Source: Archangium sp.
GTDB lineage: Bacteria; Myxococcota; Myxococcia; Myxococcales; Myxococcaceae
Length of the DNA: 64,000 nucleotides
Assembly: GCA_043773025.1 (NCBI GenBank)
Contig: JAYVFP010000261.1
Span: 1 to 64,000, forward strand
Direction of reading: 5' to 3'
The notes beneath the pieces were generated by a model. That model saw only the letters and a program-made list of their open reading frames with translations. It was not told the origin of the DNA and ran no database searches. How positions within the stretch are numbered: position 1 is the stretch's first letter; every line of letters starts with the position of its first letter. This document shows positions 1-64,000 of this stretch, one piece after another. A program made the translations under genes and the position numbers.

Positions 1-563
1 CCCCGCCGTCCACCTCGGCCCCGTGCGCCCGCGCACGGCACCAACCCTCGAGGTGGCGATCAACTGAACAACACGACAACAACCTTGACGCTCACCGCCA
101 CAGTTCCGGCTCTACTTCGCGCACCTGCTCCTGTGGGCGGAACGGAAGGAGGAGGCGAAATCTGAGCTTGTGGACGCAGCGAGGCTGCTGCGTGCCCACC
201 ACCCCGACCTCGCGGCGACCGCAGAGGCCATCGAGTTGAAGCCCGGCAGGGACTCGACCTCGTCAGAGCTTGCCGCCGTGAGGGCCCTGCGCTTCGAACT
301 CAACGATCGCACCAACCTGGAGCGGGACCTCCTCCTGCTGGATTTCGAGCAGCCAAACTAAGAGTGGCGGGCAGTGTCTCCCGAATCTCTCCCGCGAGGG
401 GGGCGGCGGGAGCAAGATCGGGACATGTCGAGCAAGAGCGTCCGCGAGACCGAATCCCTCGAAGGACCGGGCGCTGGGTTGAAAGGCGAGTGCCATCACC
501 GTGTTGGCCAAGTGCCTTCGAGGGAGTTCAAATCTCTTTTCCCGCTCCAGAATGCAGTGAAGA

Positions 564-590
564 AGCCCCGGTACCCCCGGGGCTTTTTCT
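564..590 (+). terminator. intrinsic terminator in the 5' non-coding region
   Basis: AGCCCCGG-TACCC-CCGGGGCT followed by TTTTTCTTT. Confidence 0.6.
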
Positions 591-728
591 TTGCGGGTGC
601 GTTCAGCTTCATCAGCAAGGCGCGGGCGGACGTGGGCCCGATGAGATTGGCGTCCGTTCCGCCACGCGCGCCTTCCACGCTCGCTCGACTGTCTCGCTCC
701 TCGTGACTCCCGTCTGGGTCTCTCTTGA

Positions 729-2048
729 CTACGGCGCGAGCGTCGGCGGCTTGTAGAGCAACACATCACCCGTCGTAGACCGCGCCAGCACCAGCACGTT
801 GCGCAGCGGGCTGTAGCGAATGCGCCCGTAAACACCGTTGGGTGGAAACGCGCCGGGGTCGTCACCCGTGGTCGTCGCCGTCACCCAGGTGTTCGTCGCA
901 GGGTCGAGCCACGAGAGGTCGCGCCCACCCGTCCACGCGACGAAACGATCGAGGCCGCGCACGTACTCGAAGCCGAGCTGCGAGCGCAGCGGGGCGCTCA
1001 AGCCAGTCGAGGTGATGGCCGTGCGAGGCACGCCGCCCGCCGTGAGATCCCACTGCTGCAACGTCACGCCGTCGCTGGTCACCACCAACCGGTTGCGCGA
1101 GGCGTCGACCGCCGCGCCCGAGTAGTACGACGCCGTGGCTGCGCCGCTGGGCAACGACTCCCACGCGTCGGTGAGCGCGTCGTAGCGCGCGAGGCCTCCG
1201 TTGCGCGCGTAGTAGAGGCGGCCCTGCGCGTCGCTGGCGCTGGTGCCCCCAATCTGAATGCCGGCGTTGTCGGCCTTGCGAAGCCAGCGACCGGTGGAGA
1301 AGTCGAAGGCCATCACCCGGCGCGACGTCGCCTGGCCCGAGGGGTACAGCGCCGACGAGCCGAGGTTGTAGAAGAAGCCGGTGGCCGACGAGAACGCGAC
1401 GTTGCCGTAGGTGTGCGTGCTGCGCGGTTGTTGATCATCGAGCTGCGAGGCGATGGTCGCGTCGTCACACTTGTCGTGCAACACGTAGCCCGACGGGGTG
1501 AGCCACGCGGGCGGCACGGTGAAGCTGTTCGCGCGCGGGTAGAGGCCGCAGGTCTCGGGGCTCTTGTCGTAGAACGCCGCGGGAATCGGGGCCCCATCGG
1601 CGAGCCCGTCGAGTGCAGCAGGGAGCTCGGTGTGCCGCCGCCACGCCATGCTCCCGAGATCGAAGGCGAAGACGTTGTTGAAGAAGCTGTCACCGTGGCC
1701 ACCGCCGAAGATGATCAATCGGTCGCGCAGCGAGTCGAACGCGCCGCCGCCCCACGCATCCATCACCATGTCGCAGGCGTAGTGGTTCGTCGATTGCGGA
1801 CACACCGCGTCCATGCGCGTGCCGGGCAGCGTCTTCCACGAATTGGGCGGCATCGCGGCGATGACGGCGTCGACGGGGCCGGTGCCTGCATCGATGGGCT
1901 CGACCACCCCCGCGTCGGCGAGCTCCGAGCCTGCGTCGGTCAGCGCGACTCCAGCGTCTTCACCGCTCGACGCGTCGGGCAGGCCCGCGACCGTTCCCGA
2001 ACAGCTCAACAGCACACACGCGCACAACACCGCCGATGGCTTTCTCAC
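729..2048 (-). CDS. secreted lipoprotein, Kelch/galactose-oxidase-like beta-propeller (hypothetical)
   Basis: 439-aa ORF. N-terminal lipoprotein signal (MRKPSAVLCACVLLSCSG). Repeated Gly/aromatic blades typical of beta-propellers. No catalytic motif recognised. Confidence 0.5.
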   Translation of the reverse strand: MRKPSAVLCACVLLSCSGTVAGLPDASSGEDAGVALTDAGSELADAGVVEPIDAGTGPVDAVIAAMPPNSWKTLPGTRMDAVCPQSTNHYACDMVMDAWGGGAFDSLRDRLIIFGGGHGDSFFNNVFAFDLGSMAWRRHTELPAALDGLADGAPIPAAFYDKSPETCGLYPRANSFTVPPAWLTPSGYVLHDKCDDATIASQLDDQQPRSTHTYGNVAFSSATGFFYNLGSSALYPSGQATSRRVMAFDFSTGRWLRKADNAGIQIGGTSASDAQGRLYYARNGGLARYDALTDAWESLPSGAATASYYSGAAVDASRNRLVVTSDGVTLQQWDLTAGGVPRTAITSTGLSAPLRSQLGFEYVRGLDRFVAWTGGRDLSWLDPATNTWVTATTTGDDPGAFPPNGVYGRIRYSPLRNVLVLARSTTGDVLLYKPPTLAP

Positions 2049-2083
2049 CGGCGCACTGTACGCGGCCCCTCAGGAAGCGTTGG

Positions 2084-2893
2084 TCACGTGATGTCCCAGA
2101 GGAGCCGGTAGTAGCGGGCGCGAGCAGGGTCGGGAGACACGCCGTACGCGTCGAGCAGCGCGCCTTCGTAGCCGGGCCCGTAGTTCCACTGCGCGCTCCA
2201 CGCGGCGATGGCGAGATCAGACCAGCGATCGGCCACGCCCAGCGCGCCGAGATCGACGTGGCCCGTGCAGTGACCCTCGTCGTCGATCAACGTGTTCGGA
2301 CCCGTGGCATCGCCGTGGCAGACCACGAGCTTGTCGACCGGCGGTGAGTCAGCGAGCTTCGCGAACGCTTCGTGGATGTCGAGGTCGCGATGCGAGGGGT
2401 GCCAGGTCGAGCGCTGCACCTTGCCGAGTGCGGCCTGCCGGCGGAGCTCGGTCAGCAGCACCGCGGGCTCCGCCGAGAACGGACATTGGTCGACCGGAAG
2501 CCGATCGTGAAAGGCACGCAGTCCAGCGCCGATCGCTTTGACTGCGCTCGCGGGGTCGCTCCTCCAGCGGCCTGAGACTGCGCTCTCTCCGGGAAGTGCT
2601 CGCGTTACGAGCCAGGACCCTGATGCATCGGCGCCGTGATCGAGCACTTCGGGGACATGGCCCCACGCGCGTGCCCAGATCATTCTGACTCGCTCGGCTT
2701 CGGTCGCCAAGCGGCTCTCTCCCGGCGTCCACTTGCAGAAGACGCGATCAGCGCCGCTGCCTATTTCCCAGGTCAGGCCTCCGTGATCGTTTCGCCAGAT
2801 GAGGTGGGCAAGGCGACCGGCAGCGAGGGTGTGCACTCGCGGCGGTACGGGCTGATTTTCTTTAGGCCGTCCGGCAACCATAGACTCCAGCAT
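2084..2893 (-). CDS. aminoglycoside 3'-O-phosphotransferase, APH(3') family
   Basis: 269 aa. C-terminal block VVCHGDATGPNTLIDDEGHCTGHVDLGALGVADRWSDLAIAAW...YYRLLWD closely matches the APH(3') catalytic and Mg-binding motifs (HGDxxxxN...D.GR.GVADRYQDLA). Confidence 0.75.
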   Translation of the reverse strand: MLESMVAGRPKENQPVPPRVHTLAAGRLAHLIWRNDHGGLTWEIGSGADRVFCKWTPGESRLATEAERVRMIWARAWGHVPEVLDHGADASGSWLVTRALPGESAVSGRWRSDPASAVKAIGAGLRAFHDRLPVDQCPFSAEPAVLLTELRRQAALGKVQRSTWHPSHRDLDIHEAFAKLADSPPVDKLVVCHGDATGPNTLIDDEGHCTGHVDLGALGVADRWSDLAIAAWSAQWNYGPGYEGALLDAYGVSPDPARARYYRLLWDIT

Positions 2894-2920
2894 TTCATCT
2901 TCGTGCGGCCCTCACCCCAA

Positions 2921-2943
2921 CCCTCTCCCACAGAGAGAGGGAG
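2921..2943. repeat. REP-like hairpin CCCTCTCCC-N-GGAGAGGG preceded by GGCCCTCACCCC
   Basis: Inverted repeat read directly from the sequence. The same composite motif recurs at 21650-21672 and, reverse-complemented, at 57357-57390. Confidence 0.6.
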
Positions 2944-2955
2944 ACAATGTAGGCG

Positions 2956-4080
2956 TCAGGGCAGCGTGAAGGTCGAGATGGTCACGCCCGCGCCCTGATT
3001 GCCACCGTTCGCGTCGCCCGGCTGAAACTGCCCGCAGTACCAACGCGTCACCCCATTCGCGCGTACCTCGACCTCGTAGGGGATCGGGCCAGGTGAAGAG
3101 CAGTGTTGGTAGTAGACGACCCGCGCGATGTACGTGCCGCTCGTGGGGGTGACGCCGGGCGAGTAGATGATGTTCTCCACGTTGATGTTGTCGATCCGAC
3201 AGGCGGCGTTGGAGTCGACGTCGAGCCAACCCTTCGCTCCACAGTTCGGAATGGGGATGGGAATGGGGAATGGCAGCGGCGGCGCGTTGGGGTTCACGCC
3301 GGGCTTGGCGTAGTAGATCTCGCAGGTGCCCCCGTCGGGCAGCGGCTCGACGAGGTGCAGGTCGAGATCCTCTGGCTGGTTGAAACGCAGGGTCACCTGC
3401 ACCGGCCCCGAGCGTCCGCGCAGTTGGCACTGGTTGCTGAGGCACTCGTACCCCTTGGGGCACTCGGTGGTGCACGACATGGTGCCCGCGTCGAAAGGCA
3501 AGCAGCGCGTGGTCATGCCCGCGTCGTCGAAGGTGGGCTGACCCGAGCCTCCGCCACCACCGCCGCCGGTGTTACCGGCCATGCAGGTGTTGGTGCCGAG
3601 ATCGCAAATGCTGCCGGGCACAGGGCAGTCGTCGGGCGAGACGCACTGCACACAGGCGCCGTTGGGGAAGACGGTCGGGTCGCACGCGGGCGTCGCTCCG
3701 CTGCAGCCGTTGCCCACCATGCAGACCACGCACTTGCCCAGACCCGCGTTCGAGATGGTTTGACAGATGGGCGTCGCGCCGCCGCAGCCCAGGTTCTCCG
3801 TGCAGGTCTTGCAGGTGTTGGTGGCGGGATCGCAGACGGGCGTGGTGCCGAAGCAGGTCGCAGTACAGCCACTGCCCGCGTCTTCACCCGAGCCCCCGCC
3901 CGCACCAGAGCCTCCGCCGAGACCCGAGCCGATGGGCGTCGCGCACTTGAAGGTGAGCGGATCGCACGTGAGCCCCGTGCCGCACCGCACGCCGTCGCAG
4001 GGATCGTTCGAGGTGGGCCCGCATTGACATCCGAACCAGGCAGAGACGAAGAACGCGATGGTGAAGGCACGGAGCTTCAT
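2956..4080 (-). CDS. secreted Cys-rich repeat protein with C-terminal beta-sandwich-like domain (hypothetical)
   Basis: 374 aa with signal peptide. Multiple CxxxC / 'C..TxxC' modules separated by Gly-rich linkers. Contains a PIPIPIP motif. Resembles myxobacterial Cys-rich repeat proteins. Confidence 0.5.
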   Translation of the reverse strand: MKLRAFTIAFFVSAWFGCQCGPTSNDPCDGVRCGTGLTCDPLTFKCATPIGSGLGGGSGAGGGSGEDAGSGCTATCFGTTPVCDPATNTCKTCTENLGCGGATPICQTISNAGLGKCVVCMVGNGCSGATPACDPTVFPNGACVQCVSPDDCPVPGSICDLGTNTCMAGNTGGGGGGGSGQPTFDDAGMTTRCLPFDAGTMSCTTECPKGYECLSNQCQLRGRSGPVQVTLRFNQPEDLDLHLVEPLPDGGTCEIYYAKPGVNPNAPPLPFPIPIPIPNCGAKGWLDVDSNAACRIDNINVENIIYSPGVTPTSGTYIARVVYYQHCSSPGPIPYEVEVRANGVTRWYCGQFQPGDANGGNQGAGVTISTFTLP

Positions 4081-4128
4081 CGCCCCGGCTTACACCTCCC
4101 TCGCCCCGAGAGACTGATGAAAGAGGTG

Positions 4129-4355
4129 CCTCGACTCCGCTCGGAACGAACGGACACCGCTCATCCCGAGCGGAGTCGAGGGATTACCTCGTCTTCGAGC
4201 GGCAAGTGCCCCCTCGACTGCGCTCGGGGAGACCGGTGATGAAACCCGATTCCTATTTCCGCCAACCCTCTCGGGACGAACGGACACCGCTCATCCCGAG
4301 CGGTGTCGGCTCGGGGAGACCGGTGATGGAAACCGATTCCTATTTCCGCCAACCC
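4129..4355 (+). repeat. composite dispersed repeat: S module (CCGAGCGGAGTCGAGGG, inverted pair) plus two copies of T module (CTCGGGGAGACCGGTGATGAAACCCGATTCCTATTTCCGCCAACCC)
   Basis: Direct sequence comparison. Related copies occur at 12862-12958, 36477-36501 and 42753-42960. This copy lies 10 bp from the stop of the 1810-aa gene. Confidence 0.8.
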
Positions 4356-4365
4356 GCGGGCGCCG

Positions 4366-7300
4366 TCACCTGGCCCGAGGTTTGCGGCCACGCGAAGGCA
4401 GCGCCTTGAGCAACTCCAGAGCCTCCTTCGTGTGCTGCCAAACAGTCATCGCCTTCACGCTGCCCTCCGAATCGCCCTGAAGCACCGTGCGAGCCGCGAG
4501 CGCGAGCTCCGACAACCGCTCCTGAATGAGCAGCATCTGCATGGCGACCTCTTCGCGGAACGCGCCGTCATTCTCGGAGTTTTGAGCCTGGTTCTTCGCA
4601 TTCAGAGCGATCTGTTCCAACACGGGCCCCAGATCGAGAGGAGCCGCCGCGGCAACCGGCTGAACGCGTACGGCCTCCGACAACTTCTCCAGGTACGGAG
4701 TCAGATCGACTGCCGGCACGTTGTTCTTCGCCAACGACTTCCCGAGCGTGAGCACCGCTTCTCGCAGCCCCTCGAGCCGCGCGCTCACGTCAGGTCGAGG
4801 CTGCGAAATGGCCGCGACCAGCGCATCGATCCGCGGACCCACCAGGTCGACCTTCGGCTCCTGTGAGTCCGTGGGCGCCTTGCGAGCCGCGTCGATGATC
4901 ACGTCCTTGAGCTGACCCAGCTCGACGCCGAGCGACGCAATCGAGCCCGTCACCCGCACCACGGGGTCGTCCTCTGCCCCACCCTGCACCTGGATGCGCT
5001 TGAAGCCGCGCTTGATTTCTTCCCACCTCGTGCGCTGCTCCGGGCTCTGCCGTTTCCGCAGCTCAGCGAGCTTGAGCAGGTTCTGCTCGGCGGCCGCGGT
5101 GAGCGTCTGCGACTCAGAGGCGTAGTGACCATCGAGCAGCACCTCGAGCTCGGCCTCGGTCATCGCGGCGACGATCTTCTCCGCGAGCTTGCTCATGTTG
5201 CGGTAGCTGCCCTGCAGCTTGAAGGGCGGCTCGGTGCGGAACCGATCATCCTGCGAGGCGCTCTTGATGTACTCCTGGTTCACCATCAGCAGCGTCTTCT
5301 GCACGTACGCGAAGCGCCGGGTGACCTCGACGATCTCGTTGAGCTCAGCCGCGCTGTACCCGTGCTCCATCTCGTTGACCGAGATGGGCCCGCCCTGCGC
5401 CATCGCGAGCACCCGGTGCAGATCACCCGTGGACCGCGTGAGCAAGGGCGCGGTGACCGCGTTCGCCGTGAGCGCGTTCTCCAGATAGCTGAGCGCGAAG
5501 AGATCCTTCTTGCCCCCCAAAATGTCGCCCAGGTTGTAGGTGTCGGCACGGTTGGCGAGCATGTCGGGAATGCGGAAGCGCTCGCCTGACTCGGTGTACG
5601 GGTTGCCGGCCATCACCACGCAGAACTTCTTGCCGCGCAGGTCGTACGTGCGCGTGCGGCCATTCCACACGCCTTCGACCTTGCGGGTGGCGTCGCACAA
5701 CGAGATGAACTTCTGCAGCAGCTCGGGGTTCGTGTGCTGGATGTCGTCGAGGTACAGCATCACGTTGTTGCCGAGCTCGAAGCTGAAGTTGATGCGATCG
5801 ACCTCTTGCCGGGCCGTGGCGTTGGGCGCCTCGGTGGGATCGACGCTGACCACCTCGTGACCCAACGACGGGCCGTTCACCTTCACAAAGGTGAGGCCCA
5901 GGCGGCTGGCGACGTACTCCATCAACGTGGTCTTGCCGTAGCCGGGTGGTGAGACGAGGAGCAACAGGCCCATGCGATCGGTGCGTTTGTTCTCACCTGC
6001 CACGCCGAGCTGCTTGGCGAGGTTGGCGCCGATCAGCGGCAGGTAGACCTCGTCGATGAGCCGGTTGCGCACGAAGCTCGAGAGCACCTTGGGCTTGAGC
6101 TCCTCGAGCCGCAGCTTGTGGCGGGCCTCGTCGAGCAGCACGCGCACCCTGGCGCGGTACTTCTGCCAGGAAGGCGTGCGCTCTTCGCGGAACCAGGTCA
6201 TGCGCTGCTCGAGCTCGTCGATGCGCACGGTGAGGCTCTGCGAGGTGATGCGCGGGTGCTGGCCGAGCAGACCTTTCGCTTCGAAGGCGAGCGGCGCCGA
6301 CGAGATGGCGCGTGACAACACGTGTTCGTCAGCCGCGATCAACGCCGCCGCTTCGGGAACGACGAGCAACCAATCGGCCGAGCGGGGCCCCGCCTGCTTC
6401 GCGTGCGCCTCCAGCCACTCCCGCGCGAGGCGGAACCGGCCGGCCACATCGCCTTCGAGCGCGCGCAGATCGTCGTCGAACACCAGCCGCTGGCCGGCGA
6501 GATCGAGCGAGCTGAAGAGATCATCACGCAGCGCGATCGCATCACCTGCGACCACGAAGCGCAGCGGCTCCTGCGCCAGCTCTTCTGCGAGGTACCGCGC
6601 GGCGACGGCCAGCTCAGGCGCGCTCACCTTGAGCCGCGAGCTCTCCACGAAGGTCTTGAGCGACGGCGTCAGCTCGTTCGCCACCGTCTCGAGCGCTGCG
6701 CTCCCCGGGTACCGCACCCGCAGCCGGCCCAGGCTCATCGCGCGCCGGTGGAACGCGGTCTTCAGCGTCTCGTCGCGCCAGCCCGCCCAGCACAAGGTGG
6801 CCAGCGTGCGAGGCCACGAAGGGAACCGCAGCAGATCCGCGCCTTCGTACACCTTGAGCAACTGCCCCAGGATGATCGCGGCATCTGAGTCATGCACGCC
6901 GCGCTCGTACCCATCGTCGAGCCGCTGCTGACTCCACTCACGGGTGATCGCGAGCAACCCCGCGCCCCGTTCAGCCGCGTGGAGCGAAGCCAGCGTCAGC
7001 CCCTTCTCACCCGACTCCGCCGCCTTGAGGATCAAGTGCGCGAGGAACTCGCCGCGGTACACCTCGGGTGATTCAGAGGTGAGGTTCTGATCCCAATACG
7101 CGCGCGCGGCGTCGATGTCGGGATCGCTGAGGCGCTGCAGGTAGTCAGAGCCCGACAGCTGAAGATACAGCCCGTCTTCGCGCGGAATGACCGTCGCTTC
7201 GAGCGGCTGCGTGTTCACGTTGAAGCGATACGGCCCCAGCTTCACCACCGCGGTGCCGCCCTCGAAGAGATCCTTGCGATCTCTGAGCTGCCGCAGCGCA

Positions 7301-9798
7301 TCTTGCTTGGCGGTCTTGAGCCGCGAGTCGAGCTCATCGGCCTTCACCGAGTCTTGCAGGGCCAACAACTGCGCGGTCAGGCTGCGCAGCTTCTGAATCA
7401 TCGGGTCGGCGGCGAAGTAGGTGTTGAGCTCGTCGTCGGTCGCGAACACCCTCCTCGTCACCGACTGCAGAATGCGATCGGCCGCGTCGAACAGGTTCTG
7501 CGCGCGCCGGTTGCGCTCGTCGACCAGCACCTGCTTGCGGCGCCCGAAGGCCTCGAGCAGCTCTTCACGACGGGTGGTCAGCTCGGCTGCGAACTCGTCG
7601 AAGTCCGAGAAACGCCCCTCCATCTCTTCGAGCTGCAAGGTGAGCCTGGTGAGCTGCTCGTCACACTTCTCGGGGCTGTCGACCAACGACAAGGCGCTGT
7701 CGATGCTCTGCGCGAACAGCTTGAACTGGCTCGCGAACTCACCGCGTTTCTCCGTACCGGTGAGCTCCTTCTTCTTCGCCTGCACCGTGGCGCGCGCGCG
7801 GTTCAGCTTCGAGAACACCTCAGAGATGTCTTCGAGGATCTTCGCCTTCTGCGTGGGGTCGCCCGCGTTGAGCCCGCCCACCACTTCACCCAGCAACGAG
7901 AGGCCGGCGCTCAGGCGCTCCACCTCGGTGACCAGCGGCGCCAGCTCGACGGTCTTGGTGACCTTGTCGGTCTGCACCGCCACCACGTGAACGCCCGCGT
8001 GCAGGGGCTCGAAGGCTTTAGGGGTGAGCAAGAACTCGACGCACCGCTTCGAGACGTCCTCGAAGGCCTTTCGCACTTCGTTTTCCATCGCCTCGATCTT
8101 CGGCAGCTCGATGTACCGAACCTCGCGCACCGTGATCAGGTGACCGAGCTGTTTGCGCAGCTCGGCCAGCGTGTCCATGAACGCGTCGGTGGTGGCGAGG
8201 TCGTCGGTGGTGACCTTCGAGAGCAGCGCCTGCTGCGTCGTGGTGGCCTGGCCGAGCGCTTCGGCCGCGCGGCGCTGCATCGAGAGCACCTTCTCGAACT
8301 CGTCGACGATGAGCTCAGCGTTCTTCTTGAGCTCGACGATGATCGGCAGCAGCGCGACTTCGGCGTGGCCCAGCCAGTGGAACTGGTCGATCACCCGGGT
8401 GCACGAAGAGATCAGCGCTTCATAGGTGCGGCGGGTCACCTGCTGCGCTTCAGCCAGCCGCTGCAGCGTGAGCACCTCAGAGATCCCGCGCACCAGCTCG
8501 GCGTTGCCCAGCTTGCCCAGCGCACCCTGCGGCGTCGGCGCGTTCGCCGCGAACTCGGCTGAGACGAACGGCGTCTGCCAGACCTGCACCGGATGAATGC
8601 GCGTGGGCTCATCAGAGGTGGCGCGGAAGACCACCATCTGCCCGTCGGGAAAAATGGAATAGCCGTGGCAGGTGATGGGCGCTGCGATCTCCTTGCGCAC
8701 CAGGTTGTACGGAAACAACACGTACTTGCCCTGGGCACGCTCGAAGAAGACGTAGAGCACGTCTTCTCCGTTGGGGCTGACCACCTTGCGCTGGAAGACG
8801 AGGCCACCGACGTCGGCCTCGAAGACCTTCGCTTCGCCGGTCTGCAGCACGAAGCCGCCGGGGAAGATGATGCCCTGCTCTTCGGGCAACGAGACACACG
8901 ACTGGCCAATCGCGTCAGCGCGGGTGACCTGGCGGGTGCGGGTGTTGAAGACGAGGTAGCGGTACGCGTCTTCGCGGAACGGCAACACCTTCAAGAGGAT
9001 CAACGCGCCGATGCGCACGAACCAGAACTCGGCGTCGTCGAGCGACTGGATCGCCTCGTGAACGGGCTCGACGTAGATGCCCTGCCCCGTCTCGGTGTTG
9101 TTCTCTATCTTGATGGTGAGATCGCCGCCCACCGTCTCGATGAAGAGTTCATCGAGGATGTTCACGTGCGGGTGCCGGCCCAACACGAAGTTCTCGCGCG
9201 TGGCCCGCGTGTATTCGAAGTCGTGCGTGGGCGGGATCACCACGTCGGCATCGCCGCGGTTGTCGAGGTACGTCAGCCGCCCCGAGGTATCGACCCCGAA
9301 ACGCAGCACCTTCACGTCGCGCAGCGTGTGGCCCGTCTTGAAGGTGGCCAGCAGCCGCGACTCGTTCTTCTCGAGGTGGTTGAGCCGCGCGTCTTTGTAG
9401 AAACGGAAGAGCTCTTCGAAGTCCTTCACGAAGCCGCGGTCTTCCAGGAAGCCGTGGCCGTCGCTGCGCGGCAGCTCTGAGAAGTCGAACGTGCCGTCGG
9501 CCCCGCGCACGAACTTGTGCAGCGAGAACGCGTCTTTCACCGAGCGATCCTGCTTGAGCCCCATGAAGACGTTGAACCCGAGGAGCAGGTGCTGCCCCAC
9601 CGGCACGATGTCGCGCGGCACGCAGTTGTGCTCGGTGCGCACCCGCTCGGTGGCGAGCACGGCGAGCTCCTGCCCGCCGAACTCGGTGCGGCGCCGCGTG
9701 TTGAGCGCGTTGGTGCGCTCGCCCAATGACTTGGCGGTCGTCAGCAAGCGGCCACGAATCACCTCGTAGCTGCCACCGGCCATCGTGTCGGAGGCCAC
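4366..9798 (-). CDS. giant (1810 aa) coiled-coil protein with MoxR/AAA_5-like ATPase module
   Basis: Single uninterrupted ORF. Walker A LLLVSPPGYGKTT, Walker B VMLYLDDIQ (DD variant). MoxR-like downstream signature NPELLQKFISL...FCVVMAGNP...RFRIPDMLANRAD at about aa 1235-1400. About 700 aa of E/L/K/R-rich predicted coiled coil lies between an N-terminal ~430-aa globular region and the ATPase. The GTG start overlaps the flotillin stop (TAAGTG); an alternative ATG lies at 9783. Confidence 0.7.
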   Translation of the reverse strand: MASDTMAGGSYEVIRGRLLTTAKSLGERTNALNTRRRTEFGGQELAVLATERVRTEHNCVPRDIVPVGQHLLLGFNVFMGLKQDRSVKDAFSLHKFVRGADGTFDFSELPRSDGHGFLEDRGFVKDFEELFRFYKDARLNHLEKNESRLLATFKTGHTLRDVKVLRFGVDTSGRLTYLDNRGDADVVIPPTHDFEYTRATRENFVLGRHPHVNILDELFIETVGGDLTIKIENNTETGQGIYVEPVHEAIQSLDDAEFWFVRIGALILLKVLPFREDAYRYLVFNTRTRQVTRADAIGQSCVSLPEEQGIIFPGGFVLQTGEAKVFEADVGGLVFQRKVVSPNGEDVLYVFFERAQGKYVLFPYNLVRKEIAAPITCHGYSIFPDGQMVVFRATSDEPTRIHPVQVWQTPFVSAEFAANAPTPQGALGKLGNAELVRGISEVLTLQRLAEAQQVTRRTYEALISSCTRVIDQFHWLGHAEVALLPIIVELKKNAELIVDEFEKVLSMQRRAAEALGQATTTQQALLSKVTTDDLATTDAFMDTLAELRKQLGHLITVREVRYIELPKIEAMENEVRKAFEDVSKRCVEFLLTPKAFEPLHAGVHVVAVQTDKVTKTVELAPLVTEVERLSAGLSLLGEVVGGLNAGDPTQKAKILEDISEVFSKLNRARATVQAKKKELTGTEKRGEFASQFKLFAQSIDSALSLVDSPEKCDEQLTRLTLQLEEMEGRFSDFDEFAAELTTRREELLEAFGRRKQVLVDERNRRAQNLFDAADRILQSVTRRVFATDDELNTYFAADPMIQKLRSLTAQLLALQDSVKADELDSRLKTAKQDALRQLRDRKDLFEGGTAVVKLGPYRFNVNTQPLEATVIPREDGLYLQLSGSDYLQRLSDPDIDAARAYWDQNLTSESPEVYRGEFLAHLILKAAESGEKGLTLASLHAAERGAGLLAITREWSQQRLDDGYERGVHDSDAAIILGQLLKVYEGADLLRFPSWPRTLATLCWAGWRDETLKTAFHRRAMSLGRLRVRYPGSAALETVANELTPSLKTFVESSRLKVSAPELAVAARYLAEELAQEPLRFVVAGDAIALRDDLFSSLDLAGQRLVFDDDLRALEGDVAGRFRLAREWLEAHAKQAGPRSADWLLVVPEAAALIAADEHVLSRAISSAPLAFEAKGLLGQHPRITSQSLTVRIDELEQRMTWFREERTPSWQKYRARVRVLLDEARHKLRLEELKPKVLSSFVRNRLIDEVYLPLIGANLAKQLGVAGENKRTDRMGLLLLVSPPGYGKTTLMEYVASRLGLTFVKVNGPSLGHEVVSVDPTEAPNATARQEVDRINFSFELGNNVMLYLDDIQHTNPELLQKFISLCDATRKVEGVWNGRTRTYDLRGKKFCVVMAGNPYTESGERFRIPDMLANRADTYNLGDILGGKKDLFALSYLENALTANAVTAPLLTRSTGDLHRVLAMAQGGPISVNEMEHGYSAAELNEIVEVTRRFAYVQKTLLMVNQEYIKSASQDDRFRTEPPFKLQGSYRNMSKLAEKIVAAMTEAELEVLLDGHYASESQTLTAAAEQNLLKLAELRKRQSPEQRTRWEEIKRGFKRIQVQGGAEDDPVVRVTGSIASLGVELGQLKDVIIDAARKAPTDSQEPKVDLVGPRIDALVAAISQPRPDVSARLEGLREAVLTLGKSLAKNNVPAVDLTPYLEKLSEAVRVQPVAAAAPLDLGPVLEQIALNAKNQAQNSENDGAFREEVAMQMLLIQERLSELALAARTVLQGDSEGSVKAMTVWQHTKEALELLKALPSRGRKPRAR

Positions 9799-11898
9799 TT
9801 ACTTCTTCTCTTTGCCGGCGAACTTCGCGAGCAGCGCAGCAGCCGCCAGGTTCTGAGCGTCAGCCGTGATGCCGGGCTTCGAGAGCACGTCCTTGATGTC
9901 TTGCGGCAGCTCGCGCTCACCGGTGAGGTAGGGCTTGAGCAGGGTCTTCATGGTGTCGGTGCTGGTCGCGGTCGCTTCCACGGCGTGAGAGAGCGTGACG
10001 GCCTTGACGAACTGGTCGAAGAACTGACCGTCGCCGCCCACGATGTTGATCTTCGCGTTGGCGAGCGCCGCCGACATGGTCTGCGCCTGGCTGGCCGCGA
10101 TGTCCTTGCGCACGTGCAGCGTCTCGAGCTCGATCTGCTTGTCCTTCTCGAGCCGCAGGCGGAACTCTTCGTGGTCCTTGGTGGCGCCCTGGAGCTGAGC
10201 CATCGACTTCGCCTTCTCCGAGAGGCCCTTCGCTTCGGCGAGCAGCTTTTCCTGAATACCGAGCGCTTCGGCCATCACCTTCGAGCGGGTCGCCTCGCCT
10301 TCGGCAGCGCCCTGCTTCTGCGTGGCTTCGGCCTGCGCCTCGAGCACCTTGGCGGCAGACAGCCCCTTCTGCAGATCGCCTTCGGCTTCGGCCAGCATCC
10401 TCAAGCGCAGCACGTTGGCCGCGGCCTGGCCCTGCTTCTCGGTCGCGACGGCATCGGCTTCACGCACGCGTACCTGGGCAAGCCCCTGCTTCTCCTGCGC
10501 CAGCGCGGTCGCTTCGAGCACGCGGGCCTCAGCGAGGCCTTCCGCTGCCGACTCCGCCTGCGTGCCTTCCGCCATGCGGATCTTCGCGCGGGCTTCCTTG
10601 TCGGCCGACTCGAGCGCCGCGTCGGCGACGATCAGCCGCTGACGGGCTTCATGTTTGGCCACTTCTTCGGAGGCCTCAGCCGCCTTCACGCGTTCGATCG
10701 ACAGGCCCTGCGCGAGCGCCTCGGCGTCGATGATCGCAGCGTCTTTCTTGCGCTGCGACTCGGCGACCATGCGCAACTGCTTGATGCTCTCTTCTTCGGT
10801 GGCGACCTTCTTGTCGACCGCGATGCGGGTCGAGATGACGTCGGCGATCGCCTTGCGCTCGATCTCAAGCGCCTTCTCCTTGCTGATGCGCATCAGCTCG
10901 ACTTCGCGTTCACGAGAGATGGCCTCGAGCGCACGATCCTTCGCCACGCGCTCGGTCTCGATGCCCACCACGCGCTCGCGGTTCTTCTCGGCGACCTGTA
11001 CCTGGCGCTGCTTGTTCTGCTCGTTGATCTGCAGCTCTTCTTCTGAGCGCACGCGGGACAGCTCGGCCTTCAGGTGCTCTTCTTGCTGCACGCGCTGGGT
11101 CTCGGCCTGCTCGCGCGCCTGAATGGTGTCGATCTCGCGCTTCTGCTTGGCCTGCGCTTCGGCGCGCTGACGCTCGAGCGCGAAGACGGCTTCGTCGGCC
11201 TCGACGTTCTGCTTCATCATCTTCTTCCGCTCGTCCTGCCGAAAGTCGTTGGTGAGCACGTTCTGAATGGTGGTCAGTTCGGTGATCTTCCGAATGCCCT
11301 GCGCGTCGAGAATGTTCTCGCGATCGAGCATCTCGATCGGCGTCTGCTCGAGGAAGTCGATGGCGACGTCTTCGAGCATGTAGCCGTTGAGATCCTTACC
11401 GACGACCGAGACGATCTGGTCCTTGAAGACCTCACGCTCCTTGTAGAGGTCTTCGAAGTTGAGCCGCTTGCCGACGGTCTTGAGCCCTTCTGAGAACTTG
11501 GCCTCGAAGAGCTCCTGCAGCGTGGCGAGATCAGAGGCGCGCACGCAGCCGACGGCGCCGGCCACCTTGAGCACGTCTTCGACGGTCTTGTTCACGCGCA
11601 CGAAGAAGCTGACCTTGATGTCCGCGCGGATGTTGTCGGCGCAGATGAGGCCCTGCTTGCCGTGGCGGTGGATCTCGATGGTCTTCAGCGAGATGTCCAT
11701 CACCTCGGAGCGGTTGATGATCGGGATCACCACGGCTCCGGTGAACGACACCTTGGGCTCGGCCTTCATGGTGTTGACGATCAACACCTGGCCTTGCGCG
11801 ACCTGCTTGTAGAAGCGCGCCAGCACGAAGCCGAAGGCGAGGACGAACAGAAGCCCGATGCCGATGACCGAGGCGATGAGAATTAGGGTTGCTTCCAT
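9799..11898 (-). CDS. flotillin-like SPFH/band-7 protein (YqiK family)
   Basis: 699 aa. N-terminal TM helix, then SPFH domain (..VIPIINRSEVMDISLKTIE..), then a long EA/Q-rich coiled-coil tail typical of flotillins. Strong SD (AGGGGGAAG) before the ATG. Confidence 0.85.
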   Translation of the reverse strand: MEATLILIASVIGIGLLFVLAFGFVLARFYKQVAQGQVLIVNTMKAEPKVSFTGAVVIPIINRSEVMDISLKTIEIHRHGKQGLICADNIRADIKVSFFVRVNKTVEDVLKVAGAVGCVRASDLATLQELFEAKFSEGLKTVGKRLNFEDLYKEREVFKDQIVSVVGKDLNGYMLEDVAIDFLEQTPIEMLDRENILDAQGIRKITELTTIQNVLTNDFRQDERKKMMKQNVEADEAVFALERQRAEAQAKQKREIDTIQAREQAETQRVQQEEHLKAELSRVRSEEELQINEQNKQRQVQVAEKNRERVVGIETERVAKDRALEAISREREVELMRISKEKALEIERKAIADVISTRIAVDKKVATEEESIKQLRMVAESQRKKDAAIIDAEALAQGLSIERVKAAEASEEVAKHEARQRLIVADAALESADKEARAKIRMAEGTQAESAAEGLAEARVLEATALAQEKQGLAQVRVREADAVATEKQGQAAANVLRLRMLAEAEGDLQKGLSAAKVLEAQAEATQKQGAAEGEATRSKVMAEALGIQEKLLAEAKGLSEKAKSMAQLQGATKDHEEFRLRLEKDKQIELETLHVRKDIAASQAQTMSAALANAKINIVGGDGQFFDQFVKAVTLSHAVEATATSTDTMKTLLKPYLTGERELPQDIKDVLSKPGITADAQNLAAAALLAKFAGKEKK

Positions 11899-11940
11899 GA
11901 TGGTACTTCCCCCTGATGGGTGACTTCGTGGGACGACGGC

Positions 11941-12693
11941 TCAGCGCCGCCGGACCCGACCGGAGATGATCTGCGCCGCCCGGGTCGGGTCGTTCAGCGC
12001 TTCGATTTCTTGAGGCATCAGCCAGTCAATCGGCTCGATTTCGTAGGTGTCCTGGGCCGAGTCGAAGTCGACCAGGATCGCGCGGTCGCCCTTCTTGAGC
12101 GTGTTCGCCTTGGGGCAGATCACGTGCACGTTGAGCCCGGCTGCTCCGTCGTCGACCTGCGCGGTGCCGAAGGTGGCATCCACCCGGCCTGAGGTGATGG
12201 TGCAGATCTGCCCAAGCGAATCACGCCTCCGCGCGGGCCGGCTCTGATCGAGCGCCTTGCCCAACGGCCGCAGCAACACCGCGGCGCCCAGCAGGCCGCC
12301 CACCAGCGAGATCAACAGCAGCGCCGATTGAAAGAGGACGTTCGCCGGCGCGAGAAGGAGCGTGCCGAGGGTGCTCACCGCCCAGGCGGAGAGCGCGATG
12401 ACGCTCAAGGTGATGGTGATGGGGACCTTGCCCAGACCCAGTGTGGCCAGGACACCCGCTTCCGCGCGGTCGCCCAGGTCTGCGTCGTGATCGCCGGCCA
12501 CCGCCTCGACCGTGCCCTTGATTGCGCCCGTGGTCGCGTCGCCGATTGCCTTCACGCCGCCCGTCACCGCGTCACCACCATGAAAGGCGGCGCCCGTCAC
12601 CAGCGCGAAGATCCAATACCCCACCACGACGCCCAACAGCACGGTCAGCGGCACCGTGGGGAAGCTCGTGATGGCCTGAAGGAACGGGTCCAT
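11941..12693 (-). CDS. NfeD-like membrane protein (YqiJ family; TM region plus C-terminal OB fold)
   Basis: Hydrophobic N-terminal half. C-terminal GQICTITSGRVDATFGTAQVDDGAAGLNVHVICPKANTLKKGDRAILVDFD is an NfeD/YqiJ OB-fold. It sits 42 nt upstream of the flotillin gene. Start chosen at the internal ATG (MDPFLQAI..); the ORF track extends to 12891. Confidence 0.65.
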   Translation of the reverse strand: MDPFLQAITSFPTVPLTVLLGVVVGYWIFALVTGAAFHGGDAVTGGVKAIGDATTGAIKGTVEAVAGDHDADLGDRAEAGVLATLGLGKVPITITLSVIALSAWAVSTLGTLLLAPANVLFQSALLLISLVGGLLGAAVLLRPLGKALDQSRPARRRDSLGQICTITSGRVDATFGTAQVDDGAAGLNVHVICPKANTLKKGDRAILVDFDSAQDTYEIEPIDWLMPQEIEALNDPTRAAQIISGRVRRR

Positions 12694-12861
12694 GAAGTGG
12701 CGCGGACTCGACCAGTCGCGGGCCCAAACATCAACCTGTTCCGACTGCCGATTTCCCCCCGAAAGTTCCGCATTTTCTCGACGGAGCACGACAGGCATGA
12801 GGCGTTTTGGCGCTCGCCTGAAACCCACTGTCCATTCTTCTGGGTGGCCATCCATCCAGAG

Positions 12862-12958
12862 TGGAGTCGAGGGATTGACTCTCCGTCGCACTGCAAGTGC
12901 CCCCTCGACTGGGCTCGGGGAGACCGGTGTGGAAGCCGATTCCTATTTCCGCCAAGGT
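12862..12958 (+). repeat. dispersed repeat copy (S-like plus one T module)
   Basis: GGAGTCGAGGGATTGAC...AGTGCCCCCTCGACTGGGCTCGGGGAGACCGGTGTGGAAGCCGATTCCTATTTCCGCCAAGG. Same orientation as the 4129-4355 copy. It abuts the stop codon of the DUF309 gene. Confidence 0.8.
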
Positions 12959-13536
12959 TACTGAGCGTCGTCGCGGCTCAACGAAACGCTCAGGTGATTG
13001 CCGTCACGGTGCACCTGCACCTCCCAGGGCCGGCAGCACACCGGGCAGTCTTCGATGTAGTGCGCGTCTTCGGCCTCTTCCGGGGCCACGCTGACCATCA
13101 CCGGCTCTCCGCAGTACGGGCAGCGCGCTTCGTGATCGAAACTTTCACCCGCGGTCAGCGAGCCGTTCTCGGGCCACAGCGGCCGGGCCTCGTCACGCCA
13201 GGGCCCCTGCGCGTGCTCGAGGCTGGTGACCAACCGTTCACGCAGGCCATCGACGTCGATGCCGTCGAACGCGTCACCGACTTCCCCCAACCGCTCCAGC
13301 GCGCGCAGCAGCAGCCGGTTCGCGCCCAGTTCCTTGCCTTGCGTGTGGTGATGAAGCGCCGCCGACCAGAGCACCAACACCTGCAGCACCCGCTTCTCCG
13401 GGCCGCGCGTCTGGCGCCAGCCAGATTCCCACGCTTCGTGGGCAGCGAAGAACTCGCCTGCTTCGAAACGCTTCCGGCCCTCGTCGAGCGAGGCAATAAA
13501 GGTCGGTGAAGCCATGGCGAGGAGTAACGCGGTCAA
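12958..13536 (-). CDS. DUF309-like N-terminal domain fused to CPxCG zinc-ribbon domain (hypothetical)
   Basis: 192 aa. N-terminal FEAGEFFAAHEAWE...W is the DUF309 signature. C-terminal CPYCGEP...CPVCCRPWE resembles the Cys-rich CPxCG family. Confidence 0.55.
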   Translation of the reverse strand: MTALLLAMASPTFIASLDEGRKRFEAGEFFAAHEAWESGWRQTRGPEKRVLQVLVLWSAALHHHTQGKELGANRLLLRALERLGEVGDAFDGIDVDGLRERLVTSLEHAQGPWRDEARPLWPENGSLTAGESFDHEARCPYCGEPVMVSVAPEEAEDAHYIEDCPVCCRPWEVQVHRDGNHLSVSLSRDDAQ

Positions 13537-13545
13537 CCCCCAGAA

Positions 13546-14418
13546 TCAGCGTGCTCGCAGACCTAAGATCTGCCGGGCCTCATCGGGGGTGGCCACTACC
13601 CGGCCCGACTCCACCGCGATTCTCGCCATGGCCTCGATGAGCTGGCCGTTGCTCGACGCCTTGGTTCCGTCGGGCAAGTAGAAGGTGTCTTCGAGGCCGG
13701 TGCGCAGGTCGCCACCCAGCTCGGCGCAGCGGCGGTGCAGCGCCCAGACCTCCTGACGGCCGATGCCGATCACCTGCCAGTGCGTACCGGGCAGCATCTC
13801 TTCGAGCAACAACGGCAGCCACTGCGGCTTGTTGGGCATGCCCGACTCGACGCCCATCACCAGCGAGACATGCGGTGGGTTGGGCACCATGCCGCGCTTG
13901 GCGAACATCGCCACGCTGCGCAGGATGCCGGTGTCGAAGCACTCGCACTCGGGCACGACGCCGTACTCTTTCATCGCCTTCGCGAACGCCTCAATCTTCG
14001 AGACCTGGTTGTCGAACAGCAGCGGCGACCACGCCCACTCGTTGTTCGATCTCAACTTCAAATAGTTCAGCGAGCCCGCGTTGAGCGCGGCCATCTCGGG
14101 CCTCACCGCTTCGAGACACGAGAGCGGCGCGCTGATGTCGTCGCCCATCACGCCCGTCGAGAGGTTCAGCAGAATGTCGGGCACCTCGGCGCGAATGGCG
14201 TCGCAGATGTTCCTCGCGACCTTCGGATCCCACGAAGGCATGCGGCCGTTCCCCGGCTCCTGATCGCGGAAGTGAACGTGCACGATCGACGCGCCGGCAT
14301 CACGCGCGCGACGGGCCTCTTGGGCCATCTGCTCTGGAGTGACCGGAACGTGGTGCTGCTCGGGATCGGTGAGAACGCCGGTCAACGCACAGGTGATGAC
14401 TGCCTTCTTCGTAGCCAT
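13546..14418 (-). CDS. 3-keto-5-aminohexanoate cleavage enzyme family (BKACE/DUF849)
   Basis: KKAVITCALTG...HVHFRD...NLSTG...ECFDTG blocks characteristic of Kce-like TIM-barrel enzymes. Start taken at the internal ATG (MATKKAV). Confidence 0.6.
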   Translation of the reverse strand: MATKKAVITCALTGVLTDPEQHHVPVTPEQMAQEARRARDAGASIVHVHFRDQEPGNGRMPSWDPKVARNICDAIRAEVPDILLNLSTGVMGDDISAPLSCLEAVRPEMAALNAGSLNYLKLRSNNEWAWSPLLFDNQVSKIEAFAKAMKEYGVVPECECFDTGILRSVAMFAKRGMVPNPPHVSLVMGVESGMPNKPQWLPLLLEEMLPGTHWQVIGIGRQEVWALHRRCAELGGDLRTGLEDTFYLPDGTKASSNGQLIEAMARIAVESGRVVATPDEARQILGLRAR

Positions 14419-14486
14419 GGGGAAGACCTCTGCTGGTGACGATATTGATTCCTGAGTCAACGCGCACGCCTGTTAGAGAACCGCTG

Positions 14487-15812
14487 ATGGATCTGTTCGA
14501 TCGTGCCGCCAGTGTCGAGGCCGAGGCGAGGGCGCCGTTGGCCGAGCGCATGCGCCCCCGCACGCTGGAAGAGTACGTCGGGCAGGAGCACCTCACGGGC
14601 ACGGGCCGACTGTTGCGCAAGGCGATCGAGCTCGATCAGGTGCCCTCGATGATCTTCTGGGGCCCCCCCGGAACCGGGAAGACCACGCTCGCGCGCATCA
14701 TCGCGAAGGCGACGGGCGCCCACTTCGAGGCCGTCTCGGCGGTGCTCAGCGGCGTGAAAGATCTGCGCGAGGCAGTGGCGGCGGCGGAAGAGCGGTGGAA
14801 GATGAACCGCAAGCGCAGCATCTTGTTCGTCGACGAGATCCACCGCTTCAACAAGGCGCAACAAGACGCGCTGCTGCCCCACGTCGAGAAGGGCACGCTC
14901 ACCCTGCTCGGCGCGACCACGGAGAACCCCTCGTTCGAGGTGAACGCAGCGCTGCTCTCGCGCATGAGGGTGCTCACGTTGCGGGGGCTCGAAGAAGACG
15001 AGCTGCGCGAGCTGCTCAAACGCGCCGTGGCCGATCCGCGTGGGCTCGATGGCAAGGTGACCATCGACGACGACGCGCTCGCGTTTCTGGCGATGATCGC
15101 CGCGGGTGACGCGCGCAAGGCGCTCACGGCGCTCGAGGTGGCGGCCAAGTACGGCGGCACGCACGTCGATCGCCACGGAGCAGAAGAGGCGGTGCAACAG
15201 CGCACCCTGCTCTACGACAAGGGCGGCGAGGAGCACTACAACGTCATCTCTGCCTTCATCAAATCGATGCGCGGGTCAGACCCCGATGGGGCGGTGTACT
15301 GGCTCGCCCGGATGATCGAGGCCGGCGAAGATCCCCGGTTCATCGTGCGGCGCATGGTGATCTTCGCGAGCGAAGACGTGGGCAACGCAGATCCCCAGGC
15401 GCTCGGGGTCGCCACCAGCGCGCTTCAGGCGGTCGAGCTGATGGGTTTCCCCGAGGGCACGTTGCCGCTCACGCAGGCCGTCACGTACCTCGCGATGGCG
15501 CCCAAATCGAACACCGCGCTGACCACGTACGCGAAGGCGCGCGAGGCGATTGAGAAACACGGGCCGCTGCCGGTGCCGATGCACTTGAGGAACGCACCTT
15601 CGAAGTTGATGAAGTCACTCGGGTACGGCGGCGGGTATCAGTACCCGCACGACTTCGAGGGCCACTTCGTGGTCGAGAGCTACCTGCCGGAAGGCTTGAG
15701 GAACGAAAAGTTCTACGAGCCGAGCAACAACGGCTTCGAAGTCAGGCACCGCAAACGCATCGACGAGATCCGAGCCAACCGAGCCCCGAAGGAACCAGGC
15801 GAAGACGGTTGA
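14487..15812 (+). CDS. rarA: replication-associated recombination protein A (RarA/MgsA AAA+ ATPase)
   Basis: RPRTLEEYVGQEHL...FWGPPGTGKTTLARIIA...FVDEIHRFNKAQQDALLPHVE plus the C-terminal MgsA helical domains. Full-length collinear match to the family. Confidence 0.85.
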   Translation: MDLFDRAASVEAEARAPLAERMRPRTLEEYVGQEHLTGTGRLLRKAIELDQVPSMIFWGPPGTGKTTLARIIAKATGAHFEAVSAVLSGVKDLREAVAAAEERWKMNRKRSILFVDEIHRFNKAQQDALLPHVEKGTLTLLGATTENPSFEVNAALLSRMRVLTLRGLEEDELRELLKRAVADPRGLDGKVTIDDDALAFLAMIAAGDARKALTALEVAAKYGGTHVDRHGAEEAVQQRTLLYDKGGEEHYNVISAFIKSMRGSDPDGAVYWLARMIEAGEDPRFIVRRMVIFASEDVGNADPQALGVATSALQAVELMGFPEGTLPLTQAVTYLAMAPKSNTALTTYAKAREAIEKHGPLPVPMHLRNAPSKLMKSLGYGGGYQYPHDFEGHFVVESYLPEGLRNEKFYEPSNNGFEVRHRKRIDEIRANRAPKEPGEDG

Positions 15813-15824
15813 CGAGGGCCAGTG

Positions 15825-17300
15825 CTACCCAGCCGCCTCATCAAACTCCGCGCCCTCGTCATCGTTCTCGCCGGGCTTCATCGTTCTTCCGCCGACCTCG
15901 TACTGCTTGAGCAGCCGCCGGAAGTTCGAACGATCCACACCCGCCGCGCGAGCCGCCATCGAGACGTTGTTGCTCGACCTGTCGAGCAGCGCCGACAGAT
16001 ACCGCCGCTCGAACGCCCGCATCGCAAGCTTCTTGGCCTGCGCGTACGGCAGGTGCGCCAGGCTAAACACCTCGATGTCCCCGCCCCCACGCTGGTTGTT
16101 GCGGATCTCCGCCGGCAGGTCCTCGACCTCCACCGCGTCGGTCGCGCACAACACCACCGCGCGTTCCAGACAGTTCTCGAGCTCACGCACGTTGCCGACC
16201 CAGCGGGCCGTGGTGAGCGCTTCCATCGCGCCCGGTGAAATCGAGGTGACCTTCTTCCCGACCTTTGCCGCGTAGATCTTCAAGAAGTGGTGAGCGAGCA
16301 GCGGCACGTCGTCCGGCCGGTCGCGCAGCGGCGGCAACTGCACGGTGATCACGTTGAGGCGGTAGAACAAATCTTCACGGAACTTCCCGGTCTCTTTGGC
16401 CTTGGCGAGATCGACGTTGGTGGCCGCGATCACCCGAACGTCGACCTTCAGGGTGTCGTTCGCACCGACCCGCTTCACTTCGCCCTCTTGCAGCACGCGC
16501 AACAGCCGCACCTGGGTGGCCGCGGGAATGTCGCCAATCTCGTCGAGGAAGATGGTGCCACCGTCGGCCGCTTCGAACAGCCCCTTCTTGTTCGTGGTCG
16601 CGCCGGTGAAGCTGCCCTTCATGTGACCGAAGAGCTCGCTTTCCAGCAGCGTGTCGGTCAGCGCCGAACAGTTCACCGCCACGAAGGGCTTGTCCTTGCG
16701 CGGGCTGCGAAAGTGAATCGCGCGCGCCACCAGTTCCTTACCGGTGCCGCTCTCGCCCTGAATCAAGACCGTCGCGGTCGAGTAGCTCACCGTGTCGACC
16801 AGCTTGAAGACCGAGCGCATCTGGCTCGATTGGCCGACGAGCTCCTCGAACTGGCTGCGAGCAGACAGCGCCTGCTCGAGCACCTTGGTGCGATCGCGCA
16901 GCGCTTTCTTTTCGGCCGCGCGGCCCACGGCGAGCGTGAGCACGTCGATGTTCTCGAAGGGCTTGGTCAAATAGTCGTACGCCCCGCCCTTCACCGCTTC
17001 GACGGCCGTCTCCACCGTGGCGTAGGCGGTCATCATGATCACCTCGACGTCAGGCCGGCTCTGCTTGAAGGCCTTGAGCAGATCCATGCCCGAGAGGTTC
17101 GGCATCTTGATGTCGAGGCAGGCGACGTCGATGGTCGGATCCTTCGAGGCAGACAGCCCTTCCACCGCGTCGTCGATGGCGACGACCTGGTAACCCTCGC
17201 GCGACAGGATCTCGGTCGCGGCCCGGAGCACGATCTTGTCGTCGTCGACGACCAGGACCTTGGCCTTGCGAGTCTGCTGCGTCGGAATGGCGCTGTTCAT
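15825..17300 (-). CDS. sigma-54-dependent response regulator (NtrC family: REC, AAA+, Fis-type HTH)
   Basis: REC domain (VLVVDDD..D..MP). Sigma54 activator motifs GESGTGKE and GAFTGA-like 'GSFTGA'. ESELFGH. C-terminal HTH. Confidence 0.85.
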   Translation of the reverse strand: MNSAIPTQQTRKAKVLVVDDDKIVLRAATEILSREGYQVVAIDDAVEGLSASKDPTIDVACLDIKMPNLSGMDLLKAFKQSRPDVEVIMMTAYATVETAVEAVKGGAYDYLTKPFENIDVLTLAVGRAAEKKALRDRTKVLEQALSARSQFEELVGQSSQMRSVFKLVDTVSYSTATVLIQGESGTGKELVARAIHFRSPRKDKPFVAVNCSALTDTLLESELFGHMKGSFTGATTNKKGLFEAADGGTIFLDEIGDIPAATQVRLLRVLQEGEVKRVGANDTLKVDVRVIAATNVDLAKAKETGKFREDLFYRLNVITVQLPPLRDRPDDVPLLAHHFLKIYAAKVGKKVTSISPGAMEALTTARWVGNVRELENCLERAVVLCATDAVEVEDLPAEIRNNQRGGGDIEVFSLAHLPYAQAKKLAMRAFERRYLSALLDRSSNNVSMAARAAGVDRSNFRRLLKQYEVGGRTMKPGENDDEGAEFDEAAG

Positions 17301-18859
17301 GAGTTTCCTTGCCCGTTCTGAACGGGAATCTGAACTTCGAAGACGCTGCCGACGTCGAGGACCGACTTCACCTCGAAGTGGCCGCCGTGGTCTTCGACGA
17401 TTCGATACGCGATCGACAACCCCAGCCCCGTGCCTTCGCCCGGCGGCTTGGTGGTGAAGTGCGGCTCGAAGATGCGGGTGAGGTTCTCGGTGGGAATGCC
17501 CGAACCCGTGTCGGTGACCCGGAAGAAGCTGACCCCTTCTTTCGTCAGGCCCGTCTCCACCGTCAGCGTGCCCTCGAAGTCTTTGAACGCCTGCAGGCCG
17601 TTGTGGAGCAGGTTGAGCACCACCTGGCCCAGCTGCGACGGGTCACCGTAGACGTCGAGCAGGTGGGTGCTCATCTTCAAGTCCAGCTTCGCGCGGGGGT
17701 ACTTCTTGATCTGCGCGCGGAACAACATGGCGGCGTCTTCCACGCACTTGCTCAAGTCGAACGCGCGGCGATCCTCGACCTTCGAGCGGCGGCTGAACTT
17801 GAGCAGGCTCTCCACGATGCGCTTGCATCGCATCGCGCTCTCTTCGATCAGATCGAGCGCCTCGAGATCTTGCGGCGTGCGGCCCGCATCGCGCTTCATC
17901 AACTGCGAGAAGGCGAGGATGCCGCCCAGCGGGTTGTTGATCTCGTGCGCCACGCCGCCGGCCAGGTTGCCGATGGCGATCATCTTCTCGCTCTCGATCA
18001 TCCTCTTGGTGAGCGCGCGTTCGTCGGTGACGTCGCGGTAGTGGCAGACCGCGATGGGCTCGTCGTCCATCGGGTAGACGTGCGCCACGTAGGTCCTGGG
18101 GCCGTGCGCTATCTCCGACGAAGCAGGTGCCTTGAGGCCCGGGCCCACCGCGCAACCCGTGCACGGGGTCTCGCGGTTGAAGAGATACTCATGGCACTTG
18201 AGCCCCTTGCTGAGCTCATGCAAGTCGCGATTCGAGACCTTCGCCGATGCACGGTTCGCGCGGCGGATCACCAAATCATCGAGGCTCACCACGGCCAATG
18301 GGTTGTCGATGGTGTCGAACGAGTGCTCCCATTCGCGCTTGGCGCGCGAGAGCATCAGCGTGCGTTGCTGCACCCGCTGCTCGAGGTCGGCGTTGAGCTG
18401 GCGAAGGTCGGTGTTCTGCTGGTGGGTGAGCTCAGCCAGGCGCTCGTTGTCGCTGACCAAACAGTGCTGCTCGAAGGCGCTCTTCACCGTCAGCAGCAGC
18501 TGCGCGTCGTTCCACGGCTTGCTGATGAAGCGGAACACCTCGGACCGGTTGATCGCCTCTTCGATGGCCAGCTGGTCTGCCTGGCCGGTGAGCATGATGC
18601 GCTGCGCATGCGGCAGTAAATCTTTGACGCGCGCGAGGAAGTCGACGCCGTTCATGCCCGGCATTCGAAAGTCGCTGATCACCACGCCGGGCTTGAAGCG
18701 ATCGAACAGTTGGAGCGCCGACTCGGCATCCGGTGCCGTTTCGATCTCCCACTCACCTCGGCGCAGCACCCGGCGCAGCGAACGGAGGATGTTCTCCTCG
18801 TCGTCCACCAGGAGCAGTTTCCCGGGCGTCGAATGCTCGGCGTTGAGGTTGGCAGCCAT
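17297..18859 (-). CDS. hybrid sensor histidine kinase (REC, HisKA, HATPase_c)
   Basis: N-terminal receiver (LLLVDDEENILRSL..D..MPGMNG). H-box AHEINNPLGGI. G-boxes TGSGIP...GTGLGLSI. Start taken at the internal ATG (MAANLN). Its 5' end overlaps the NtrC-like gene by 4 nt. Confidence 0.8.
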   Translation of the reverse strand: MAANLNAEHSTPGKLLLVDDEENILRSLRRVLRRGEWEIETAPDAESALQLFDRFKPGVVISDFRMPGMNGVDFLARVKDLLPHAQRIMLTGQADQLAIEEAINRSEVFRFISKPWNDAQLLLTVKSAFEQHCLVSDNERLAELTHQQNTDLRQLNADLEQRVQQRTLMLSRAKREWEHSFDTIDNPLAVVSLDDLVIRRANRASAKVSNRDLHELSKGLKCHEYLFNRETPCTGCAVGPGLKAPASSEIAHGPRTYVAHVYPMDDEPIAVCHYRDVTDERALTKRMIESEKMIAIGNLAGGVAHEINNPLGGILAFSQLMKRDAGRTPQDLEALDLIEESAMRCKRIVESLLKFSRRSKVEDRRAFDLSKCVEDAAMLFRAQIKKYPRAKLDLKMSTHLLDVYGDPSQLGQVVLNLLHNGLQAFKDFEGTLTVETGLTKEGVSFFRVTDTGSGIPTENLTRIFEPHFTTKPPGEGTGLGLSIAYRIVEDHGGHFEVKSVLDVGSVFEVQIPVQNGQGNS

Positions 18860-19013
18860 GTCCACGGTCAGAGTGCTCAGCAAGTGCACTGCCAACCCAT
18901 GAGTCGGAGCAACCGCTTGATGCGAGGAGAATTTCCGGGAAAGGGAGAAGGAGGCACCGGTGTCAGCAGTAACCCACTGGGTGGTTATCGGGGTCAAGCC
19001 GACCCAGGCAGGC

Positions 19014-19944
19014 TCAACTCGCGGAAGCGAGGACCGGTGCCTGGAACAGACTGATCTTGTTACGTCCTTCGCGCTTCGCTCGGTAGAGCGCCTCATCCGC
19101 CGTTCGGACGAGCTGCTCTGAGGTGTTGACGGCCCTCCCCGGAAAACCCGAGACCCCGAACGAGGCCGTGACCTTCAGACCTGAAGGACCCGCTTTGATC
19201 CCCTGCATTTCCGCAACGATACGTTCGGCCACGGTCAACGCGCCGGCGAGGTGGGTCTTCGGCAGCAGCACCGCGAACTCTTCTCCACCGTACCGGGCCA
19301 CGAAGTCGGTCTCGCGAACGGAGGCTTTCACGCACGCGGCCGTGGCGAAGAGCACCTCGTCACCCACCTGGTGGCCCAAGCTGTCGTTCACGTTCTTGAA
19401 GTGATCGAGGTCGACCAGGATCAACGCGAGCGGGTCGTCGTAGCGCTGGGCGCGGCGAAACTCTTCGCGCAGTCGATCTTGAAAGTGACGGTGATTGGCG
19501 ACCTGGGTGAGCCCGTCGGTGACGGCCAGCTCGTGCAGCCGCTCTGATTCGGCCCTGGCCGCTCGCAAGGCCTGGTGCACTTCCATGCGTCGCAGGGCCC
19601 GCGCCACCACCTCGCCCGGCTTGACCGGCTTGACGAAGTAGTCGTCGCAGCCCTGGCCGAACGCTGACGAGCGAACCACCGGATCGTCGGTGTTGGAGAG
19701 CAGCAGAACCGGCGTCTGCCCGCCTTCCGAGCGGAAGTGATGCAGCACCGAAAGCCCACTCTGGGCAGCGAGCTCGACGTCGACGATCGCCACGTCGATG
19801 GGCCCGTCGATCAGGTGACCAAACCCCTCAGAGGCCGAGCGCGCAGTGAGCACCCTGGCGCCCGCGTCTTCCAGCTCACGCACGAGCGGGTCGCCTGACG
19901 AGGTCGCGTCATTGACGACGAGCGCTGTCCAGGCAACCCCCATG
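19014..19944 (-). CDS. response regulator-diguanylate cyclase (REC-GGDEF)
   Basis: REC domain followed by a GGDEF domain with an intact GGEEF active site (RYGGEEFAVLL). Start at the internal ATG (MGVAWT). Confidence 0.8.
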
Positions 19945-19976
19945 GCGGTGGCATAACTCTGTTTTGTCCCCGGCGC

Positions 19977-20798
19977 ATGCTTGGCGCTGTGAAAGAGGTA
20001 TGGGATACGCAGGGCATGGCCCGCCCAAGCTTGAGCCTGTTCTTTCCCGCCTGGAACGAGGAGGAGTACGTCGAGCGCGCGGTGAGCCGCGCCAAGACCG
20101 TGCTCGACCGCCTCAGCGACGATTGGGAAATCATCGTCGTCAACGACGCCTCCACCGATCGCACCAGGGAGATCGCCGAAGGGCTCAGCCGCCGCGACGC
20201 GCGCATTCGGTGTGTCTCGCACGAGGTCAATCAGAAGCTCGGCGGGGCGATGAAGACCGGCTTCTCGTCGAGCACGAAGGACGTGGTCATCTATTCCGAC
20301 ATGGACCTGCCGTTCGACCTGAACGAGCTCGAGCGGGCGCTCCATTTGATGGAGTACCTGGAGGCCGACATGATCTGCGCCTTCCGGTTCGACCGCACCA
20401 GCGAAGGCCCGAAGCGGATCTTGTATTCGTTCGTCTACAACGCGCTGATCAGCTCGGTGTTCGGCGTGGCGATCAAAGACATCAACTTCAGCTTCAAGGT
20501 CGTGCACCGTCGCGTGCTCGAGTCGATCGACTTGAAGGCGCAGGGCTCGTTCATCGACGCTGAGTTGGTGGTGAAGGCCATTCGCAAGGGCTTCAAGGTC
20601 TTCCAGATGGGCGTCGACTACTTCCCGCGCACGCGCGGCATCTCGACGTTGGCCAGCCCGCAGGTAATCGTGAAGATGATCAAAGAGCTGGGCGCGCTCT
20701 TCGAAGACACGCGCAACCCGAAGAACCCTGCCCGGCCCGTGCGGCTGCCCCCTGACGTCGCGGCGTTCCCGTCGAAGAAGGCGTCTGGCTCGCTGTGA
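19977..20798 (+). CDS. family 2 glycosyltransferase (Dpm1/GtrB-like)
   Basis: SLFFPAWNEEEYV...IIVVNDASTDRT...DMD; a DxD-containing GT-A fold of about 260 aa. Start possibly at 20016. Confidence 0.7.
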   Translation: MLGAVKEVWDTQGMARPSLSLFFPAWNEEEYVERAVSRAKTVLDRLSDDWEIIVVNDASTDRTREIAEGLSRRDARIRCVSHEVNQKLGGAMKTGFSSSTKDVVIYSDMDLPFDLNELERALHLMEYLEADMICAFRFDRTSEGPKRILYSFVYNALISSVFGVAIKDINFSFKVVHRRVLESIDLKAQGSFIDAELVVKAIRKGFKVFQMGVDYFPRTRGISTLASPQVIVKMIKELGALFEDTRNPKNPARPVRLPPDVAAFPSKKASGSL

Positions 20799-21640
20799 TC
20801 AGGCTGGTCATCAACGCAGACGATCTCGGCCTTCACCCGCGCATCGACGAAGGAATCTTCGCAGGACACACCGACGGAGTGGTCACCAGCGCCACCGTGC
20901 TGGCCACCGGGCCCACTGCCGCCGAAGCGATTCGCCGCGCGGGCAAGACGAAGCTGGGCCTGGGTCTTCACCTTTGTCTGACCACGCACCTGAGCCCCGC
21001 TGCTCCGGCGCGAGACGTGCGGTGGTTGGCCCCGGGCGGGCGCTTTCGCAGCAACTGGACTGAGCTGTCGGCCGCCTGGCTCGCGCGCCTCATCCCCGCC
21101 GAAGAGATCGTCACCGAGTTCCGTGCGCAGGCCCGCAGGGTTCAAGAGCTGGGCGCGCAGATCGATCACCTCGACACGCACCAGCACCTGCACCTGTTGC
21201 CGGGCATGACGTCGATCGTCGAGGTGCTCGCCGCTGAGCTGGGCCTGCCGATGCGTTGGCCTTTGGAGCGCCCCACCGCCCACTGGTTCGTGCACCCGCG
21301 CTCGGCGATGAAGTCTGCGCTCCTGGGGGCGCTCGCCCGAGCGAAGCAACCGCGGGGCGTGAAGCGTGTGCGCGCGGTCGGCGTGTTCGAGTCAGGTCGG
21401 CTCAACGAGAAGCGGCTGCTCCGGTTGATCGAGAACCTGCGCGACGGCGACAACGAGATCGTCACGCACCCGGGCCTCGAGCCGGGCGTGGTGCCGCAAG
21501 ATCCGAGCTGGCGCTACCAGTGGGAAGAAGAGCTGGCCGCCGTGCTCAGCCCTCGCGTGCGCGACGCCATCGCCGCGCGGGGCATCGAGCTGGTGAACTA
21601 CGCGCAGCTCGAAGCGCCCGCGGTGCCCAAAGTCGGCTGA
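20795..21640 (+). CDS. YdjC/ChbG/HpnK-family carbohydrate deacetylase
   Basis: MIRLVINADDLGLHPRIDEGI...THQHLH: the canonical YdjC N-terminal metal-binding motif. Translationally coupled to the GT2 gene (ATGA overlap). Confidence 0.75.
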   Translation: MIRLVINADDLGLHPRIDEGIFAGHTDGVVTSATVLATGPTAAEAIRRAGKTKLGLGLHLCLTTHLSPAAPARDVRWLAPGGRFRSNWTELSAAWLARLIPAEEIVTEFRAQARRVQELGAQIDHLDTHQHLHLLPGMTSIVEVLAAELGLPMRWPLERPTAHWFVHPRSAMKSALLGALARAKQPRGVKRVRAVGVFESGRLNEKRLLRLIENLRDGDNEIVTHPGLEPGVVPQDPSWRYQWEEELAAVLSPRVRDAIAARGIELVNYAQLEAPAVPKVG

Positions 21641-21649
21641 CGATGCACT

Positions 21650-21672
21650 CCCTCTCCCCCTCGGGGAGAGGG
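21650..21672. repeat. REP-like hairpin CCCTCTCCCC-CTC-GGGGAGAGGG between convergent genes (likely bidirectional terminator)
   Basis: Perfect 10-bp inverted repeat located between the stop of the YdjC gene (21640) and the stop of the TSP3 gene (21683). Confidence 0.6.
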
Positions 21673-21682
21673 AATTGATGGA

Positions 21683-24205
21683 TCACCCGATCTCAGGATC
21701 GCAGCTGCAGGTCGCCTGGTTGCAGATGAACCCAGTGCCGCACCCGCCGCAGTTGCTCGAGCACACGCACGACTTCTGACCGGGATCACAGACCAGCGGC
21801 GCCACGCACGTACCGCCGCACGCATCGCCGTTCGGATCGGCCGAGTTGTCGTTCCAGTACTTGTAGCTGACGGCCACCTGAACACCGGCCGCGCTGGGGA
21901 TGCAGTTACCGAAGAACACGATGCGGCGGGTCGCCGCGTCGATGTCCCAGCCATTGGTGCGATCGCGCGGAATGTCAGCCCTGTTGCAAGTGCCGCGCGT
22001 GGTGGCGACAGCGACCTTGATGGTGGCGGAGATCGGCGGACGCTGCAGCTGCGTGCCAGTGCCTCCGATGACCGCTGTCAGGATTGCGTCGATCGTCGCC
22101 GCCTGTTGCGCGGTCTGCTGAGCCGTGGGGTTGGTCGGGTTGAACAGTCGGATGTCGCCGATGACGCCTCCCGTCGCGCGAATGAGCTGATGGTACTTGC
22201 CCGGGCTGGTCTCACTGGCCGGGTCGCCGCAGTTGCCGCCCTCATTGCAGACGATGCCATGCGCCACCGCGCGGGTCGTGATGCGCTGATTCAAGTACGA
22301 CTGCATCGCAGCCGCCGTGATGCCCGACTGCTCGCTCGTATCGGTGAGGAAGATGAAGTGCGCCTGGGCGTCGGGTCGAAACGGCCCTCCCACCCGTCCT
22401 GCCACTCCGCTCATGAACGTCTGAACGCCGGCAAACCCCTGCTCGCTCCCGTCACCAGCGATGCCAAACGCGCCAGCGCCACTGAACCAGGAGTTCATGG
22501 TGCCGAGGTCGTTCGTCCATTCCTTCTTTGAGCCGGTGTAGCTCGAGGGGAACCAGCCGGTCGACACACCCGCGGCGCGCCAATCGAGACCCGCGGAAGC
22601 CAGCTTGGCCCCAAAGAGACTGCCCGCGTTCGCGACGGCCGTCTGAGAGGTCTCCATCGAGCAGCTGTCGTCGACCACCCACACGAAATCGACCTTCTGA
22701 TTGACAGCAGCCGCGAAGACCTCGCATTGCGTGTTGGCGAAGTCGCCCAGTTGCGCCAGCGCGGTGCCGTTCGCGGTGTCATCCACTCTGAATTGCGTCT
22801 GCGGGGTGTAGAGGCTCGCCGGAATGAGGGCGATCACCACCACCGCGCGCGTAGGGGTGCGGCGCACGTACTCGGCGACCACCTTGAAGGGCCCGTTGAC
22901 GCCCGCCATGCCCGGCAAGAGCCCGGTCGCGTTCATGCCCAGGTAGTTCTGCGCAATGGCGTTGATGCGCGTCTTCAGGTCTGCCGTGCCGCTGACGTCA
23001 TAAGTCGCGCGCACCGAACCTGCAAAGCCGTCCCAGGTCGTAAAGGTCTGAGTCAGCGCGCCCGAGGTACCCGTCATCTTCGATCGGCCATCTGCCTCTT
23101 CTGCGCTGCCGTCGCCGCCCGCAGGGATCTTCGAGATGGCGATGCCGCCGATCTTCGTCGTCGCGTCATAGAAGACGAAGCCCGCCTCTTCATTGCCCGT
23201 GCCGGTGACGCGATTGACGCGGCTGACCTCAGCAAACTCCGGCACGAGCGCCAGTTGCACGTCGCTCGCGCCGCTGGAGTGGAAGGTGATCGGCCGGAGG
23301 TTCTGCGTCGCGCACGCCTGCTGCGCCACGCCCATGCCGTCGCCCATGTTGGTGGGGTTCAGCTCGCCCATGTCGACACGGCCGTTCAAGTTCGTGTCTT
23401 CGGCGCCGTCTTGAATGCCGTCGCCATCGCTGTCTGCGTTGCACGCGTTGGTGGTGACGCCGTTGTCCGCGTCGTAGGTCGCCACCGTGTACCTGCAGCC
23501 CGTGGGATCCGCTCCGACCGGCTGCAGGCCACCCTCGACGCCGTCGGGCAGACCATCACCATCGGTGTCGCGCTTGGTGCCATCGGTCACGCACCCCCCA
23601 GCCATCATCCGCTCCTCGCCGTCAGAATAGCCGTCGCAGTCGGAGTCCTTCTTCACGGGGTCGGTCTCGGTCGGCTGCCTGCGCCCGTCGCGGTTGGCGT
23701 CTTCAGCGCCATCGCTCACGCCGTCGCCGTCGGTGTCGGCCACAGTGGGGTTCGACTTCGAGTTGGTGTCTGCGTCGGCCACGAAGGTCGCGCCGCACGC
23801 GGTCGAGACGGTCGTCGCCTTGCCCATCTCGACGCCATCGGAGACGCCATCGCCGTCAGAATCGGAGTTGCACGGGTTGGTGCGCGCGCCGGTGCCGTAT
23901 TCTTCCGCGTCGGAGAGCCCGTCGCAGTCGGTGTCGCGGGTGAGGTTTGCCGAGCCGAGGGCGGGATCGCAGCCCGTGGTGACGTTGCCGCCACCCGTGC
24001 CCGTGCCGCCGCCATTGCCGGTGCCGCCCCCCAAACCGCCGCCGTTGCCCGGGCCGCTGCCCGTGCCGATCGTCGCGCGGCATTCACCCATCGTGCAGAC
24101 CTGGCCACTCTGACAATCGGTGAAGGTGGTGCACTTCGGAGCCGTCGTGCAGGAACACGCCGAGACGAACGCGCTCGCAAGCGCAACCCAGAACAATCGA
24201 ACCAT
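21683..24205 (-). CDS. secreted protein with thrombospondin type-3 (Ca-binding DxDxDG) repeats and VWA-like domain
   Basis: 840 aa with signal peptide and Cys-rich N-terminus. Many D.DGDG.SD motifs. VWA-like block VDFVWVVDDSCSM. Confidence 0.6.
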   Translation of the reverse strand: MVRLFWVALASAFVSACSCTTAPKCTTFTDCQSGQVCTMGECRATIGTGSGPGNGGGLGGGTGNGGGTGTGGGNVTTGCDPALGSANLTRDTDCDGLSDAEEYGTGARTNPCNSDSDGDGVSDGVEMGKATTVSTACGATFVADADTNSKSNPTVADTDGDGVSDGAEDANRDGRRQPTETDPVKKDSDCDGYSDGEERMMAGGCVTDGTKRDTDGDGLPDGVEGGLQPVGADPTGCRYTVATYDADNGVTTNACNADSDGDGIQDGAEDTNLNGRVDMGELNPTNMGDGMGVAQQACATQNLRPITFHSSGASDVQLALVPEFAEVSRVNRVTGTGNEEAGFVFYDATTKIGGIAISKIPAGGDGSAEEADGRSKMTGTSGALTQTFTTWDGFAGSVRATYDVSGTADLKTRINAIAQNYLGMNATGLLPGMAGVNGPFKVVAEYVRRTPTRAVVVIALIPASLYTPQTQFRVDDTANGTALAQLGDFANTQCEVFAAAVNQKVDFVWVVDDSCSMETSQTAVANAGSLFGAKLASAGLDWRAAGVSTGWFPSSYTGSKKEWTNDLGTMNSWFSGAGAFGIAGDGSEQGFAGVQTFMSGVAGRVGGPFRPDAQAHFIFLTDTSEQSGITAAAMQSYLNQRITTRAVAHGIVCNEGGNCGDPASETSPGKYHQLIRATGGVIGDIRLFNPTNPTAQQTAQQAATIDAILTAVIGGTGTQLQRPPISATIKVAVATTRGTCNRADIPRDRTNGWDIDAATRRIVFFGNCIPSAAGVQVAVSYKYWNDNSADPNGDACGGTCVAPLVCDPGQKSCVCSSNCGGCGTGFICNQATCSCDPEIG

Positions 24206-24269
24206 GCGCGAAGTACCTCCGAAGAGAGTCGACCCGAGGTGACCCGGGCCCCCTTTTGCGGTTCGAAGC

Positions 24270-24923
24270 CTACACGCAGTCTCCTACGAAAAGCACATGC
24301 GCAGTCGTGCTGCCCTTCTTCAGAGAGATCGTCTCACGCACCTTGAAGCCCGCGCGCGCGAGCAGCTCCTGAGTTCTCTCACGCGTTGAGAAGCCCAGAC
24401 CTCCGCTCCCCTTGGTGCGACCGAGCAGTCGCACCATCACCTGCTCTTGCAGCAGGGCTTTGCGGGTTCGCCAGCCGCCGTCGTCTTCCGCTTCTTTGAG
24501 AAGGAGCCGGCCGCCCTTCTTGAGCAGCTGGTGACAGGCCGCCAGAAAGTCGGGCCAGTCGCTCTCGGGCAGCAGGTAGAGCACGTCGCTGACCGTGACC
24601 GTGTCGAAGGTGGCGGCCTCGAGTGAAGCGAGGCGCTCGACGTTCATCACGTCGAAGCGGGTGTTGCCGAGCTTGCCGATCGAGCGGCGGGCCCAGTCGA
24701 TCTTCTTTGGATCGGTGTCGATGCCGACGATCGAACGGTCGGGAAAACCGACCGCCATCAACGAGCAGAGCAGGCCATGGCCACAGCCCACGTCGAGGAT
24801 GCGATCGCCCTTGATGCGCGCGGTGATTTCTTCGAGCGGCGCCGTGTAGAGGCGTGCGCGCACGAAGAGCCGCTCGGGGAGCGGCAGGTCTTTGAAGACG
24901 GCCAGTGACGGGTGCGTGATCAT
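24270..24923 (-). CDS. class I SAM-dependent methyltransferase
   Basis: ILDVGCGHG motif I and downstream motifs. Start at the internal ATG (MITHPSL). Confidence 0.7.
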   Translation of the reverse strand: MITHPSLAVFKDLPLPERLFVRARLYTAPLEEITARIKGDRILDVGCGHGLLCSLMAVGFPDRSIVGIDTDPKKIDWARRSIGKLGNTRFDVMNVERLASLEAATFDTVTVSDVLYLLPESDWPDFLAACHQLLKKGGRLLLKEAEDDGGWRTRKALLQEQVMVRLLGRTKGSGGLGFSTRERTQELLARAGFKVRETISLKKGSTTAHVLFVGDCV

Positions 24924-24936
24924 GATGGCCCGAACA

Positions 24937-27141
24937 TCAGTGGAACTTTCGCCCGGTCTTGACCGACTCGAGGAGCAACGGAGCAGGCGTGAACCGTCTG
25001 CCCAACTTCTCCTGATAGTGCTCGGTGCGCTGGAGGATCTTCCCGTGGCCTTGCGCGTCGGTGTAGCGGAACGGCCCGCCCAGGAACGGAGGGAACCCGA
25101 GCCCGAAGATCGCCCCGATGTCGCCATCACGAGGGCTGCGCAAAATCCCCTCACCCAGGCAACGAATCGCCTCGTTCACCATCTGCAGCGCGCACCGCTC
25201 GGCCATCTCGGAGCGGTCGAACCGCTTGCGGTCCTTCCCCTGCGGCGTGAGCGCATAGATAGAGGTGTCGACCTCGGTCTTCTTGCCGTTCTCGTAGAGG
25301 TAGAAGCCCTTCTGCGCCTTGCGGCCGAGGCGGCCTTCATTCACCAGCCCCTCGGTCGTATCGGGCGCGAGCATTCGTTCCCCGAACGCCGCGTGCATGA
25401 TCTTCGAGACCTTCGCGGCCACGTCGATGCCCACTTCATCGAGCAACGTGATGGGGCCGACCGGGAACCCGAAGTCGACCAGCGCGCGATCGAGCTCGGC
25501 GATGTCGGCGCCTTCAGAAAGCAGGAACGCCGCCTCGTTGAGGTACGGAGCGAGAATGCGCGAGGTGTAGAAACCGACCCCGTCGTTCACGACGATCACC
25601 GTCTTGCCCTGCTTCTTGCCGACCTCCACGCAGGTCGCCGTGACGAGATCGCTGGTGCCCTTGTGCGTGATGATCTCCAGCAGCGGCATCTTGTTGACCG
25701 GGCTGAAGTAGTGCATCCCGATCACGGTCTGCGGGTGCTTGCTGGCCTTGGCGATGTCGGTGATGGGGATCGACGAGGTGTTCGACGCGAAGATGGTCTC
25801 CGGGCCGCACACGCTCTCGATTTCCTTCACCATCTGGTGCTTGAGGGCGAGATCCTCGAACACCGCCTCGATCACCAGATCGACGTTCTTGAAGCCCGAG
25901 TAGTCGGTGGTCGCGGTGACCATCGCCATCTGCTTCTCTGCTTCACGAAAGGTCAGTGAACGGCGCTTCACGCGCTCGTCGTAGAGCCCCCGCACGTGCG
26001 CCATCGCGCGGCCCGCGCCCGCGTCATCCTTATCCTTGATGCGCACAGGCACGCCCTGGAGCGCCGAGCTCACGTAGGCGATGCCCGCCCCCATCAGGCC
26101 GCCGCCGAGCATGCCGATCTTCCGCACCTCGCGCGCCTTCACCTTCGGGTCGTTGACGCCGTTGTCCTTCTTCATCGCGGTGGTGGCGAAGAAGATCTCG
26201 ACCAGGCGCTTGCTGACGTCGTTCATCACCAGCTCGCCGAACGCGGCGGCCTCTGCCTCGAGGCCCGCCTTCATGCCCTTCTCGAGGCCGACCTTCACCA
26301 CCTCGAGCGCACGCTCGGGCGCGGGGTACTTGCCGCGGGTCTTCTTGAGCAACTGCTTCTTCGCCTGGTCGAACAGCAGCTTGCGGCCAAGCGGGTTGTC
26401 CTCGAGCGCGAACTCGGCCCAGGCTTCCTTGTTGGTGAGCCCTTTGAGGATCTCGGGGAACGACTTGCTCGCCGACAACGCAGGCGTGATGCCGCGGCGC
26501 CGCTCGATTCTCAACTTGCCGCTCGCGAGCTCAGCCGCGCGGGTCAGCGCGATCTGCCGGAGGATCGGCGTGGGCACCACCTCGTCGATGACGCCCAGCT
26601 TGAGCGCCTTCTTCGCCTTGAGGCTCTTGCCCGTGAGGATGATATCGAGCGCCGCCTGCGCGCCGATGAGCGCGGGCAACCGCTGCGTGCCGCCTGCACC
26701 GGGAATGAGACCCAGCTGCACTTCGGGCAGACCGATGGAGGTCTTCGGGCTGTCGGTGGCCACGCGGTAATCACACGCGAGCGCCCACTCGAGCCCGCCG
26801 CCCAGACACGCGCCGTGAATCGCAGCGACCACCGGCTTTTCCAACGCGTCGAGGCGATCGAACCCAGCCTGGCCCTGGCGAGACAGAGAGCTCGCTTCGG
26901 CGGCCGTCGTAATCGTCTGCAGGAAGTCGATCTTCGCGCCGGCGATGAAGGTGTCTTTCTTGCCCGAGATGAAGACGATCGCCTTCGCGCTCGAGTCAGA
27001 CGCAGCGCGCGTCATGAGCGACTCGAACTCCTGGCTGATCTGCGGTGCGATGGTGTTGACCGGCTCACCTTCCATGTCGAAGGTGATGACGGCGATCTCG
27101 TTCTCCACCGCGTACGAGAAGTTCTTCGAAGGGGTGCTCAT
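24937..27141 (-). CDS. fadJ: fatty-acid oxidation complex alpha subunit (enoyl-CoA hydratase/3-hydroxyacyl-CoA dehydrogenase), FadJ-like
   Basis: 734 aa. N-terminal crotonase fold, then NAD-binding GMLGGGLMGAGIA, then the 3HCDH C-terminal domain. The thiolase-then-alpha order matches fadIJ. Confidence 0.75.
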   Translation of the reverse strand: MSTPSKNFSYAVENEIAVITFDMEGEPVNTIAPQISQEFESLMTRAASDSSAKAIVFISGKKDTFIAGAKIDFLQTITTAAEASSLSRQGQAGFDRLDALEKPVVAAIHGACLGGGLEWALACDYRVATDSPKTSIGLPEVQLGLIPGAGGTQRLPALIGAQAALDIILTGKSLKAKKALKLGVIDEVVPTPILRQIALTRAAELASGKLRIERRRGITPALSASKSFPEILKGLTNKEAWAEFALEDNPLGRKLLFDQAKKQLLKKTRGKYPAPERALEVVKVGLEKGMKAGLEAEAAAFGELVMNDVSKRLVEIFFATTAMKKDNGVNDPKVKAREVRKIGMLGGGLMGAGIAYVSSALQGVPVRIKDKDDAGAGRAMAHVRGLYDERVKRRSLTFREAEKQMAMVTATTDYSGFKNVDLVIEAVFEDLALKHQMVKEIESVCGPETIFASNTSSIPITDIAKASKHPQTVIGMHYFSPVNKMPLLEIITHKGTSDLVTATCVEVGKKQGKTVIVVNDGVGFYTSRILAPYLNEAAFLLSEGADIAELDRALVDFGFPVGPITLLDEVGIDVAAKVSKIMHAAFGERMLAPDTTEGLVNEGRLGRKAQKGFYLYENGKKTEVDTSIYALTPQGKDRKRFDRSEMAERCALQMVNEAIRCLGEGILRSPRDGDIGAIFGLGFPPFLGGPFRYTDAQGHGKILQRTEHYQEKLGRRFTPAPLLLESVKTGRKFH

Positions 27142-28437
27142 TTATGCACGCTCCAGAACGACCGCTGCACCCTGACCACCCTGAGCGCAGACCGTGACGA
27201 GAGCAGTCCCCAGGTTGCGTCGTTTCATCTCACGCAGGGACTGATGAAGAATCCGCGCGCCGGTCGCGGCGAACGGGTGACCCAGGGCGATGGAGCCCCC
27301 GTTGACGTTGAGCCGCTCGCGGTTCACCTCGCCCAGCGGCGCCTTCCGGCCGAGCTTCTGCGCAAACGCCTTCGACCCGAACGCCTGAATGTTGGAAGCG
27401 ATCTGCGCGGCGAAGGCCTCGTGCATGTCGATGAGCTCGATGTCGGAGAGCTTCATGCCCGCGCGGTCGAGCGCAATGGGCGCGGCGTAGGCCGGGCCCT
27501 GAAGCAGCTGATCACCCGGGTCGGTCGCGGCGAACGCGTACGACTTGAGGAACCCCAGCGGCTCGTAGCCCAGCGCTTTTGCTTTCTCTTCGCTCATCAA
27601 AATGAGGGCGGCGGCGCCATCGGTGAGCGGGGAGGCGTTGCCGGCGGTGACGGTGCCGTAGCGGCGATCGAAGACAGGCTTGAGCGCAGTGAGCGCCTCG
27701 AGCGAGGTGTCTTCGCGCACCAGGTTGTCGGTGGCGGCGATCTCTTTGTACCTGGGGGGCACGGGCACGGACATCACCTCGTCCTTGAAGTACCCCGCCT
27801 TCCACGCGCGCGCGGCGTTGCGGTGCGAAGCGAGCGAGATCTGATCCTGCTCCAGCCGGGAGATGCCGTTCTCCTTGGCCATCTTCTCGGCGGAGTCGCC
27901 CATCGACATGCCCGTCGTGTACTCGGCGATCGCAGGGGGGACAGGAAGCAGATCACGGGCATGGAGCCGCTGGAACGGCTTCAAGCGCGCGCCCAGGTTC
28001 TTTGCCTTGCTGGCGCTGACGAGCGCGTGGGCCAGCGGGCGCGAGGTGAAGATCGGCGGATCTGACATCGACTCGGTGCCGCCGGCGATGCCCACGTGGG
28101 CGGTGCCTTCGGTGATCGAGCGGGCCACGTCGATGGTCGCTTGAATCGAAGTGGCGCAGGCGCGCATCACGGTGTGGGTCTCGATGCGGCGGGGCAACCC
28201 CGAGAGCAACACCAGCTCACGCGCGATGGAAGAGGCCGTCATCGACGGCACCACCTGGCCGAAGACGAGCTCGTCGATTTGCTCAGGGTCGAGGTCGTAG
28301 CGCTGCACCAGTTCCTGCACGACGATGCGACCCAGATCGAGGGCCGTGAGATCGTTGAAGACCGTGTTCGCCTTCACGAAGGGGGTCCGCAGACCTCCGA
28401 TGATCGCTACCCGACGGTTGCCCATTGGAGCCTCCAA
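27142..28437 (-). CDS. fadI: acetyl-CoA C-acyltransferase (thiolase), FadI-like
   Basis: 431 aa with thiolase catalytic regions (..RACATS.. Cys, C-terminal GHP..GA. and CxGGGxG). Immediately upstream of and abutting fadJ. Confidence 0.75.
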   Translation of the reverse strand: MEAPMGNRRVAIIGGLRTPFVKANTVFNDLTALDLGRIVVQELVQRYDLDPEQIDELVFGQVVPSMTASSIARELVLLSGLPRRIETHTVMRACATSIQATIDVARSITEGTAHVGIAGGTESMSDPPIFTSRPLAHALVSASKAKNLGARLKPFQRLHARDLLPVPPAIAEYTTGMSMGDSAEKMAKENGISRLEQDQISLASHRNAARAWKAGYFKDEVMSVPVPPRYKEIAATDNLVREDTSLEALTALKPVFDRRYGTVTAGNASPLTDGAAALILMSEEKAKALGYEPLGFLKSYAFAATDPGDQLLQGPAYAAPIALDRAGMKLSDIELIDMHEAFAAQIASNIQAFGSKAFAQKLGRKAPLGEVNRERLNVNGGSIALGHPFAATGARILHQSLREMKRRNLGTALVTVCAQGGQGAAVVLERA

Positions 28438-28630
28438 ACGAAGACTGCTGCCCCGGCGGAATAGGGCTCACTGATTCACGAGTCAACGAGAGATGACGCA
28501 AAGCGTCAGTCGATCTCGGTGGGGGGGCTTGTGCAGTGTAGGCAAAGCAGGTATTCATCCTTTGCCCCGTCCACAAGACGGAGCCGAGTACCCCCTTTTC
28601 GGGTCTCGATAATGAAAGCAAATCAAGTCA

Positions 28631-28837
28631 ATGGCACTCGGTACTGTGAAGTGGTTTAACGATGCGAAGGGTTTCGGATTTATCAGCCAGGACGGCGGGG
28701 GCGACGACGTGTTCTGCCACCACACCGCGATCTCGGCCGACGGTTTCCGCACCCTCGCTGAAGGTCAGAAGGTGGAGTTCGACGTCAACAAGGGTCCTAA
28801 GGGCCTGCAGGCTGCGAACGTCCGCGTCGTCAGCTAA
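28631..28837 (+). CDS. cspA: cold-shock protein (CspA family)
   Basis: 68 aa. [15 protein letters not shown]...VFCHHTAI: RNP1 and RNP2 motifs. Confidence 0.9.
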
Positions 28838-28865
28838 GCAACACGCTTTCTGATGAACCTTCTGG

Positions 28866-28893
28866 GGCTCAGTCTCTTCACCGAGACTGGGCC
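28866..28893. terminator. possible stem-loop between cspA and the convergent amylase gene
   Basis: GGCTCAGTCTC-TTCACC-GAGACTGGGCC. The T-tract is weak. Confidence 0.3.
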
Positions 28894-28913
28894 TCAGTCA
28901 TTTTAAGGGCCGA

Positions 28914-30897
28914 TCACAACGAAACGCCCGAGGTCTGCTCCGTCACGAAGAGGATCCGGTTGGGGCCGGCTTCCCATTCGCCGTTGATGATGCGCTTGAA
29001 CTCGAACGCGCCGTTGAGCGGCAGGTCGACGGTCAGCGGCAGTGGCTTCGCCCTGGTGCGATCCCAGTCACCAAACTCAGGGCCCGAACCGACGACAAAG
29101 CCGGTGCCGCTCAAGGTGACTTGCTTCGTTCCCTTCGGCGCCTGAGAGCGCGCAGCTTCTTCGAGCGTCACCCTTCCCGCTTCGATCTTCACGTTCACCG
29201 TGGTGCCATCGGGAGCAATGCGCGCGATCACCACGCGCTCGTTCGTCACTTCCACCGGCACAGCCACGCCTTCACGAAGAGCGGCTGAGTCAGCCCGCAG
29301 CTTCATCCACTTCGCGATGTGGCCCTTCAGTGGATGTTCGATGAACCGCATCGACTGCCGGTTGTCCGGCTCCTTCGCGCCTTCGAAGCCCGCCTCGGTG
29401 CCCCAGATGATCGACGGCGTGCCGCGCATGGCGATCAGAAACGAGAGCGCCTGCTTCACCTTCTCCACGTCGCCGCCGCACTGACTCAAGATTCGCGGCA
29501 GGTCGTGATTGTCGACCAGCGTCACCAACGCAGACGCGTCAGGGTAGCGCCGATCATTCGTGAGCACCGCGGCGAGCTTCGCGGGTGACTCGCCCCGACA
29601 GAACACGTCGGCGATCGCGAAGCCGAGCGGGAAGTCGAACATCGACGTGAAGCGGCCTTCCTTCCACGTCTTCGCCACCACTCCGGGATCGCCGTCGAGC
29701 AGCTCACCCAACAGCATGAAGTCGAACGAGCCGTTGAACTTCGCCCAGAACTCCAGCGGCAGGTGTTTGACGGCGTCGAGCCGGAAGCCGTCAGGTCGAG
29801 CGACCCGGAAGCCACCTCCGGGCAGCGCCGAGCAGGTACTCGAACACTTCATCCTGCTCGGTCGCGAAGTCCGGCAAGCCGTGCACGTCGTTCATCACCA
29901 GCTGCGTGGCGTCATTCCAATCGGTCACCCCGCCCCGCTTGTGAAACCAGCCCGGCTTGCTCGCAATCAACGGCGCATCGGGCCCCACATGATTGAGCAC
30001 CAGGTCGAGCATCAGCTTCATGTTCCGGCGGTCCAACTCAGAACGAAGCTGAGCCAGCAGCAGCTCGTCGCCAAACTTCGGCTCGAGCGCCGAAAGATCC
30101 CAAGTCCAATATCCATGAAAGGCGCCGAACCCGTGCCACTTGTCCGTGCGCATCTTGAAGATCGGAGAGAGCCACACGGTGTCGAAGCCCAACGACTGGA
30201 TCCAGTTGAGGTGATCGATGAGCCCATTGAGATCACCGCCGTGAAACCCCTGCGGGTCTTCGGCAGACGCTGAACCGTCATTGCTGCGATCGCCGTTGGC
30301 AAACCGATCGACCATCACGAAGTAGATGCCGCTCGGCCGTGCGACCGCCTTCGGAGCTGAGGCGCCCGCCATCACGCCATCCATCAAGACGCCCACCCGG
30401 TTCGAGATGTCACTCGCCGCCGCCGCGATCGCCTCGCGCTCTTTCTCGTGATCGAACAGCAGGATCACCGGAATCTCGAACGGGTCGCTCGCCCTCGCGC
30501 CATCGGCCCGCGCCGCGGTCAACGTGGTGGCCACTTCCCACCGGTACCGGCCATCGAGCTGCGAGAAGAAGTGCACCCGCTGCTCGACCAGCAAGACGAA
30601 CGGCGCCTCACTTGAGACCTTCTTGAGCGCGTCCAAACGCGAGTCGGTCAGCCGCTGCGCAGAGATCGCCTCGAGCGGCACCTCGATCACCTCGAGGTTG
30701 TGATCGTCGAGCTCTGCGTTGATCGCCTTCTTGAGCGCCTCGGGCGGCGTGAACGGCTGGCCCGCGTACCCGGGGTCGACGATGTACGCGACACAGACCT
30801 TCGCCCGCTCAGCCAGACGTTGCCGCGGCACCTTCGGAATGCAGCCCAGGCACGTGACCACCAGCACCAACGCAACGAACGCGCGCATCAGAACCAC
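28914..30897 (-). pseudogene. GH13 alpha-amylase with C-terminal CBM20-like starch-binding domain, interrupted by a 1-nt frameshift near 29791-29852
   Basis: Two overlapping ORFs (29791-30897 and 28914-29852) together give a collinear GH13 enzyme. The upstream ORF ends ...EYLLGAARRWLPGRST* and the other frame continues ...PDGFRLDAVKHLP (the conserved GVDGFRLDA region). C-terminal LGDW...EFK...W matches CBM20. Lipoprotein-type signal at the N-terminus. This could equally be a sequencing error in an intact gene. Confidence 0.6.
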
Positions 30898-32378
30898 CCC
30901 TCAGACTCCAACGACACCAGGTGATGCCACGAGATGGTCCCCGTCGGCTTGAACGCATCGAACTGATCGAGGCGCTCCACGAACGCGTTACCGAACGCCG
31001 CGTGCTGGCTGGAAAGCTGAAGGCCGTAGAGCAACCGAATCGACGGCCGCGCGTAGATGCCGAAGCCCGTGGGGTTGAGCACGATGCCGGTCTTCAGCTG
31101 CCAGTTGTTGCGCACGGCCGCGTCACCGAACTCCAGCCCGCGCGTGTCGGGCACGCCGGCGCTGTTCTGGAAGATCGACTCGAAGGTGCTGCGGAACAGG
31201 TTGCCGTTGAGTGAACGCTCCTGGCTGATGGAGTTCTCCAACAGCCAGTGCACCGTCTTCGTGAAGTAGAGCTGCAGCCGCAGCACGGTGGAGATGTACG
31301 AGCGGTTCGCTTCACTCGCGACGATGGTGTTCGCCAGATCGCGATCCTGCCCGTAGAGGGTCGACCACACCGCGTCGAGCCGGTTCGGAATCAGCTGCAG
31401 CTGCATCTCATTGCCCACCTGCAGCGCGTAGCGATCGCGCGTGAGGTCGGCCGTGTAGACCTGCACCGAGCGGCCCTCCCACGAGTCGGTGTACGAGTTC
31501 TGCGGGTGCAGCCGCTGGTAGCGCGCGAAGAGGTTGTTCCAGCGAATGGGCCCCAGCTTGCCGAAGCCCAGGTAGCCCACCACGCGCCACGACACGTTCG
31601 TCTGCGCAGAGGCCTGAGGGAGAGGGAACTGCTCCACCTCGGCCATCGGGTTGTTCTCGACGAAGCGGCGCAGCACCTCTTTGCGCGCGAAGTCTTCGTA
31701 GCCCACGGAAGGTGTCACGTACGACGAGTTGCGATTGCCGGCGATGAACGGCTCGACGGCGATCTGCCCGCCGCCACCGAGCTCGAAGTGTTCACCCAGT
31801 CGCACCCGCACCGCCCCGCCCGCGGTCATCAACGGCACGTACTGAAGCCCGCGCACGAAGAACCCGGAGTCACCCACGCCGATCAACGCGTCGATCGCCC
31901 CCGACGAGTACCGCGCCGACAAACCGACCGTGTCTTCGAAGAGCTGCGCGGGCCTGGTGTCGTAGAGACCTAAGTCTCCGAAGAAATACTGCAGCGTGCC
32001 CAGCTGGAAGACCACGTTGGGTGCGAGGACATTGCCTACGCGCGCGTAGAGCTGGCTCAAGCGGAAGTTGATCAGGTTGCCGTTGCCCGAGTCGGCCGTG
32101 GCCACCGAGCCACCTTCGACGCGAGCGTGCAGGCTGGCCCAGATGTCCGTGGTGCCGGGCGGCGCCTGCAGGAGATCGAGCTTCATCTCGAGCGCGGCGT
32201 AGGGCCCCTCGTTCATCAACCGGCCGTTGATGTTCCAGTAGCCGAGCCGGCCGTTGCCGCCCTGAAAGTCGGGGCGAGCCATGATGCGGAAGTACCCACC
32301 GGCGCTGAAGCGGCTGTCGGGAGCCTGCGCAACAGCGAGTCCGGGGAGGAGCAACACCAGCAAGGAGAGGGCGCGCAC
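30888..32378 (-). CDS. outer-membrane beta-barrel porin, putative maltodextrin/carbohydrate porin
   Basis: 496 aa with signal peptide. Alternating amphipathic beta-strand pattern. C-terminal ...SEGWF aromatic terminus typical of OMPs. Genomic context is an amylase and sugar ABC transporter locus. Confidence 0.55.
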   Translation of the reverse strand: MRALSLLVLLLPGLAVAQAPDSRFSAGGYFRIMARPDFQGGNGRLGYWNINGRLMNEGPYAALEMKLDLLQAPPGTTDIWASLHARVEGGSVATADSGNGNLINFRLSQLYARVGNVLAPNVVFQLGTLQYFFGDLGLYDTRPAQLFEDTVGLSARYSSGAIDALIGVGDSGFFVRGLQYVPLMTAGGAVRVRLGEHFELGGGGQIAVEPFIAGNRNSSYVTPSVGYEDFARKEVLRRFVENNPMAEVEQFPLPQASAQTNVSWRVVGYLGFGKLGPIRWNNLFARYQRLHPQNSYTDSWEGRSVQVYTADLTRDRYALQVGNEMQLQLIPNRLDAVWSTLYGQDRDLANTIVASEANRSYISTVLRLQLYFTKTVHWLLENSISQERSLNGNLFRSTFESIFQNSAGVPDTRGLEFGDAAVRNNWQLKTGIVLNPTGFGIYARPSIRLLYGLQLSSQHAAFGNAFVERLDQFDAFKPTGTISWHHLVSLESEGWF

Positions 32379-32416
32379 GAGCGCAGGGTTCTACCCAATG
32401 CTGGCACCATCCACGA

Positions 32417-32794
32417 TCAGATCCGCTCGAAGTCCTGACGGATTCGGTCCACCAGATCGCTGACGCGCGGGTCGGTCTGCTCGAAGCGGATGCCCATCAT
32501 GTGATTGGTGGCCCACATCACGCGGCCAAGCATCTCCACCGCCTCGGCGCCGTGAGGCAGGTCGAGCCGCATCGAGACCAGCGACATCGGCGGCAGCGGC
32601 CGGGGCGTGATCACCCCGATGCCAGCTTCCGAGATGTCATTGACCCGATCGTTGACGCGCAGCTCGTTGCTCCGAACGTGCACGACGAAATCGGTCGGCA
32701 GGCGGGAAAAGCGGCGCGCCTGCGTGTAGCGGTGCTTCTTCGAGACGAAAAATTCAGTTTCCATACGGCCCCCGGAAAATCGGCGAGTCACCAC
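32417..32794 (-). CDS. PilZ-domain protein
   Basis: RRFSRLP...DISEAGIGV motifs (RxxxR ... D.S.GG) of c-di-GMP-binding PilZ domains. Confidence 0.65.
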   Translation of the reverse strand: MVTRRFSGGRMETEFFVSKKHRYTQARRFSRLPTDFVVHVRSNELRVNDRVNDISEAGIGVITPRPLPPMSLVSMRLDLPHGAEAVEMLGRVMWATNHMMGIRFEQTDPRVSDLVDRIRQDFERI

Positions 32795-32816
32795 GCGACA
32801 ACTGCTCTTCTCACTT

Positions 32817-35258
32817 CTAATTCGAAGCCTCCAGAACGGTAACGGTGCGGGCCTTGGCCGTGTAGCTGCTGTTGGTGACCGGCTCTGGGCTCGAGAGCCA
32901 GATGTTGTTCGAGGCCCGCTGCGGCTTGTTCTGCATCACCAGCGTTTCAGGCAGGTCGAAGTACGACTGCGTGTCGATTACCCGCTTCCACGAGCGGCCC
33001 TGAGGCAGCGTGAAGGTGACTTCGCCCGCTTCGCCGTTGATCAAGATCGCCAGCTCAGGCCCCTTCGACGGATCGTAGAAGTGCATCATCAGGTTCTTGC
33101 CGTTCCACGTGGCACCATCGGCCGGGTTGTTCTGGGCGTTCTTCCAGGAGAACGGCGCGGCCTGCCCGTATTCCAGGGGGGCGAAGGCGTACTGGTGCGA
33201 CTTGCGGAAAGCGATCACCTGCTTGACGAAGTCGTGCATGCGGTGGCGCTGATCCTGGGCCTGCCAGGTGCCCCAATCCATCCAGTTGTACGAGTTGTCG
33301 GCGAGCGTGGAGTAAGCGTTGTTGTTGCCCAGCTGCGTGCGCATCCACTCGTCGCCCGCCCACAAGAGCGGCGTGCCCTGGCTGATCATCAACGCGACGA
33401 AGAGGTTGCGCATGAGCTGGCGCTTCATCGGCTCGTCGTTCCAATTCCTCGACCGGTTGTTGTCTTCGCCGGAGACCTTCTCGCACCACGCGCTGGTCGG
33501 CTCGGTGCAGCAGATCTGGTTGAGCGGGCCGCAGCCGTTCTGCTTCTGATTGTAAGAAAACAGGTCGTACATCGTGAAGCCGTCGTGCACCGTGACGAAG
33601 TTCACCGAGTGGTAGGGCTTGCGCGAGTTCCACTGGTACCAGCCTGAGCTGCCGGTGATGAAGAAGCCGCCGTCTTTTACCTCGGTGCTGTTCAGCTTGA
33701 AGCCGTCGTTGTTCTGAAACGCGCGCCACCAATCGCGGAAGCGGCCGTTCCACTCGCCCCAGCCGGTGCCAGGCTTGTTGGTCGCCGCCGGGAAGAGCCC
33801 GATGCGCGTGCCGTAGCCATTGCTCAGCTCGTTGTTGCCGGGCCCGTTGAATGACTTGGAGAGATCGTAGCCACCCGCAGCCCACGGCTCTGACATCACG
33901 CGCGTGTTGTACTTCTGCAGCAGCGGGTCATCGATGATGTCCTGGAGCACGGTGTTCTTCGGGTCGTCCCACACCACGTAGTCGAGGTCTTTCTCACCGA
34001 GCACCGGGGTGAGATCGAAGCGGAAGCCGTCGACGTGCATCTCTTCGACCCAGTAGCGCAGCGAGTCGACGATGTGCTTTCGGAACGGCTTGTGATTGCA
34101 GCGCGTCTCGTTGCCGACGCCGGTGTTGTTCCAGAACGTCTGCTTGTCGGGGCTCAGCGCGTAGTACGCGTGATTGTCGAAGCCGCGGAAGTTGTAGAGG
34201 CCCACCACTTCTTTGGGATCGAAGTTGGTCAGCTGCGGCGTAACCGACGGGTCGGGGTTGAAGTCGAACTCGAGCCGCTCACGCCAGAAGCCGCCTTCGC
34301 CGGTGTGGTTGTAGACGACGTCGAGGATCACCTCGATGTCCGCCTGGTGAAACTGGTCCACCATCCACTTGAACTCGTCGATGATCTCCTGCTGGTCCTT
34401 CCGGAAAGAATAGGTGTTCTCGGCAATGAAGAACGAGAGCGTGGAGTAGCCCCAGTACCCGCCTTCCGAGGGTTTCTCGAAGGGGGGCATCAGCTCGACC
34501 GCGGTGACGCCGAGTTCCTTGAGGTAGGCCACCTTCTCGCCGAGGCCCCGCCAGGTGCCGGGGTGAGCGACGCCCGAGGCCGCGCTGGCGGTGAAGCCCT
34601 TGGGGTGCAGCTCGTAGATGATCGCGTCGTTCCACCGGTGGCCGGGGGTGTTCTCGTCAGTGCGGCGCGTTCGGTAGATCGATTCGTTCTCGCTCCAGGT
34701 GTACTTGCTTTGCACCACGATACTTTTACTGGCCGCAGCCCACGTCGACTCGGCGCGCTTGGGGCCGGTGGCGAGGCTGCCTTTGGCCCAGTCGTGATCG
34801 CGGTGAATGGCCTTGCTGTACGGATCCCACAGCAGCTTGTTGGGGTTGAAGCGGTTGCCTTCAGTGTCGACGTCGGCCTTGAAGCCCTTGATCGAGCCGG
34901 GGATCCACTCGGGATCGTACGTCCAGTTCGGGCCCCAGGCGACGAAGCCGTAGTGCTGACCGATGCCGATGCCTTCGATGTGAATGTTCCAGACGTCGCC
35001 GAACCGGGTCAGGGGGAACTGGCGGGTGGGCAACGGCGCTTCGGGGTTGTCGAAGAGCAGGATCTCGATGCGCTCGGCCCGCTCGCTGTACACGCCGAAG
35101 TTGATGCCCTTGTCGACGACCGTGGGGCCCAGGTGCTCCAGCCGCTCGATGGCCGCAGGATCCAGCGACGCTGCGTTCGGAGACGTCTTGTACAGCCGCG
35201 CGGTGTCGGTGGGGCCGCAGGAGAGCAAGACGAGGAATACGGGGCTGAATCGGCGCAC
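32817..35258 (-). CDS. glycogen-debranching / isoamylase-type GH13 enzyme (GlgX/pullulanase-like, CBM48 plus catalytic domain)
   Basis: About 810 aa. N-terminal CBM48-like region. GH13 regions YNHTGEG, GFRFDL, and catalytic Asp/Glu context. N-terminal lipoprotein-like LLSCGP. Start uncertain; the ORF track extends to 35372. Confidence 0.7.
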   Translation of the reverse strand: MRRFSPVFLVLLSCGPTDTARLYKTSPNAASLDPAAIERLEHLGPTVVDKGINFGVYSERAERIEILLFDNPEAPLPTRQFPLTRFGDVWNIHIEGIGIGQHYGFVAWGPNWTYDPEWIPGSIKGFKADVDTEGNRFNPNKLLWDPYSKAIHRDHDWAKGSLATGPKRAESTWAAASKSIVVQSKYTWSENESIYRTRRTDENTPGHRWNDAIIYELHPKGFTASAASGVAHPGTWRGLGEKVAYLKELGVTAVELMPPFEKPSEGGYWGYSTLSFFIAENTYSFRKDQQEIIDEFKWMVDQFHQADIEVILDVVYNHTGEGGFWRERLEFDFNPDPSVTPQLTNFDPKEVVGLYNFRGFDNHAYYALSPDKQTFWNNTGVGNETRCNHKPFRKHIVDSLRYWVEEMHVDGFRFDLTPVLGEKDLDYVVWDDPKNTVLQDIIDDPLLQKYNTRVMSEPWAAGGYDLSKSFNGPGNNELSNGYGTRIGLFPAATNKPGTGWGEWNGRFRDWWRAFQNNDGFKLNSTEVKDGGFFITGSSGWYQWNSRKPYHSVNFVTVHDGFTMYDLFSYNQKQNGCGPLNQICCTEPTSAWCEKVSGEDNNRSRNWNDEPMKRQLMRNLFVALMISQGTPLLWAGDEWMRTQLGNNNAYSTLADNSYNWMDWGTWQAQDQRHRMHDFVKQVIAFRKSHQYAFAPLEYGQAAPFSWKNAQNNPADGATWNGKNLMMHFYDPSKGPELAILINGEAGEVTFTLPQGRSWKRVIDTQSYFDLPETLVMQNKPQRASNNIWLSSPEPVTNSSYTAKARTVTVLEASN

Positions 35259-35395
35259 GAGGGGACTCCTATCAACTGCCACCGGAGAAGGTCGATACGG
35301 GTGGCCCTCTTCCCTGGATTGGGGGTTTCGTGGCGCAGTGCGGCACGAATTCTCGTCAAAGACAGCCGCCACACATTGGTAGCGTCCACGCCCTC

Positions 35396-36457
35396 GTGAG
35401 TGACGTTCGACTCGTCGGAATCAAGAAGAGCTTCGGTGACAACGTGATCGTCCGCGGTGTGGACCTCGACGTGACGCCAGGCGAGTTTCTCGTGATGGTC
35501 GGGCCGTCGGGCTGCGGCAAGACCACGCTCCTGCGCATCATCGCGGGCCTCGAGCAGGCCGACTCCGGTGACATCGTCATCGGAGGAAAGAACATGAACG
35601 AGGTGCCACCGCGCGAACGCGACGTGGGCATGGTCTTTCAGAGCTACGCGCTCTACCCGCACATGACGGTGAAGGAGAACATGGCCTTCGGTCTCGAGCT
35701 GCGCAAGGTGCCCCGCCCCGAGATCGAGAGCCGCGTCGCCGAGGCCGCCCGCATGCTGGAGTTGGGCCCGCTGCTCGAGCGGAAACCGAAGGCGCTCTCG
35801 GGTGGTCAACGCCAGCGCGTGGCGATGGGCCGGGTGATCGTGCGCCGGCCGCAGCTGTTCTTGTTCGATGAGCCGCTCTCGAACCTCGACACCGCGCTGC
35901 GCGTGCAGATGCGCGGTGAGCTGGCGCGGCTGCATCGCGCGCTGGGTGTGACAATGATCTACGTGACGCACGATCAGGTCGAGGCCATGACGCTGGCGAC
36001 GCGGGTGGCGGTGTTCAACAAGGGCGTGCTGCAGCAACTGGGTGCTCCGCTCGAGCTCTACAACAAGCCCACCAACGCCTTCGTGGCGCAGTTTCTCGGC
36101 TCGCCTTCGATGAACCTGATCGACGCGAAGCGGGAGGGCGCGCAGTTCGTGGGTGCGGGGTTCACGCTCCCGGCGGTGGGCGATACGGGTGGCGAAGTGA
36201 AGTTGGGGCTGCGGCCTCAGGATCTTCGCGTGGCCAGTGAGGGTCCGCTGCGCGGTGAGGTCGAGGCGGTCGAGCGGCTGGGCTTCGATGGCTACGCGTT
36301 CTTGAAGACCGCGGCGGGTTCGATCGCGGCTCGGTTCGAAGGCGCTGACGTGCAGGTCGGGCAGAACGTGGCGGTTCAGCCGATGGGCGACGTGCTGCAC
36401 ATCTTCAGCGCGGATGGCGCGAAGGCGCTGCGTCACCCTGAGGCGAGAGGTGCGTAG
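35396..36457 (+). CDS. malK: sugar ABC transporter ATP-binding protein (MalK/UgpC family)
   Basis: GPSGCGKTT Walker A, LSGGQRQRVAMGR signature, LFDEPLSNLD Walker B, and a C-terminal MalK-type regulatory/TOBE domain. GTG start. Confidence 0.85.
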   Translation: MSDVRLVGIKKSFGDNVIVRGVDLDVTPGEFLVMVGPSGCGKTTLLRIIAGLEQADSGDIVIGGKNMNEVPPRERDVGMVFQSYALYPHMTVKENMAFGLELRKVPRPEIESRVAEAARMLELGPLLERKPKALSGGQRQRVAMGRVIVRRPQLFLFDEPLSNLDTALRVQMRGELARLHRALGVTMIYVTHDQVEAMTLATRVAVFNKGVLQQLGAPLELYNKPTNAFVAQFLGSPSMNLIDAKREGAQFVGAGFTLPAVGDTGGEVKLGLRPQDLRVASEGPLRGEVEAVERLGFDGYAFLKTAAGSIAARFEGADVQVGQNVAVQPMGDVLHIFSADGAKALRHPEARGA

Positions 36458-38684
36458 CGCCGCAGACGACCGTTCTCCCCGAGCGCAGTCGAGGGGGCAC
36501 TCGCGCTCCGGAGCAGAGGTACTCCACCCGGGAGGACCGGGGTGCGCCCTGCTTCTCGTCTTCGTCTCGCAGCTCGCCTTCGCAGACGCCCCGGTGCTCA
36601 AGCTCTGGCACGGCTACCGCGGCGGCGAGGAGCAGGCGATCGAACAAGCCGCCAAACAATTCACCGCGCTGACCGGCACGCAGGTCGAGCTGCTCGCGGT
36701 GCCGTACGACGCGCTGAGCTCGAAGCTCACCTCGGCCATTCCGCACGACGCGGGCCCTGACGTCTTCATCTTCGCGCACGAGCGGCTGCGGCAATTTCAC
36801 CGCATGAAGATCGTCGCGCCCTCAGGCGAAGGGCTCGATCGATCGAAGTACCTCAAGCCCTCAGTCGACGCGCTCGAGTTGGATGGCGTGCTCTACGGCT
36901 ACCCGCTCTCCATCAAGTGCCTCGCGCTGTTCATGCGCGGAGATCGCGGCCTCACGGTGCCCACCACCACCGCGCAACTCGAGAACGCGCTCACCGAGCG
37001 CAGGCAGAACCAGTTCACGCTCGCGTACGAGGCGGGTGACTTTTACTTCCACGCCCCGATCCTCTTCGGCTTCGGCGGCGTGCTCTTCGACGAGCAGGGC
37101 CGCGCCCAGTTCGACACGCCCGCGATGACGAAGTCGCTGAACTGGGTCAAGTCACTGCAGGATCGCAAGCTGATGCCGCAGGAGGTCTCGGGCGCGTTGG
37201 TGAAGACGCTCTTCAACGAGAACCGCGCGCCGTTCGTGATCACCGGCCCGTGGTTCACCGGCGAAATTGATCCCGGCGTGCCGTACTCGATTCATCCGTT
37301 GCCCACGGTCTCGGAGACCGGCCTGCCCATGGCGCCCTTCCTCGGCGTCGAAGCCGCGTTCGTTTCATCGCGCACCAAACAACCCGAGCTGGCGCAGTCA
37401 TTTGCGAAGTTCCTTTCGCTCGGTGACGCCACGATCGTCCGGGTGACGTTGGGCCGGCAGATCCCCGCTGAGCTCGCCGCGTACGACAACGAGGCCGTCG
37501 CGAAGGATTCGATGATCAGCGCCTTTCGCACGGTGGCCGAACGCGGCACCGCGACGCCCAACACGCTCGAGATGGCGCGCGTGTGGGAGCCGATGAAGCT
37601 CGCGCTCCGGGCCGTGTTGCAGGGCGGCGTCTCACCTGCCGACGCGGGCCAGCTCGCAGAGCGCCGGTACCGCGCGCTCAATCGTGAAGCGCCGCCCACC
37701 ACCACGCCCATTCCCTGGATCATCGGGCTGAGCATCGGCCTGGTCGCCTTCGGCGGGTGGCAGCTGCGGCAAGGCAAGGGCAAGCCCTTCGCGAAGCGCT
37801 ACCCCGAAGCGGGCCGAGGTCTGCTCTACGTCGCGCCGGCTGCGACCGGGCTGTTCGTGCTGGTGGTCATTCCCTTCGTGATCGGGCTCTCGCTCTCGCT
37901 CTTCCACCACGATGCGGGCGAATACACCTTCGTCGGGTTCGCGAACTTCGCCGACATCCTCACCTCGAAGGGCTACCGCATCACCGAGCCCCTCTCGTTC
38001 TACTTCACGCTCGTCGTCACGCTCGCGTGGACGTTGGCGAACGTGGTGCTGCACGTGAGCATCGGGTTGTTCCTGGCGATCCTGCTGAAGGATCCACTGC
38101 TCAAGCTGCGCGGCGTGTACCGGGTGCTGCTGATCGTTCCGTGGGCGGTGCCGAACTACATCACCGCGCTCATGTGGAAGGGCATGTTCCACCAGCAATT
38201 CGGAGCCATCAACGCGATCCTCGGCCACCTCGGCATCGAACCGGTGAGCTGGTTCACCCAGTGGTCGACCTCGTTCGCGGCCAACGTGATCACGAACACC
38301 TGGCTCGGGTTTCCTTTCATGATGGTGGTCTCGCTCGGCGCGCTGCAGTCGATCCCCACCGATCTCTACGAAGCCGCTGAAGTCGACGGCGCCTCGAAGT
38401 GGACGCAGTTCCGCCGCATCACGTTGCCCCTGCTCAAGCCGGCCCTTCTGCCCGCGGTGATCCTCGGCAGCGTGTGGACCTTCAACATGTTCAACATCAT
38501 CTACCTCGTGTCGGGTGGTGAACCGGGCGGAGGAACCGACATCCTCGTGAGCGAGGCGTTTCGCTGGGCGTTCCAACGCAACGAGCAGTACGGCTTTGCC
38601 GCGGCGTACTCGGTGTTGATCTTCTTCGTGCTCTTCGCCTGGTCGCAGGTGACGAAACGCCTTTCGGGTGAGGAGTCCGCGTGA
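36414..38684 (+). CDS. fused maltose/maltodextrin-binding protein (MalE-like SBP) and MalF-like ABC permease
   Basis: Single 756-aa ORF. A cleavable signal (LLLVFVSQLAFA) and an SBP family-1 domain (aa ~50-430) are followed by multiple TM helices and the permease EAA motif (EAAEVDGASKWTQFRRITLP). The true start is uncertain: the ATG at 36414 overlaps malK, and the repeat fragment lies in the 5' region. Confidence 0.7.
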   Translation: MARRRCVTLRREVRSAADDRSPRAQSRGHSRSGAEVLHPGGPGCALLLVFVSQLAFADAPVLKLWHGYRGGEEQAIEQAAKQFTALTGTQVELLAVPYDALSSKLTSAIPHDAGPDVFIFAHERLRQFHRMKIVAPSGEGLDRSKYLKPSVDALELDGVLYGYPLSIKCLALFMRGDRGLTVPTTTAQLENALTERRQNQFTLAYEAGDFYFHAPILFGFGGVLFDEQGRAQFDTPAMTKSLNWVKSLQDRKLMPQEVSGALVKTLFNENRAPFVITGPWFTGEIDPGVPYSIHPLPTVSETGLPMAPFLGVEAAFVSSRTKQPELAQSFAKFLSLGDATIVRVTLGRQIPAELAAYDNEAVAKDSMISAFRTVAERGTATPNTLEMARVWEPMKLALRAVLQGGVSPADAGQLAERRYRALNREAPPTTTPIPWIIGLSIGLVAFGGWQLRQGKGKPFAKRYPEAGRGLLYVAPAATGLFVLVVIPFVIGLSLSLFHHDAGEYTFVGFANFADILTSKGYRITEPLSFYFTLVVTLAWTLANVVLHVSIGLFLAILLKDPLLKLRGVYRVLLIVPWAVPNYITALMWKGMFHQQFGAINAILGHLGIEPVSWFTQWSTSFAANVITNTWLGFPFMMVVSLGALQSIPTDLYEAAEVDGASKWTQFRRITLPLLKPALLPAVILGSVWTFNMFNIIYLVSGGEPGGGTDILVSEAFRWAFQRNEQYGFAAAYSVLIFFVLFAWSQVTKRLSGEESA
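36477..36501 (-). repeat. fragment of the dispersed repeat family (reverse complement of AGTGCCCCCTCGACTGCGCTCGGGG) in the malK-malEF spacer
   Basis: CCCCGAGCGCAGTCGAGGGGGCACT read directly from the sequence. Confidence 0.7.
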
Positions 38685-39532
38685 ACAAGACGATGCCTCG
38701 TTGGAAGCTGTTCGCGCTTCACGCCGGGCTCTCGCTGACGTGCGCGGTGACGCTCTACCCGGTGCTCTGGGTGGTGAAGCTCGCCTTGTCGCCCACGCAG
38801 ACGCTCTCGATGAGCGCGAACCCCTTTCCTGAAGCGGTCACGCTCGATCACTTTCGCGACGTGCTCGGTTCGACCGATGCGCAAGGCCGGTGGTTGTTCG
38901 GCCGGCAGCTGCTCTCGAGCATCGTGGTGAGCGCGGCGACCACGCTGGTGGGCCTCACCCTCGCCGTCACCGCCGCCTACTCGCTCTCGCGGTTCCGCTT
39001 TCCGGGCAAACAGTCGGGCATGCAGTTGCTGCTGATCACCCAGATGTTCCCCGCCACGCTGATGCTGGTGCCGCTCTATTCAATTCTGCAGACCCTGGGC
39101 CTGCTCGACTCGATCGGCGGCCTGGTGCTCGTGTACGCCACGTCTTCGCTGCCGTTCTGCGTGTGGATGCTCAAGGGCTACTTCGACACCATCCCCCGTG
39201 AGCTGGAGGAAGCCGCCATCATGGACGGCGCGTCACCCAGCCAGGTGTTCATCAAGATCGTGCTCCCGCTGGCCCGGCCTGCGCTCGCGGTGACCGCCTT
39301 GTTCAGCTTCATGCAGGCGTGGAACGAGTTCATTCTCGCTGCGACCTTGCTCAACGACACGGCGCGCTTCACCCTGCCGGTCGCGCTGCAGCGCTACGTG
39401 GGTGAGTACAAGACCGAGTGGGGTCACTTCGCCGCGGGTGCGCTGATCATCTCGGCGCCGGTGATGGCGCTGTTCTTCGCGCTGCAGAAGTTCCTGGTCG
39501 GAGGCCTCACCGCTGGCGCCGTGAAGGGCTGA
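38681..39532 (+). CDS. malG: ABC sugar permease MalG-like
   Basis: 283 aa, 6 TM helices, EAA motif (EEAAIMDGASPSQVFIKIVLP). GTGA overlap with the upstream gene. Confidence 0.85.
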   Translation: MNKTMPRWKLFALHAGLSLTCAVTLYPVLWVVKLALSPTQTLSMSANPFPEAVTLDHFRDVLGSTDAQGRWLFGRQLLSSIVVSAATTLVGLTLAVTAAYSLSRFRFPGKQSGMQLLLITQMFPATLMLVPLYSILQTLGLLDSIGGLVLVYATSSLPFCVWMLKGYFDTIPRELEEAAIMDGASPSQVFIKIVLPLARPALAVTALFSFMQAWNEFILAATLLNDTARFTLPVALQRYVGEYKTEWGHFAAGALIISAPVMALFFALQKFLVGGLTAGAVKG

Positions 39533-39535
39533 GCC

Positions 39536-40048
39536 GTGGCGCCTTCACAGCGTTGGTTCGTCGGCAAAGTCCCACTCATCTCGAGCGTCGCGTGTCTGCT
39601 CGCGGGCGCGCTCGCGTACCAGCTGCTTTCGAATCAGTTCTACGTCGGTGAAGGCGCCCTCTTCGCGACGTACCTCCGCAGTGAGTCGAACCCCGCCCAG
39701 TGGAGTCGCGTGATGACGTGGCAGTTCCCCATGCTCCTCGCGCGTGGCGTGTTGATCGCGCTTTCTCTCGTGCCGTTTCACGAAACACTGTGTTCCTTCG
39801 GGCGGCCCAAGCGGGTCTTCCCGCTGTTCATGCTCTTCTTCGTATTGCTGCACCTGGCCGCGGCGGCACCGAGCCCGAGCAACCTCGAGGGAATCGACTA
39901 CATGCGGCCGGAGCTGATAGGCGTGGTCCCATTTCTGCTCACCCAACCCGAGATGATCGCGCAGAGCCTGCTCTGCGCCCTGGGCGTTGGCCTGGGGGCG
40001 TGCCGAAAGCCTTCCGAAAAAGAAGGCGTGCTAAACCCCAACCCGTGA
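39536..40048 (+). CDS. small integral membrane protein (hypothetical)
   Basis: 170 aa, about 4 predicted TM helices. Directly follows malG. No recognisable motif. Confidence 0.4.
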   Translation: MAPSQRWFVGKVPLISSVACLLAGALAYQLLSNQFYVGEGALFATYLRSESNPAQWSRVMTWQFPMLLARGVLIALSLVPFHETLCSFGRPKRVFPLFMLFFVLLHLAAAAPSPSNLEGIDYMRPELIGVVPFLLTQPEMIAQSLLCALGVGLGACRKPSEKEGVLNPNP

Positions 40049-42708
40049 AACGGATCCTCGCGCCCGCTCTGGTCGTTGTGCTCGCTGCTTGCCCTGAACC
40101 GATGCCGATGCCGATGCCCGACGGGGGAATCAGCCCGGCCCCGATCGTGACGTCGGTCTCGCCGTCCACCGGCCCCCTCGCGGGTGGCGTCATCATCACG
40201 ATCAACGGCAACAACTTCGTCAGCGGCGCGGCCGTGAGCGTGGGAGCCAATGCCGCGACCAGCGTCACCTTCGAGAACGACCGCCGCCTCACTGCCATCA
40301 CACCGGCAAACTCTGTCACGGGTCCAGTCTCCGTGAAGGTGACCAACCCGGATGGCCGCTCGAGCACGCTTGCCGCTGCGTACACGTTCACCGCCGTCGA
40401 CGCCCCGACGATCGTGGACGCCATTCTCGAGAACCCCGCCGACACCACGAACACCAGCGGCGCACCCACGGTGAACGTCCAGGTCGTTGCGCGGGCGGAA
40501 GTAGGTGGCGACCGAACCAGGGTTCGTGCCCAGGTCGGGTTCACGACCACGATCAGAGGCACTCCGGCGAGCACGGACTTCACGTGGACGGATGCCGTCT
40601 TCCAGGAAGCGACCAGCACCTCTGCAGGATCCGTCTCACTTCCGGGCGCAACCACGACCAATCTCATCTATTTCGTGACGGCCCGATTCTCGGGCGACGA
40701 TGGCGTGACGTGGACGCTCGCCGACCGCGATGGCTCGGAGAACGGTGTGCTCGCCGTCGAACTCGCGCGCGTCACGCTGACGCCCGCATCGGTCGAGTGG
40801 TGCAAGCTCGGCGGCGAGGTGGTCGAAGCGCCGCCTACCGTCTCGCTGCGCGGCCGCGCGATGGGCCCCCTCGTCTACGGCCAGGTCTTCAAGACCGCGG
40901 TCACTTCACAGACCGGTGCAGGCACGGGAATCAAAGGCGCGCTCGGCTACGGCCTGGCCGGCACCGACCCCGCCACGTGGACGTGGGTCGCCGCCACCTT
41001 CAACACCGACACGGGCGGCGGTCAGAACGACGAGTTTCAGGCGCAGCTCCCCAACCCGGGCGACGGCACGAACAAATTCGCGTTCCGTTTCAATCACGCC
41101 GATGGGCCCTGGTCGTATTGCGACGCCGACGGGCTCACCACCAACGGGTTCACGCAAGCGCAGGCCGGCACGTTGACGGTGCAGCCGATCGGTGTCGACT
41201 CCTGTGTGCTGCAGTTTCCCCCCGCGTTCACCAGCTACGAGGGCCGGCAAAGTGACTTCGTGTATGGCCGCGTGTTCGTGGCGGGCCTCACAGAAGCAAA
41301 CGGGGCGGCAGCCGGCATCGAAGGCGAGCTGGGCTACGGCGCGTCGAGCACGCCTCCGACCGACGCTTCGTGGAGCTGGTCTGCCGGCGCCTTCAACCTC
41401 GACGTCACCGGCGGCGGCGAGGAATACCAGGCGCGTCTGACGGGTCCCGCTCCGGGCACCTGGGCGTACGCCTACCGCTTCAGGGTCTCCGGTGGCCCGT
41501 GGACGTACTGCGACAAGACGGGCTCGGCCGATGGGCTGCAGCAGAGCGAGCTGGGTGCGTTGACCGCCGCGCCCTTCGACGTGGCCAACTGCGTGCTGGA
41601 GAACACCAACGCGTTGCAGACGGTGCTGCCGAACGCGGTGAGCCAGCCGTACACCGTGTCGATCACCGTGCCGACGCTCACCGAGGCCATGGGTCAGGGC
41701 ACGCCGCTCGCCGTTCAGCTCGGCTCGGGCGCACCCGGCAGCGCGCCCTCCACGTGGACCAACTGGACTGCCGCGACGTACACGAGCGACGTGATGGCGT
41801 CCGATCGCTACTCCGCCACGCTGACCGCACCTTCGAGCACCGGCTCATCCGTGGTCGCGTATCGCGTGCAGGTCGGCGCACGCCCCCCCGTGTACTGCGA
41901 TCTCGACGGCTCGCAGAACGGCTTCCAGCAGGCGCAGGCCGGCCGGCTCGCGGTGTCCAACGCACTCATTCAGTCGTGCCGACTCGGCACCGTGTCCGGC
42001 TCGCCGGTCGCGAGCGGTTCGTCGCTCACGGTCACGGCGCGCACCTTGGTCCCCGGCGTGTCCGGCAGCGCGGGCCCGTCACCCAACCTGCGCATGCAGA
42101 TCGGTAGCGGCCCGGTGAGCGTCAACGCCTCGACCAGTTCGTTGTGGGGCTGGAAAGAAGCGGCCTTCTCCGCCGACGTCGCGGGCGATGACGAGTTCAC
42201 CCTCACCGCGTACCCTGCGTACACCGGCGGCCGCGCCATCTCCGCGCGCGCATCACTCGACGGCGTCATCTGGACCTACTGCGATCTGAACGGTTCGGAT
42301 GTCGGCGGCTACGAGGTGAGCCAGCAGTACGACGTGACCGTCACGAACCACACCGAGTTCCGGTTCTGCAACACGCAGTTCCCCGCCACGGCGGACGGTG
42401 GCTCGATCATCTACGGCCAAATCGAGTCACCCGGGCTGACCCCGAACGCGGCAACGCCGTTCATCGCGCAGCTGGGCATCGGCAGGGAGGCGGAAGATCC
42501 GGGCTTCGGGTGGAAGTGGCAGCCGGCGACCTTCAACGTGCTCTCCGGCAACAACAACGAATACCAGAGCACACTGCCCACCGATGGCGGCATCGGGTTG
42601 CGCTACGCCTTCCGCTACAGCCTCGATGCCGGAGTCTGGTGCTACGGCGACCTGAACGGCTCGCAGGACGGCTTCTCGGGCGGTAGCAACATCGGCCTCA
42701 TCGACTAA
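40045..42708 (+). CDS. cell-surface lipoprotein: IPT/TIG domain followed by six ~110-aa repeats with conserved W.W..A.F...EY...L...Y.FRF..G.W.YCD.DGS.NGF
   Basis: GTG start overlapping the upstream stop. Lipobox LAAC. TIG-like block IVTSVSPSTGPLAGGVIITINGNNF. Six internal repeats are visible by eye. The ORF track extends further 5' to 39700. Confidence 0.6.
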   Translation: MKRILAPALVVVLAACPEPMPMPMPDGGISPAPIVTSVSPSTGPLAGGVIITINGNNFVSGAAVSVGANAATSVTFENDRRLTAITPANSVTGPVSVKVTNPDGRSSTLAAAYTFTAVDAPTIVDAILENPADTTNTSGAPTVNVQVVARAEVGGDRTRVRAQVGFTTTIRGTPASTDFTWTDAVFQEATSTSAGSVSLPGATTTNLIYFVTARFSGDDGVTWTLADRDGSENGVLAVELARVTLTPASVEWCKLGGEVVEAPPTVSLRGRAMGPLVYGQVFKTAVTSQTGAGTGIKGALGYGLAGTDPATWTWVAATFNTDTGGGQNDEFQAQLPNPGDGTNKFAFRFNHADGPWSYCDADGLTTNGFTQAQAGTLTVQPIGVDSCVLQFPPAFTSYEGRQSDFVYGRVFVAGLTEANGAAAGIEGELGYGASSTPPTDASWSWSAGAFNLDVTGGGEEYQARLTGPAPGTWAYAYRFRVSGGPWTYCDKTGSADGLQQSELGALTAAPFDVANCVLENTNALQTVLPNAVSQPYTVSITVPTLTEAMGQGTPLAVQLGSGAPGSAPSTWTNWTAATYTSDVMASDRYSATLTAPSSTGSSVVAYRVQVGARPPVYCDLDGSQNGFQQAQAGRLAVSNALIQSCRLGTVSGSPVASGSSLTVTARTLVPGVSGSAGPSPNLRMQIGSGPVSVNASTSSLWGWKEAAFSADVAGDDEFTLTAYPAYTGGRAISARASLDGVIWTYCDLNGSDVGGYEVSQQYDVTVTNHTEFRFCNTQFPATADGGSIIYGQIESPGLTPNAATPFIAQLGIGREAEDPGFGWKWQPATFNVLSGNNNEYQSTLPTDGGIGLRYAFRYSLDAGVWCYGDLNGSQDGFSGGSNIGLID

Positions 42709-42752
42709 GCACCTGACGACAGTGAAGCTGATCGGTTGGCTGCGTTCACACC

Positions 42753-42960
42753 GGTCATCCCGAGAGGGTCGGCGGAAAGAGGAATCGGGTTCCATCACCG
42801 GTCTCCCCGAGAGGGTTGACGGAAATAGGAATCGGGTTCCGTCACCGGTCTCCCCGAGAGGGTTGACGGAAATAGGAATCGGGTTCCGTCACCGGTCTCC
42901 CCGAGCCCAGTCGAGGGGGCACTTCCGCATCGCGCAACAGTGGCATCTCGACTGCGCTCG
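42753..42960 (-). repeat. dispersed repeat copy in inverted orientation: three tandem 47-bp T modules plus S-like modules
   Basis: GGCGGAAA(G/T)AGGAATCGGGTTCC(A/G)TCACCGGTCTCCCCGAGAGGGTT, three times, then CCCAGTCGAGGGGGCACT. Begins 45 bp after the stop of the TIG-repeat gene. Confidence 0.8.
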
Positions 42961-43127
42961 ATGCGAACGGTGTGGGCTGTTCCTTTGGAGCGGTGAGCGG
43001 TTCTCGATCGGTCAGAATCACTGTGGCGAAGTACGAGCGGAACTGATCGGGCGTCGACACGCCGTGCTCACGCTCCTCTCGCTGGTCCTGGCATCGGTGA
43101 AGATGCCGACGCCTGTGAATCACTTCG

Positions 43128-44579
43128 TCAGTGCTCAGCGGCCCCGGCGATGACGACCTTCCCGTCGGCCTGCACCACCACCCAGCGCGCAGCCTCTTCC
43201 GTGCCGCCCGCTTCGGTGACGTTGATGATCACGATGCCGCCGGTGCCGAAGGTCGTGTCGAGCGAGCCGTCGGTGTTGAAGCGGGCCGCGGCGAACTTAT
43301 TGTCAGAGCCTTCTCGCACGAAGCCGGCGCCGATGATTTTGTTGCCATCCCACGCAACGCCGAAGAAACGATCGTGCGCGCCGGTGGAGAGCGGCACGGC
43401 CTGGGCGAACTCCGCAGGACCACCCGAGGAGATCGGCAGCACCAGCAGCAGCGCGTCGTCGTTCTCGGCCGCGGTGTTTGCAGGGCCGGTGCGGTATCCA
43501 ACCGCGCAGAGCGCCATGCCGCCGGGGCCGACCGCTGCGCCGAAGAAGGCCTCTTCGTTGCGACCGAACGACCAGGTCTTGTAGCCGTCAGCCGCAAAGG
43601 TGGCGTCGGCCGCCCCTGCCGAGGTGAGCACCGTCACCATGGCGTCGACGTTGCCAGTCAGAGGCGTGCCGCTGCCCACCGAGACGATGCGATCGTCTGC
43701 CAGCGCGAGCACGTGACGGCCACGCTCATCACCGCCGACGAGGTTGAGGATGAAGGAGCCGTTGCTCCCCCAGGTCGCGTCTTCCGCGCCCGTCTCGAGG
43801 TAGCGGAAGCTCACCAGGTCGACCGGGCCGCTCGCGGCAACACGGCCGTAGCCCGAGGTCACGTACTTGCCGGTCGACTGGCGCGCCACACCGTACGCCT
43901 CGGCCATGCCCCACGGCATCGACGGCGCGGCGTTGGCAAACTTGGCCACGCCCACCACACCCGCGTCGCCGAAGGTCGAATCTGCGGCGCCCGTGGAATC
44001 GAGGCGAAACAAGACGGGCCGATTGGCCGTCTGAATGCCGCCATCGCTGAGCATGACTCCGGTCGGGACAGAGGCGTAGCTCGAGATGACGATCTTGCCG
44101 TCGGCCTGAACGAAGCCATGCTTGATGGTGTCGTTCCGATTCGCGAAGTCGAGCCGCTGCACGCCACCGGTGGCGAAGGTTCCGTCAAGTGCACCGCTGG
44201 TGGTGAGCCGTGCCGCAAAACCATCGGTGTCGGTGCGGCCAATCGCCTTGGTGGACCCGAAGAGCACCATGCGCCCCGCGCTGTCCTTGTCGAACCCCCA
44301 GACCGAGTCGCGCGCGCCCCCCGTGGCCTCGCCAAAGTCGATACGCGTGATGCCCCCGTCACCGAAAGTCGTGTCGGGCGTGCCGTTGCTGTTGAGCCGC
44401 ACCACCACCACGTCGAGGTCGCGAGGCGTCGTGCCCGCATCGCCGCCCCCACCGCCCCCGGTCGCACCGCCACCTGCGCCCCCGCCTACTTCTCCGCCGC
44501 CCCCGGTGTTGCCACCGCCCATGCCTCCATCAGTCGTCGGCAACTGAGGGCAACCCATCAACATCATTGAAACCGTCAT
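43128..44579 (-). CDS. delta-60 repeat (beta-propeller) lipoprotein
   Basis: Repeated 'TFG.(D/G)G' ~60-aa units. Lipobox MLMGCP. Gly-rich linker. Start at the internal ATG. Confidence 0.65.
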   Translation of the reverse strand: MTVSMMLMGCPQLPTTDGGMGGGNTGGGGEVGGGAGGGATGGGGGGDAGTTPRDLDVVVVRLNSNGTPDTTFGDGGITRIDFGEATGGARDSVWGFDKDSAGRMVLFGSTKAIGRTDTDGFAARLTTSGALDGTFATGGVQRLDFANRNDTIKHGFVQADGKIVISSYASVPTGVMLSDGGIQTANRPVLFRLDSTGAADSTFGDAGVVGVAKFANAAPSMPWGMAEAYGVARQSTGKYVTSGYGRVAASGPVDLVSFRYLETGAEDATWGSNGSFILNLVGGDERGRHVLALADDRIVSVGSGTPLTGNVDAMVTVLTSAGAADATFAADGYKTWSFGRNEEAFFGAAVGPGGMALCAVGYRTGPANTAAENDDALLLVLPISSGGPAEFAQAVPLSTGAHDRFFGVAWDGNKIIGAGFVREGSDNKFAAARFNTDGSLDTTFGTGGIVIINVTEAGGTEEAARWVVVQADGKVVIAGAAEH

Positions 44580-44652
44580 CCCCGCGAGCAGGCCATTCAA
44601 ACCGAGTTTCACGTCGTTCTCCCTTGAGCCCGGAACCAAGCTCCCGTAGCGT

Positions 44653-45810
44653 ATGTTGATAATGACAATCAAAATCATGTGCGCTTCTGCCCGTCAAGGG
44701 CTGTCTGCGATCGCGCTCGTGTTCGCACTCGGCTGCCCCACGCCCAAACCTCCGCAAGACGCAGGCCCTGTGCTGCTAGAAGACGGAGGCCTCGCGGTCA
44801 CGCGTGCCGACTTTTTGAGCGCCGCAGGGGCCTGCTCACTTCAAGCGGTGACGAAGTTCCGCGCCGAGATCGACGCGCTGAACGCCGCACCGACCAGGGA
44901 CAATTGGAAGCGGGCGATGAAGGCGTGGCAGCGCGTCGAGTTGATGCAATTCGGGCCGACCGGAAGCTCGACGACCCCCGGCGGAATGGATCTGCGCGAT
45001 CAGGTCTATTCGTGGCCGTTGATCAGCCGCTGCTCCATCGAAGACGTGCTGGTGAGCAAGAGGTATGAGACGGGCGTGGGTTCGCTGCTGGTCAACCGCC
45101 GCGGCCTGGGCGCGCTCGAGTACCTGCTCTTTCACGAAGGCGACGACGTCATCTGCTCAACCGCGGGCTGGGTTGCGCTGACGCCCACCGAGCGCACCGC
45201 GCAGAAGCAGGCCTACGGCGCTGCGGTGAGCGCCGACTTGAAGGTGCACGCCGACGCGCTGGTGACTGCGTGGGAAGGCGGCTTCGTGGAGACCCTGCGA
45301 ACCGCGGGCCCGGGCAACACGACGTACATGTCGACCGGCGCTGCGATGAATCAGGTGAGCAACGGGCTCTTCTACATCGAGCGCGTGGTGAAGGACGCCA
45401 AGCTGGCGCCGCCCATCGGCCTGCGCGACTGCGCCGTTCCGCCCTGCCTCGACCTGCTCGAATCGCAGTACGCGAGCCACAACATCGAAAACCTGCGCGC
45501 GAATCTCGCCGGCCTGCGGCAGCTGCTCGAGGGGTGCGAGCCCGGCTACACCGGCATCGGCTTCGATGATCTGCTGCTCGGGGCGCGCGCTTCGTCGTTG
45601 GTCGATCGGCTGCACGAACGGGTGCTCGCGGCCGAAGCGGCGCTGGGGGCCATCGAGGAGCCGGATCTGAAGGAAGCGTTGATGACCGACCCTGCCTCGG
45701 TGCGTGCGTACTACGACGCGCTCAAAGGCATCACCGATCTGCTCAAGAGCGAGTTCGTGACCGTGCTCGACATCGACCTGCCCATGGGTCTCGAAGGCGA
45801 CAATGACTGA
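44653..45810 (+). CDS. imelysin-family lipoprotein (IrpA/peptidase M75-like)
   Basis: 385 aa with lipoprotein signal (ALGCP). Two imelysin-type helical repeat halves. An alternative ATG start lies at 44677. Confidence 0.6.
   Translation: MLIMTIKIMCASARQGLSAIALVFALGCPTPKPPQDAGPVLLEDGGLAVTRADFLSAAGACSLQAVTKFRAEIDALNAAPTRDNWKRAMKAWQRVELMQFGPTGSSTTPGGMDLRDQVYSWPLISRCSIEDVLVSKRYETGVGSLLVNRRGLGALEYLLFHEGDDVICSTAGWVALTPTERTAQKQAYGAAVSADLKVHADALVTAWEGGFVETLRTAGPGNTTYMSTGAAMNQVSNGLFYIERVVKDAKLAPPIGLRDCAVPPCLDLLESQYASHNIENLRANLAGLRQLLEGCEPGYTGIGFDDLLLGARASSLVDRLHERVLAAEAALGAIEEPDLKEALMTDPASVRAYYDALKGITDLLKSEFVTVLDIDLPMGLEGDND
44656..44678. promoter_or_regulatory. Fur-box-like operator (TTGATAATGACAATCAAAATCAT) at the imelysin gene start, in the divergent intergenic region
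   Basis: 15/19 match to the GATAATGATAATCATTATC consensus. Confidence 0.5.
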
Positions 45811-47104
45811 ACGTCGCGATGCCGCAGCGCTCGCCGTCTTCCGCATGGCGTTCGGCGCGCTGGTGGCGATCTCTGCGCTTCGTTTCCTGGCCTATGGCTG
45901 GGTCGACGCCCTCTTCGCGGCGCCTTTCCGGTTTCAGTACTTCGGCTTCGAGTGGGTGCCTTTTGTGGGTGTGGAGGGCGTGCGCGCGATGTTCGTGGCG
46001 TTGGTGTTGCTCGGCGTGATGGTCGCGGCAGGCGCGTTCTACCGGCTGGCCACCGTGTTGCTGTTCATCACCTTCACCTGGGTGCAACTGCTCGACGTCT
46101 CGAACTATCTGAACCACTACTATCTGGTGTCGCTGCTGGCGTTGTTGATGTGCTTCATGCCGCTCCACCGGCTTTGGTCTGTCGACGCGTGGCTGCGCCC
46201 TTCGCTCAGGGCCGAGACCTTGCCAGCGTGGTGCACCTGGCTGCTGCGGTTCCAGGTGGGCACGGTCTACTTCTTCGCGGCCATCGCGAAGTTCAACTCC
46301 GATTGGTTGATCCACGGAGCGCCCCTGCACCTGTGGTTGTCGTCGCGCAGCGCCTGGCTCACCAGCGCCGAGGTGGCGTGGTTCGCCTCGTGGAGCGGCT
46401 TCTTGTTCGATCTCACTGCGCCGTTTCTCCTGTCGTTCAGGCGAACGCGAAAGTTCGCCTACGTGGCGGTGCTGGGCTTTCACCTGACCACCAGCCTGCT
46501 TTTCCCCATCGGCATGTTTCCGTTCATCATGATGCTCTCGACGCTGGTGTTCTTCGACGCCAGCTGGCCTCGGCGCTGGCTGCGAACGACGGCTCCGTCT
46601 GTCGCGGCCGAGCGCACGGCGCGTTGGGTGTTGGTCCCGGTGGCGCTCTGGTGCGTGGTGCAGCTCGCCGTGCCGCTGCGCACCTTCTTCTACGGGGGCG
46701 ATGTCTCGTGGCACGAGCAGGGCATGCGCTTTTCCTGGCGGGTGATGACGCGCGAGAAGAATGGCAGCGTCACCTACGTGGTGCGGCAACGTTCGACCGG
46801 GCGCGAGTGGCACGTGACGCCCAACCAGTACCTGACGCCCGTGCAGGAGCGTGAGCTGTCGGTGCAGCCCGACCTCATCCTCCAGCTTGCCCGGCACATC
46901 GGCGCCGAGTTCCACGCGCGCGGCCTGAAAGACCTCGAGGTGCACGCCGACACGTGGGTCTCGCTCAATGGCCGCCCCGCCGTGCCGCTCATCGATGCCT
47001 CGGTCGACCTGCTTCAGGTGAGCGATGGGCTCGCGTTGGCGCGGTGGATCGCGCCTGCGCCTCAGTCTCGACCGATCGCGCCCGCGTTGTTTACGACCCG
47101 GTAA
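45803..47104 (+). CDS. HTTM-domain (vitamin K-dependent gamma-carboxylase-like) membrane protein
   Basis: AALAVFRMAFGAL...FLAYGW...YYLVSLLALLM.. The N-terminal HTTM signature and multiple TM helices. Overlaps the imelysin stop. Confidence 0.65.
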   Translation: MTERRDAAALAVFRMAFGALVAISALRFLAYGWVDALFAAPFRFQYFGFEWVPFVGVEGVRAMFVALVLLGVMVAAGAFYRLATVLLFITFTWVQLLDVSNYLNHYYLVSLLALLMCFMPLHRLWSVDAWLRPSLRAETLPAWCTWLLRFQVGTVYFFAAIAKFNSDWLIHGAPLHLWLSSRSAWLTSAEVAWFASWSGFLFDLTAPFLLSFRRTRKFAYVAVLGFHLTTSLLFPIGMFPFIMMLSTLVFFDASWPRRWLRTTAPSVAAERTARWVLVPVALWCVVQLAVPLRTFFYGGDVSWHEQGMRFSWRVMTREKNGSVTYVVRQRSTGREWHVTPNQYLTPVQERELSVQPDLILQLARHIGAEFHARGLKDLEVHADTWVSLNGRPAVPLIDASVDLLQVSDGLALARWIAPAPQSRPIAPALFTTR

Positions 47105-47119
47105 CTCCTGACCAAGCGG

Positions 47120-48604
47120 GTGGTGAAGTGCGCGCGTGGCATGTGCGCTGCACTTCATCGCTGCATGGCCATCCTGACGGCGTTGCTCAGCGCCTTGTCG
47201 CGAAAGATCGGTTCGTTGACCCAGGCCTTGATGGGCTGGTCAGTGGCTGCACTCTTCGGTCGGCTTACGCCACGTAAACGATTGATGGTCTCGATCGCGA
47301 TGATCCTCTCGGTGCTGTGGCCGCTTTTCGTCCTCGGGGTGTTCTTCCCTGCCGCGGCCGCGCTGGTGATCGCCTTCGTGCCGATCAAAGACTGGCTCAG
47401 CCAGGGCGTCATTCGTGCGGTGTGGATCGCGTTGGCCGTGCTCGCGCCCCTCATCGTGGCGTTGCTCACCCGCGCCGCTGCACCCGACTCGCAGACCAAG
47501 AGCCTGACCAGGACGCTGATCAACGCGTACCCGCTGACCCTGGGCTTCGCGATCTCCTTCTTCGTCACGCTCGTCACCGTGCCGGCGATCAAGATCGCCT
47601 CAATGGCCCGCGGCTGGATGGATGAGCACCTCTACGTTCAGCCCAAACCCGGCAGGTACCAGGCGGCCCTGCACGATCTCTGTGAAGCCTGCGTGCTGGC
47701 GCAGCTGAGCCCCGAAGTGGGCAAGCCGCCCCGGGCGATGTTGATCTCCACGCGGGTGATCAAGCTGTTCGCGCGTGGGGCCATCGACGCGTTGGTCGAA
47801 GACGACCCGATGGTCATTCGCGCTGAGGGGCTCGAGCTCTACCTCTACCCGGGTGACCTGCTTCTCCGGGGCGAGAAACACAACGTCGCCCGGGTGCGCG
47901 CCTTGATGGGCAGCACCCTGCTCGAGCGAGACGCGTGGCTGGTGGAGAGCCCGCGCGCACAACAAATCCAGGACGAGCTGGGTCGTCTCTGGGAAGCGAT
48001 TTCGCGGCACGAAGTTCTGGCCGACGCCGCGAACGGCCTCGAATCACGGCTCAAGGAGATCGCCGCCGATTCAACCAAGCCAGACATCACTTACGAGGAC
48101 TGGGTCATGGTCGATCGAATTGCACGACGCATCGAAGGCAAGCTGCAGAACACGAAGAGTGTCATCGACGGTGACACCCTCGAGCGGGCGGCGCAGGCCG
48201 CTTCACGCCGGGATGTCGTGACCGCGACGACGCCAGATTCAGCCGACCACTCCACCGCCAAGCTGCTCGAGACTGCGCTCAAGGAGATGAGGGAGTTGGT
48301 GCGCCTCGAGGTTGAGCTGGCCAAGGTCGAGGCGAAGAAGCAGGTCAAAGGCGTAGTGAAGGCGGGCATCGGTTTCGCCGTGGCGGCCTTGATGGGCGTG
48401 ATCGCGCTGGCGCTGATGGTCGTCGCGCTGGTGCTCGCGCTCGGTGGCACGGCCGGCAGCACCTTCGGCGTGGCGCTCTTCATGTTCGTGCTCGGCGGCG
48501 GGGCTGGCTTTTTCGGCTTCGCGTCGTTGCCCAAGAATCCGCTCGAGAAGACCCGTCACCACATCGAAGACGACTTCAAACAACTCAGGGAGCACGTCGC
48601 TTGA
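47120..48604 (+). CDS. membrane protein with C-terminal YqjE/Phage_holin_3_6-like domain
   Basis: N-terminal TM helices. C-terminal LKEMRELVRLEVELAKVEAKKQVKGVVKAGIGFAVAALMGVIALALMVVALVLALGG resembles YqjE-type two-TM domains. Start uncertain. Confidence 0.5.
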   Translation: MVKCARGMCAALHRCMAILTALLSALSRKIGSLTQALMGWSVAALFGRLTPRKRLMVSIAMILSVLWPLFVLGVFFPAAAALVIAFVPIKDWLSQGVIRAVWIALAVLAPLIVALLTRAAAPDSQTKSLTRTLINAYPLTLGFAISFFVTLVTVPAIKIASMARGWMDEHLYVQPKPGRYQAALHDLCEACVLAQLSPEVGKPPRAMLISTRVIKLFARGAIDALVEDDPMVIRAEGLELYLYPGDLLLRGEKHNVARVRALMGSTLLERDAWLVESPRAQQIQDELGRLWEAISRHEVLADAANGLESRLKEIAADSTKPDITYEDWVMVDRIARRIEGKLQNTKSVIDGDTLERAAQAASRRDVVTATTPDSADHSTAKLLETALKEMRELVRLEVELAKVEAKKQVKGVVKAGIGFAVAALMGVIALALMVVALVLALGGTAGSTFGVALFMFVLGGGAGFFGFASLPKNPLEKTRHHIEDDFKQLREHVA

Positions 48605-49041
48605 GCACCCCAACCCAAGAAGAGATCCTGGAGCGCAGGGCCACGCTGGCCCGCGAACGACTGCTCTTGGTGGTCGATGAACTCGATCGCAAGCGGCACG
48701 AGTTCACGCACGTCATCGCGCACCCAGGTCAGATCGTCTCAGACCAACTGGCCAAGCGGCTCCTGCCCCGGTTCGAAGCAGCAGCGGGGACCATCGCGGC
48801 CATCAGCGGCGCCGTGCTGCTCGTCGGCGGCGTCATCGGGTACGCCGTCCACCGGCGCAACCACACCTGGAGCCGCCGGCTGTTGGCCCGGTTGCCGAAA
48901 CCTCAGAAGAAGCCGTCTTTCTGGGGCGACGTGTTCAGCCGCTCTGCCAAGGCGCTGCTCACCTTCGGCATCGTGCAGGGCCTCAAGTACGCCATCCGCG
49001 AAGGCGCCAAACAAGCGAACGCCCCGACTCCAGCGCAGTGA
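48601..49041 (+). CDS. small membrane-anchored protein (YqjD/ElaB-like arrangement, hypothetical)
   Basis: 146 aa with one central TM helix. ATGA overlap with the upstream gene. Confidence 0.4.
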   Translation: MSTPTQEEILERRATLARERLLLVVDELDRKRHEFTHVIAHPGQIVSDQLAKRLLPRFEAAAGTIAAISGAVLLVGGVIGYAVHRRNHTWSRRLLARLPKPQKKPSFWGDVFSRSAKALLTFGIVQGLKYAIREGAKQANAPTPAQ

Positions 49042-49069
49042 GCCTTGAGGTGCGTTCAGCAAAACAAAA

Positions 49070-49105
49070 CCCCCGGAGACCTTTCGGCTTCCGGGGGTTT
49101 CGTTT
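49070..49105. terminator. bidirectional intrinsic terminator
   Basis: CCCCCGGA-GACCTTTCGGCT-TCCGGGGG flanked by an A-tract and TTTCGTTT. Serves both the + gene ending at 49041 and the convergent tRNA pair. Confidence 0.75.
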
Positions 49106-49109
49106 CCTG

Positions 49110-49183
49110 CGAGGAGTAGGGGATTTGAACCCCTGACCTTCGGCGTGACAGGCCGACGTTCTAACCAGCTGAACTAACTCCCC
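49110..49183 (-). tRNA. tRNA-Asp (anticodon GTC)
   Basis: Reverse complement GGGGAGTTAGTTCAGCTGGTTAGAACGTCGGCCTGTCACGCCGAAGGTCAGGGGTTCAAATCCCCTACTCCTCG folds as a cloverleaf. Anticodon loop CTGTCAC. T-arm GGTTCAAATCC. Confidence 0.9.
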
Positions 49184-49223
49184 ATATGTGTGCTGCACCT
49201 GCGGTCCTACAACTGCACCAGCT

Positions 49224-49295
49224 TAGGCGGAACAGGTTTCGAACCTGTGACCCTCGCCGTGTAAAGGCGACGCTCTACCGCTGAGCTATCCGCCC
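49224..49295 (-). tRNA. tRNA-Val (anticodon TAC)
   Basis: Reverse complement GGGCGGATAGCTCAGCGGTAGAGCGTCGCCTTTACACGGCGAGGGTCACAGGTTCGAAACCTGTTCCGCCT. Anticodon loop TTTACAC. T-arm GGTTCGAAACC. Confidence 0.9.
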
Positions 49296-49391
49296 AGACG
49301 CCGCACAAGCGGTGAGGTCTGATACGGGATTTCGACGAAAGCTGTCAACACCTTCGTTTGAAGACGCGCATTTTCCTGTCGGCCTGACGGA

Positions 49392-50660
49392 GTGCGCCCT
49401 TTGCTTCCTTCTGCTCCTGCTTTGACCGAGAGTCAGCGCCGCGTGAGCGAAAAGAAGAACGGCACGGAGTCCACGCAGCTGGGCCTGCCCGAGGTGGGCA
49501 CCAACTCTACCCAGGTGATCGACTCGCCCGTGCCCAGCGAGCCCACCCCCACCGCGCCGGCGCTCGACCAGATCACCGCGCCATCCTTGCCGCCCGTGCG
49601 CACCCCGCCCTCGGCCCCCCCGCGCACCAAGACCGCCGGAGCGATGCGCGGCGCCGTGCCCAAAGACGAGCCCACCCAGCGCAGGCCCAGCCGCGTTGCG
49701 CAAGCGCAGGTGCTCCCTCCTCAAGAGGGCATTTCCGGGCTCAAGAAGCCCGTTCTCCAAAAGGAGCCCTTCGAGTGGACCATGCCGAAGGTGGCGGGGC
49801 TCTCGGGCGCGGTGGGGTTGGCCTTCATTCTGGTGTGGGTCTTCTGGCCGTCGGGCGAAAAGCGCGCACGTCCCGTGGTGACCAAACCCGAGCCGGTGGT
49901 CGCAGCGCCGGTGGTGGCCGCGCCCAAACCGAAACCCGTGCAACCGACGGCGCCCGTGGTGATCGCGCCCAGCAAGCCCGTCTTCAAGCTCGACGTCAGG
50001 GCGAACGTGATCGACCCCTTCGGCGTGCACCTGCCCGATGTCGAGCTCGACCCTGCGCACAAGTACCGGCTGCGCATCGAACGCGACGACTCCAAGCTGG
50101 GCACCGCGCTCGCCCGCCTCGATGAGAAAGAAGGCTGGGGCATGATGAGGAAGATGGCCAGCCACGCGGTGCTCCAGTTCGGCGGGGCCAAGGCGCTGCG
50201 CATGCACTGCGAGCCGGGCTCGACCTTTCAGGAAGGCCAGACCTTCCCGCTCGAGCTGGTCGATCTGGCCACCAAGAAGAAGAGAACCCTTTCGCTCAAC
50301 CCTGCCGCGCATTGCTGGGACTTCGAGGTCGCGCGCGTGATGGAGCTGGGCGAAGGCGTGAAGACGCGCGTGCGTGTGCCCACCGACGCGAAGCTGGAGT
50401 TGGGTGAAAAGGTGCCGCTGCGCGTGGCCTACCTGCTCGAGGCGCTGGGCGAGAAGAAGTCCTGGCGCACCGGCGTGTTGTCACCCGGTCAGAGCGTGCT
50501 CGCCGAAGGCCGGCTGGCCCGCTTCGCCATCCTCGATCCCTACGCGGGCGACAACGAAGGAGCGCTTTCGCTGGAGCTCCTCGCGGGTGACACGGAGAAC
50601 TCGGGGTTGGTCACGCCGACGGCCGCTCCGGGTGCGGAGTTCGTTCCCGCAGCCAAGTGA
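49392..50660 (+). CDS. hypothetical membrane-anchored protein (Pro/Ala-rich N-region, single TM, C-terminal globular domain)
   Basis: ORF with one TM helix (GLSGAVGLAFILVWVF). No recognised motif. Start uncertain. Confidence 0.4.
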   Translation: MRPLLPSAPALTESQRRVSEKKNGTESTQLGLPEVGTNSTQVIDSPVPSEPTPTAPALDQITAPSLPPVRTPPSAPPRTKTAGAMRGAVPKDEPTQRRPSRVAQAQVLPPQEGISGLKKPVLQKEPFEWTMPKVAGLSGAVGLAFILVWVFWPSGEKRARPVVTKPEPVVAAPVVAAPKPKPVQPTAPVVIAPSKPVFKLDVRANVIDPFGVHLPDVELDPAHKYRLRIERDDSKLGTALARLDEKEGWGMMRKMASHAVLQFGGAKALRMHCEPGSTFQEGQTFPLELVDLATKKKRTLSLNPAAHCWDFEVARVMELGEGVKTRVRVPTDAKLELGEKVPLRVAYLLEALGEKKSWRTGVLSPGQSVLAEGRLARFAILDPYAGDNEGALSLELLAGDTENSGLVTPTAAPGAEFVPAAK

Positions 50661-50664
50661 ACCG

Positions 50665-51420
50665 ATGAACACTGCTCTTCTCGCGCTGCTCGTTCTCAAC
50701 GGAGTCCCGTGGGCGCCCATGACGGAGGCCGAACGCAAGGCCACCGTCGCGAAGCTGAGCCAAGACGAGCTCGCCGAAGCGCTCCGCACCACCCCTCCTG
50801 CCCTGCTGCTCGGCCTGAGCGCACAGGCGATCGCCTCGATGGGGCCCTACCAATACGTGATGGTGAAGCAGGAGCGCATTGCCGGCACGCTCCAGGGCGA
50901 GCAGACGATTCGCACCACCATCCAGGAAGCTCCCAACGCGATCCGGCTCGAGTACCTCAAGGGGCCTTCGGCTGGCCGCAAGCTCATCTACAACTCGACC
51001 GTGAAGAAGACCGAGTTCCGCGTGAGAGAGGCGGGCTTCTTGTCGATCGTGGGCCGGCTGTGGATTCCGCTCACCTCAGATCTCGCGAAGAACGACAGCA
51101 ACCACACCGTGGCCGAGGCCGGGTTGGGCAGCCTGGTGCGCCGGCTTCAGGCCGATCAGAAACGTGCAGGCGCGGCGCTGGGCGTGGAGCACGAGGGCTG
51201 GAACGCAGCCGGTCACTTCTGCTCGCTCTTCGTTCTTCCCGAAAACGGCAAGGGCTTCGACCACGCGAAGACGCGCGTGTGCACCGACCCCCGAGTGGGC
51301 GTGCCCATGAAGATCGAAGGCCTCGACGCCGCGGGGGGCTTGGTCGAGCGCTACGCGTTCTCCGACTTGAAACCCATCACCCTCGACAAGAACACCTTTG
51401 ATCCGGAGACCGGGCTGTAA
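50665..51420 (+). CDS. secreted hypothetical protein (DUF1571/LolA-like fold suspected)
   Basis: Signal peptide MNTALLALLVLNG. About 250 aa. Weak resemblance only. Confidence 0.4.
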   Translation: MNTALLALLVLNGVPWAPMTEAERKATVAKLSQDELAEALRTTPPALLLGLSAQAIASMGPYQYVMVKQERIAGTLQGEQTIRTTIQEAPNAIRLEYLKGPSAGRKLIYNSTVKKTEFRVREAGFLSIVGRLWIPLTSDLAKNDSNHTVAEAGLGSLVRRLQADQKRAGAALGVEHEGWNAAGHFCSLFVLPENGKGFDHAKTRVCTDPRVGVPMKIEGLDAAGGLVERYAFSDLKPITLDKNTFDPETGL

Positions 51421-51423
51421 CCC

Positions 51424-52287
51424 ATGATCGACTACGACCCGCACAAGTGGCGCACGACGTTCTTCGCCGTCAAAGGCTCGATGATCAAAGTGATCTCGTT
51501 CAGATCACTGCTGGTGACCCTCGGGGCCTTCCTGCTCGTCTACGTCGACCTCTACGTCGTGAAGTTCGAGGTGCCCAACGCCTCGATCGTTCACGGCATG
51601 GTCGGTACCTCGTTGGGCCTGCTGCTCGTCTTCCGCACCAACCAGTCGTACGACCGCTGGTGGGAAGGCCGAAAACTCTGGGGCGGCATGGTGAACACCT
51701 GCCGCAACCTGGCCCGCTCGGCTTCGGTGCATCTCGCGCACGATCCTGATCGGCTGCGCCGCGTGCTCAGGCTGACCCAGGCCTTTCCCGCTGCGTCGAA
51801 GGCGGTGCTCCGGCAGGAAGCCTGGGCGCCCACCGACCTCGAGCCCGACGATGTGGCGGCGGTCACCAGGCACAACCACGCCCCCACCGCGATCTGTCAG
51901 CGCATCACCTTCCACCTCGACGCCGAGCGCAAGGCGGGCAACCTGCCCGACATCATCTTCACTGCGGTGGATCAGAACAACCAGTTGCTCGTCGACATCA
52001 TCGGCGCGTGCGAGCGTATTCATAAGACGCCGCTGCCCTTCGCCTACGTGGTGCATCTGCGACGCGCGCTGGTGTTGTACTGCGCCACCCTGCCTCTGGC
52101 CCTGCTGCCCAGCTTCGGCCTGTACACGGTGCCCATCGTCTACGGCATCACCTACGTGATGCTGGGCATCGAGGAGATCGGCGTGGAGATCGAAGACCCC
52201 TTCGAAGGCGACGACAACGATCTGCCCCTCGAGCGCATCGTCAGCGGCATTCAGGCGGCCGTGGGCTCCTACCTGCCTCCCGCCTAG
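51424..52287 (+). CDS. bestrophin-family (UPF0187/YneE) anion channel
   Basis: VTLGAFLLVYVDLY...GTSLGLLLVFRTNQSYDRWWEGRKLWG... The conserved N-terminal bestrophin blocks are present. Confidence 0.7.
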   Translation: MIDYDPHKWRTTFFAVKGSMIKVISFRSLLVTLGAFLLVYVDLYVVKFEVPNASIVHGMVGTSLGLLLVFRTNQSYDRWWEGRKLWGGMVNTCRNLARSASVHLAHDPDRLRRVLRLTQAFPAASKAVLRQEAWAPTDLEPDDVAAVTRHNHAPTAICQRITFHLDAERKAGNLPDIIFTAVDQNNQLLVDIIGACERIHKTPLPFAYVVHLRRALVLYCATLPLALLPSFGLYTVPIVYGITYVMLGIEEIGVEIEDPFEGDDNDLPLERIVSGIQAAVGSYLPPA

Positions 52288-54530
52288 CGGAAGGCGTATT
52301 TGAAGCCCGCCTGAAACAGCAGCGGCGCCTGCGGCCTCGCACCAAACGGCCGCCGCGCGACCAGCGCTGACTGGTTCGTGAGGTTGGTGGCGGTCAGGTA
52401 GAAACGCGCTGCGCCGAACTCGACTGAGGCGGTGGCATCGAGCAGCACGCGGCCGGGGATCACCACCGACGCGCTCGGCTCGCCGACGCCGACCAGCTCA
52501 CGGCTCTGGCCGTAGTAGACCGCGCCCACGCCGAGCTCGACGGGGCCCTTCGACGCGCGTACCCGCAGCTGCCCCTGGTGGCTGGGCACGTACGGCAAGT
52601 CGGCCCCAACGACGACGTTGCCCCAACTGGGGTTCGACGATTGGAAGTCAGAAAGAAACTGCGCGCGGGTGAAGGTATACGCGAGCTCGACCGCGCCCGT
52701 GGTGCCCCACCCCAGCTTGCCCTTGAGGCTGCCCAACACCTCGGCGCCCAGCAGACGCGCCGCACCGCCGTTGAATTGCTGGTTGAGCGCGTCGTTGGTG
52801 CAACCACTCGAGCCCGTGCACTCGCCGGTGATGTTCGAGTACTCGCTCCAGAAGCCAATCGCCTCGAGCCGGATGCCGCGGCGCCCGTAGCGGAAGCCGA
52901 ACTCTGAGTTGAGCGCGCGTTCAGGCAGCGCGTCGACCTGGCCCGGCGGCGGCGGGCTGAAACCCTGGTTCACCCCGGCCAGCACAGAGAGCCCGAAGTC
53001 GAAGGTGTACACCGCGCCCACGCCGAGCAGCGGCACCACCTGCAGCGCGTTGCCCGCAGCGCCGCTCAAGCGATCGAAGAGCGTCGCGTCGTAGACCTCG
53101 ACCCGGGCGCCCGGCGCGAGCAGGAAATGGCCCCAGCTGATGGTGTCGGACAGGTTCGCGCTCAAGCTGCGCGTGAAGGCCTTGTTGTCGGCGATCAGCT
53201 CGGCGGCCTCTCCATTGGGCACCAGCGTGCCGCGGAGCATGTCGAAGCCCGACTCCGTGTGGCGCCGGCGGATCTCGTCGTGGTGAAATCGCAGCCCCAG
53301 CTCGAGCTCGTGCGACAGCGGGCCGCTCATCAGCGTCAACCGGGCGAGGGTCTGAATGCCCTGTGAGACGAAGCGGCGGCCGTTGTTCACCACCATCAAC
53401 TGCTGGTCGCGCGAGGTGGTCTCTTCAGCACCCGAAAGAATGCCGCGATACACCGCCGCGGTGCCACCCGCGGGGTAGGCGAGCAAATCGTAGACGGCGG
53501 GGCCCTTGCGAAAGTGATCGAACCGGTTCCACACACGCTCGAAGTCGTGCCGGTACGCGGTGGTGCTGATCTCGAACTTCTCGCTGAGCGTGAAGGTGTG
53601 GGTCAGCTCCAGCTGCGTGCGCCACCAGTTCATCTGATCATTCGCGCTCGCGGCATAGCGACGCTGAGGCGTGACCGCGAAGTCGTCGTTCGAAATGCCC
53701 AGGTACGTCTCATTCGAACGTTCGGTGGAAAGGCCCAGCTTGAGCTGAAACTCGTGGCGGTCCGTCGCCGCGCGCGCCTTGAGCATCAGCTCGTTCTTGT
53801 CGAAGCCGGTGTTGCCGCCGCCATCGAGCTTCTTGAAACCATCGCTTTGCAGGTGCACACCTTCGAGCAGCACGCCGAACCGTTCAGTGCCGTAGCCGAT
53901 CACCCCGTGACCCTTGGCCGAGCCGTAGTTGCCCAGGGAAATGTCGAGATCACCTTCGAAAGCGCGCGGCACCTCGCGGGTGCGCAGGTTGATCGCGCCG
54001 CCGATGGTCTGCGGGCCGAAGCGGATGGAAGCGGGGCCCTTGTAGATCTCCACGCCCACCATGCGGGTCATCAGCGGCGTGTAGTAGGCGGCCGCGGCTG
54101 AATACGGAGCGGGGCCCGAGAGCACGCCGTCTTCCATCAACGTCACCTTGCTCGCACGATCCGCGCTGGCGCCCCGAATACCGATGTTCGGCCGCAGCCC
54201 GAACCCATCTTCTTCACGCACGTAGACGCCGGGCACGCCCTGGAGCACCCGGTGCAGATCGTTGGCTTCCTGCCGCTCGAGCTCTTCTTTGCCGATCACC
54301 TGCGCCGAGCCCGCGACCCGGCGCACGTCGACCGTCTTCCGGGCGGTGATGGTGGTCTCCCGGCCGGCGTCAGGAACATCGAGGCGAACTCCGGCGTCCT
54401 CCTCGGCCGGAAGACCCGCGTCTTCGACCGTCTCGAGGCCGGCATCGAGCTCACCCGCATCGGGCGCCTCGTCAGCAGGCGCCTGGCCCAGCGACAGCGC
54501 AGAAAGGCACACCGCAGCGATCAACATCAT
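52284..54530 (-). CDS. TonB-dependent outer-membrane receptor
   Basis: 748 aa with signal peptide. Plug domain with TonB-box-like TITA, beta-barrel, and C-terminal ...FKYAFR. Confidence 0.85.
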   Translation of the reverse strand: MMLIAAVCLSALSLGQAPADEAPDAGELDAGLETVEDAGLPAEEDAGVRLDVPDAGRETTITARKTVDVRRVAGSAQVIGKEELERQEANDLHRVLQGVPGVYVREEDGFGLRPNIGIRGASADRASKVTLMEDGVLSGPAPYSAAAAYYTPLMTRMVGVEIYKGPASIRFGPQTIGGAINLRTREVPRAFEGDLDISLGNYGSAKGHGVIGYGTERFGVLLEGVHLQSDGFKKLDGGGNTGFDKNELMLKARAATDRHEFQLKLGLSTERSNETYLGISNDDFAVTPQRRYAASANDQMNWWRTQLELTHTFTLSEKFEISTTAYRHDFERVWNRFDHFRKGPAVYDLLAYPAGGTAAVYRGILSGAEETTSRDQQLMVVNNGRRFVSQGIQTLARLTLMSGPLSHELELGLRFHHDEIRRRHTESGFDMLRGTLVPNGEAAELIADNKAFTRSLSANLSDTISWGHFLLAPGARVEVYDATLFDRLSGAAGNALQVVPLLGVGAVYTFDFGLSVLAGVNQGFSPPPPGQVDALPERALNSEFGFRYGRRGIRLEAIGFWSEYSNITGECTGSSGCTNDALNQQFNGGAARLLGAEVLGSLKGKLGWGTTGAVELAYTFTRAQFLSDFQSSNPSWGNVVVGADLPYVPSHQGQLRVRASKGPVELGVGAVYYGQSRELVGVGEPSASVVIPGRVLLDATASVEFGAARFYLTATNLTNQSALVARRPFGARPQAPLLFQAGFKYAFR

Positions 54531-54541
54531 TCGGCGGCCGT

Positions 54542-54562
54542 GATTTTGATAATCATTATCAA
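54542..54562. promoter_or_regulatory. Fur box (GATTTTGATAATCATTATCAA) in divergent promoter region
   Basis: Contains the GATAATCATTATC core of the consensus Fur operator. Located 12 bp upstream of the TonB receptor start and upstream of the thioredoxin-MBL-fbpABC genes. Confidence 0.7.
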
Positions 54563-54618
54563 CTTACGTGAGGAAATACCTGCCGCCCGCAGGCACGTCA
54601 AGGACGCACCGGTTACGA

Positions 54619-54990
54619 ATGCGCTTCATGGCGATCTCGGCAGAGGTAGCGACACCGGAGTCATTCGATCAACTCATCGCCGCGCCCGACGCGTTGGTGG
54701 TGGTCTATTTCTGGGGCCCCGATTGCCCCAACTGCGAAGTGTTCGCGCGTGACCTGCCTGAGCTGCTGCAGGCGATCCCGCAGACCGGCGTTCGCGTGGT
54801 GAAGGTGAACGCCTACGAGCACCCGGAGCTCGCGCGCAGGTTCGCGCTCTTCGGCATTCCCGGGTTCGTGCTCTTCAAGGACGGGAAGAAGCTCGGGATG
54901 ATGCGCCAGTACAACGGCCGCGACTTTTGGACTGCGGTGGTGACCGAGCACGCGCAAGGCAGAGGCGCGAGGTTAAGCTCGCCTTCGTGA
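54619..54990 (+). CDS. thioredoxin-fold protein (WCxxC)
   Basis: VVVYFWGPDCPNCEV...GIPGFVLF: thioredoxin active site and fold. Confidence 0.7.
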   Translation: MRFMAISAEVATPESFDQLIAAPDALVVVYFWGPDCPNCEVFARDLPELLQAIPQTGVRVVKVNAYEHPELARRFALFGIPGFVLFKDGKKLGMMRQYNGRDFWTAVVTEHAQGRGARLSSPS

Positions 54991-56321
54991 TCGTCACCTG
55001 GCTCGGACACGCGCAGCTCTTCATCAACGCTGCCGGCAAGACGCTGCTGCTCGACCCGTGGTTCGCTGAGCCGGTGTTCGGTGGCGCGTGGTTCCGCTAC
55101 CCCCCGCCGCCCTACCCGCGCGCTTCCAGCCTCCCGCCCCCGTCTTTTCTCCTGCTCAGTCACATCCATCCAGATCACTCCGGGCTGGGCACGCTCGCGC
55201 AGCTGCGCAAGACCACCCCCACCCTGGCTATTCCGTTTCCTTCTGGCGCACTCGAACGCCGGCTCGCGCGCGCTGAGTACAGCGACGTGCGGTGGCAGCA
55301 ACCGTGGGAGACGAAGGAGGTCGCTCCGGGCTTGAAGATCACCTTCGTGCCGCACGATCGCGGCTGGGAGGTCTCGTCGATCGTGGTCGAGGCTGACGGC
55401 GTGCGGCTGTACCACGGCAACGACAACCCGCTGTCCGTCGACGCCTACCGGGAGATCGTCGAGCGCCTGGGGCCCATCGACATCGCCTTCCTGCCGTACG
55501 CCGGCGCCTCTTCGTACCCGACCGGTTTCGGCGGCGACGAGGCGTTGCTCCAAGAGCGTTGCGCGAAGAAGAAGCGCGAAGGCCTGCAGCGTTTCGAAGA
55601 GGGCATCGTAGGCCTCGAGCCGAAAGAGGCGGTGCCGTTCGCCTCGAGCTGGGCGCTGCTGGAAGAGAGCGAGCTCGAGAAGAACTTCGTCGATCGGCCG
55701 ACCGCCCTTCAGGCGCTCTCGTCAGCGATGTTGGTCGCGCACGAACACGGCACGCACCTGCTGCATCTGGAGCCTGGTGATCAGTGGAGCCCGGAGACCG
55801 GCGCCATCGCCAAGGGCCTCACCACGGGCTGGGACAACGACGTCGCTTCGGTGCGCCGCTATGCGCTGCAGGAAAAAGAGCGCGTCGACAAGGCGATCGC
55901 TGAAGCGCGCACGGCCACCCGCTCGCTGCCGCGGGCCACGCTCGACCTCGCCGTGCGCGAATACTTCGAGGCGATGATCTCAGCTGCGAAGCCCACGTTG
56001 ACCGGGCTTGCGATGAACGCAGGCTTCGTAGCGGAGGGCGGAGGTGAGTGGAGCATGCGCTTTGCTCACGGCCAGCCGCCGCGTCTCGAGTCGAAGCTGG
56101 TGGGCGACGAAGACGAGACCCTGATGCTGCCTCCGGGTGAGCTGTGGGCGATCGTTGCGGGCCCTTCGAACTGGGAAGACGTCTGGTACGGCTACCGGCT
56201 GCACGTGCGCAAACGCCAGGGCGCCGGCTACTTCCGCGCGTTCTGGGAGATGCTGCTCAACTTCGACGACGAGCAGCTCTCAGAACGACTCGCGGCGCGC
56301 TTTCCGCTGCCGATCGAGTAG
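54987..56321 (+). CDS. MBL-fold metallo-hydrolase with C-terminal extension
   Basis: ITWLGHA-type start (VIVTWLGHAQ). HIHPDH motif. GTGA overlap with the thioredoxin gene; the alternative ATG at 54927 would overlap by 63 nt. Confidence 0.65.
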   Translation: MIVTWLGHAQLFINAAGKTLLLDPWFAEPVFGGAWFRYPPPPYPRASSLPPPSFLLLSHIHPDHSGLGTLAQLRKTTPTLAIPFPSGALERRLARAEYSDVRWQQPWETKEVAPGLKITFVPHDRGWEVSSIVVEADGVRLYHGNDNPLSVDAYREIVERLGPIDIAFLPYAGASSYPTGFGGDEALLQERCAKKKREGLQRFEEGIVGLEPKEAVPFASSWALLEESELEKNFVDRPTALQALSSAMLVAHEHGTHLLHLEPGDQWSPETGAIAKGLTTGWDNDVASVRRYALQEKERVDKAIAEARTATRSLPRATLDLAVREYFEAMISAAKPTLTGLAMNAGFVAEGGGEWSMRFAHGQPPRLESKLVGDEDETLMLPPGELWAIVAGPSNWEDVWYGYRLHVRKRQGAGYFRAFWEMLLNFDDEQLSERLAARFPLPIE

Positions 56322-56334
56322 ACGACGGCGCTCT

Positions 56335-57351
56335 GTGCGTTGGCTCCTGATCCTGACGTTCTGCGCTGGTTGCCGCATCGAGACGGCGTCTCCGGGCGGT
56401 GCTGCCGTCACCGCGAAGACCGGCGCGCCTTCGGGCGAAGTCTGGGTCTACACCTCGGTGTACCGCCACGTGCTCGACGCGCTCGAGCCGCAGCTCAAAG
56501 AAGCGCTGCCGGGCGTGACGATTCATTGGTTTCAGGCGGGCAGTGAAAAGGTCGCCGCCAAGCTGGAGGCCGAGCTCGCCGCCGGTGGCACGCCGTGCGA
56601 CGTGCTGATCACCTCGGATCCGTTCCTCTACGAACGCTTCAAGTTGGAGAAGCGCTGGCTTCGGTACGTCTCAGCCAACGGCGTGCGCACGCCTTCGCGC
56701 TACGTGGATCCCGATGGGCACTACGCGGCGGTGCGGCTGTCGACGATGGTGTTGGTGCACAAGGCAGGCACGCCTGCTCCGGTATCGTTTGCGGCGTTGG
56801 CGAGCCCTGAATGGAAAGGCGAAGTCGCGCTGGGCGATCCGCTCACCAGCGGCACGGCGTTCACCTGGGCCGTCTCGATGGAGCAGGCCCTGGGCGCGAG
56901 GTATTTCGAGCAACTGCGTGCGAACGAAGCGCGGGTCGCGGGCGGCAACGCGGCGGTGCTGCAAAAGATCGAGGGTGGTGAAGCGAAGGTGGGCGTGCTG
57001 TTGCTGGAGAACGCGCTGGCCGCCAAAGCCAAAGGCAGCCCCATCGAGATCGCCTGGCCCTCGGATGGAGCGGTGGTGGTGCCGGGTTACGCAGCGATCA
57101 TGGCGAGCACCCAGCACGCAGAAGCCGCGAAGGCGCTCATCGACACACTGCTCTCCCCGGTGGGCCAGAAGATCATCGCTGAGCTGGGCGACATGCACGC
57201 CGTCGATCCGCGCGTGCCAGGCCCCCGTGGCTCCGTTTCTCTCGAGGAGCTCGTCACCAGAAGCGCACCCTGGGGCGAGCCGATCCTCAAACACGGCCTC
57301 GAAGACGGTGCGCGCGTGAAGGCCGAGTTCAGCAAGGCGTTCTCGAAATGA
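56335..57351 (+). CDS. Fe(3+)/metal ABC transporter periplasmic substrate-binding lipoprotein (FbpA/AfuA-like, SBP family 1)
   Basis: Lipobox LILTFCAGC. SBP fold of about 330 aa with VWVYTS...HWFQAGS blocks. Confidence 0.6.
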   Translation: MRWLLILTFCAGCRIETASPGGAAVTAKTGAPSGEVWVYTSVYRHVLDALEPQLKEALPGVTIHWFQAGSEKVAAKLEAELAAGGTPCDVLITSDPFLYERFKLEKRWLRYVSANGVRTPSRYVDPDGHYAAVRLSTMVLVHKAGTPAPVSFAALASPEWKGEVALGDPLTSGTAFTWAVSMEQALGARYFEQLRANEARVAGGNAAVLQKIEGGEAKVGVLLLENALAAKAKGSPIEIAWPSDGAVVVPGYAAIMASTQHAEAAKALIDTLLSPVGQKIIAELGDMHAVDPRVPGPRGSVSLEELVTRSAPWGEPILKHGLEDGARVKAEFSKAFSK

Positions 57352-59018
57352 CCGCGCCCCCTCTCCATGCGAAGCGGGGAGAGGGCCGGGGTGAGGGGCC
57401 CGCGCGCCTTCTCACCCTCGTATTGAGCATCGCCCTCGCGTTCTTCTTCGGCCTGCCGCTCTGTCTGCTTCTCTGGCAAACCAAAGCACCGGGGATCATC
57501 TGGTCAGAGGTCTGGCTGGCCCCCGAGAGTCTCCAGGCGCTGACTGGAACGCTAATCACCTCAATCGGAGCCGCCGCGTTCGCCTTCACGATCGCCGTCC
57601 CCTTGGCGCTGCTGATCGCCAGAACCGAGCTCCCGCTGCGAGGTCCGCTCAAAGCGATCTTCACCCTGCCCGCCGCACTCCCTCCTTTCATCCTCGGCAT
57701 GGGCTGGGTCTCGCTCGCCAACCCCAGAGCAGGTCTGCTGAACCTCTTCCTCGGAGCGGGCACCTTCGACATCTACGGCAAGCTGGGAATCAGCTTCGTG
57801 CTCGGCACCGCAGGCCTTCCGCTCGTCTTTCTGCCCACGCTCGCAGCGCTCTCGAGGCTCGACTCCTCACTCGAAGAAGCCGCGCGACTCGCAGGTGCGT
57901 CCCCGCTGCGAACGCTGCTGAGCATCTCGTTGCCGCTCGCACTCCCCGCGGCGCTCTCGGGAACGGCGCTGTGCTTCCTCTTCGCGGCCTCGGCCTTCGG
58001 CGTTCCGTACCTGCTCGGGGTCACTGCGAGCCCGCCGACGCCCACGCTGACCACCCGCATCTACGGTGAGATCCTCATGGGCCAGGGTGGCCTGCCCAGA
58101 GCCGTGGTGCTCAGCCTCGAGCTGCTCCTGCTCGCCGCCTTCGTGCTCATCGGCAGCCGCGCCCTGGCGAAACGCGGTGAGGTGCGCCTCTCGAGCGGCA
58201 AGGGCATCTCGCTGCGCCCCATGCCGCTGGGCCGCTGGCGAATTCCGCTCGCGTCAATGAGCGTCGTGCTCGCTGTCGTGCTCGTCGTGCTGCCCCTGCT
58301 CGCCGTCGCGCTCACCTCGGTGCAGCCCGTCTGGGGTCAGTTGAGCGGCCTGTCTGCGAAACACTGGAGCGGCGTGCTGGGAAATCCGCGCACCATCGAC
58401 GCGACCGTGCTCAGCCTTGGTCTGGCCGCCGCGGCAGCAGCTCTGGTCACCGCGCTGGGGCTGGGCATCGCCACCACGCGGCGCCGTTCTCTCGAGCTGC
58501 TCTCGGGTGCGCCCTATGCGATTCCCGGCACCGTGTTGGCGCTCGCGCTCTTGATCGCCTTCTCACGCGATCTCCGCTTCATTTTGTTCGACCGCGTCGC
58601 GCTGGTGCTCTCGCTGGGAAACTCAGTCTGGATGCTGCTGGTGGCGTACACGATCAAACACCTCGCCTTCGGTGCGAGGAACGCCGCTGACGGCCTGGCT
58701 CAGGTCGACGGCACGCTCGCCGAGGCCGCACGGCTCTCCGGTGCGAGCCCCTTGCGCGCCTTCTTCGACGCCACCCTTCCCCAGCTGCGCGCCCCGCTGA
58801 TGGCTGCGTTTCTGGTCACCTTCCTCACCTGCGTCACCGAGCTCACCTTGAGCGTGTTGCTCATTCCCACCGGCCGCGACGTGCTGGGCACCCTGCTGTT
58901 CGAGCTGCAGAGCTACGCAGATCCCGGCTCGGCGGCGGTGATCGCTTGCGCCTTCGTGATGCTGGTGCTCGTGCTCCAATTGGCAAAGGCCGTGGTCACC
59001 CGAAAGAAGGCGCACTGA
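57348..59018 (+). CDS. iron(III)-type ABC transporter permease, two fused permease domains (FbpB-like)
   Basis: 556 aa, about 12 TM helices, two EAA-like motifs (EEAARLAGASPLRTLLSISLP and AEAARLSGASPLRAFFDATLP). An alternative TTG start at 57423 would place the REP hairpin outside the CDS. Confidence 0.75.
   Translation: MTAPPLHAKRGEGRGEGPARLLTLVLSIALAFFFGLPLCLLLWQTKAPGIIWSEVWLAPESLQALTGTLITSIGAAAFAFTIAVPLALLIARTELPLRGPLKAIFTLPAALPPFILGMGWVSLANPRAGLLNLFLGAGTFDIYGKLGISFVLGTAGLPLVFLPTLAALSRLDSSLEEAARLAGASPLRTLLSISLPLALPAALSGTALCFLFAASAFGVPYLLGVTASPPTPTLTTRIYGEILMGQGGLPRAVVLSLELLLLAAFVLIGSRALAKRGEVRLSSGKGISLRPMPLGRWRIPLASMSVVLAVVLVVLPLLAVALTSVQPVWGQLSGLSAKHWSGVLGNPRTIDATVLSLGLAAAAAALVTALGLGIATTRRRSLELLSGAPYAIPGTVLALALLIAFSRDLRFILFDRVALVLSLGNSVWMLLVAYTIKHLAFGARNAADGLAQVDGTLAEAARLSGASPLRAFFDATLPQLRAPLMAAFLVTFLTCVTELTLSVLLIPTGRDVLGTLLFELQSYADPGSAAVIACAFVMLVLVLQLAKAVVTRKKAH
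57357..57390. repeat. REP-like hairpin CCCTCTCC-ATGCGAAGC-GGGGAGAGGG followed by CCGGGGTGAGGGGCC
   Basis: Reverse-complement arrangement of the 2908-2946 element. Lies either in the fbpA-fbpB spacer or in the 5' codons of fbpB. Confidence 0.6.
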
Positions 59019-59020
59019 CG

Positions 59021-60046
59021 ATGGCCGACGTTCAGCTCAACGCAGTGCACAAGGCCTACGGAGCCACCGCGGTGGTCAAGGGCATCTCGCTGCGAATCGA
59101 GAGCGGCGAGTTCATCTCGCTGCTCGGACCTTCCGGCTGCGGCAAGACCACCACCCTGCGCATGATCGCGGGCCTCGAGACGCTCGACGCCGGCACCATC
59201 TCGATCGGCGGAGAGTGGGTCGACAGCGACAAAGGCCATGTTCCCCCCGAGAAGCGAGCGCTGGGCATGGTGTTCCAGAGCTACGCCGTCTGGCCGCACA
59301 AGTCGGTAGCCGAGAACGTCGCCTATCCCCTGCTGCTCCAGCGCAAGCCCAGCTCAGAGATCGCGCAGCGCGTGACGCAGGCGCTCGACTGGGTGCGGCT
59401 GAGCGCCTTCGCGCAGCGCATGCCCTCCCAGCTCTCCGGCGGGCAGCTCCAGCGGGTGGCGATCGCACGCGCGCTGGTGGCCAGCCCCCGGGTGTTGCTG
59501 CTCGACGAGCCGCTCTCGAATCTCGACGCAGCCCTGCGTGAAGAGCTGCGTGGAGAGATCGCCGCACTGCGCGCTCGACTCGGCACCACGATGATCTTCG
59601 TCACGCACGATCAACACGAAGCACTCGCGCTGTCGGATCGGGTGGCCGTGATGCATCAGGGCGTCATCGAACAGATCGACTCCCCACAACGGATCTACCA
59701 GTCGCCTGCCACGCCCTTCGTCGCGGGCTTCGTGGGTGGCGCCAATCGCCTCGAAGGCCGCGTGGAAGGCCGGAGCTTCATCTGCGGAGCGCACACCTTC
59801 GAATTGCCTGACGGCGTCACCGCAGCCGACGGCCCCTCCACGCTGGCGGTCAGAGCCGAAGAGCTCGAGCTGGGCAGCACCGGCCCCTCCTTGCCCCTGC
59901 TGGCGAGCCTCTTCCTCGGCAGCGCCACCGAGTTCCGGTTCACGCTCGGCGAATCCGTGCTGCGGGTGGTCGGACCCGCGCGTGCGGTCAAGCCCGGTGA
60001 ATCGGTGCGGGTCGCGCTCAAACACGCCCGCCTCTACCCGCGCTGA
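59021..60046 (+). CDS. ABC transporter ATP-binding protein (FbpC/PotA-like)
   Basis: GPSGCGKTT, LSGGQLQRVAIARAL, LLLDEPLSNLD, and a C-terminal TOBE-like domain. Confidence 0.85.
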   Translation: MADVQLNAVHKAYGATAVVKGISLRIESGEFISLLGPSGCGKTTTLRMIAGLETLDAGTISIGGEWVDSDKGHVPPEKRALGMVFQSYAVWPHKSVAENVAYPLLLQRKPSSEIAQRVTQALDWVRLSAFAQRMPSQLSGGQLQRVAIARALVASPRVLLLDEPLSNLDAALREELRGEIAALRARLGTTMIFVTHDQHEALALSDRVAVMHQGVIEQIDSPQRIYQSPATPFVAGFVGGANRLEGRVEGRSFICGAHTFELPDGVTAADGPSTLAVRAEELELGSTGPSLPLLASLFLGSATEFRFTLGESVLRVVGPARAVKPGESVRVALKHARLYPR

Positions 60047-60141
60047 AGCGCTCTTCGAACTTCGCCGAGGTGAAGTACCAGCGACTTCACGACGCGCCCT
60101 CCAGTCTCGACTCGGAACGGGTGTGGGTTTAGACGGGCGCC

Positions 60142-61914
60142 ATGTCGGAACCTGTTCGCTACCGCGTCTCGATGTCTCGGCCGCACTCCCACCTGTTCGA
60201 AGTAGAGGCCACCTTTCCCGGCATCGCCGATGACCTCATCGTCTGCCTGCCGGTCTGGACTCCCGGCAGTTACCTGGTGCGCGAGTACAGCCGCCACGTG
60301 CAGGAGTTCACGGTGGTCGATGCCGCGGGTAACTCGGTGCCCTTCGAGCGCCTCGACAAACGCAGCTTTCGCATCTCAGCCAGGCACCAGTCGGTGCGCT
60401 GCCAGTACAAGGTCTACGCGAACGAGCTGACCGTGCGCACCAGCCACCTCGACGGCACGCACGGCTACTTCAACGGCGCGACACTATTTTTCTACGCAGA
60501 GAACCTGCGCGAGCGCGCCTGCCGGGTGACCATCGACGCGCCGAAGGGTTGGGGCACCACCGTCGCCCTGCCCCAGGAAGGCGTCGAGTTCGTGTCGGCC
60601 GACTACGACGAGCTGGTCGACTCGCCGTTCGAAATTGGCACCCACACGCCGATCGCCTTCACGGCTGCCGGCGTTCCTCACGAGATCGTCATGTGGGGTG
60701 AGCCTCAGCTCGACGAAAGAAAGCTGGTCGCCGATCTGAGCCGCATCATCGAGACCGAAGCGGCGTTGTTCGGCGGCCTGCCGATGAAGCGCTACGTCTT
60801 CTTCATCTACGGCACCGACAAGGGCCGCGGCGGCCTGGAGCACAAGGCCTGCACCGCGTTGATCTACCCCCGCACCGGCTTCAGCACGCCCAAGGGCTGG
60901 GAAGACTTCCTCACCCTGTGCGCCCACGAGTACTTCCACCTGTGGAACGTCAAGCGGGTCAAGCCGCTGCGCCTGGTGCCCTTCGACTACAGCCAGGAGA
61001 ACTACACCGAGCTGCTCTGGTACTTCGAGGGTGGCACCAGCTACTACGACAACCTGCTCACGCGCCGGGCGGGGCTGATGAGTGGCTCGCGGTACCTCAC
61101 GCGCCTGGGCGAATCGCTCACCGCGCTGCACACCACGCCGGGCCGCAACGTGCTCCCGCTGGCCGAAGCGTCGATCATCTCGTGGACCAAACACTACCGG
61201 CCCGACGAGAACACCCCGAACACCGCCATCAGCTACTACCTCAAGGGTGAGCTGGTCTGCGCGCTGCTCGATCTCACCATTCGCAGGGCGACCAACGATC
61301 AGCGCTCGCTCGACGACGTGGTCCGCCTGCTGTGGACTCGGTTTGGCAACGAGACCGGCGTACCCGAGAAGGCGGTGGAAGCGGCCGCACAGGAGATCGC
61401 CGGCACCTCGCTGCGTGACTTCTTCGCGCACTCCGTTCACGGCACGCAGGAGCTCAGCTACGAGGTCTTCGATCACGTGGGCCTCGAGGTGCGCTACCGC
61501 ACGAGGGAGTCGACCAACGACAAGGGCGGCACCCCGCCGCGCAGCAGCAAGGTCGAGAAGACCGAAGGGTGGATCGGCGTGCTGCCCCGCTCGGGCAACG
61601 TGATCGCCACGGTGCTCGAGGGTTCGCCCGCGATGGCGGCCGGCCTCTACCCGGAAGACGAGGTGCTCGCGCTCGACGGTCTCAAGTGCGACGCCAGCGC
61701 GTTGCTCAACCGGTGTGAGGACAAGAAGCCCGGCGAGATCGTGCGCATCACCCTGTTCCGGCGCGATCGCCTGACCGAGGTGCCCGTCACGGTGGCCTCG
61801 AAGCCGGCTGATGGCGTCTGGCTGCAGCGCGTCGAACGCCCCTCAGAAGCCCAGAAACAGGCCTTCCAGGCGTGGCTGGGAACCCCATGGATCGTGGGAG
61901 AACCGGCGCCTTGA
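60142..61914 (+). CDS. M61 family glycyl aminopeptidase with C-terminal PDZ domain
   Basis: HEYFHLWNVKR zinc-binding HExxH in M61 context. C-terminal PDZ-like GVLPRSGNVIATVLEGSPAMAAGLYPEDEVLALDG. Confidence 0.75.
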   Translation: MSEPVRYRVSMSRPHSHLFEVEATFPGIADDLIVCLPVWTPGSYLVREYSRHVQEFTVVDAAGNSVPFERLDKRSFRISARHQSVRCQYKVYANELTVRTSHLDGTHGYFNGATLFFYAENLRERACRVTIDAPKGWGTTVALPQEGVEFVSADYDELVDSPFEIGTHTPIAFTAAGVPHEIVMWGEPQLDERKLVADLSRIIETEAALFGGLPMKRYVFFIYGTDKGRGGLEHKACTALIYPRTGFSTPKGWEDFLTLCAHEYFHLWNVKRVKPLRLVPFDYSQENYTELLWYFEGGTSYYDNLLTRRAGLMSGSRYLTRLGESLTALHTTPGRNVLPLAEASIISWTKHYRPDENTPNTAISYYLKGELVCALLDLTIRRATNDQRSLDDVVRLLWTRFGNETGVPEKAVEAAAQEIAGTSLRDFFAHSVHGTQELSYEVFDHVGLEVRYRTRESTNDKGGTPPRSSKVEKTEGWIGVLPRSGNVIATVLEGSPAMAAGLYPEDEVLALDGLKCDASALLNRCEDKKPGEIVRITLFRRDRLTEVPVTVASKPADGVWLQRVERPSEAQKQAFQAWLGTPWIVGEPAP

Positions 61915-61946
61915 ACGAAGGGCCCTTGAAGGTGTAGGTCGCTGCC

Positions 61947-62327
61947 ATGCGCATCGTCTTCCCCCTGACCGCGGCTCTCCTTCTCGCTGGCTGCCTGAAC
62001 TACACGCCGTACCTGCCTGACGGCGGCCGCGCGCGGGTGAACTGCAGTGCCAGTGAACTCGGCGTGCCGGTGGCCGTGCTCGATCGCCTCGGCAACCCCG
62101 CTCCTGAGGCGGTCGTCTCGATCGACTACCTGAGCTACGGCGAGAGCGAGAACCTGATCGCCGACGTGAACGGCCGCACGGTGGTCAAAGAGAAGTACGG
62201 CCCGGGCACCGTGCGTGTGCAGGGCAACGTGAACGATCTCCGCACGCAGACCGCCGAGCTCTCCTTCCTCGGCACGGAGTGCAGCTCGTCCGTGACGCCC
62301 CGCGCGCTCACCCTCCAGCTTCAGTAA
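61947..62327 (+). CDS. small lipoprotein (hypothetical)
   Basis: Lipobox LLLAGCL. 126 aa. Confidence 0.45.
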   Translation: MRIVFPLTAALLLAGCLNYTPYLPDGGRARVNCSASELGVPVAVLDRLGNPAPEAVVSIDYLSYGESENLIADVNGRTVVKEKYGPGTVRVQGNVNDLRTQTAELSFLGTECSSSVTPRALTLQLQ

Positions 62328-62330
62328 GCG

Positions 62331-63149
62331 ATGGCCAGGCCGAAGCGACCACCGAGTCTGGGTGAGCTGCGGCAGCGCCACCTGATCGACGGCGCCGCGT
62401 TGCCCACCGGGTTGGTCGCTTCTCTGGAAGCAGACCCCCGTGAAGGCGCGCAACGTCTGGCCGAGGCCCTCAAGCGACGGCAAGCCGACAACCGCGCCGA
62501 AGGGCAGCGGCTGCGGCACATGCTCAAGTTCGAGACCGAGCTGTGGGAGCAGGGCCACGTGCACATCGCTGGCGTCGACGAAGCCGGCATGGGCCCCCTG
62601 TGTGGTCCGGTCTGCGCGGGCTCGGCGATTCTTCCCCGGGGCTACAAGCTCAAGGGCCTCGACGACTCGAAGAAGATCCTCGACGAAGAATTTCGTGAGG
62701 AGCTCGCGGCCACCATCAAGAAAGACGCGGTGTGCTGGTCGGTCGCCTGGGCGAAGGTGGAAGAGATCGACACCATCAACATCTACCAGGCGGGCCTTCT
62801 CGCGCTGCGCCGCGCGGTCGAGGGGCTGTCGCAGACGCCGGACTACGTGTTGGTCGACGCGCGGAAGATCCCCGGGTTGGTGCCGCCTCAACGAGGGATC
62901 ATCAAGGGCGACGCGTTGAGCCTGTCCATCGCGGCCGGGGCCATTCTCGCGAAGACCACCCGCGATCAGTTCATGGCCGAGCTCGACGCCAAACACCCAG
63001 GCTACGGCTTCGCTTCGCACAAGGGCTACTGCACGCCCGAACACCTCTCGGCGATGGAGCGGCTGGGCGCGATCGATCAACACCGGCGCAGCTTCGCCCC
63101 CGTGCGCAAGGTGCTCGGGCTCGACCCGGTTCAGGTGCAGCTCTTCTGA
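62331..63149 (+). CDS. rnhB: ribonuclease HII
   Basis: [16 protein letters not shown]...LDDSKKI..: canonical RNase HII DEDD motifs. N-terminal ~70-aa extension. Confidence 0.85.
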
Positions 63150-63191
63150 GCGTGCCCAGGCGGGGCATCGCGCAGCTGCTCGAAGGGTTGC

Positions 63192-63773
63192 TTACCCACC
63201 TGCAGCGATGAGCTGAGGCAACATCGCGCGGAAGGCGTGACCGCGGTGCGAGAGCGCCGACTTCTCGTCGCGGGTCAGCTCGCTCATCGTCTTACCGTCG
63301 GGCAGTTGAAAGATGGGGTCGTAGCCAAAGCCGTGCGTACCCTTGCGTTCGAAGCCGATGACGCCTTCGCAGGTGCCCTTCGTGAAACGTTCTTCGCCCG
63401 ACGGCAAAGCCAGGCACAGCACGCAGACGAAACGTGCGGTGCGCTCGTGTGCCGGTACGTCTTGGAGCTCAGCCAGCAGCTTCTCGATGCGCTCGGGCTC
63501 GGTGGGTGCGTAGCGGGCCGAGTAGACGCCGGGCCGGCCATCGAGCGCGTCGACCACCAGGCCTGAGTCGTCGGCCAGCGCCCACAAGCCGGTGGCCTTC
63601 GCGAAGGTGCGCGCCTTCTTGGCCGAGTTGCCCTCGAAGGTGTCGGCGTCTTCGTCGACCTCGGGGATCTCGGGGAAGTCTTTGGCGCTCTTCAAAAGCC
63701 AGCCTTCGCCCAGCAGCGCCTGGAGCTCTTTTATCTTTCCCGCGTTGCTCGAGGCGAAGACGACGGTGCGCAT
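63192..63773 (-). CDS. rdgB: dITP/XTP pyrophosphatase (RdgB/Ham1 family)
   Basis: VVFASSNAGKIKEL...DDSGL.VDAL.G.PGVYSAR...GFGYDPIF: Ham1 signature motifs. Confidence 0.85.
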   Translation of the reverse strand: MRTVVFASSNAGKIKELQALLGEGWLLKSAKDFPEIPEVDEDADTFEGNSAKKARTFAKATGLWALADDSGLVVDALDGRPGVYSARYAPTEPERIEKLLAELQDVPAHERTARFVCVLCLALPSGEERFTKGTCEGVIGFERKGTHGFGYDPIFQLPDGKTMSELTRDEKSALSHRGHAFRAMLPQLIAAGG

Positions 63774-64000
63774 CAGCCCAGGGCCTTCTTCTGGAGCTCG
63801 ACCAGCTTCTCCGTCGCCGCCAGGCCCGCGTCGAGCATCGCGTTGAGCTGCGCGCGGTCGAACGAGCCGTTCTCGGCGGTGCCCTGCACCTCGACCAGCT
63901 TGCCGCTGGCGAGCGCCACGATGTTCAGATCGACCTCGGCCGTGGAGTCTTCCGCGTAGTCGAGATCGACCGCGACCTCGCCCTTCACGATGCCCACTGA
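63773..64000 (-). CDS. rph: ribonuclease PH, C-terminal part (gene continues beyond window end)
   Basis: ...VDLNIVALASGKLVEVQGTAENGSFDRAQLNAMLDAGLAATEKLVELQKKALG matches the RNase PH C-terminus. Its stop overlaps the rdgB start, the classic rph-rdgB arrangement. Confidence 0.8.
   Translation of the reverse strand, partial: SVGIVKGEVAVDLDYAEDSTAEVDLNIVALASGKLVEVQGTAENGSFDRAQLNAMLDAGLAATEKLVELQKKALG

Follow-up and report, generated by a model that had tools for sequence, protein, structure and literature searches.

The directly repeated sequences that bracket a three-gene flotillin/giant-ATPase operon in an uncultured Myxococcaceae lineage are very probably ordinary copies of a dispersed, mosaic, extragenic repeat family, and their bracketing of the operon is incidental. 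We conclude that this family, built from a palindromic unit (S) and a stackable unit (T), belongs with the REP/BIME/BOX-like mosaic extragenic repeats and has not been described before. The window, the whole stretch of DNA analyzed, comprises 64,000 nt from Archangium sp. (Myxococcaceae; GCA_043773025.1, contig JAYVFP010000261.1, positions 1 to 64,000). A sequence-only reading of it had proposed that the repeats could mark the operon as a mobilized or recombination-prone cassette or could reflect a MITE-like insertion preference at operon boundaries, and that, either way, they set the operon apart as a discrete module.

The operon and the repeats at its flanks

The bracketed operon and the gene upstream of it both lie on the minus strand:

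4366..12693, minus: three-gene operon (protein with no family hit, flotillin/YqiK-like protein, giant ATPase)
11941..12693, minus: first gene of the operon, 250-aa protein, ATG at 12693
9799..11898, minus: flotillin/YqiK-like protein, 699 aa
4366..9798, minus: giant DUF3686-DUF7902-AAA protein, 1810 aa, TGA stop at 4366..4368
12694..12852, minus: leader/promoter region of the operon, not repeat (alignments with relatives)
12958..13536, minus: DUF309/zinc-ribbon gene, upstream neighbor of the operon, TAA stop

The first gene product, earlier called NfeD, matched nothing in Pfam or NCBIfam. Neither these databases nor PADLOC revealed a transposase or integrase in or beside the operon. A defense island was rejected as a candidate, PADLOC having given weak P-loop noise only across the operon and its neighbors. 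We assign 12694..12852 to the operon's own leader/promoter, outside the repeat, because relatives without the repeat also have it. The repeat copies at the two flanks are as follows:

4309..4355, minus: T module copy 1 (GGGTTGGCGGAAATAGGAATCGG...CACCGGTCTCCCCGAGC on the minus strand), nhmmer E=7e-16, beginning 10 nt past the giant gene's TGA
4270..4308, minus: junction piece, an S right-arm tail (CCGCTCGGGATGAGCGGTGT) fused to an S left-arm head (CCGTTCGTCCCGAG)
4222..4268, minus: T module copy 2 (repeat-family detection and nhmmer)
4125..4237, minus: S arms (arm nhmmer matches; fold z=-7.8), with a left arm at 4210..4237, then a right and left inverted pair at 4125..4185 (stem ~25 bp)
12913..12958, minus: single T module, directly abutting the TAA of the DUF309/zinc-ribbon gene
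12853..12928, minus: S hairpin, left arm 12901..12928, right arm ~12853..12880

The two flanks are unequal in make-up: the 285-bp downstream spacer (4081..4365) holds two T modules and ~3.5 S arms, whereas the upstream copy consists of one T and one hairpin. Within the former, the junction piece recurs at 4137..4178 (42 nt, 93%), and an exact 25-mer is present twice. The sequence-only reading had described the composite at 4129..4355 correctly, as two T modules with an S inverted pair 10 bp beyond the stop. Its placement of the upstream copy at 12862..12958 held for the end that abuts the neighbor's stop and for the distance of about 160-170 bp from the ATG at 12693, but the copy begins at ~12853. 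The flanks align on the same strand (4162..4265 against 12853..12955) with 90 of 104 positions identical (86.5%), far above chance, as 0 matches are expected in shuffled sequence; thus, the same-orientation repeats are real. The T cores share 41-42 of 44 positions (93-95%).

Two copies with 86.5% identity over 104 nt, in direct orientation and 8.7 kb apart, could in principle serve, like any dispersed repeat, as a substrate for RecA-mediated exchange that deletes or duplicates the operon. In E. coli, 23-27 bp is the minimum usually quoted for efficient homologous exchange through RecBCD. The longest unbroken identical block here is only ~20 nt, below that minimum, which disfavors a recombination-prone operon. 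Further, the operon is present at every orthologous locus fetched (L001-L005 and L068-L072), with no deletion variant, and the argument would apply equally to every neighboring pair of copies. Biologically relevant exchange between these flanks is thus improbable.

Orthologous loci and the probable origin of the bracketing

The comparison with relatives bears on the proposal that the repeats are the ends of a composite element that brought the 8.5-kb unit to this locus. Eight related loci (82-97% identity) carry the operon without the flanking copies and in the same gene order, specifically BKACE, DUF309, small protein, flotillin, and giant ATPase. The empty sites that the sequence-only reading had suggested seeking were found in four relatives: S and T are absent from both spacers in L069 and L070 (96% flotillin identity), as well as in L004 (89%) and L005 (82%). 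Of the remaining close relatives, L068 (97%) has an S hairpin alone, at the upstream site, and L001 (97%) has a downstream spacer of 72 bp with a different palindrome. Weak S-like remnants occur at the upstream site in L001, L004, and L005. Given these remnants, the S at the upstream site may be old and may have been lost in L069 and L070, rather than gained in the lineage of the window. The relatives' spacers at these gene ends hold a different, small palindrome family, and the aligned downstream spacer of L069 contains only such a family-2 palindrome.

The same-orientation copies at both ends would fit a mobilized cassette, as would the more distant relatives: the three operon genes are conserved across the Myxococcaceae, including Myxococcus hansupus and Archangium minus, where they lie beside different neighbors (a topoisomerase IB is upstream) and where both S and T are absent. 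However, the eight orthologous loci keep the neighborhood without the repeats, the two repeats differ in make-up, no target duplication is visible, no transposase or integrase lies in or next to the unit, and the other copies in the window flank unrelated genes. Nor is the composition of the operon foreign, as a cassette might have led one to expect: GC is ~0.65 across the operon and its neighbors, and the GC3 of the operon (0.88-0.89) matches that of the neighbors (0.82-0.88). The cassette reading is therefore largely refuted, and we consider it scarcely tenable. A dispersed family and orthologous operons without flanking copies, the two observations that the sequence-only reading had itself named as telling against its proposal, are essentially what we found.

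The bracketing is very probably no more than a product of where copies settle. Copies accumulate in spacers a few to tens of nucleotides past stop codons, and their T-to-S direction tends to match that of the gene ending at that point. Where transcription units on one strand succeed each other, a copy after the stop of one unit is automatically also the same-orientation "upstream" copy of the next. Both flanks appear as direct repeats because orientation follows the upstream gene and both copies follow minus-strand genes. The copies at the operon were probably gained in the window's own lineage, into a pre-existing gene order.

Architecture, distribution, and context of the S/T family

Within the window, the family occupies four sites, all intergenic, which are a sample only of the source genome. 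In addition to the two operon flanks, copies lie on the other strand:

36469..36525, plus: S-only copy (T tail and left arm), 12 nt past the stop of a MalK-like ABC ATPase gene
42749..42906, plus: tandem T array (period 47, 94% matches over 3.3 copies) past the stop of a TIG-domain gene
42891..42972, plus: S hairpin after the T array (repeat-family detection and arm search)

The copy at 36469 sits inside an ABC sugar-transporter operon, between the MalK-like gene and a binding-protein/permease gene, which overlap by 4 bp in three related loci (L075, L076, and L077). Its position shows that the family is not tied to operon edges. The suggested MITE-like preference for operon boundaries thus comes close as a site preference, but one for spacers just 3' of stop codons generally. 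A CRISPR-like reading of the T array was rejected, as its units run head-to-tail with spacers absent, and a retron reading likewise, as no reverse transcriptase gene is among the annotated genes beside the repeat sites.

Each S unit is palindromic, with a loop of 15-30 nt between arms of ~26 nt (ACCGTTCnCCCCGAGCnnAGTCGAGGGG ... CCCTCGACTnnGCTCGGGnnGAACGG), and its arms occur as such inverted pairs both in the window and in the fetched loci. The T unit is 47 nt long, its 3' end carries the same 15 nt with which the S arm begins, and its modules stack in tandem, with one to three (3.3) copies per site in the window. The six T copies of the window are 90-96% alike. Their exact core pattern has five matches within the window and 0 in public genome and metagenome collections, because T diverges between genomes (sister MAGs carry diverged variants) and the source genome is absent from the collections searched. 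The window copies bear T on a single side, whereas some copies from sister MAGs (for example, L008, L025, L034, and L048) also bear an inverted T' on the opposite side (T-S-loop-S'-T').

The S-arm junction pattern was found in at least 62 stretches, of which at least 50 are in four sister Myxococcaceae MAGs (at least 18, 14, 12, and 6, respectively) and at least 12 are in other phyla. With four sites in the window and so many stretches elsewhere, the repeats do not mark this operon as a discrete module. NCBI labels the MAGs of the lineage carrying the family "Archangium sp." The arm also occurs in Sphingomonadales, and as a 27-nt sequence it is nearly exact across Myxococcota, Sphingomonadales, and one Verrucomicrobia MAG. 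The ends of several MAG contigs lie 70-100 nt away from a copy, a pattern that fits assemblies breaking at a multicopy repeat.

Genomic context was scored at loci selected for containing an S arm, with genes called by a crude ORF picker based on GC3. Of the 50 clusters that could be classified, 44 (~88%) were intergenic, and the median distance from stop codon to arm was 39 nt. In 16 of 21 T arrays, among them all three T sites of the window, the 5' side lay just past the stop codon of a gene running in the same direction (binomial p=0.013). Inspection of ~0.5 Mb of loci revealed no transposase beside copies, and genes flanked by arms on both sides look ordinary. At three sites where filled and empty spacers were compared, no target-site duplication was seen; the neighboring spacer sequence in filled sites is replaced rather than cleanly interrupted.

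The positions immediately 3' of stop codons and the orientation bias could also be explained if the repeats were not selfish or neutral insertions but regulatory modules selected by the host, for example, 3'-end hairpins, terminators, stabilizers, or protein-binding sites, with the operon and its neighbor needing insulation. The predicted coding-strand hairpins are very stable (-154 kcal/mol, z=-7.8, for 4100..4370), the different palindrome in the relatives' spacers suggests that some hairpin usually resides at these gene ends, and the intra-operon copy at 36469 resembles the classic malE-malF REP of E. coli. However, no U-tract terminators were called at the repeats: a consensus scan found no intrinsic terminator at 4081..4365 or 12694..12957, the tail after the main hairpin is merely TCTTTCAT, and a promoter scan was likewise empty at the repeats. 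Only two tRNAs in the window reach the Rfam gathering score, and a relaxed threshold gave, at the repeat, only generic noise in the form of sub-threshold microRNA-precursor hairpins. Moreover, L069 and L070 have neither S nor T at either operon spacer, and the make-up of the copies varies freely among sites. At the variable dinucleotide of the S arm, 22 of 58 arm pairs are fully complementary; this covariation is weak, and we therefore make no claim of selection on hairpin structure. Host selection is thus possible but rather unlikely as the main explanation.

Relation to known repeat systems and implications

The BOX elements of Streptococcus pneumoniae (boxA-boxB(n)-boxC) are intergenic and contain a ~45-nt internal module in variable tandem number beside hairpin-forming neighbors. 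The S/T family is similarly modular, with a tandem unit (T, 47 nt, 1-3.3 copies) beside hairpins, but it is unrelated to BOX in sequence and host phylum, and T stands outside the palindrome instead of being enclosed by two dissimilar end modules. The REP/BIME sequences of enterobacteria and the REPINs of Pseudomonas are, like S/T, short, imperfect, multicopy extragenic palindromes (PMC3116915, PMC3337134). They share with S/T an arrangement often in inverted pairs, mosaics with other conserved motifs, a location between convergent or co-directional genes (in some cases within transporter operons), a presence that varies between close relatives, and genome-specific sequence variants. In contrast, the S/T arms are longer (~26 nt), show no sequence similarity to these families, and could not be linked to a RAYT transposase by inspection of the ~0.5 Mb of loci. 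Further, REPIN-RAYT systems are described as mostly vertically inherited (PMC3116915, PMC3337134), while the S/T arm recurs in another phylum (Sphingomonadales).

Bacterial MITEs are also non-coding, small (~100-230 nt), and intergenic and may have an internal tandem repeat, as in the minisatellite-containing MITE of Porphyromonas gingivalis (PMC4596501; reviewed in PMC10969869). The sister-genome copies with inverted T at both ends may resemble them, but the window copies lack the second inverted T, the filled and empty sites compared show no target-site duplication, and no parent insertion sequence sharing their ends turned up in the window or the loci. Composite transposons differ in that the S/T repeats do not travel with cargo, as relatives keep the locus and its neighbors without them. 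In the literature searched, nothing specific turned up on these sequences or on REP or MITE families of myxobacteria.

As to how copies of the mosaic family multiply, neither a transposase beside the copies nor a master element was found, and no parent insertion sequence was seen in the window or the loci. We infer that copies may spread or be homogenized inside a genome through a transposase acting in trans, as REPINs and MITEs do, through gene conversion and slippage at the CCCCGAG junction that the units share, or through both. Genes would tolerate copies at their 3' ends, the strong hairpins having there at most the effect of a barrier at the end of the RNA. It seems distinctly unlikely that S with its stackable T is instead an undescribed non-autonomous mobile element whose arm is common to several phyla. 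If it were, either the element would spread horizontally along with its cognate enzyme or the hairpin would be recognized by a conserved host factor, and the element would compete with the second palindrome family for insertion sites at the 3' ends of genes.

Recognizing the flanking repeats as members of a dispersed family dispels the attractive but mistaken view of the flotillin/giant-ATPase operon as a cassette that is mobile or specially set apart, and it carries no implication for the operon's function. Our results document a mosaic family of extragenic repeats, from an uncultured lineage of myxobacteria, for which we found no description in the literature searched. Their relevance is modest and concerns research on REP-like elements and the annotation and assembly of these genomes, in which the S/T family breaks metagenome assemblies, turns over fast between near-identical genomes, and can separate formerly overlapping genes within an operon.

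Repeat copies on both flanks of the flotillin/giant-ATPase operon

The minus-strand trio at 4366-12693 carries copies of the S/T family on both flanks, S being a palindromic unit with two arms and T a 47-nt module that can be stacked in tandem.

Features of the operon and its flanks
4081-4365: spacer of 285 bp after the giant gene's TGA, with two T modules and several S arms
4125-4185: S-arm inverted pair of the downstream flank, predicted to fold into a ~25-bp stem
4222-4268 and 4309-4355: T modules of the downstream flank, 47 nt each
4366-9798, minus: DUF3686-DUF7902-AAA giant protein, 1810 aa, TGA stop
9799-11898, minus: flotillin/YqiK-like protein, 699 aa
11941-12693, minus: 250-aa protein, first gene of the operon
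~12853 up to the T module: S hairpin of the upstream flank
12913-12958: single T module of the upstream flank, directly after the TAA of the DUF309/zinc-ribbon gene

Aligned on the same strand, the two flanks agree at 90 of 104 positions (86.5%) and their T cores at 41-42 of 44, and shuffled sequence gave no comparable matches to the flank repeats. The sequence-only reading had described these repeats correctly, save for a 9-nt shift in one boundary. It had also taken the bracketing to mark the operon as a discrete module, possibly a mobilised cassette; here the bracketing is read as incidental, given that relatives keep the gene order without S/T and that one copy lies inside an ABC-transporter operon.

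A native operon with variable spacers

GC content is flat across the window (~0.65), and the operon's GC3 (0.88-0.89) is in line with that of neighbouring genes. Further, all three genes are kept in Myxococcus hansupus and Archangium minus, where the neighbours differ and neither S nor T occurs. The operon is a native unit of old standing. Myxococcaceae in general retain this trio (window 4366-12693; comparison loci L073, 8124-16863, and L074, 8069-16961), in which a small unannotated protein is joined by a flotillin/YqiK-like one of ~700 aa and a DUF3686-DUF7902-AAA one of ~1800 aa; the first gene (11941-12693), labelled NfeD in the sequence-only reading, has no Pfam or NCBIfam match.

Close homologues of the flotillin-like protein occur in MAGs of the same lineage.

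Operon spacers in related loci (percentages refer to the flotillin-like protein)
L001-L003, 97%: downstream spacer of 72 bp with a different small palindrome (CCCTCTCCCC...GGGGAGAGGG); upstream spacer without T, with a short degenerate stretch only
L068, 97%: upstream S hairpin without T; contig stops inside the giant gene, the downstream spacer lying outside coverage
L069 and L070, 96%: no S/T at the downstream or upstream spacer
L004, 89%: both spacers without S/T
L005, 82%: both spacers without S/T

The MAG of L068 carries T modules at other places. Gene order (BKACE, DUF309/zinc-ribbon, small protein, flotillin, giant ATPase, 375-aa protein) is kept in L001-L004 and L069, and in L070 and L071 as far as their contigs extend into the giant gene; in L005, additional genes are inserted on each side of the operon. 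Because relatives share this order without S/T, the repeats either entered a gene arrangement already in place or, at a minimum, are freely variable within it. At the upstream site, given weak S-like remnants there in L001, L004 and L005, S may instead be old and have been lost in L069 and L070.

The operon-proximal part of the upstream spacer (12694 to ~12852, minus strand) is conserved in relatives that lack the repeat, and therefore belongs to the operon's own leader. Within this leader (12694-12852), the block GTCGAGAAAATGCGGAACTTTCG and its surroundings are largely conserved as far as the 82% relative; this block could act as a promoter or as a site for a regulator.

Dispersal and placement of the family

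Two further S/T copies lie in the window, on the strand opposite to the operon flanks.

36469-36525, plus: S-only copy
42749-42972, plus: 3.3-copy tandem T array with an S hairpin

The large minus-strand gene 21683-24205 contains a separate, degenerate 35-nt repeat (five copies, 23400-23935), which probably encodes a recurring protein motif.

The exact T pattern had no match in two public collections (genome and metagenome), and the S-arm junction ACCGnTCnCCCCGAGCnnAGTCGAGGG matched at least 62 stretches in the collection scan: at least 18, 14, 12 and 6 loci in four sister 'Archangium sp.'/Myxococcaceae MAGs, and at least 12 elsewhere (Sphingomonadales, with an isolate Sphingomonas genome among them, plus an unclassified alphaproteobacterial chromosome and two MAGs, one from Verrucomicrobia and one deltaproteobacterial). 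Read from copies among the matches listed, the general S unit is a palindrome with arms of ~26 nt and a loop of 15-30 nt, often with a T-like module 5' of it; some copies have an inverted T on the other side as well. T modules adjoined S arms in 30 of 30 sister-MAG cases, at loci selected for S arms; T sequence varies from genome to genome in these MAGs, and the six T copies of the window are 90-96% alike.

Several MAG contigs (L016, L017, L033, L052, L066; MAG ant_bin.566) terminate within 70-100 nt of an S copy. Two entire contigs of ~3 kb have such a copy at each end, and metagenome assemblies of this lineage are evidently broken up by the repeat.

The 27-nt junction, in which 23 bases are specified, was found with its inverted partner outside Myxococcota as well, in the isolate Sphingomonas genome among others (Sphingomonadales and other Alphaproteobacteria, L009, L037, L040, L042, L046, L050, L058, L059, L064 and L067; Verrucomicrobia MAG, L057), which by our estimate is far above chance expectation. 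The near-identical arm in Sphingomonadales is the one mildly surprising point, and may reflect horizontal spread or a shared constraint.

Gene context came from simple gene calling by GC3, which picks out the genes expected in the window. Among the matches listed, 44 of 50 classifiable S clusters were intergenic (21 between co-directional, 15 between convergent and 8 between divergent genes), with a median of 39 nt from stop codon to S arm. The 5' side of the T array lay just past a co-directional gene's stop in 16 of 21 arrays (p=0.013), including all three window T sites. Since T arrays tend to orient with the gene ending there, and both operon-flanking copies come after minus-strand genes, these two share the same, 'direct', orientation; a copy past the upstream gene's stop necessarily also precedes the transcription unit that comes next.

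The element does not mark operon edges. Specifically, the 36469 S copy lies within one ABC sugar-transporter operon, between a MalK-like ATPase gene and a binding-protein/permease fusion gene, two genes with a 4-bp overlap in three relatives (L075, 4824-4827; L076, 4833-4836; L077, 4866-4869); the window has ~85 nt extra here (36457-36545), and the insertion has thereby uncoupled two cistrons that once overlapped. The window also has two paralogous segments of ABC-transporter ATPase genes, at 35480-35925 and 59105-59562, which share 72-77% identity across a distance of 23.6 kb.

At the point matching the 36469 copy, L075 has a second family of small dispersed palindromes, CCCTCnCCCC(GACCCTCTCCCC)...GGGGAGAGGG, which also occurs in other intergenic spacers.

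Second palindrome family
Window: 2909-2941; 21650-21672; 57359-57385
Relatives: L001, 17547-17581; L075, 4787-4810; L076, 10694-10732

In relatives, it follows the giant gene and the TIG-domain gene, where the window has S/T copies, so that gene 3' ends in this lineage serve at least two palindrome families as common landing pads.

Likely nature of the element

The S/T family is dispersed, extragenic, near stop codons and orientation-biased; close relatives differ in whether a site is occupied, each genome has T variants of its own, and the predicted hairpins are strong. A transposase acting in trans could have spread the family, and/or gene conversion homogenised it, and T arrays may grow through slippage where units share the CCCCGAG junction. 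Neither a transposase nor a parent element turned up in loci next to copies, and comparing filled with empty sites revealed no target duplication. Copies would be tolerated at 3' ends, or play a mild part at the RNA 3' end; a dedicated function is argued against by the lack of a U-tract terminator at the repeats, the lack of an Rfam family match, weak covariation of the arms and empty sites in close relatives. The sole Rfam matches in the window are two neighbouring minus-strand tRNA genes (49110-49183 and 49224-49295).

Among the kinds of element closest to S/T are the REP/BIME mosaics of enterobacteria and pneumococcal BOX elements, the latter containing a tandem middle module. Pseudomonas REPINs (PMC3116915, PMC3337134) and bacterial MITEs (PMC10969869, PMC4596501) also belong here; MITE target duplication was not seen for S/T. 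On this comparison, the family appears to behave like REP/BIME, REPIN, BOX and MITE elements, membership in any single one not being established, and no description of its sequence was found in the literature searched. The flanking repeats are a genuine observation of ordinary significance: they belong to an undescribed family within a familiar class.

Follow-up and report, generated by a model that had tools for sequence, protein, structure and literature searches.

A bacCDE-type gene trio in Archangium sp. encoding a YqiJ/NfeD-like protein, a flotillin and a giant AAA+ ATPase

The window analyzed here, a 64-kb stretch of Archangium sp. DNA, was found by ORF translation to encode a giant ATPase, a flotillin and an NfeD-like protein, all on the minus strand (Table 1). 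The initial annotation described three co-directional, closely packed genes, and the ORFs and junctions agree with this, including the 42 nt between the stop of the NfeD-like gene and the flotillin ATG. The TAAGTG reported at the junction of flotillin and giant gene is also present, but the two codons do not overlap as claimed; TAA and GTG abut, with a 0-nt gap. The mechanical ORF of the NfeD-like gene reaches an upstream GTG at 12891; a start at the ATG at 12693 is supported because 33 homologues share an initial M-x-x-F-L. In the giant gene an alternative ATG lies five codons inside the GTG start. Its reading frame is uninterrupted, as had been noted, and free of frameshifts, since homologues align over 100% of its length with up to 95% identity. 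The upstream neighbours of the trio are DUF309/CPXCG and BKACE genes. A tblastn search of the whole window detected neither PspA nor DUF2170, and no sigma-54-like site was found upstream of the trio.

Table 1 Features of the trio (window positions; aa numbering of motifs and domains refers to the giant protein)
Feature	Residues	Window position	Strand	Remarks
YqiJ/NfeD-like gene		11941..12693	(-)	250 aa from ATG; 3 TM, acidic loop, putative C-terminal OB-like domain
Flotillin/YqiK-like SPFH gene		9799..11898	(-)	699 aa, ATG start
Giant soluble AAA+ ATPase gene, DUF3686 family		4366..9798	(-)	1,810 aa, GTG start
DUF3686 region	25-474	8377..9726	(-)	Helix aa 9-40, beta-rich domain aa 46-408, start of helical region
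Spectrin-repeat-like helical-bundle scaffold	~426-840	7279..8523	(-)	
DUF7902	594-678	7765-8019	(-)	Inside helical scaffold
Middle region	~851-1192	6223..7248	(-)	Small beta unit and conserved globular helical domain
MoxR(CbbQ/NorQ)-like AAA+ module and lid	~1240-1575	5074..6081	(-)	
Walker A SPPGYGKTT	1283-1291	5926-5952	(-)	
Walker B LYLDD		5743-5757	(-)	Asp-Asp replaces Asp-Glu; LYLDDIQH = aa 1348-1355
Beta-hairpin preceding sensor 1	1373-1386		(-)	
Sensor 1 MAGNP	1396-1400	5599-5613	(-)	
IPDMLANRAD	1410-1419	5542-5571	(-)	
QGSYRNM		5194-5214	(-)	
C-terminal tail	~1640-1810	4369..4881	(-)	Poorly conserved, predicted helical, low-complexity

The NfeD-like protein, with three hydrophobic TM segments, is matched by neither the Pfam NfeD nor the YqiJ_OB model at any E value up to 10, and YqiJ_N matches one of 33 NfeD-like homologues; a Verrucomicrobiota homologue also gives a weak YqiJ_N match. 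E. coli YqiJ aligned with the profile of the NfeD-like family over TM2-3 and the C-terminal domain (hhalign probability 89.7%, E 1.9e-6, 131 columns). The flotillin consists of a TM segment or hairpin (aa 1-31), an SPFH domain (aa 32-179), a long helical stretch rich in Ala and Glu, and a C-terminus that is conserved. With aa 1-230 as query, Band_7 (PF01145) matched aa 32-179 (E 6.9e-11, 43 bits, cut-off 23.6); the full-length protein gave no Pfam match, presumably because the low-complexity helical region triggers the HMMER bias filter. The Pfam model for the flotillin C-terminus gave no match in this protein. The BLASTP alignment with E. coli YqiK shows 27% identity over 428 aa (E 2e-33). 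Flotillins linked to the giant ATPase are about 680-725 aa long, compared with 553 for YqiK, and their SPFH domains are 50-87% identical across phyla versus only 27% to YqiK; in sequence terms they are a tight subfamily.

The giant protein fits the DUF3686 family (PF12458 + PF25472 + AAA), with an N-terminal DUF3686, DUF7902 and a single C-proximal AAA+ module; the Pfam matches are DUF3686 (E 1.7e-196), DUF7902 (E 8e-23), AAA (33.9 bits) and AAA_5 (24.5 bits). Full-length members have 1,600-2,000 aa. More than 6,200 homologues remain at 90% clustering, and the family occurs in at least 585 species-representative genomes as well as in P. aeruginosa. No TM segment was found in the giant protein, compared with one in the flotillin and three in the NfeD-like protein. 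Structural statements throughout refer to predicted models. In these, the ~700-aa heptad-like stretch described initially is not one long coiled coil: AlphaFold shows helices of 20-50 residues (aa ~426-840), followed by a beta unit and a globular domain. The preceding beta-rich domain (aa 46-408) has about 27 predicted strands. The middle region, predicted with a pLDDT of about 90 (AlphaFold model 2), contains the motif GYERGVHDSDAA (aa 963-974, window 6877-6912), in which G967, H969 and D972 are invariant among 20 diverse homologues and G963, Y964, D970 and A973 are conserved in at least 90%. A coil-rich tail of ~400 aa had also been described; the AAA lid and a conserved helical region extend to ~aa 1600, and only the end beyond is weakly conserved, the family consensus being mostly 'x' after about aa 1640. 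An SMC/Rad50/SbcC-type ATPase, whose ABC-type head is divided between the two termini and connected through an antiparallel coiled coil with a hinge or zinc hook, was considered and rejected: the N-terminus is beta-rich, there is a single P-loop (aa 1283-1291), and neither SMC_N nor Rad50 matches.

All ATPase motifs quoted in the initial annotation lie where it had placed them, and its MoxR/AAA_5-type P-loop module is corroborated by the AAA_5 match and by structural likeness to CbbQ and NorQ. Sequence similarity to AAA_5 is marginal (E 2.9e-5, 24.5 bits against a threshold of 22). In the predicted model, the AAA+ core and lid find their best structural matches in CbbQ and NorQ, with 228-240 residues aligned at 3.4 Å, and the core is of the MoxR/AAA_5 type by predicted fold and motifs. 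With these MoxR proteins it shares an AAA_5-type post-Walker-B helix, a pre-sensor-1 beta-hairpin and a G-S-x-R lid motif; the AAA modules of RavA, midasin and dynein also count among its closest known counterparts. The Walker A, Walker B, sensor 1 and Arg motifs show no variation, and the giant protein is therefore likely to be an active NTPase. The Asp-Asp of Walker B could mean slow, switch-like hydrolysis instead of motor activity.

MoxR ATPases are typically stand-alone proteins of roughly 250-350 aa that act with a VWA/MIDAS partner from a nearby gene, such as CbbO for CbbQ and NorD for NorQ. The giant ATPase lacks one, as had been stated, and no VWA gene is conserved near it in ~90 loci; it further differs from CbbQ and NorQ in the Walker B Asp-Asp and in the burial of the module inside 1,810 aa. 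The protein may work like a MoxR module, yet should not be filed as a member of the MoxR family. The M. stipitatus locus has one VWA gene, on the opposite strand and not conserved.

The order and strand of the NfeD-like, flotillin and giant genes recur in essentially all of the 90 related loci with enough upstream sequence, so that their adjacency is far beyond chance. Flotillin lies beside the giant gene in 79-81 of 83 loci, and 75 of the 83 have the NfeD-like gene upstream of flotillin; loci without one of them are almost all cut by contig ends. The same order was found in seven of seven further loci, including members only 34-41% identical. The gap between flotillin and giant gene is -4 nt in 12 loci and below 20 nt in 35 of 82, a spacing that suggests coupled translation. 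Conservation of the trio spans at least seven phyla, and no genes other than flotillin and the NfeD-like gene are universally linked to the giant gene. The neighbourhood survey proposed in the initial annotation shows, over ~90 loci, homologues of the giant protein recurring beside SPFH/NfeD genes and not occurring mostly without them. DUF2170 or CesT_Tir plus PspA are found directly upstream of the trio in 14-15 loci from Gammaproteobacteria and, among the Bacteroidota, in Mangrovivirga and Hymenobacter; in a Verrucomicrobiota locus PspA adjoins a secretin, 3.5 kb away. Neither PspA nor a CesT-like or other stress gene was seen beside the trio in the window or in the myxobacterial and actinobacterial loci.

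The initial annotation knew of no characterised system with this architecture; the unit is real and conserved in many bacterial phyla, but it is already in the literature as bacC-bacD-bacE, and the initial interpretation is supported in part. The NfeD-like protein is 29% identical to P. aeruginosa BacC, the flotillin 50% to PA3729 (over 640 aa) and the giant protein 47% to PA3728 (over 1,689 aa). By sequence comparison the three are orthologues of BacC/PA3730, BacD/PA3729 (PaFlo3) and BacE/PA3728 (PA14_16190), respectively. The P. aeruginosa operon bacA-F (PA3732-PA3727) has bacC, bacD and bacE in the order of the window trio; the window lacks bacA (DUF2170/CesT-like), bacB (PspA) and bacF (PLD-like), and shows no evident sigma-54 site. 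The operon of CesT/Tir, PspA, flotillin, YqiJ/YuaF and a 'novel AAA+ ATPase' has been described together with an abbreviated form (Ravi et al. 2024, mSystems, PMC11237479). As in the bac/PspA-flotillin-AAA+ operon, the YqiJ-like, flotillin and giant ATPase genes of the window run in one direction, but the 5' CesT/DUF2170 and PspA dyad of the full form is missing (Wallart 2024; Ravi 2024). The window trio represents the abbreviated version, with three genes, of the PspA-linked flotillin operon, orthologous to bacC-bacD-bacE (PA3730-PA3728), and we are nearly certain that it is a conserved unit of bacCDE type.

In P. aeruginosa, bacA-F are co-transcribed, and a bacA mutant shows each of them increased 6-13.5-fold; phage infection up-regulates PA3728-PA3732, and osmotic shock induces PA3731. 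Deletion of paFlo3 (= bacD) lowered biofilm by only about 20% and produced no stress phenotype. In-depth work in Pseudomonas concerns bacA and bacB only, and the literature holds no experiment on the giant ATPase in any organism. In B. subtilis the SPFH protein YdjI is reported to link PspA to the membrane (PMC8581546). The pairs yqiJ-yqiK of E. coli and yuaF-floT of B. subtilis have the same core, a 3-TM protein with an OB-like domain, putative in the window trio, followed by an N-terminally anchored flotillin; unlike the window trio, yqiJ-yqiK has no third ATPase gene. In HflK/C-FtsH an SPFH scaffold and an AAA+ ATPase are paired both genetically and physically. This system and prohibitin-m-AAA, each an SPFH cage with an AAA+ ATPase at the membrane, are functional analogies only: FtsH is a membrane-anchored AAA protease of the classical clade, whereas the giant protein is soluble, lacks a protease domain and falls into another AAA+ clade.

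Taken as a whole, the explanation that we slightly favour is a bacCDE-type unit for ATP-driven remodelling on a flotillin assembly at the membrane; a role of the trio in membrane stress or homeostasis is reasonably probable, and the specific remodelling mechanism is tentative. The flotillin is anchored through its N-terminal hydrophobic segment and, with the 3-TM YqiJ/NfeD-like partner, would be expected to form an SPFH cage or microdomain at the cytoplasmic face of the inner membrane. The single MoxR(CbbQ/NorQ)-type AAA+ module, which probably forms a ring, sits behind a long N-terminal arm composed of the beta-rich DUF3686 domain and the spectrin-like helical bundles. This arm may dock on the flotillin assembly through a putative ATPase-flotillin contact, and ATP turnover, by presumed hydrolysis, may remodel a partner, the putative substrate, at the membrane during envelope stress.

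Defence systems commonly contain large NTPases with repeat arms, and it is conceivable, though quite unlikely, that the trio serves in anti-phage or inter-bacterial conflict, the membrane-anchored flotillin/NfeD pair sensing perturbation of the envelope and the NTPase acting as a switch, possibly for abortive infection. In Gammaproteobacteria, extended versions also contain a PLD/HKD-family protein, TelA, a TerB-like ORF and a rhomboid, with an SF1 helicase in one case, which fits such a role, as does the patchy distribution, as from horizontal transfer, raised in the discussion of PaFlo3. The phage induction of the Pseudomonas orthologues points the same way, but is also classic for Psp stress systems. 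Moreover, PADLOC-DB v2 gave no significant match for any of the three proteins (best, IetA, E 4.3e-4 over ~30 P-loop residues; nothing for flotillin and the NfeD-like protein), no effector or toxin domain is recognisable in the core of three genes, and the window locus is not in a defence island, since it lies amid housekeeping genes and is syntenic with relatives.

CbbQ/CbbO act on Rubisco and NorQ/NorD on nitric-oxide reductase. A comparable maturation chaperone, inserting a cofactor into or activating a client enzyme with flotillin only as docking platform, would accord with CbbQ and NorQ as nearest solved structures and with an AAA_5 score above the Pfam threshold; however, no VWA/MIDAS partner or candidate client enzyme is conserved beside the giant gene, and the protein is ~6x the length of the solved CbbQ/NorQ chains (250-270 aa), with domains that no MoxR has, which makes this reading very unlikely. 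That it is a DNA repair ATPase is hardly credible: the annotation is unsupported, deriving from the names given by Pfam (PF12458, 'ATPase involved in DNA repair') and NCBI ('DNA repair ATPase'), beside weak RuvB matches (sequence E 4e-5 over about 50 residues; Foldseek E 5e-6).

Remodelling on a flotillin assembly would bear on the regulation of flotillin cages and of PspA/Vipp1 (ESCRT-III-like) polymers, for neither of which an energy-consuming remodeller is known. The giant ATPase is the obvious candidate because it is the sole ATPase consistently encoded with flotillin. A Vps4-like reading draws on its intact catalytic motifs, on a genetic tie to flotillin that holds in at least seven phyla and on a recurrent one to PspA; a 2025 review states that Vps4 'appears absent in bacteria' (PMC7619361). 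In this reading the protein would be a MoxR-like hub, a hexamer bearing six beta-domain/spectrin-like arms, that assembles, disassembles or resets flotillin cages and/or ESCRT-III-like PspA polymers. That the giant DUF3686 protein is the ATP-driven remodeller so far missing for membrane-scaffold polymers in bacteria, with a function analogous to that of Vps4, is an unlikely proposal. The window is one more, myxobacterial, example, but published work on Pseudomonas and in comparative genomics would suffice to propose the candidate. What is gained here is the MoxR(CbbQ/NorQ)-like nature of the motor module, a 'DNA repair ATPase' name found to be without support, the linkage to flotillin down to members of 34% identity, and a linkage to PspA that extends to the Bacteroidota.

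The three genes lie on the minus strand within positions 4366-12693 of the window and, as the initial annotation had described, are co-directional, with 42 nt measured between the YqiJ/NfeD-like and flotillin genes. The TAAGTG sequence reported at the junction of the flotillin and giant ATPase genes is present, but the TAA and GTG codons abut rather than overlap. The giant gene has an alternative ATG start five codons inside the GTG, and alignment of 33 homologues places the start of the YqiJ/NfeD-like gene at the ATG at 12693. The giant reading frame is uninterrupted and represents one gene, since homologues cover 100% of its length at up to 95% identity; the motifs quoted earlier from its product were located at aa 1283-1291, 1348-1355, 1396-1400 and 1410-1419.

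Features of the trio, its surroundings, the giant protein and the extended loci
Feature	Position	Strand	Remarks
YqiJ/NfeD-like gene	11941-12693	minus	250 aa from ATG; mechanical ORF reaches GTG at 12891
Flotillin gene	9799-11898	minus	699 aa
Giant ATPase gene	4366-9798	minus	1,810 aa; GTG start
Giant protein, N-terminal helix	aa 9-40		predicted (AlphaFold2)
Giant protein, beta-rich domain, ~27 strands	aa 46-408		predicted (AlphaFold2)
Giant protein, run of helices, 20-50 residues each	aa 426-~840		predicted (AlphaFold2)
Giant protein, small beta unit and conserved globular helical domain	aa ~851-1192		predicted; carries motif GYERGVHDSDAA
Giant protein, long connecting helix	between aa ~851-1192 domain and AAA+ core		predicted
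Giant protein, AAA+ alpha/beta core	aa ~1278-1422		predicted; beta-hairpin precedes sensor 1
Giant protein, lid and helical region	to ~aa 1640		predicted
Giant protein, tail	after ~aa 1640		poorly conserved
MgsA/RarA-type AAA+ gene	14436-15812	plus	upstream of trio
NtrC-type sigma-54 response regulator	15825-17300	minus	upstream of trio
Hybrid histidine kinase	17297-19096	minus	upstream of trio
GGDEF response regulator	19014-20507		6 kb upstream of trio; not conserved elsewhere
Repeat family	4137-4355, 12853-12958, 42771-42906		core GGCGGAAATAGGAATCGG...CACCGGTCTCCCCGAGC
Extended gammaproteobacterial genes	L047:3668-4996, L047:13125-13811; L050:7583-7819, L050:13193-13756; L064:14026-15120; L050:14422-17163		

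When a single genome for each GTDB species was scanned with a profile, at least 585 genomes contained a relative of the giant protein; the best 80 loci belong to Myxococcota, Actinomycetota, Gammaproteobacteria, Planctomycetota and Acidobacteriota. When these 80 loci and three earlier ones were searched with the window proteins (tblastn), 79-81 of the 83 had a same-strand flotillin gene directly upstream of the giant gene and 75 of 83 a YqiJ-like gene upstream of the flotillin, which very strongly bears out the recurrence beside SPFH/NfeD genes that the initial annotation had raised as a question. Between the flotillin and ATPase genes the distance is -4 nt in 12 loci and below 20 nt in 35 of 82. 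Five exceptions (L003, L039, L072, L010, L052) are due to contig ends too near the gene, and in one MAG of the Myxococcales the flotillin and giant genes stand 6.4 kb apart, with three cell-surface genes of the same strand between them (OmpA with thrombospondin repeats, DUF11 and laminin-G-like; L018:2020-7315). Among the sampled copies only that of Sorangium sp. So ce233 (CP150319.1) lacks both flotillin and NfeD-like genes in the 10 kb upstream; its upstream neighbour is an oppositely oriented gene of 978 aa, and it may be a paralogue. All-against-all clustering of the ORFs in the surveyed loci gave no other universally conserved neighbour. Six distant neighbourhoods, inspected after a search with a 32%-identical homologue (a metagenome contig, two Bacteroidota, one Verrucomicrobiota, Gilliamella and a PilZ-fused form), all carry genes of ~220 and ~700 aa directly upstream of the giant gene, identified by tblastn as NfeD-like and flotillin homologues.

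The SPFH domains of these flotillins are 50-87% identical across phyla yet only 27% identical to YqiK, so that they form a dedicated flotillin subfamily linked to the giant ATPase. The full-length window flotillin has no match in a Pfam hmmscan, whereas its first 230 aa match Band_7 (E 6.9e-11) and the protein aligns with E. coli YqiK (27% identity over 428 aa, E 2e-33). Precomputed tables likewise give '-' for Pfam in its homologues in the fetched loci. Since whole flotillins go unmatched while the isolated N-terminus scores, automated annotation tends to miss their SPFH identity, hiding the linkage in database views. The small protein matches neither the Pfam NfeD nor the YqiJ model, though its family profile aligns (hhalign 89.7%, E 1.9e-6) with the C-terminal domain and final two TM helices of E. 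coli YqiJ; we therefore name it YqiJ/NfeD-like, with a putative OB fold. It has three hydrophobic segments, the flotillin one (aa 1-31) and the giant protein none.

Residues 25-474 of the giant protein match Pfam DUF3686 (E 1.7e-196) and residues 594-678 DUF7902 (E 8e-23); weak matches to AAA (33.9 bits) and AAA_5 (24.5 bits) fall at ~aa 1279-1402, and NCBIfam, PADLOC and PDB sequence searches gave matches confined to the P-loop segment. Two AlphaFold2 models, each from a 46-sequence alignment, cover residues 1-700 (pLDDT 87.4, pTM 0.72) and 840-1640 (pLDDT 85.3, pTM 0.72). Twenty homologues, with identities as low as 32%, all retain the Walker A lysine, the Asp-Asp Walker B, the sensor-1 asparagine, R1417 and GSYR, and this conservation speaks for a functional NTPase. 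The confidently modelled helical domain that separates the scaffold from the AAA+ module carries a motif (G-Y-E-R-G-V-H-D-S-D-A-A; aa 963-974, window 6877-6912) that has no family or structural match and could be a second functional site: G967, H969 and D972 are invariant, as is R997, and G963, Y964, D970 and A973 are at least 90% conserved. Some relatives carry a fused PilZ domain (PF07238; P0426, P0444, P0449; L091:1445-6976), a hint that their lineages may regulate the ATPase through c-di-GMP.

Gammaproteobacteria have extended forms: 14-15 loci carry DUF2170 (E 2.5e-50) and PspA/IM30 (E 2e-49) genes ahead of the trio and, often, a PLD-like gene (E 1.9e-31) downstream of it. Further genes are added in particular lineages, namely a TerB-like ORF of ~79 aa, below the Pfam threshold, between the flotillin and ATPase genes and, downstream, rhomboid, TelA or, in one case, SF1 helicase; TelA and TerB link the trio with tellurite-resistance-type stress genes. 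In Mangrovivirga and Hymenobacter, both Bacteroidota, CesT_Tir and PspA occupy the DUF2170 and PspA position. In a member of the Puniceicoccaceae (Verrucomicrobiota; L089:14629-17136) PspA lies 3.5 kb downstream of the trio and stands beside a gene for a secretin, a type of protein that classically induces the Psp response. The window has none of these additional genes, and tblastn detected neither PspA nor DUF2170 in its 64 kb.

The window trio is exactly the abbreviated operon form of Ravi et al. (2024; PMC11237479). The P. aeruginosa locus encodes, in order, DUF2170, PspA, proteins of 213, 688 and 1,746 aa and PLD, followed by YaeQ, RecJ and LasB; the first six genes make up the bac operon (PA3732 to PA3727), and BacC, BacD and BacE share 29%, 50% and 47% identity with their window counterparts. 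The bacA-F genes are co-transcribed (RT-PCR), and mutation of bacA raises BacB-F 6-13.5-fold (Wallart et al. 2024). The PspA gene PA3731 is induced by osmotic shock, and biofilm, swarming, rhamnolipid and virulence defects were shown for it (Mace et al. 2008). PA3728-PA3732 are within 17 genes induced in every phage-infected sample, mutants deleted for the flotillin (paFlo3) show only marginal phenotypes, and PA3728 is listed with genes recurrently mutated in cystic-fibrosis isolates. The trio is thus an example of an operon type that comparative genomics had already described and that has been studied in part in P. aeruginosa. On the giant ATPase itself the literature searched contained no study, no paper with 'DUF3686' and none connecting MoxR with flotillin.

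The trio is neighboured on one side by Kelch, APH and Cys-rich lipoprotein genes and on the other by DUF309/CPXCG, BKACE, MgsA/RarA, NtrC-type regulator, hybrid kinase and GGDEF genes. The MgsA/RarA, NtrC-type and kinase genes lie 2-6 kb upstream (14436-19096); other lineages do not keep them next to the trio, whose upstream sequence in the window gave no sigma-54 site. The direct repeats reported to bracket it are present, as an 85-nt repeat (4162-4246 and 12853-12937, 84% identity) whose 47-nt core recurs at 4309-4355 and three times in tandem, on the other strand, at ~42771-42906 with a 47-nt period. The six exact or near-exact copies (two downstream and one upstream of the trio, three near 42.8 kb) compare with 0.03 expected by chance. 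Given the tandem copies and the flanking genes, whose place beside the trio is conserved among its closest relatives (L004-L006), we rejected the repeats as mobile-element ends; they are a dispersed intergenic family. The family resembles REP- or MITE-type elements.

Flotillin/NfeD-type membrane proteins are known for building cages or microdomains. Genes for two of them invariably accompany that of a large, soluble and seemingly catalytically competent ATPase, the trio is linked time and again with PspA, and membrane-perturbing conditions induce it in Pseudomonas; this supports a membrane-associated stress module. A defence system is a weaker explanation, as PADLOC gave no significant matches, the core trio has no effector domain and its chromosomal context is stable and syntenic. 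The reading as a DNA repair ATPase, likewise weaker, draws on the name, to which its support is limited. A classic MoxR chaperone also fits less well, with no VWA partner, as initially noted, or client enzyme conserved nearby; small size and a VWA partner define MoxR ATPases, whereas the giant protein has neither, and it may work like a MoxR module yet is not a member of that family.

For the stress module itself, the observations comprise only genetic linkage and domain identities. We infer contact between ATPase and flotillin, in which the N-terminal arm of the giant protein would dock the ATPase onto the flotillin assembly, and an oligomeric, ATP-hydrolysing MoxR-like ring that would remodel flotillin and/or PspA polymers as its substrate. 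According to a 2025 review (PMC7619361), a Vps4-like ATPase 'appears absent in bacteria'. It is conceivable, if rather unlikely, that the giant protein uses ATP to remodel flotillin or PspA scaffolds in bacteria, and it is with this giant ATPase that the remaining interest of the trio lies.
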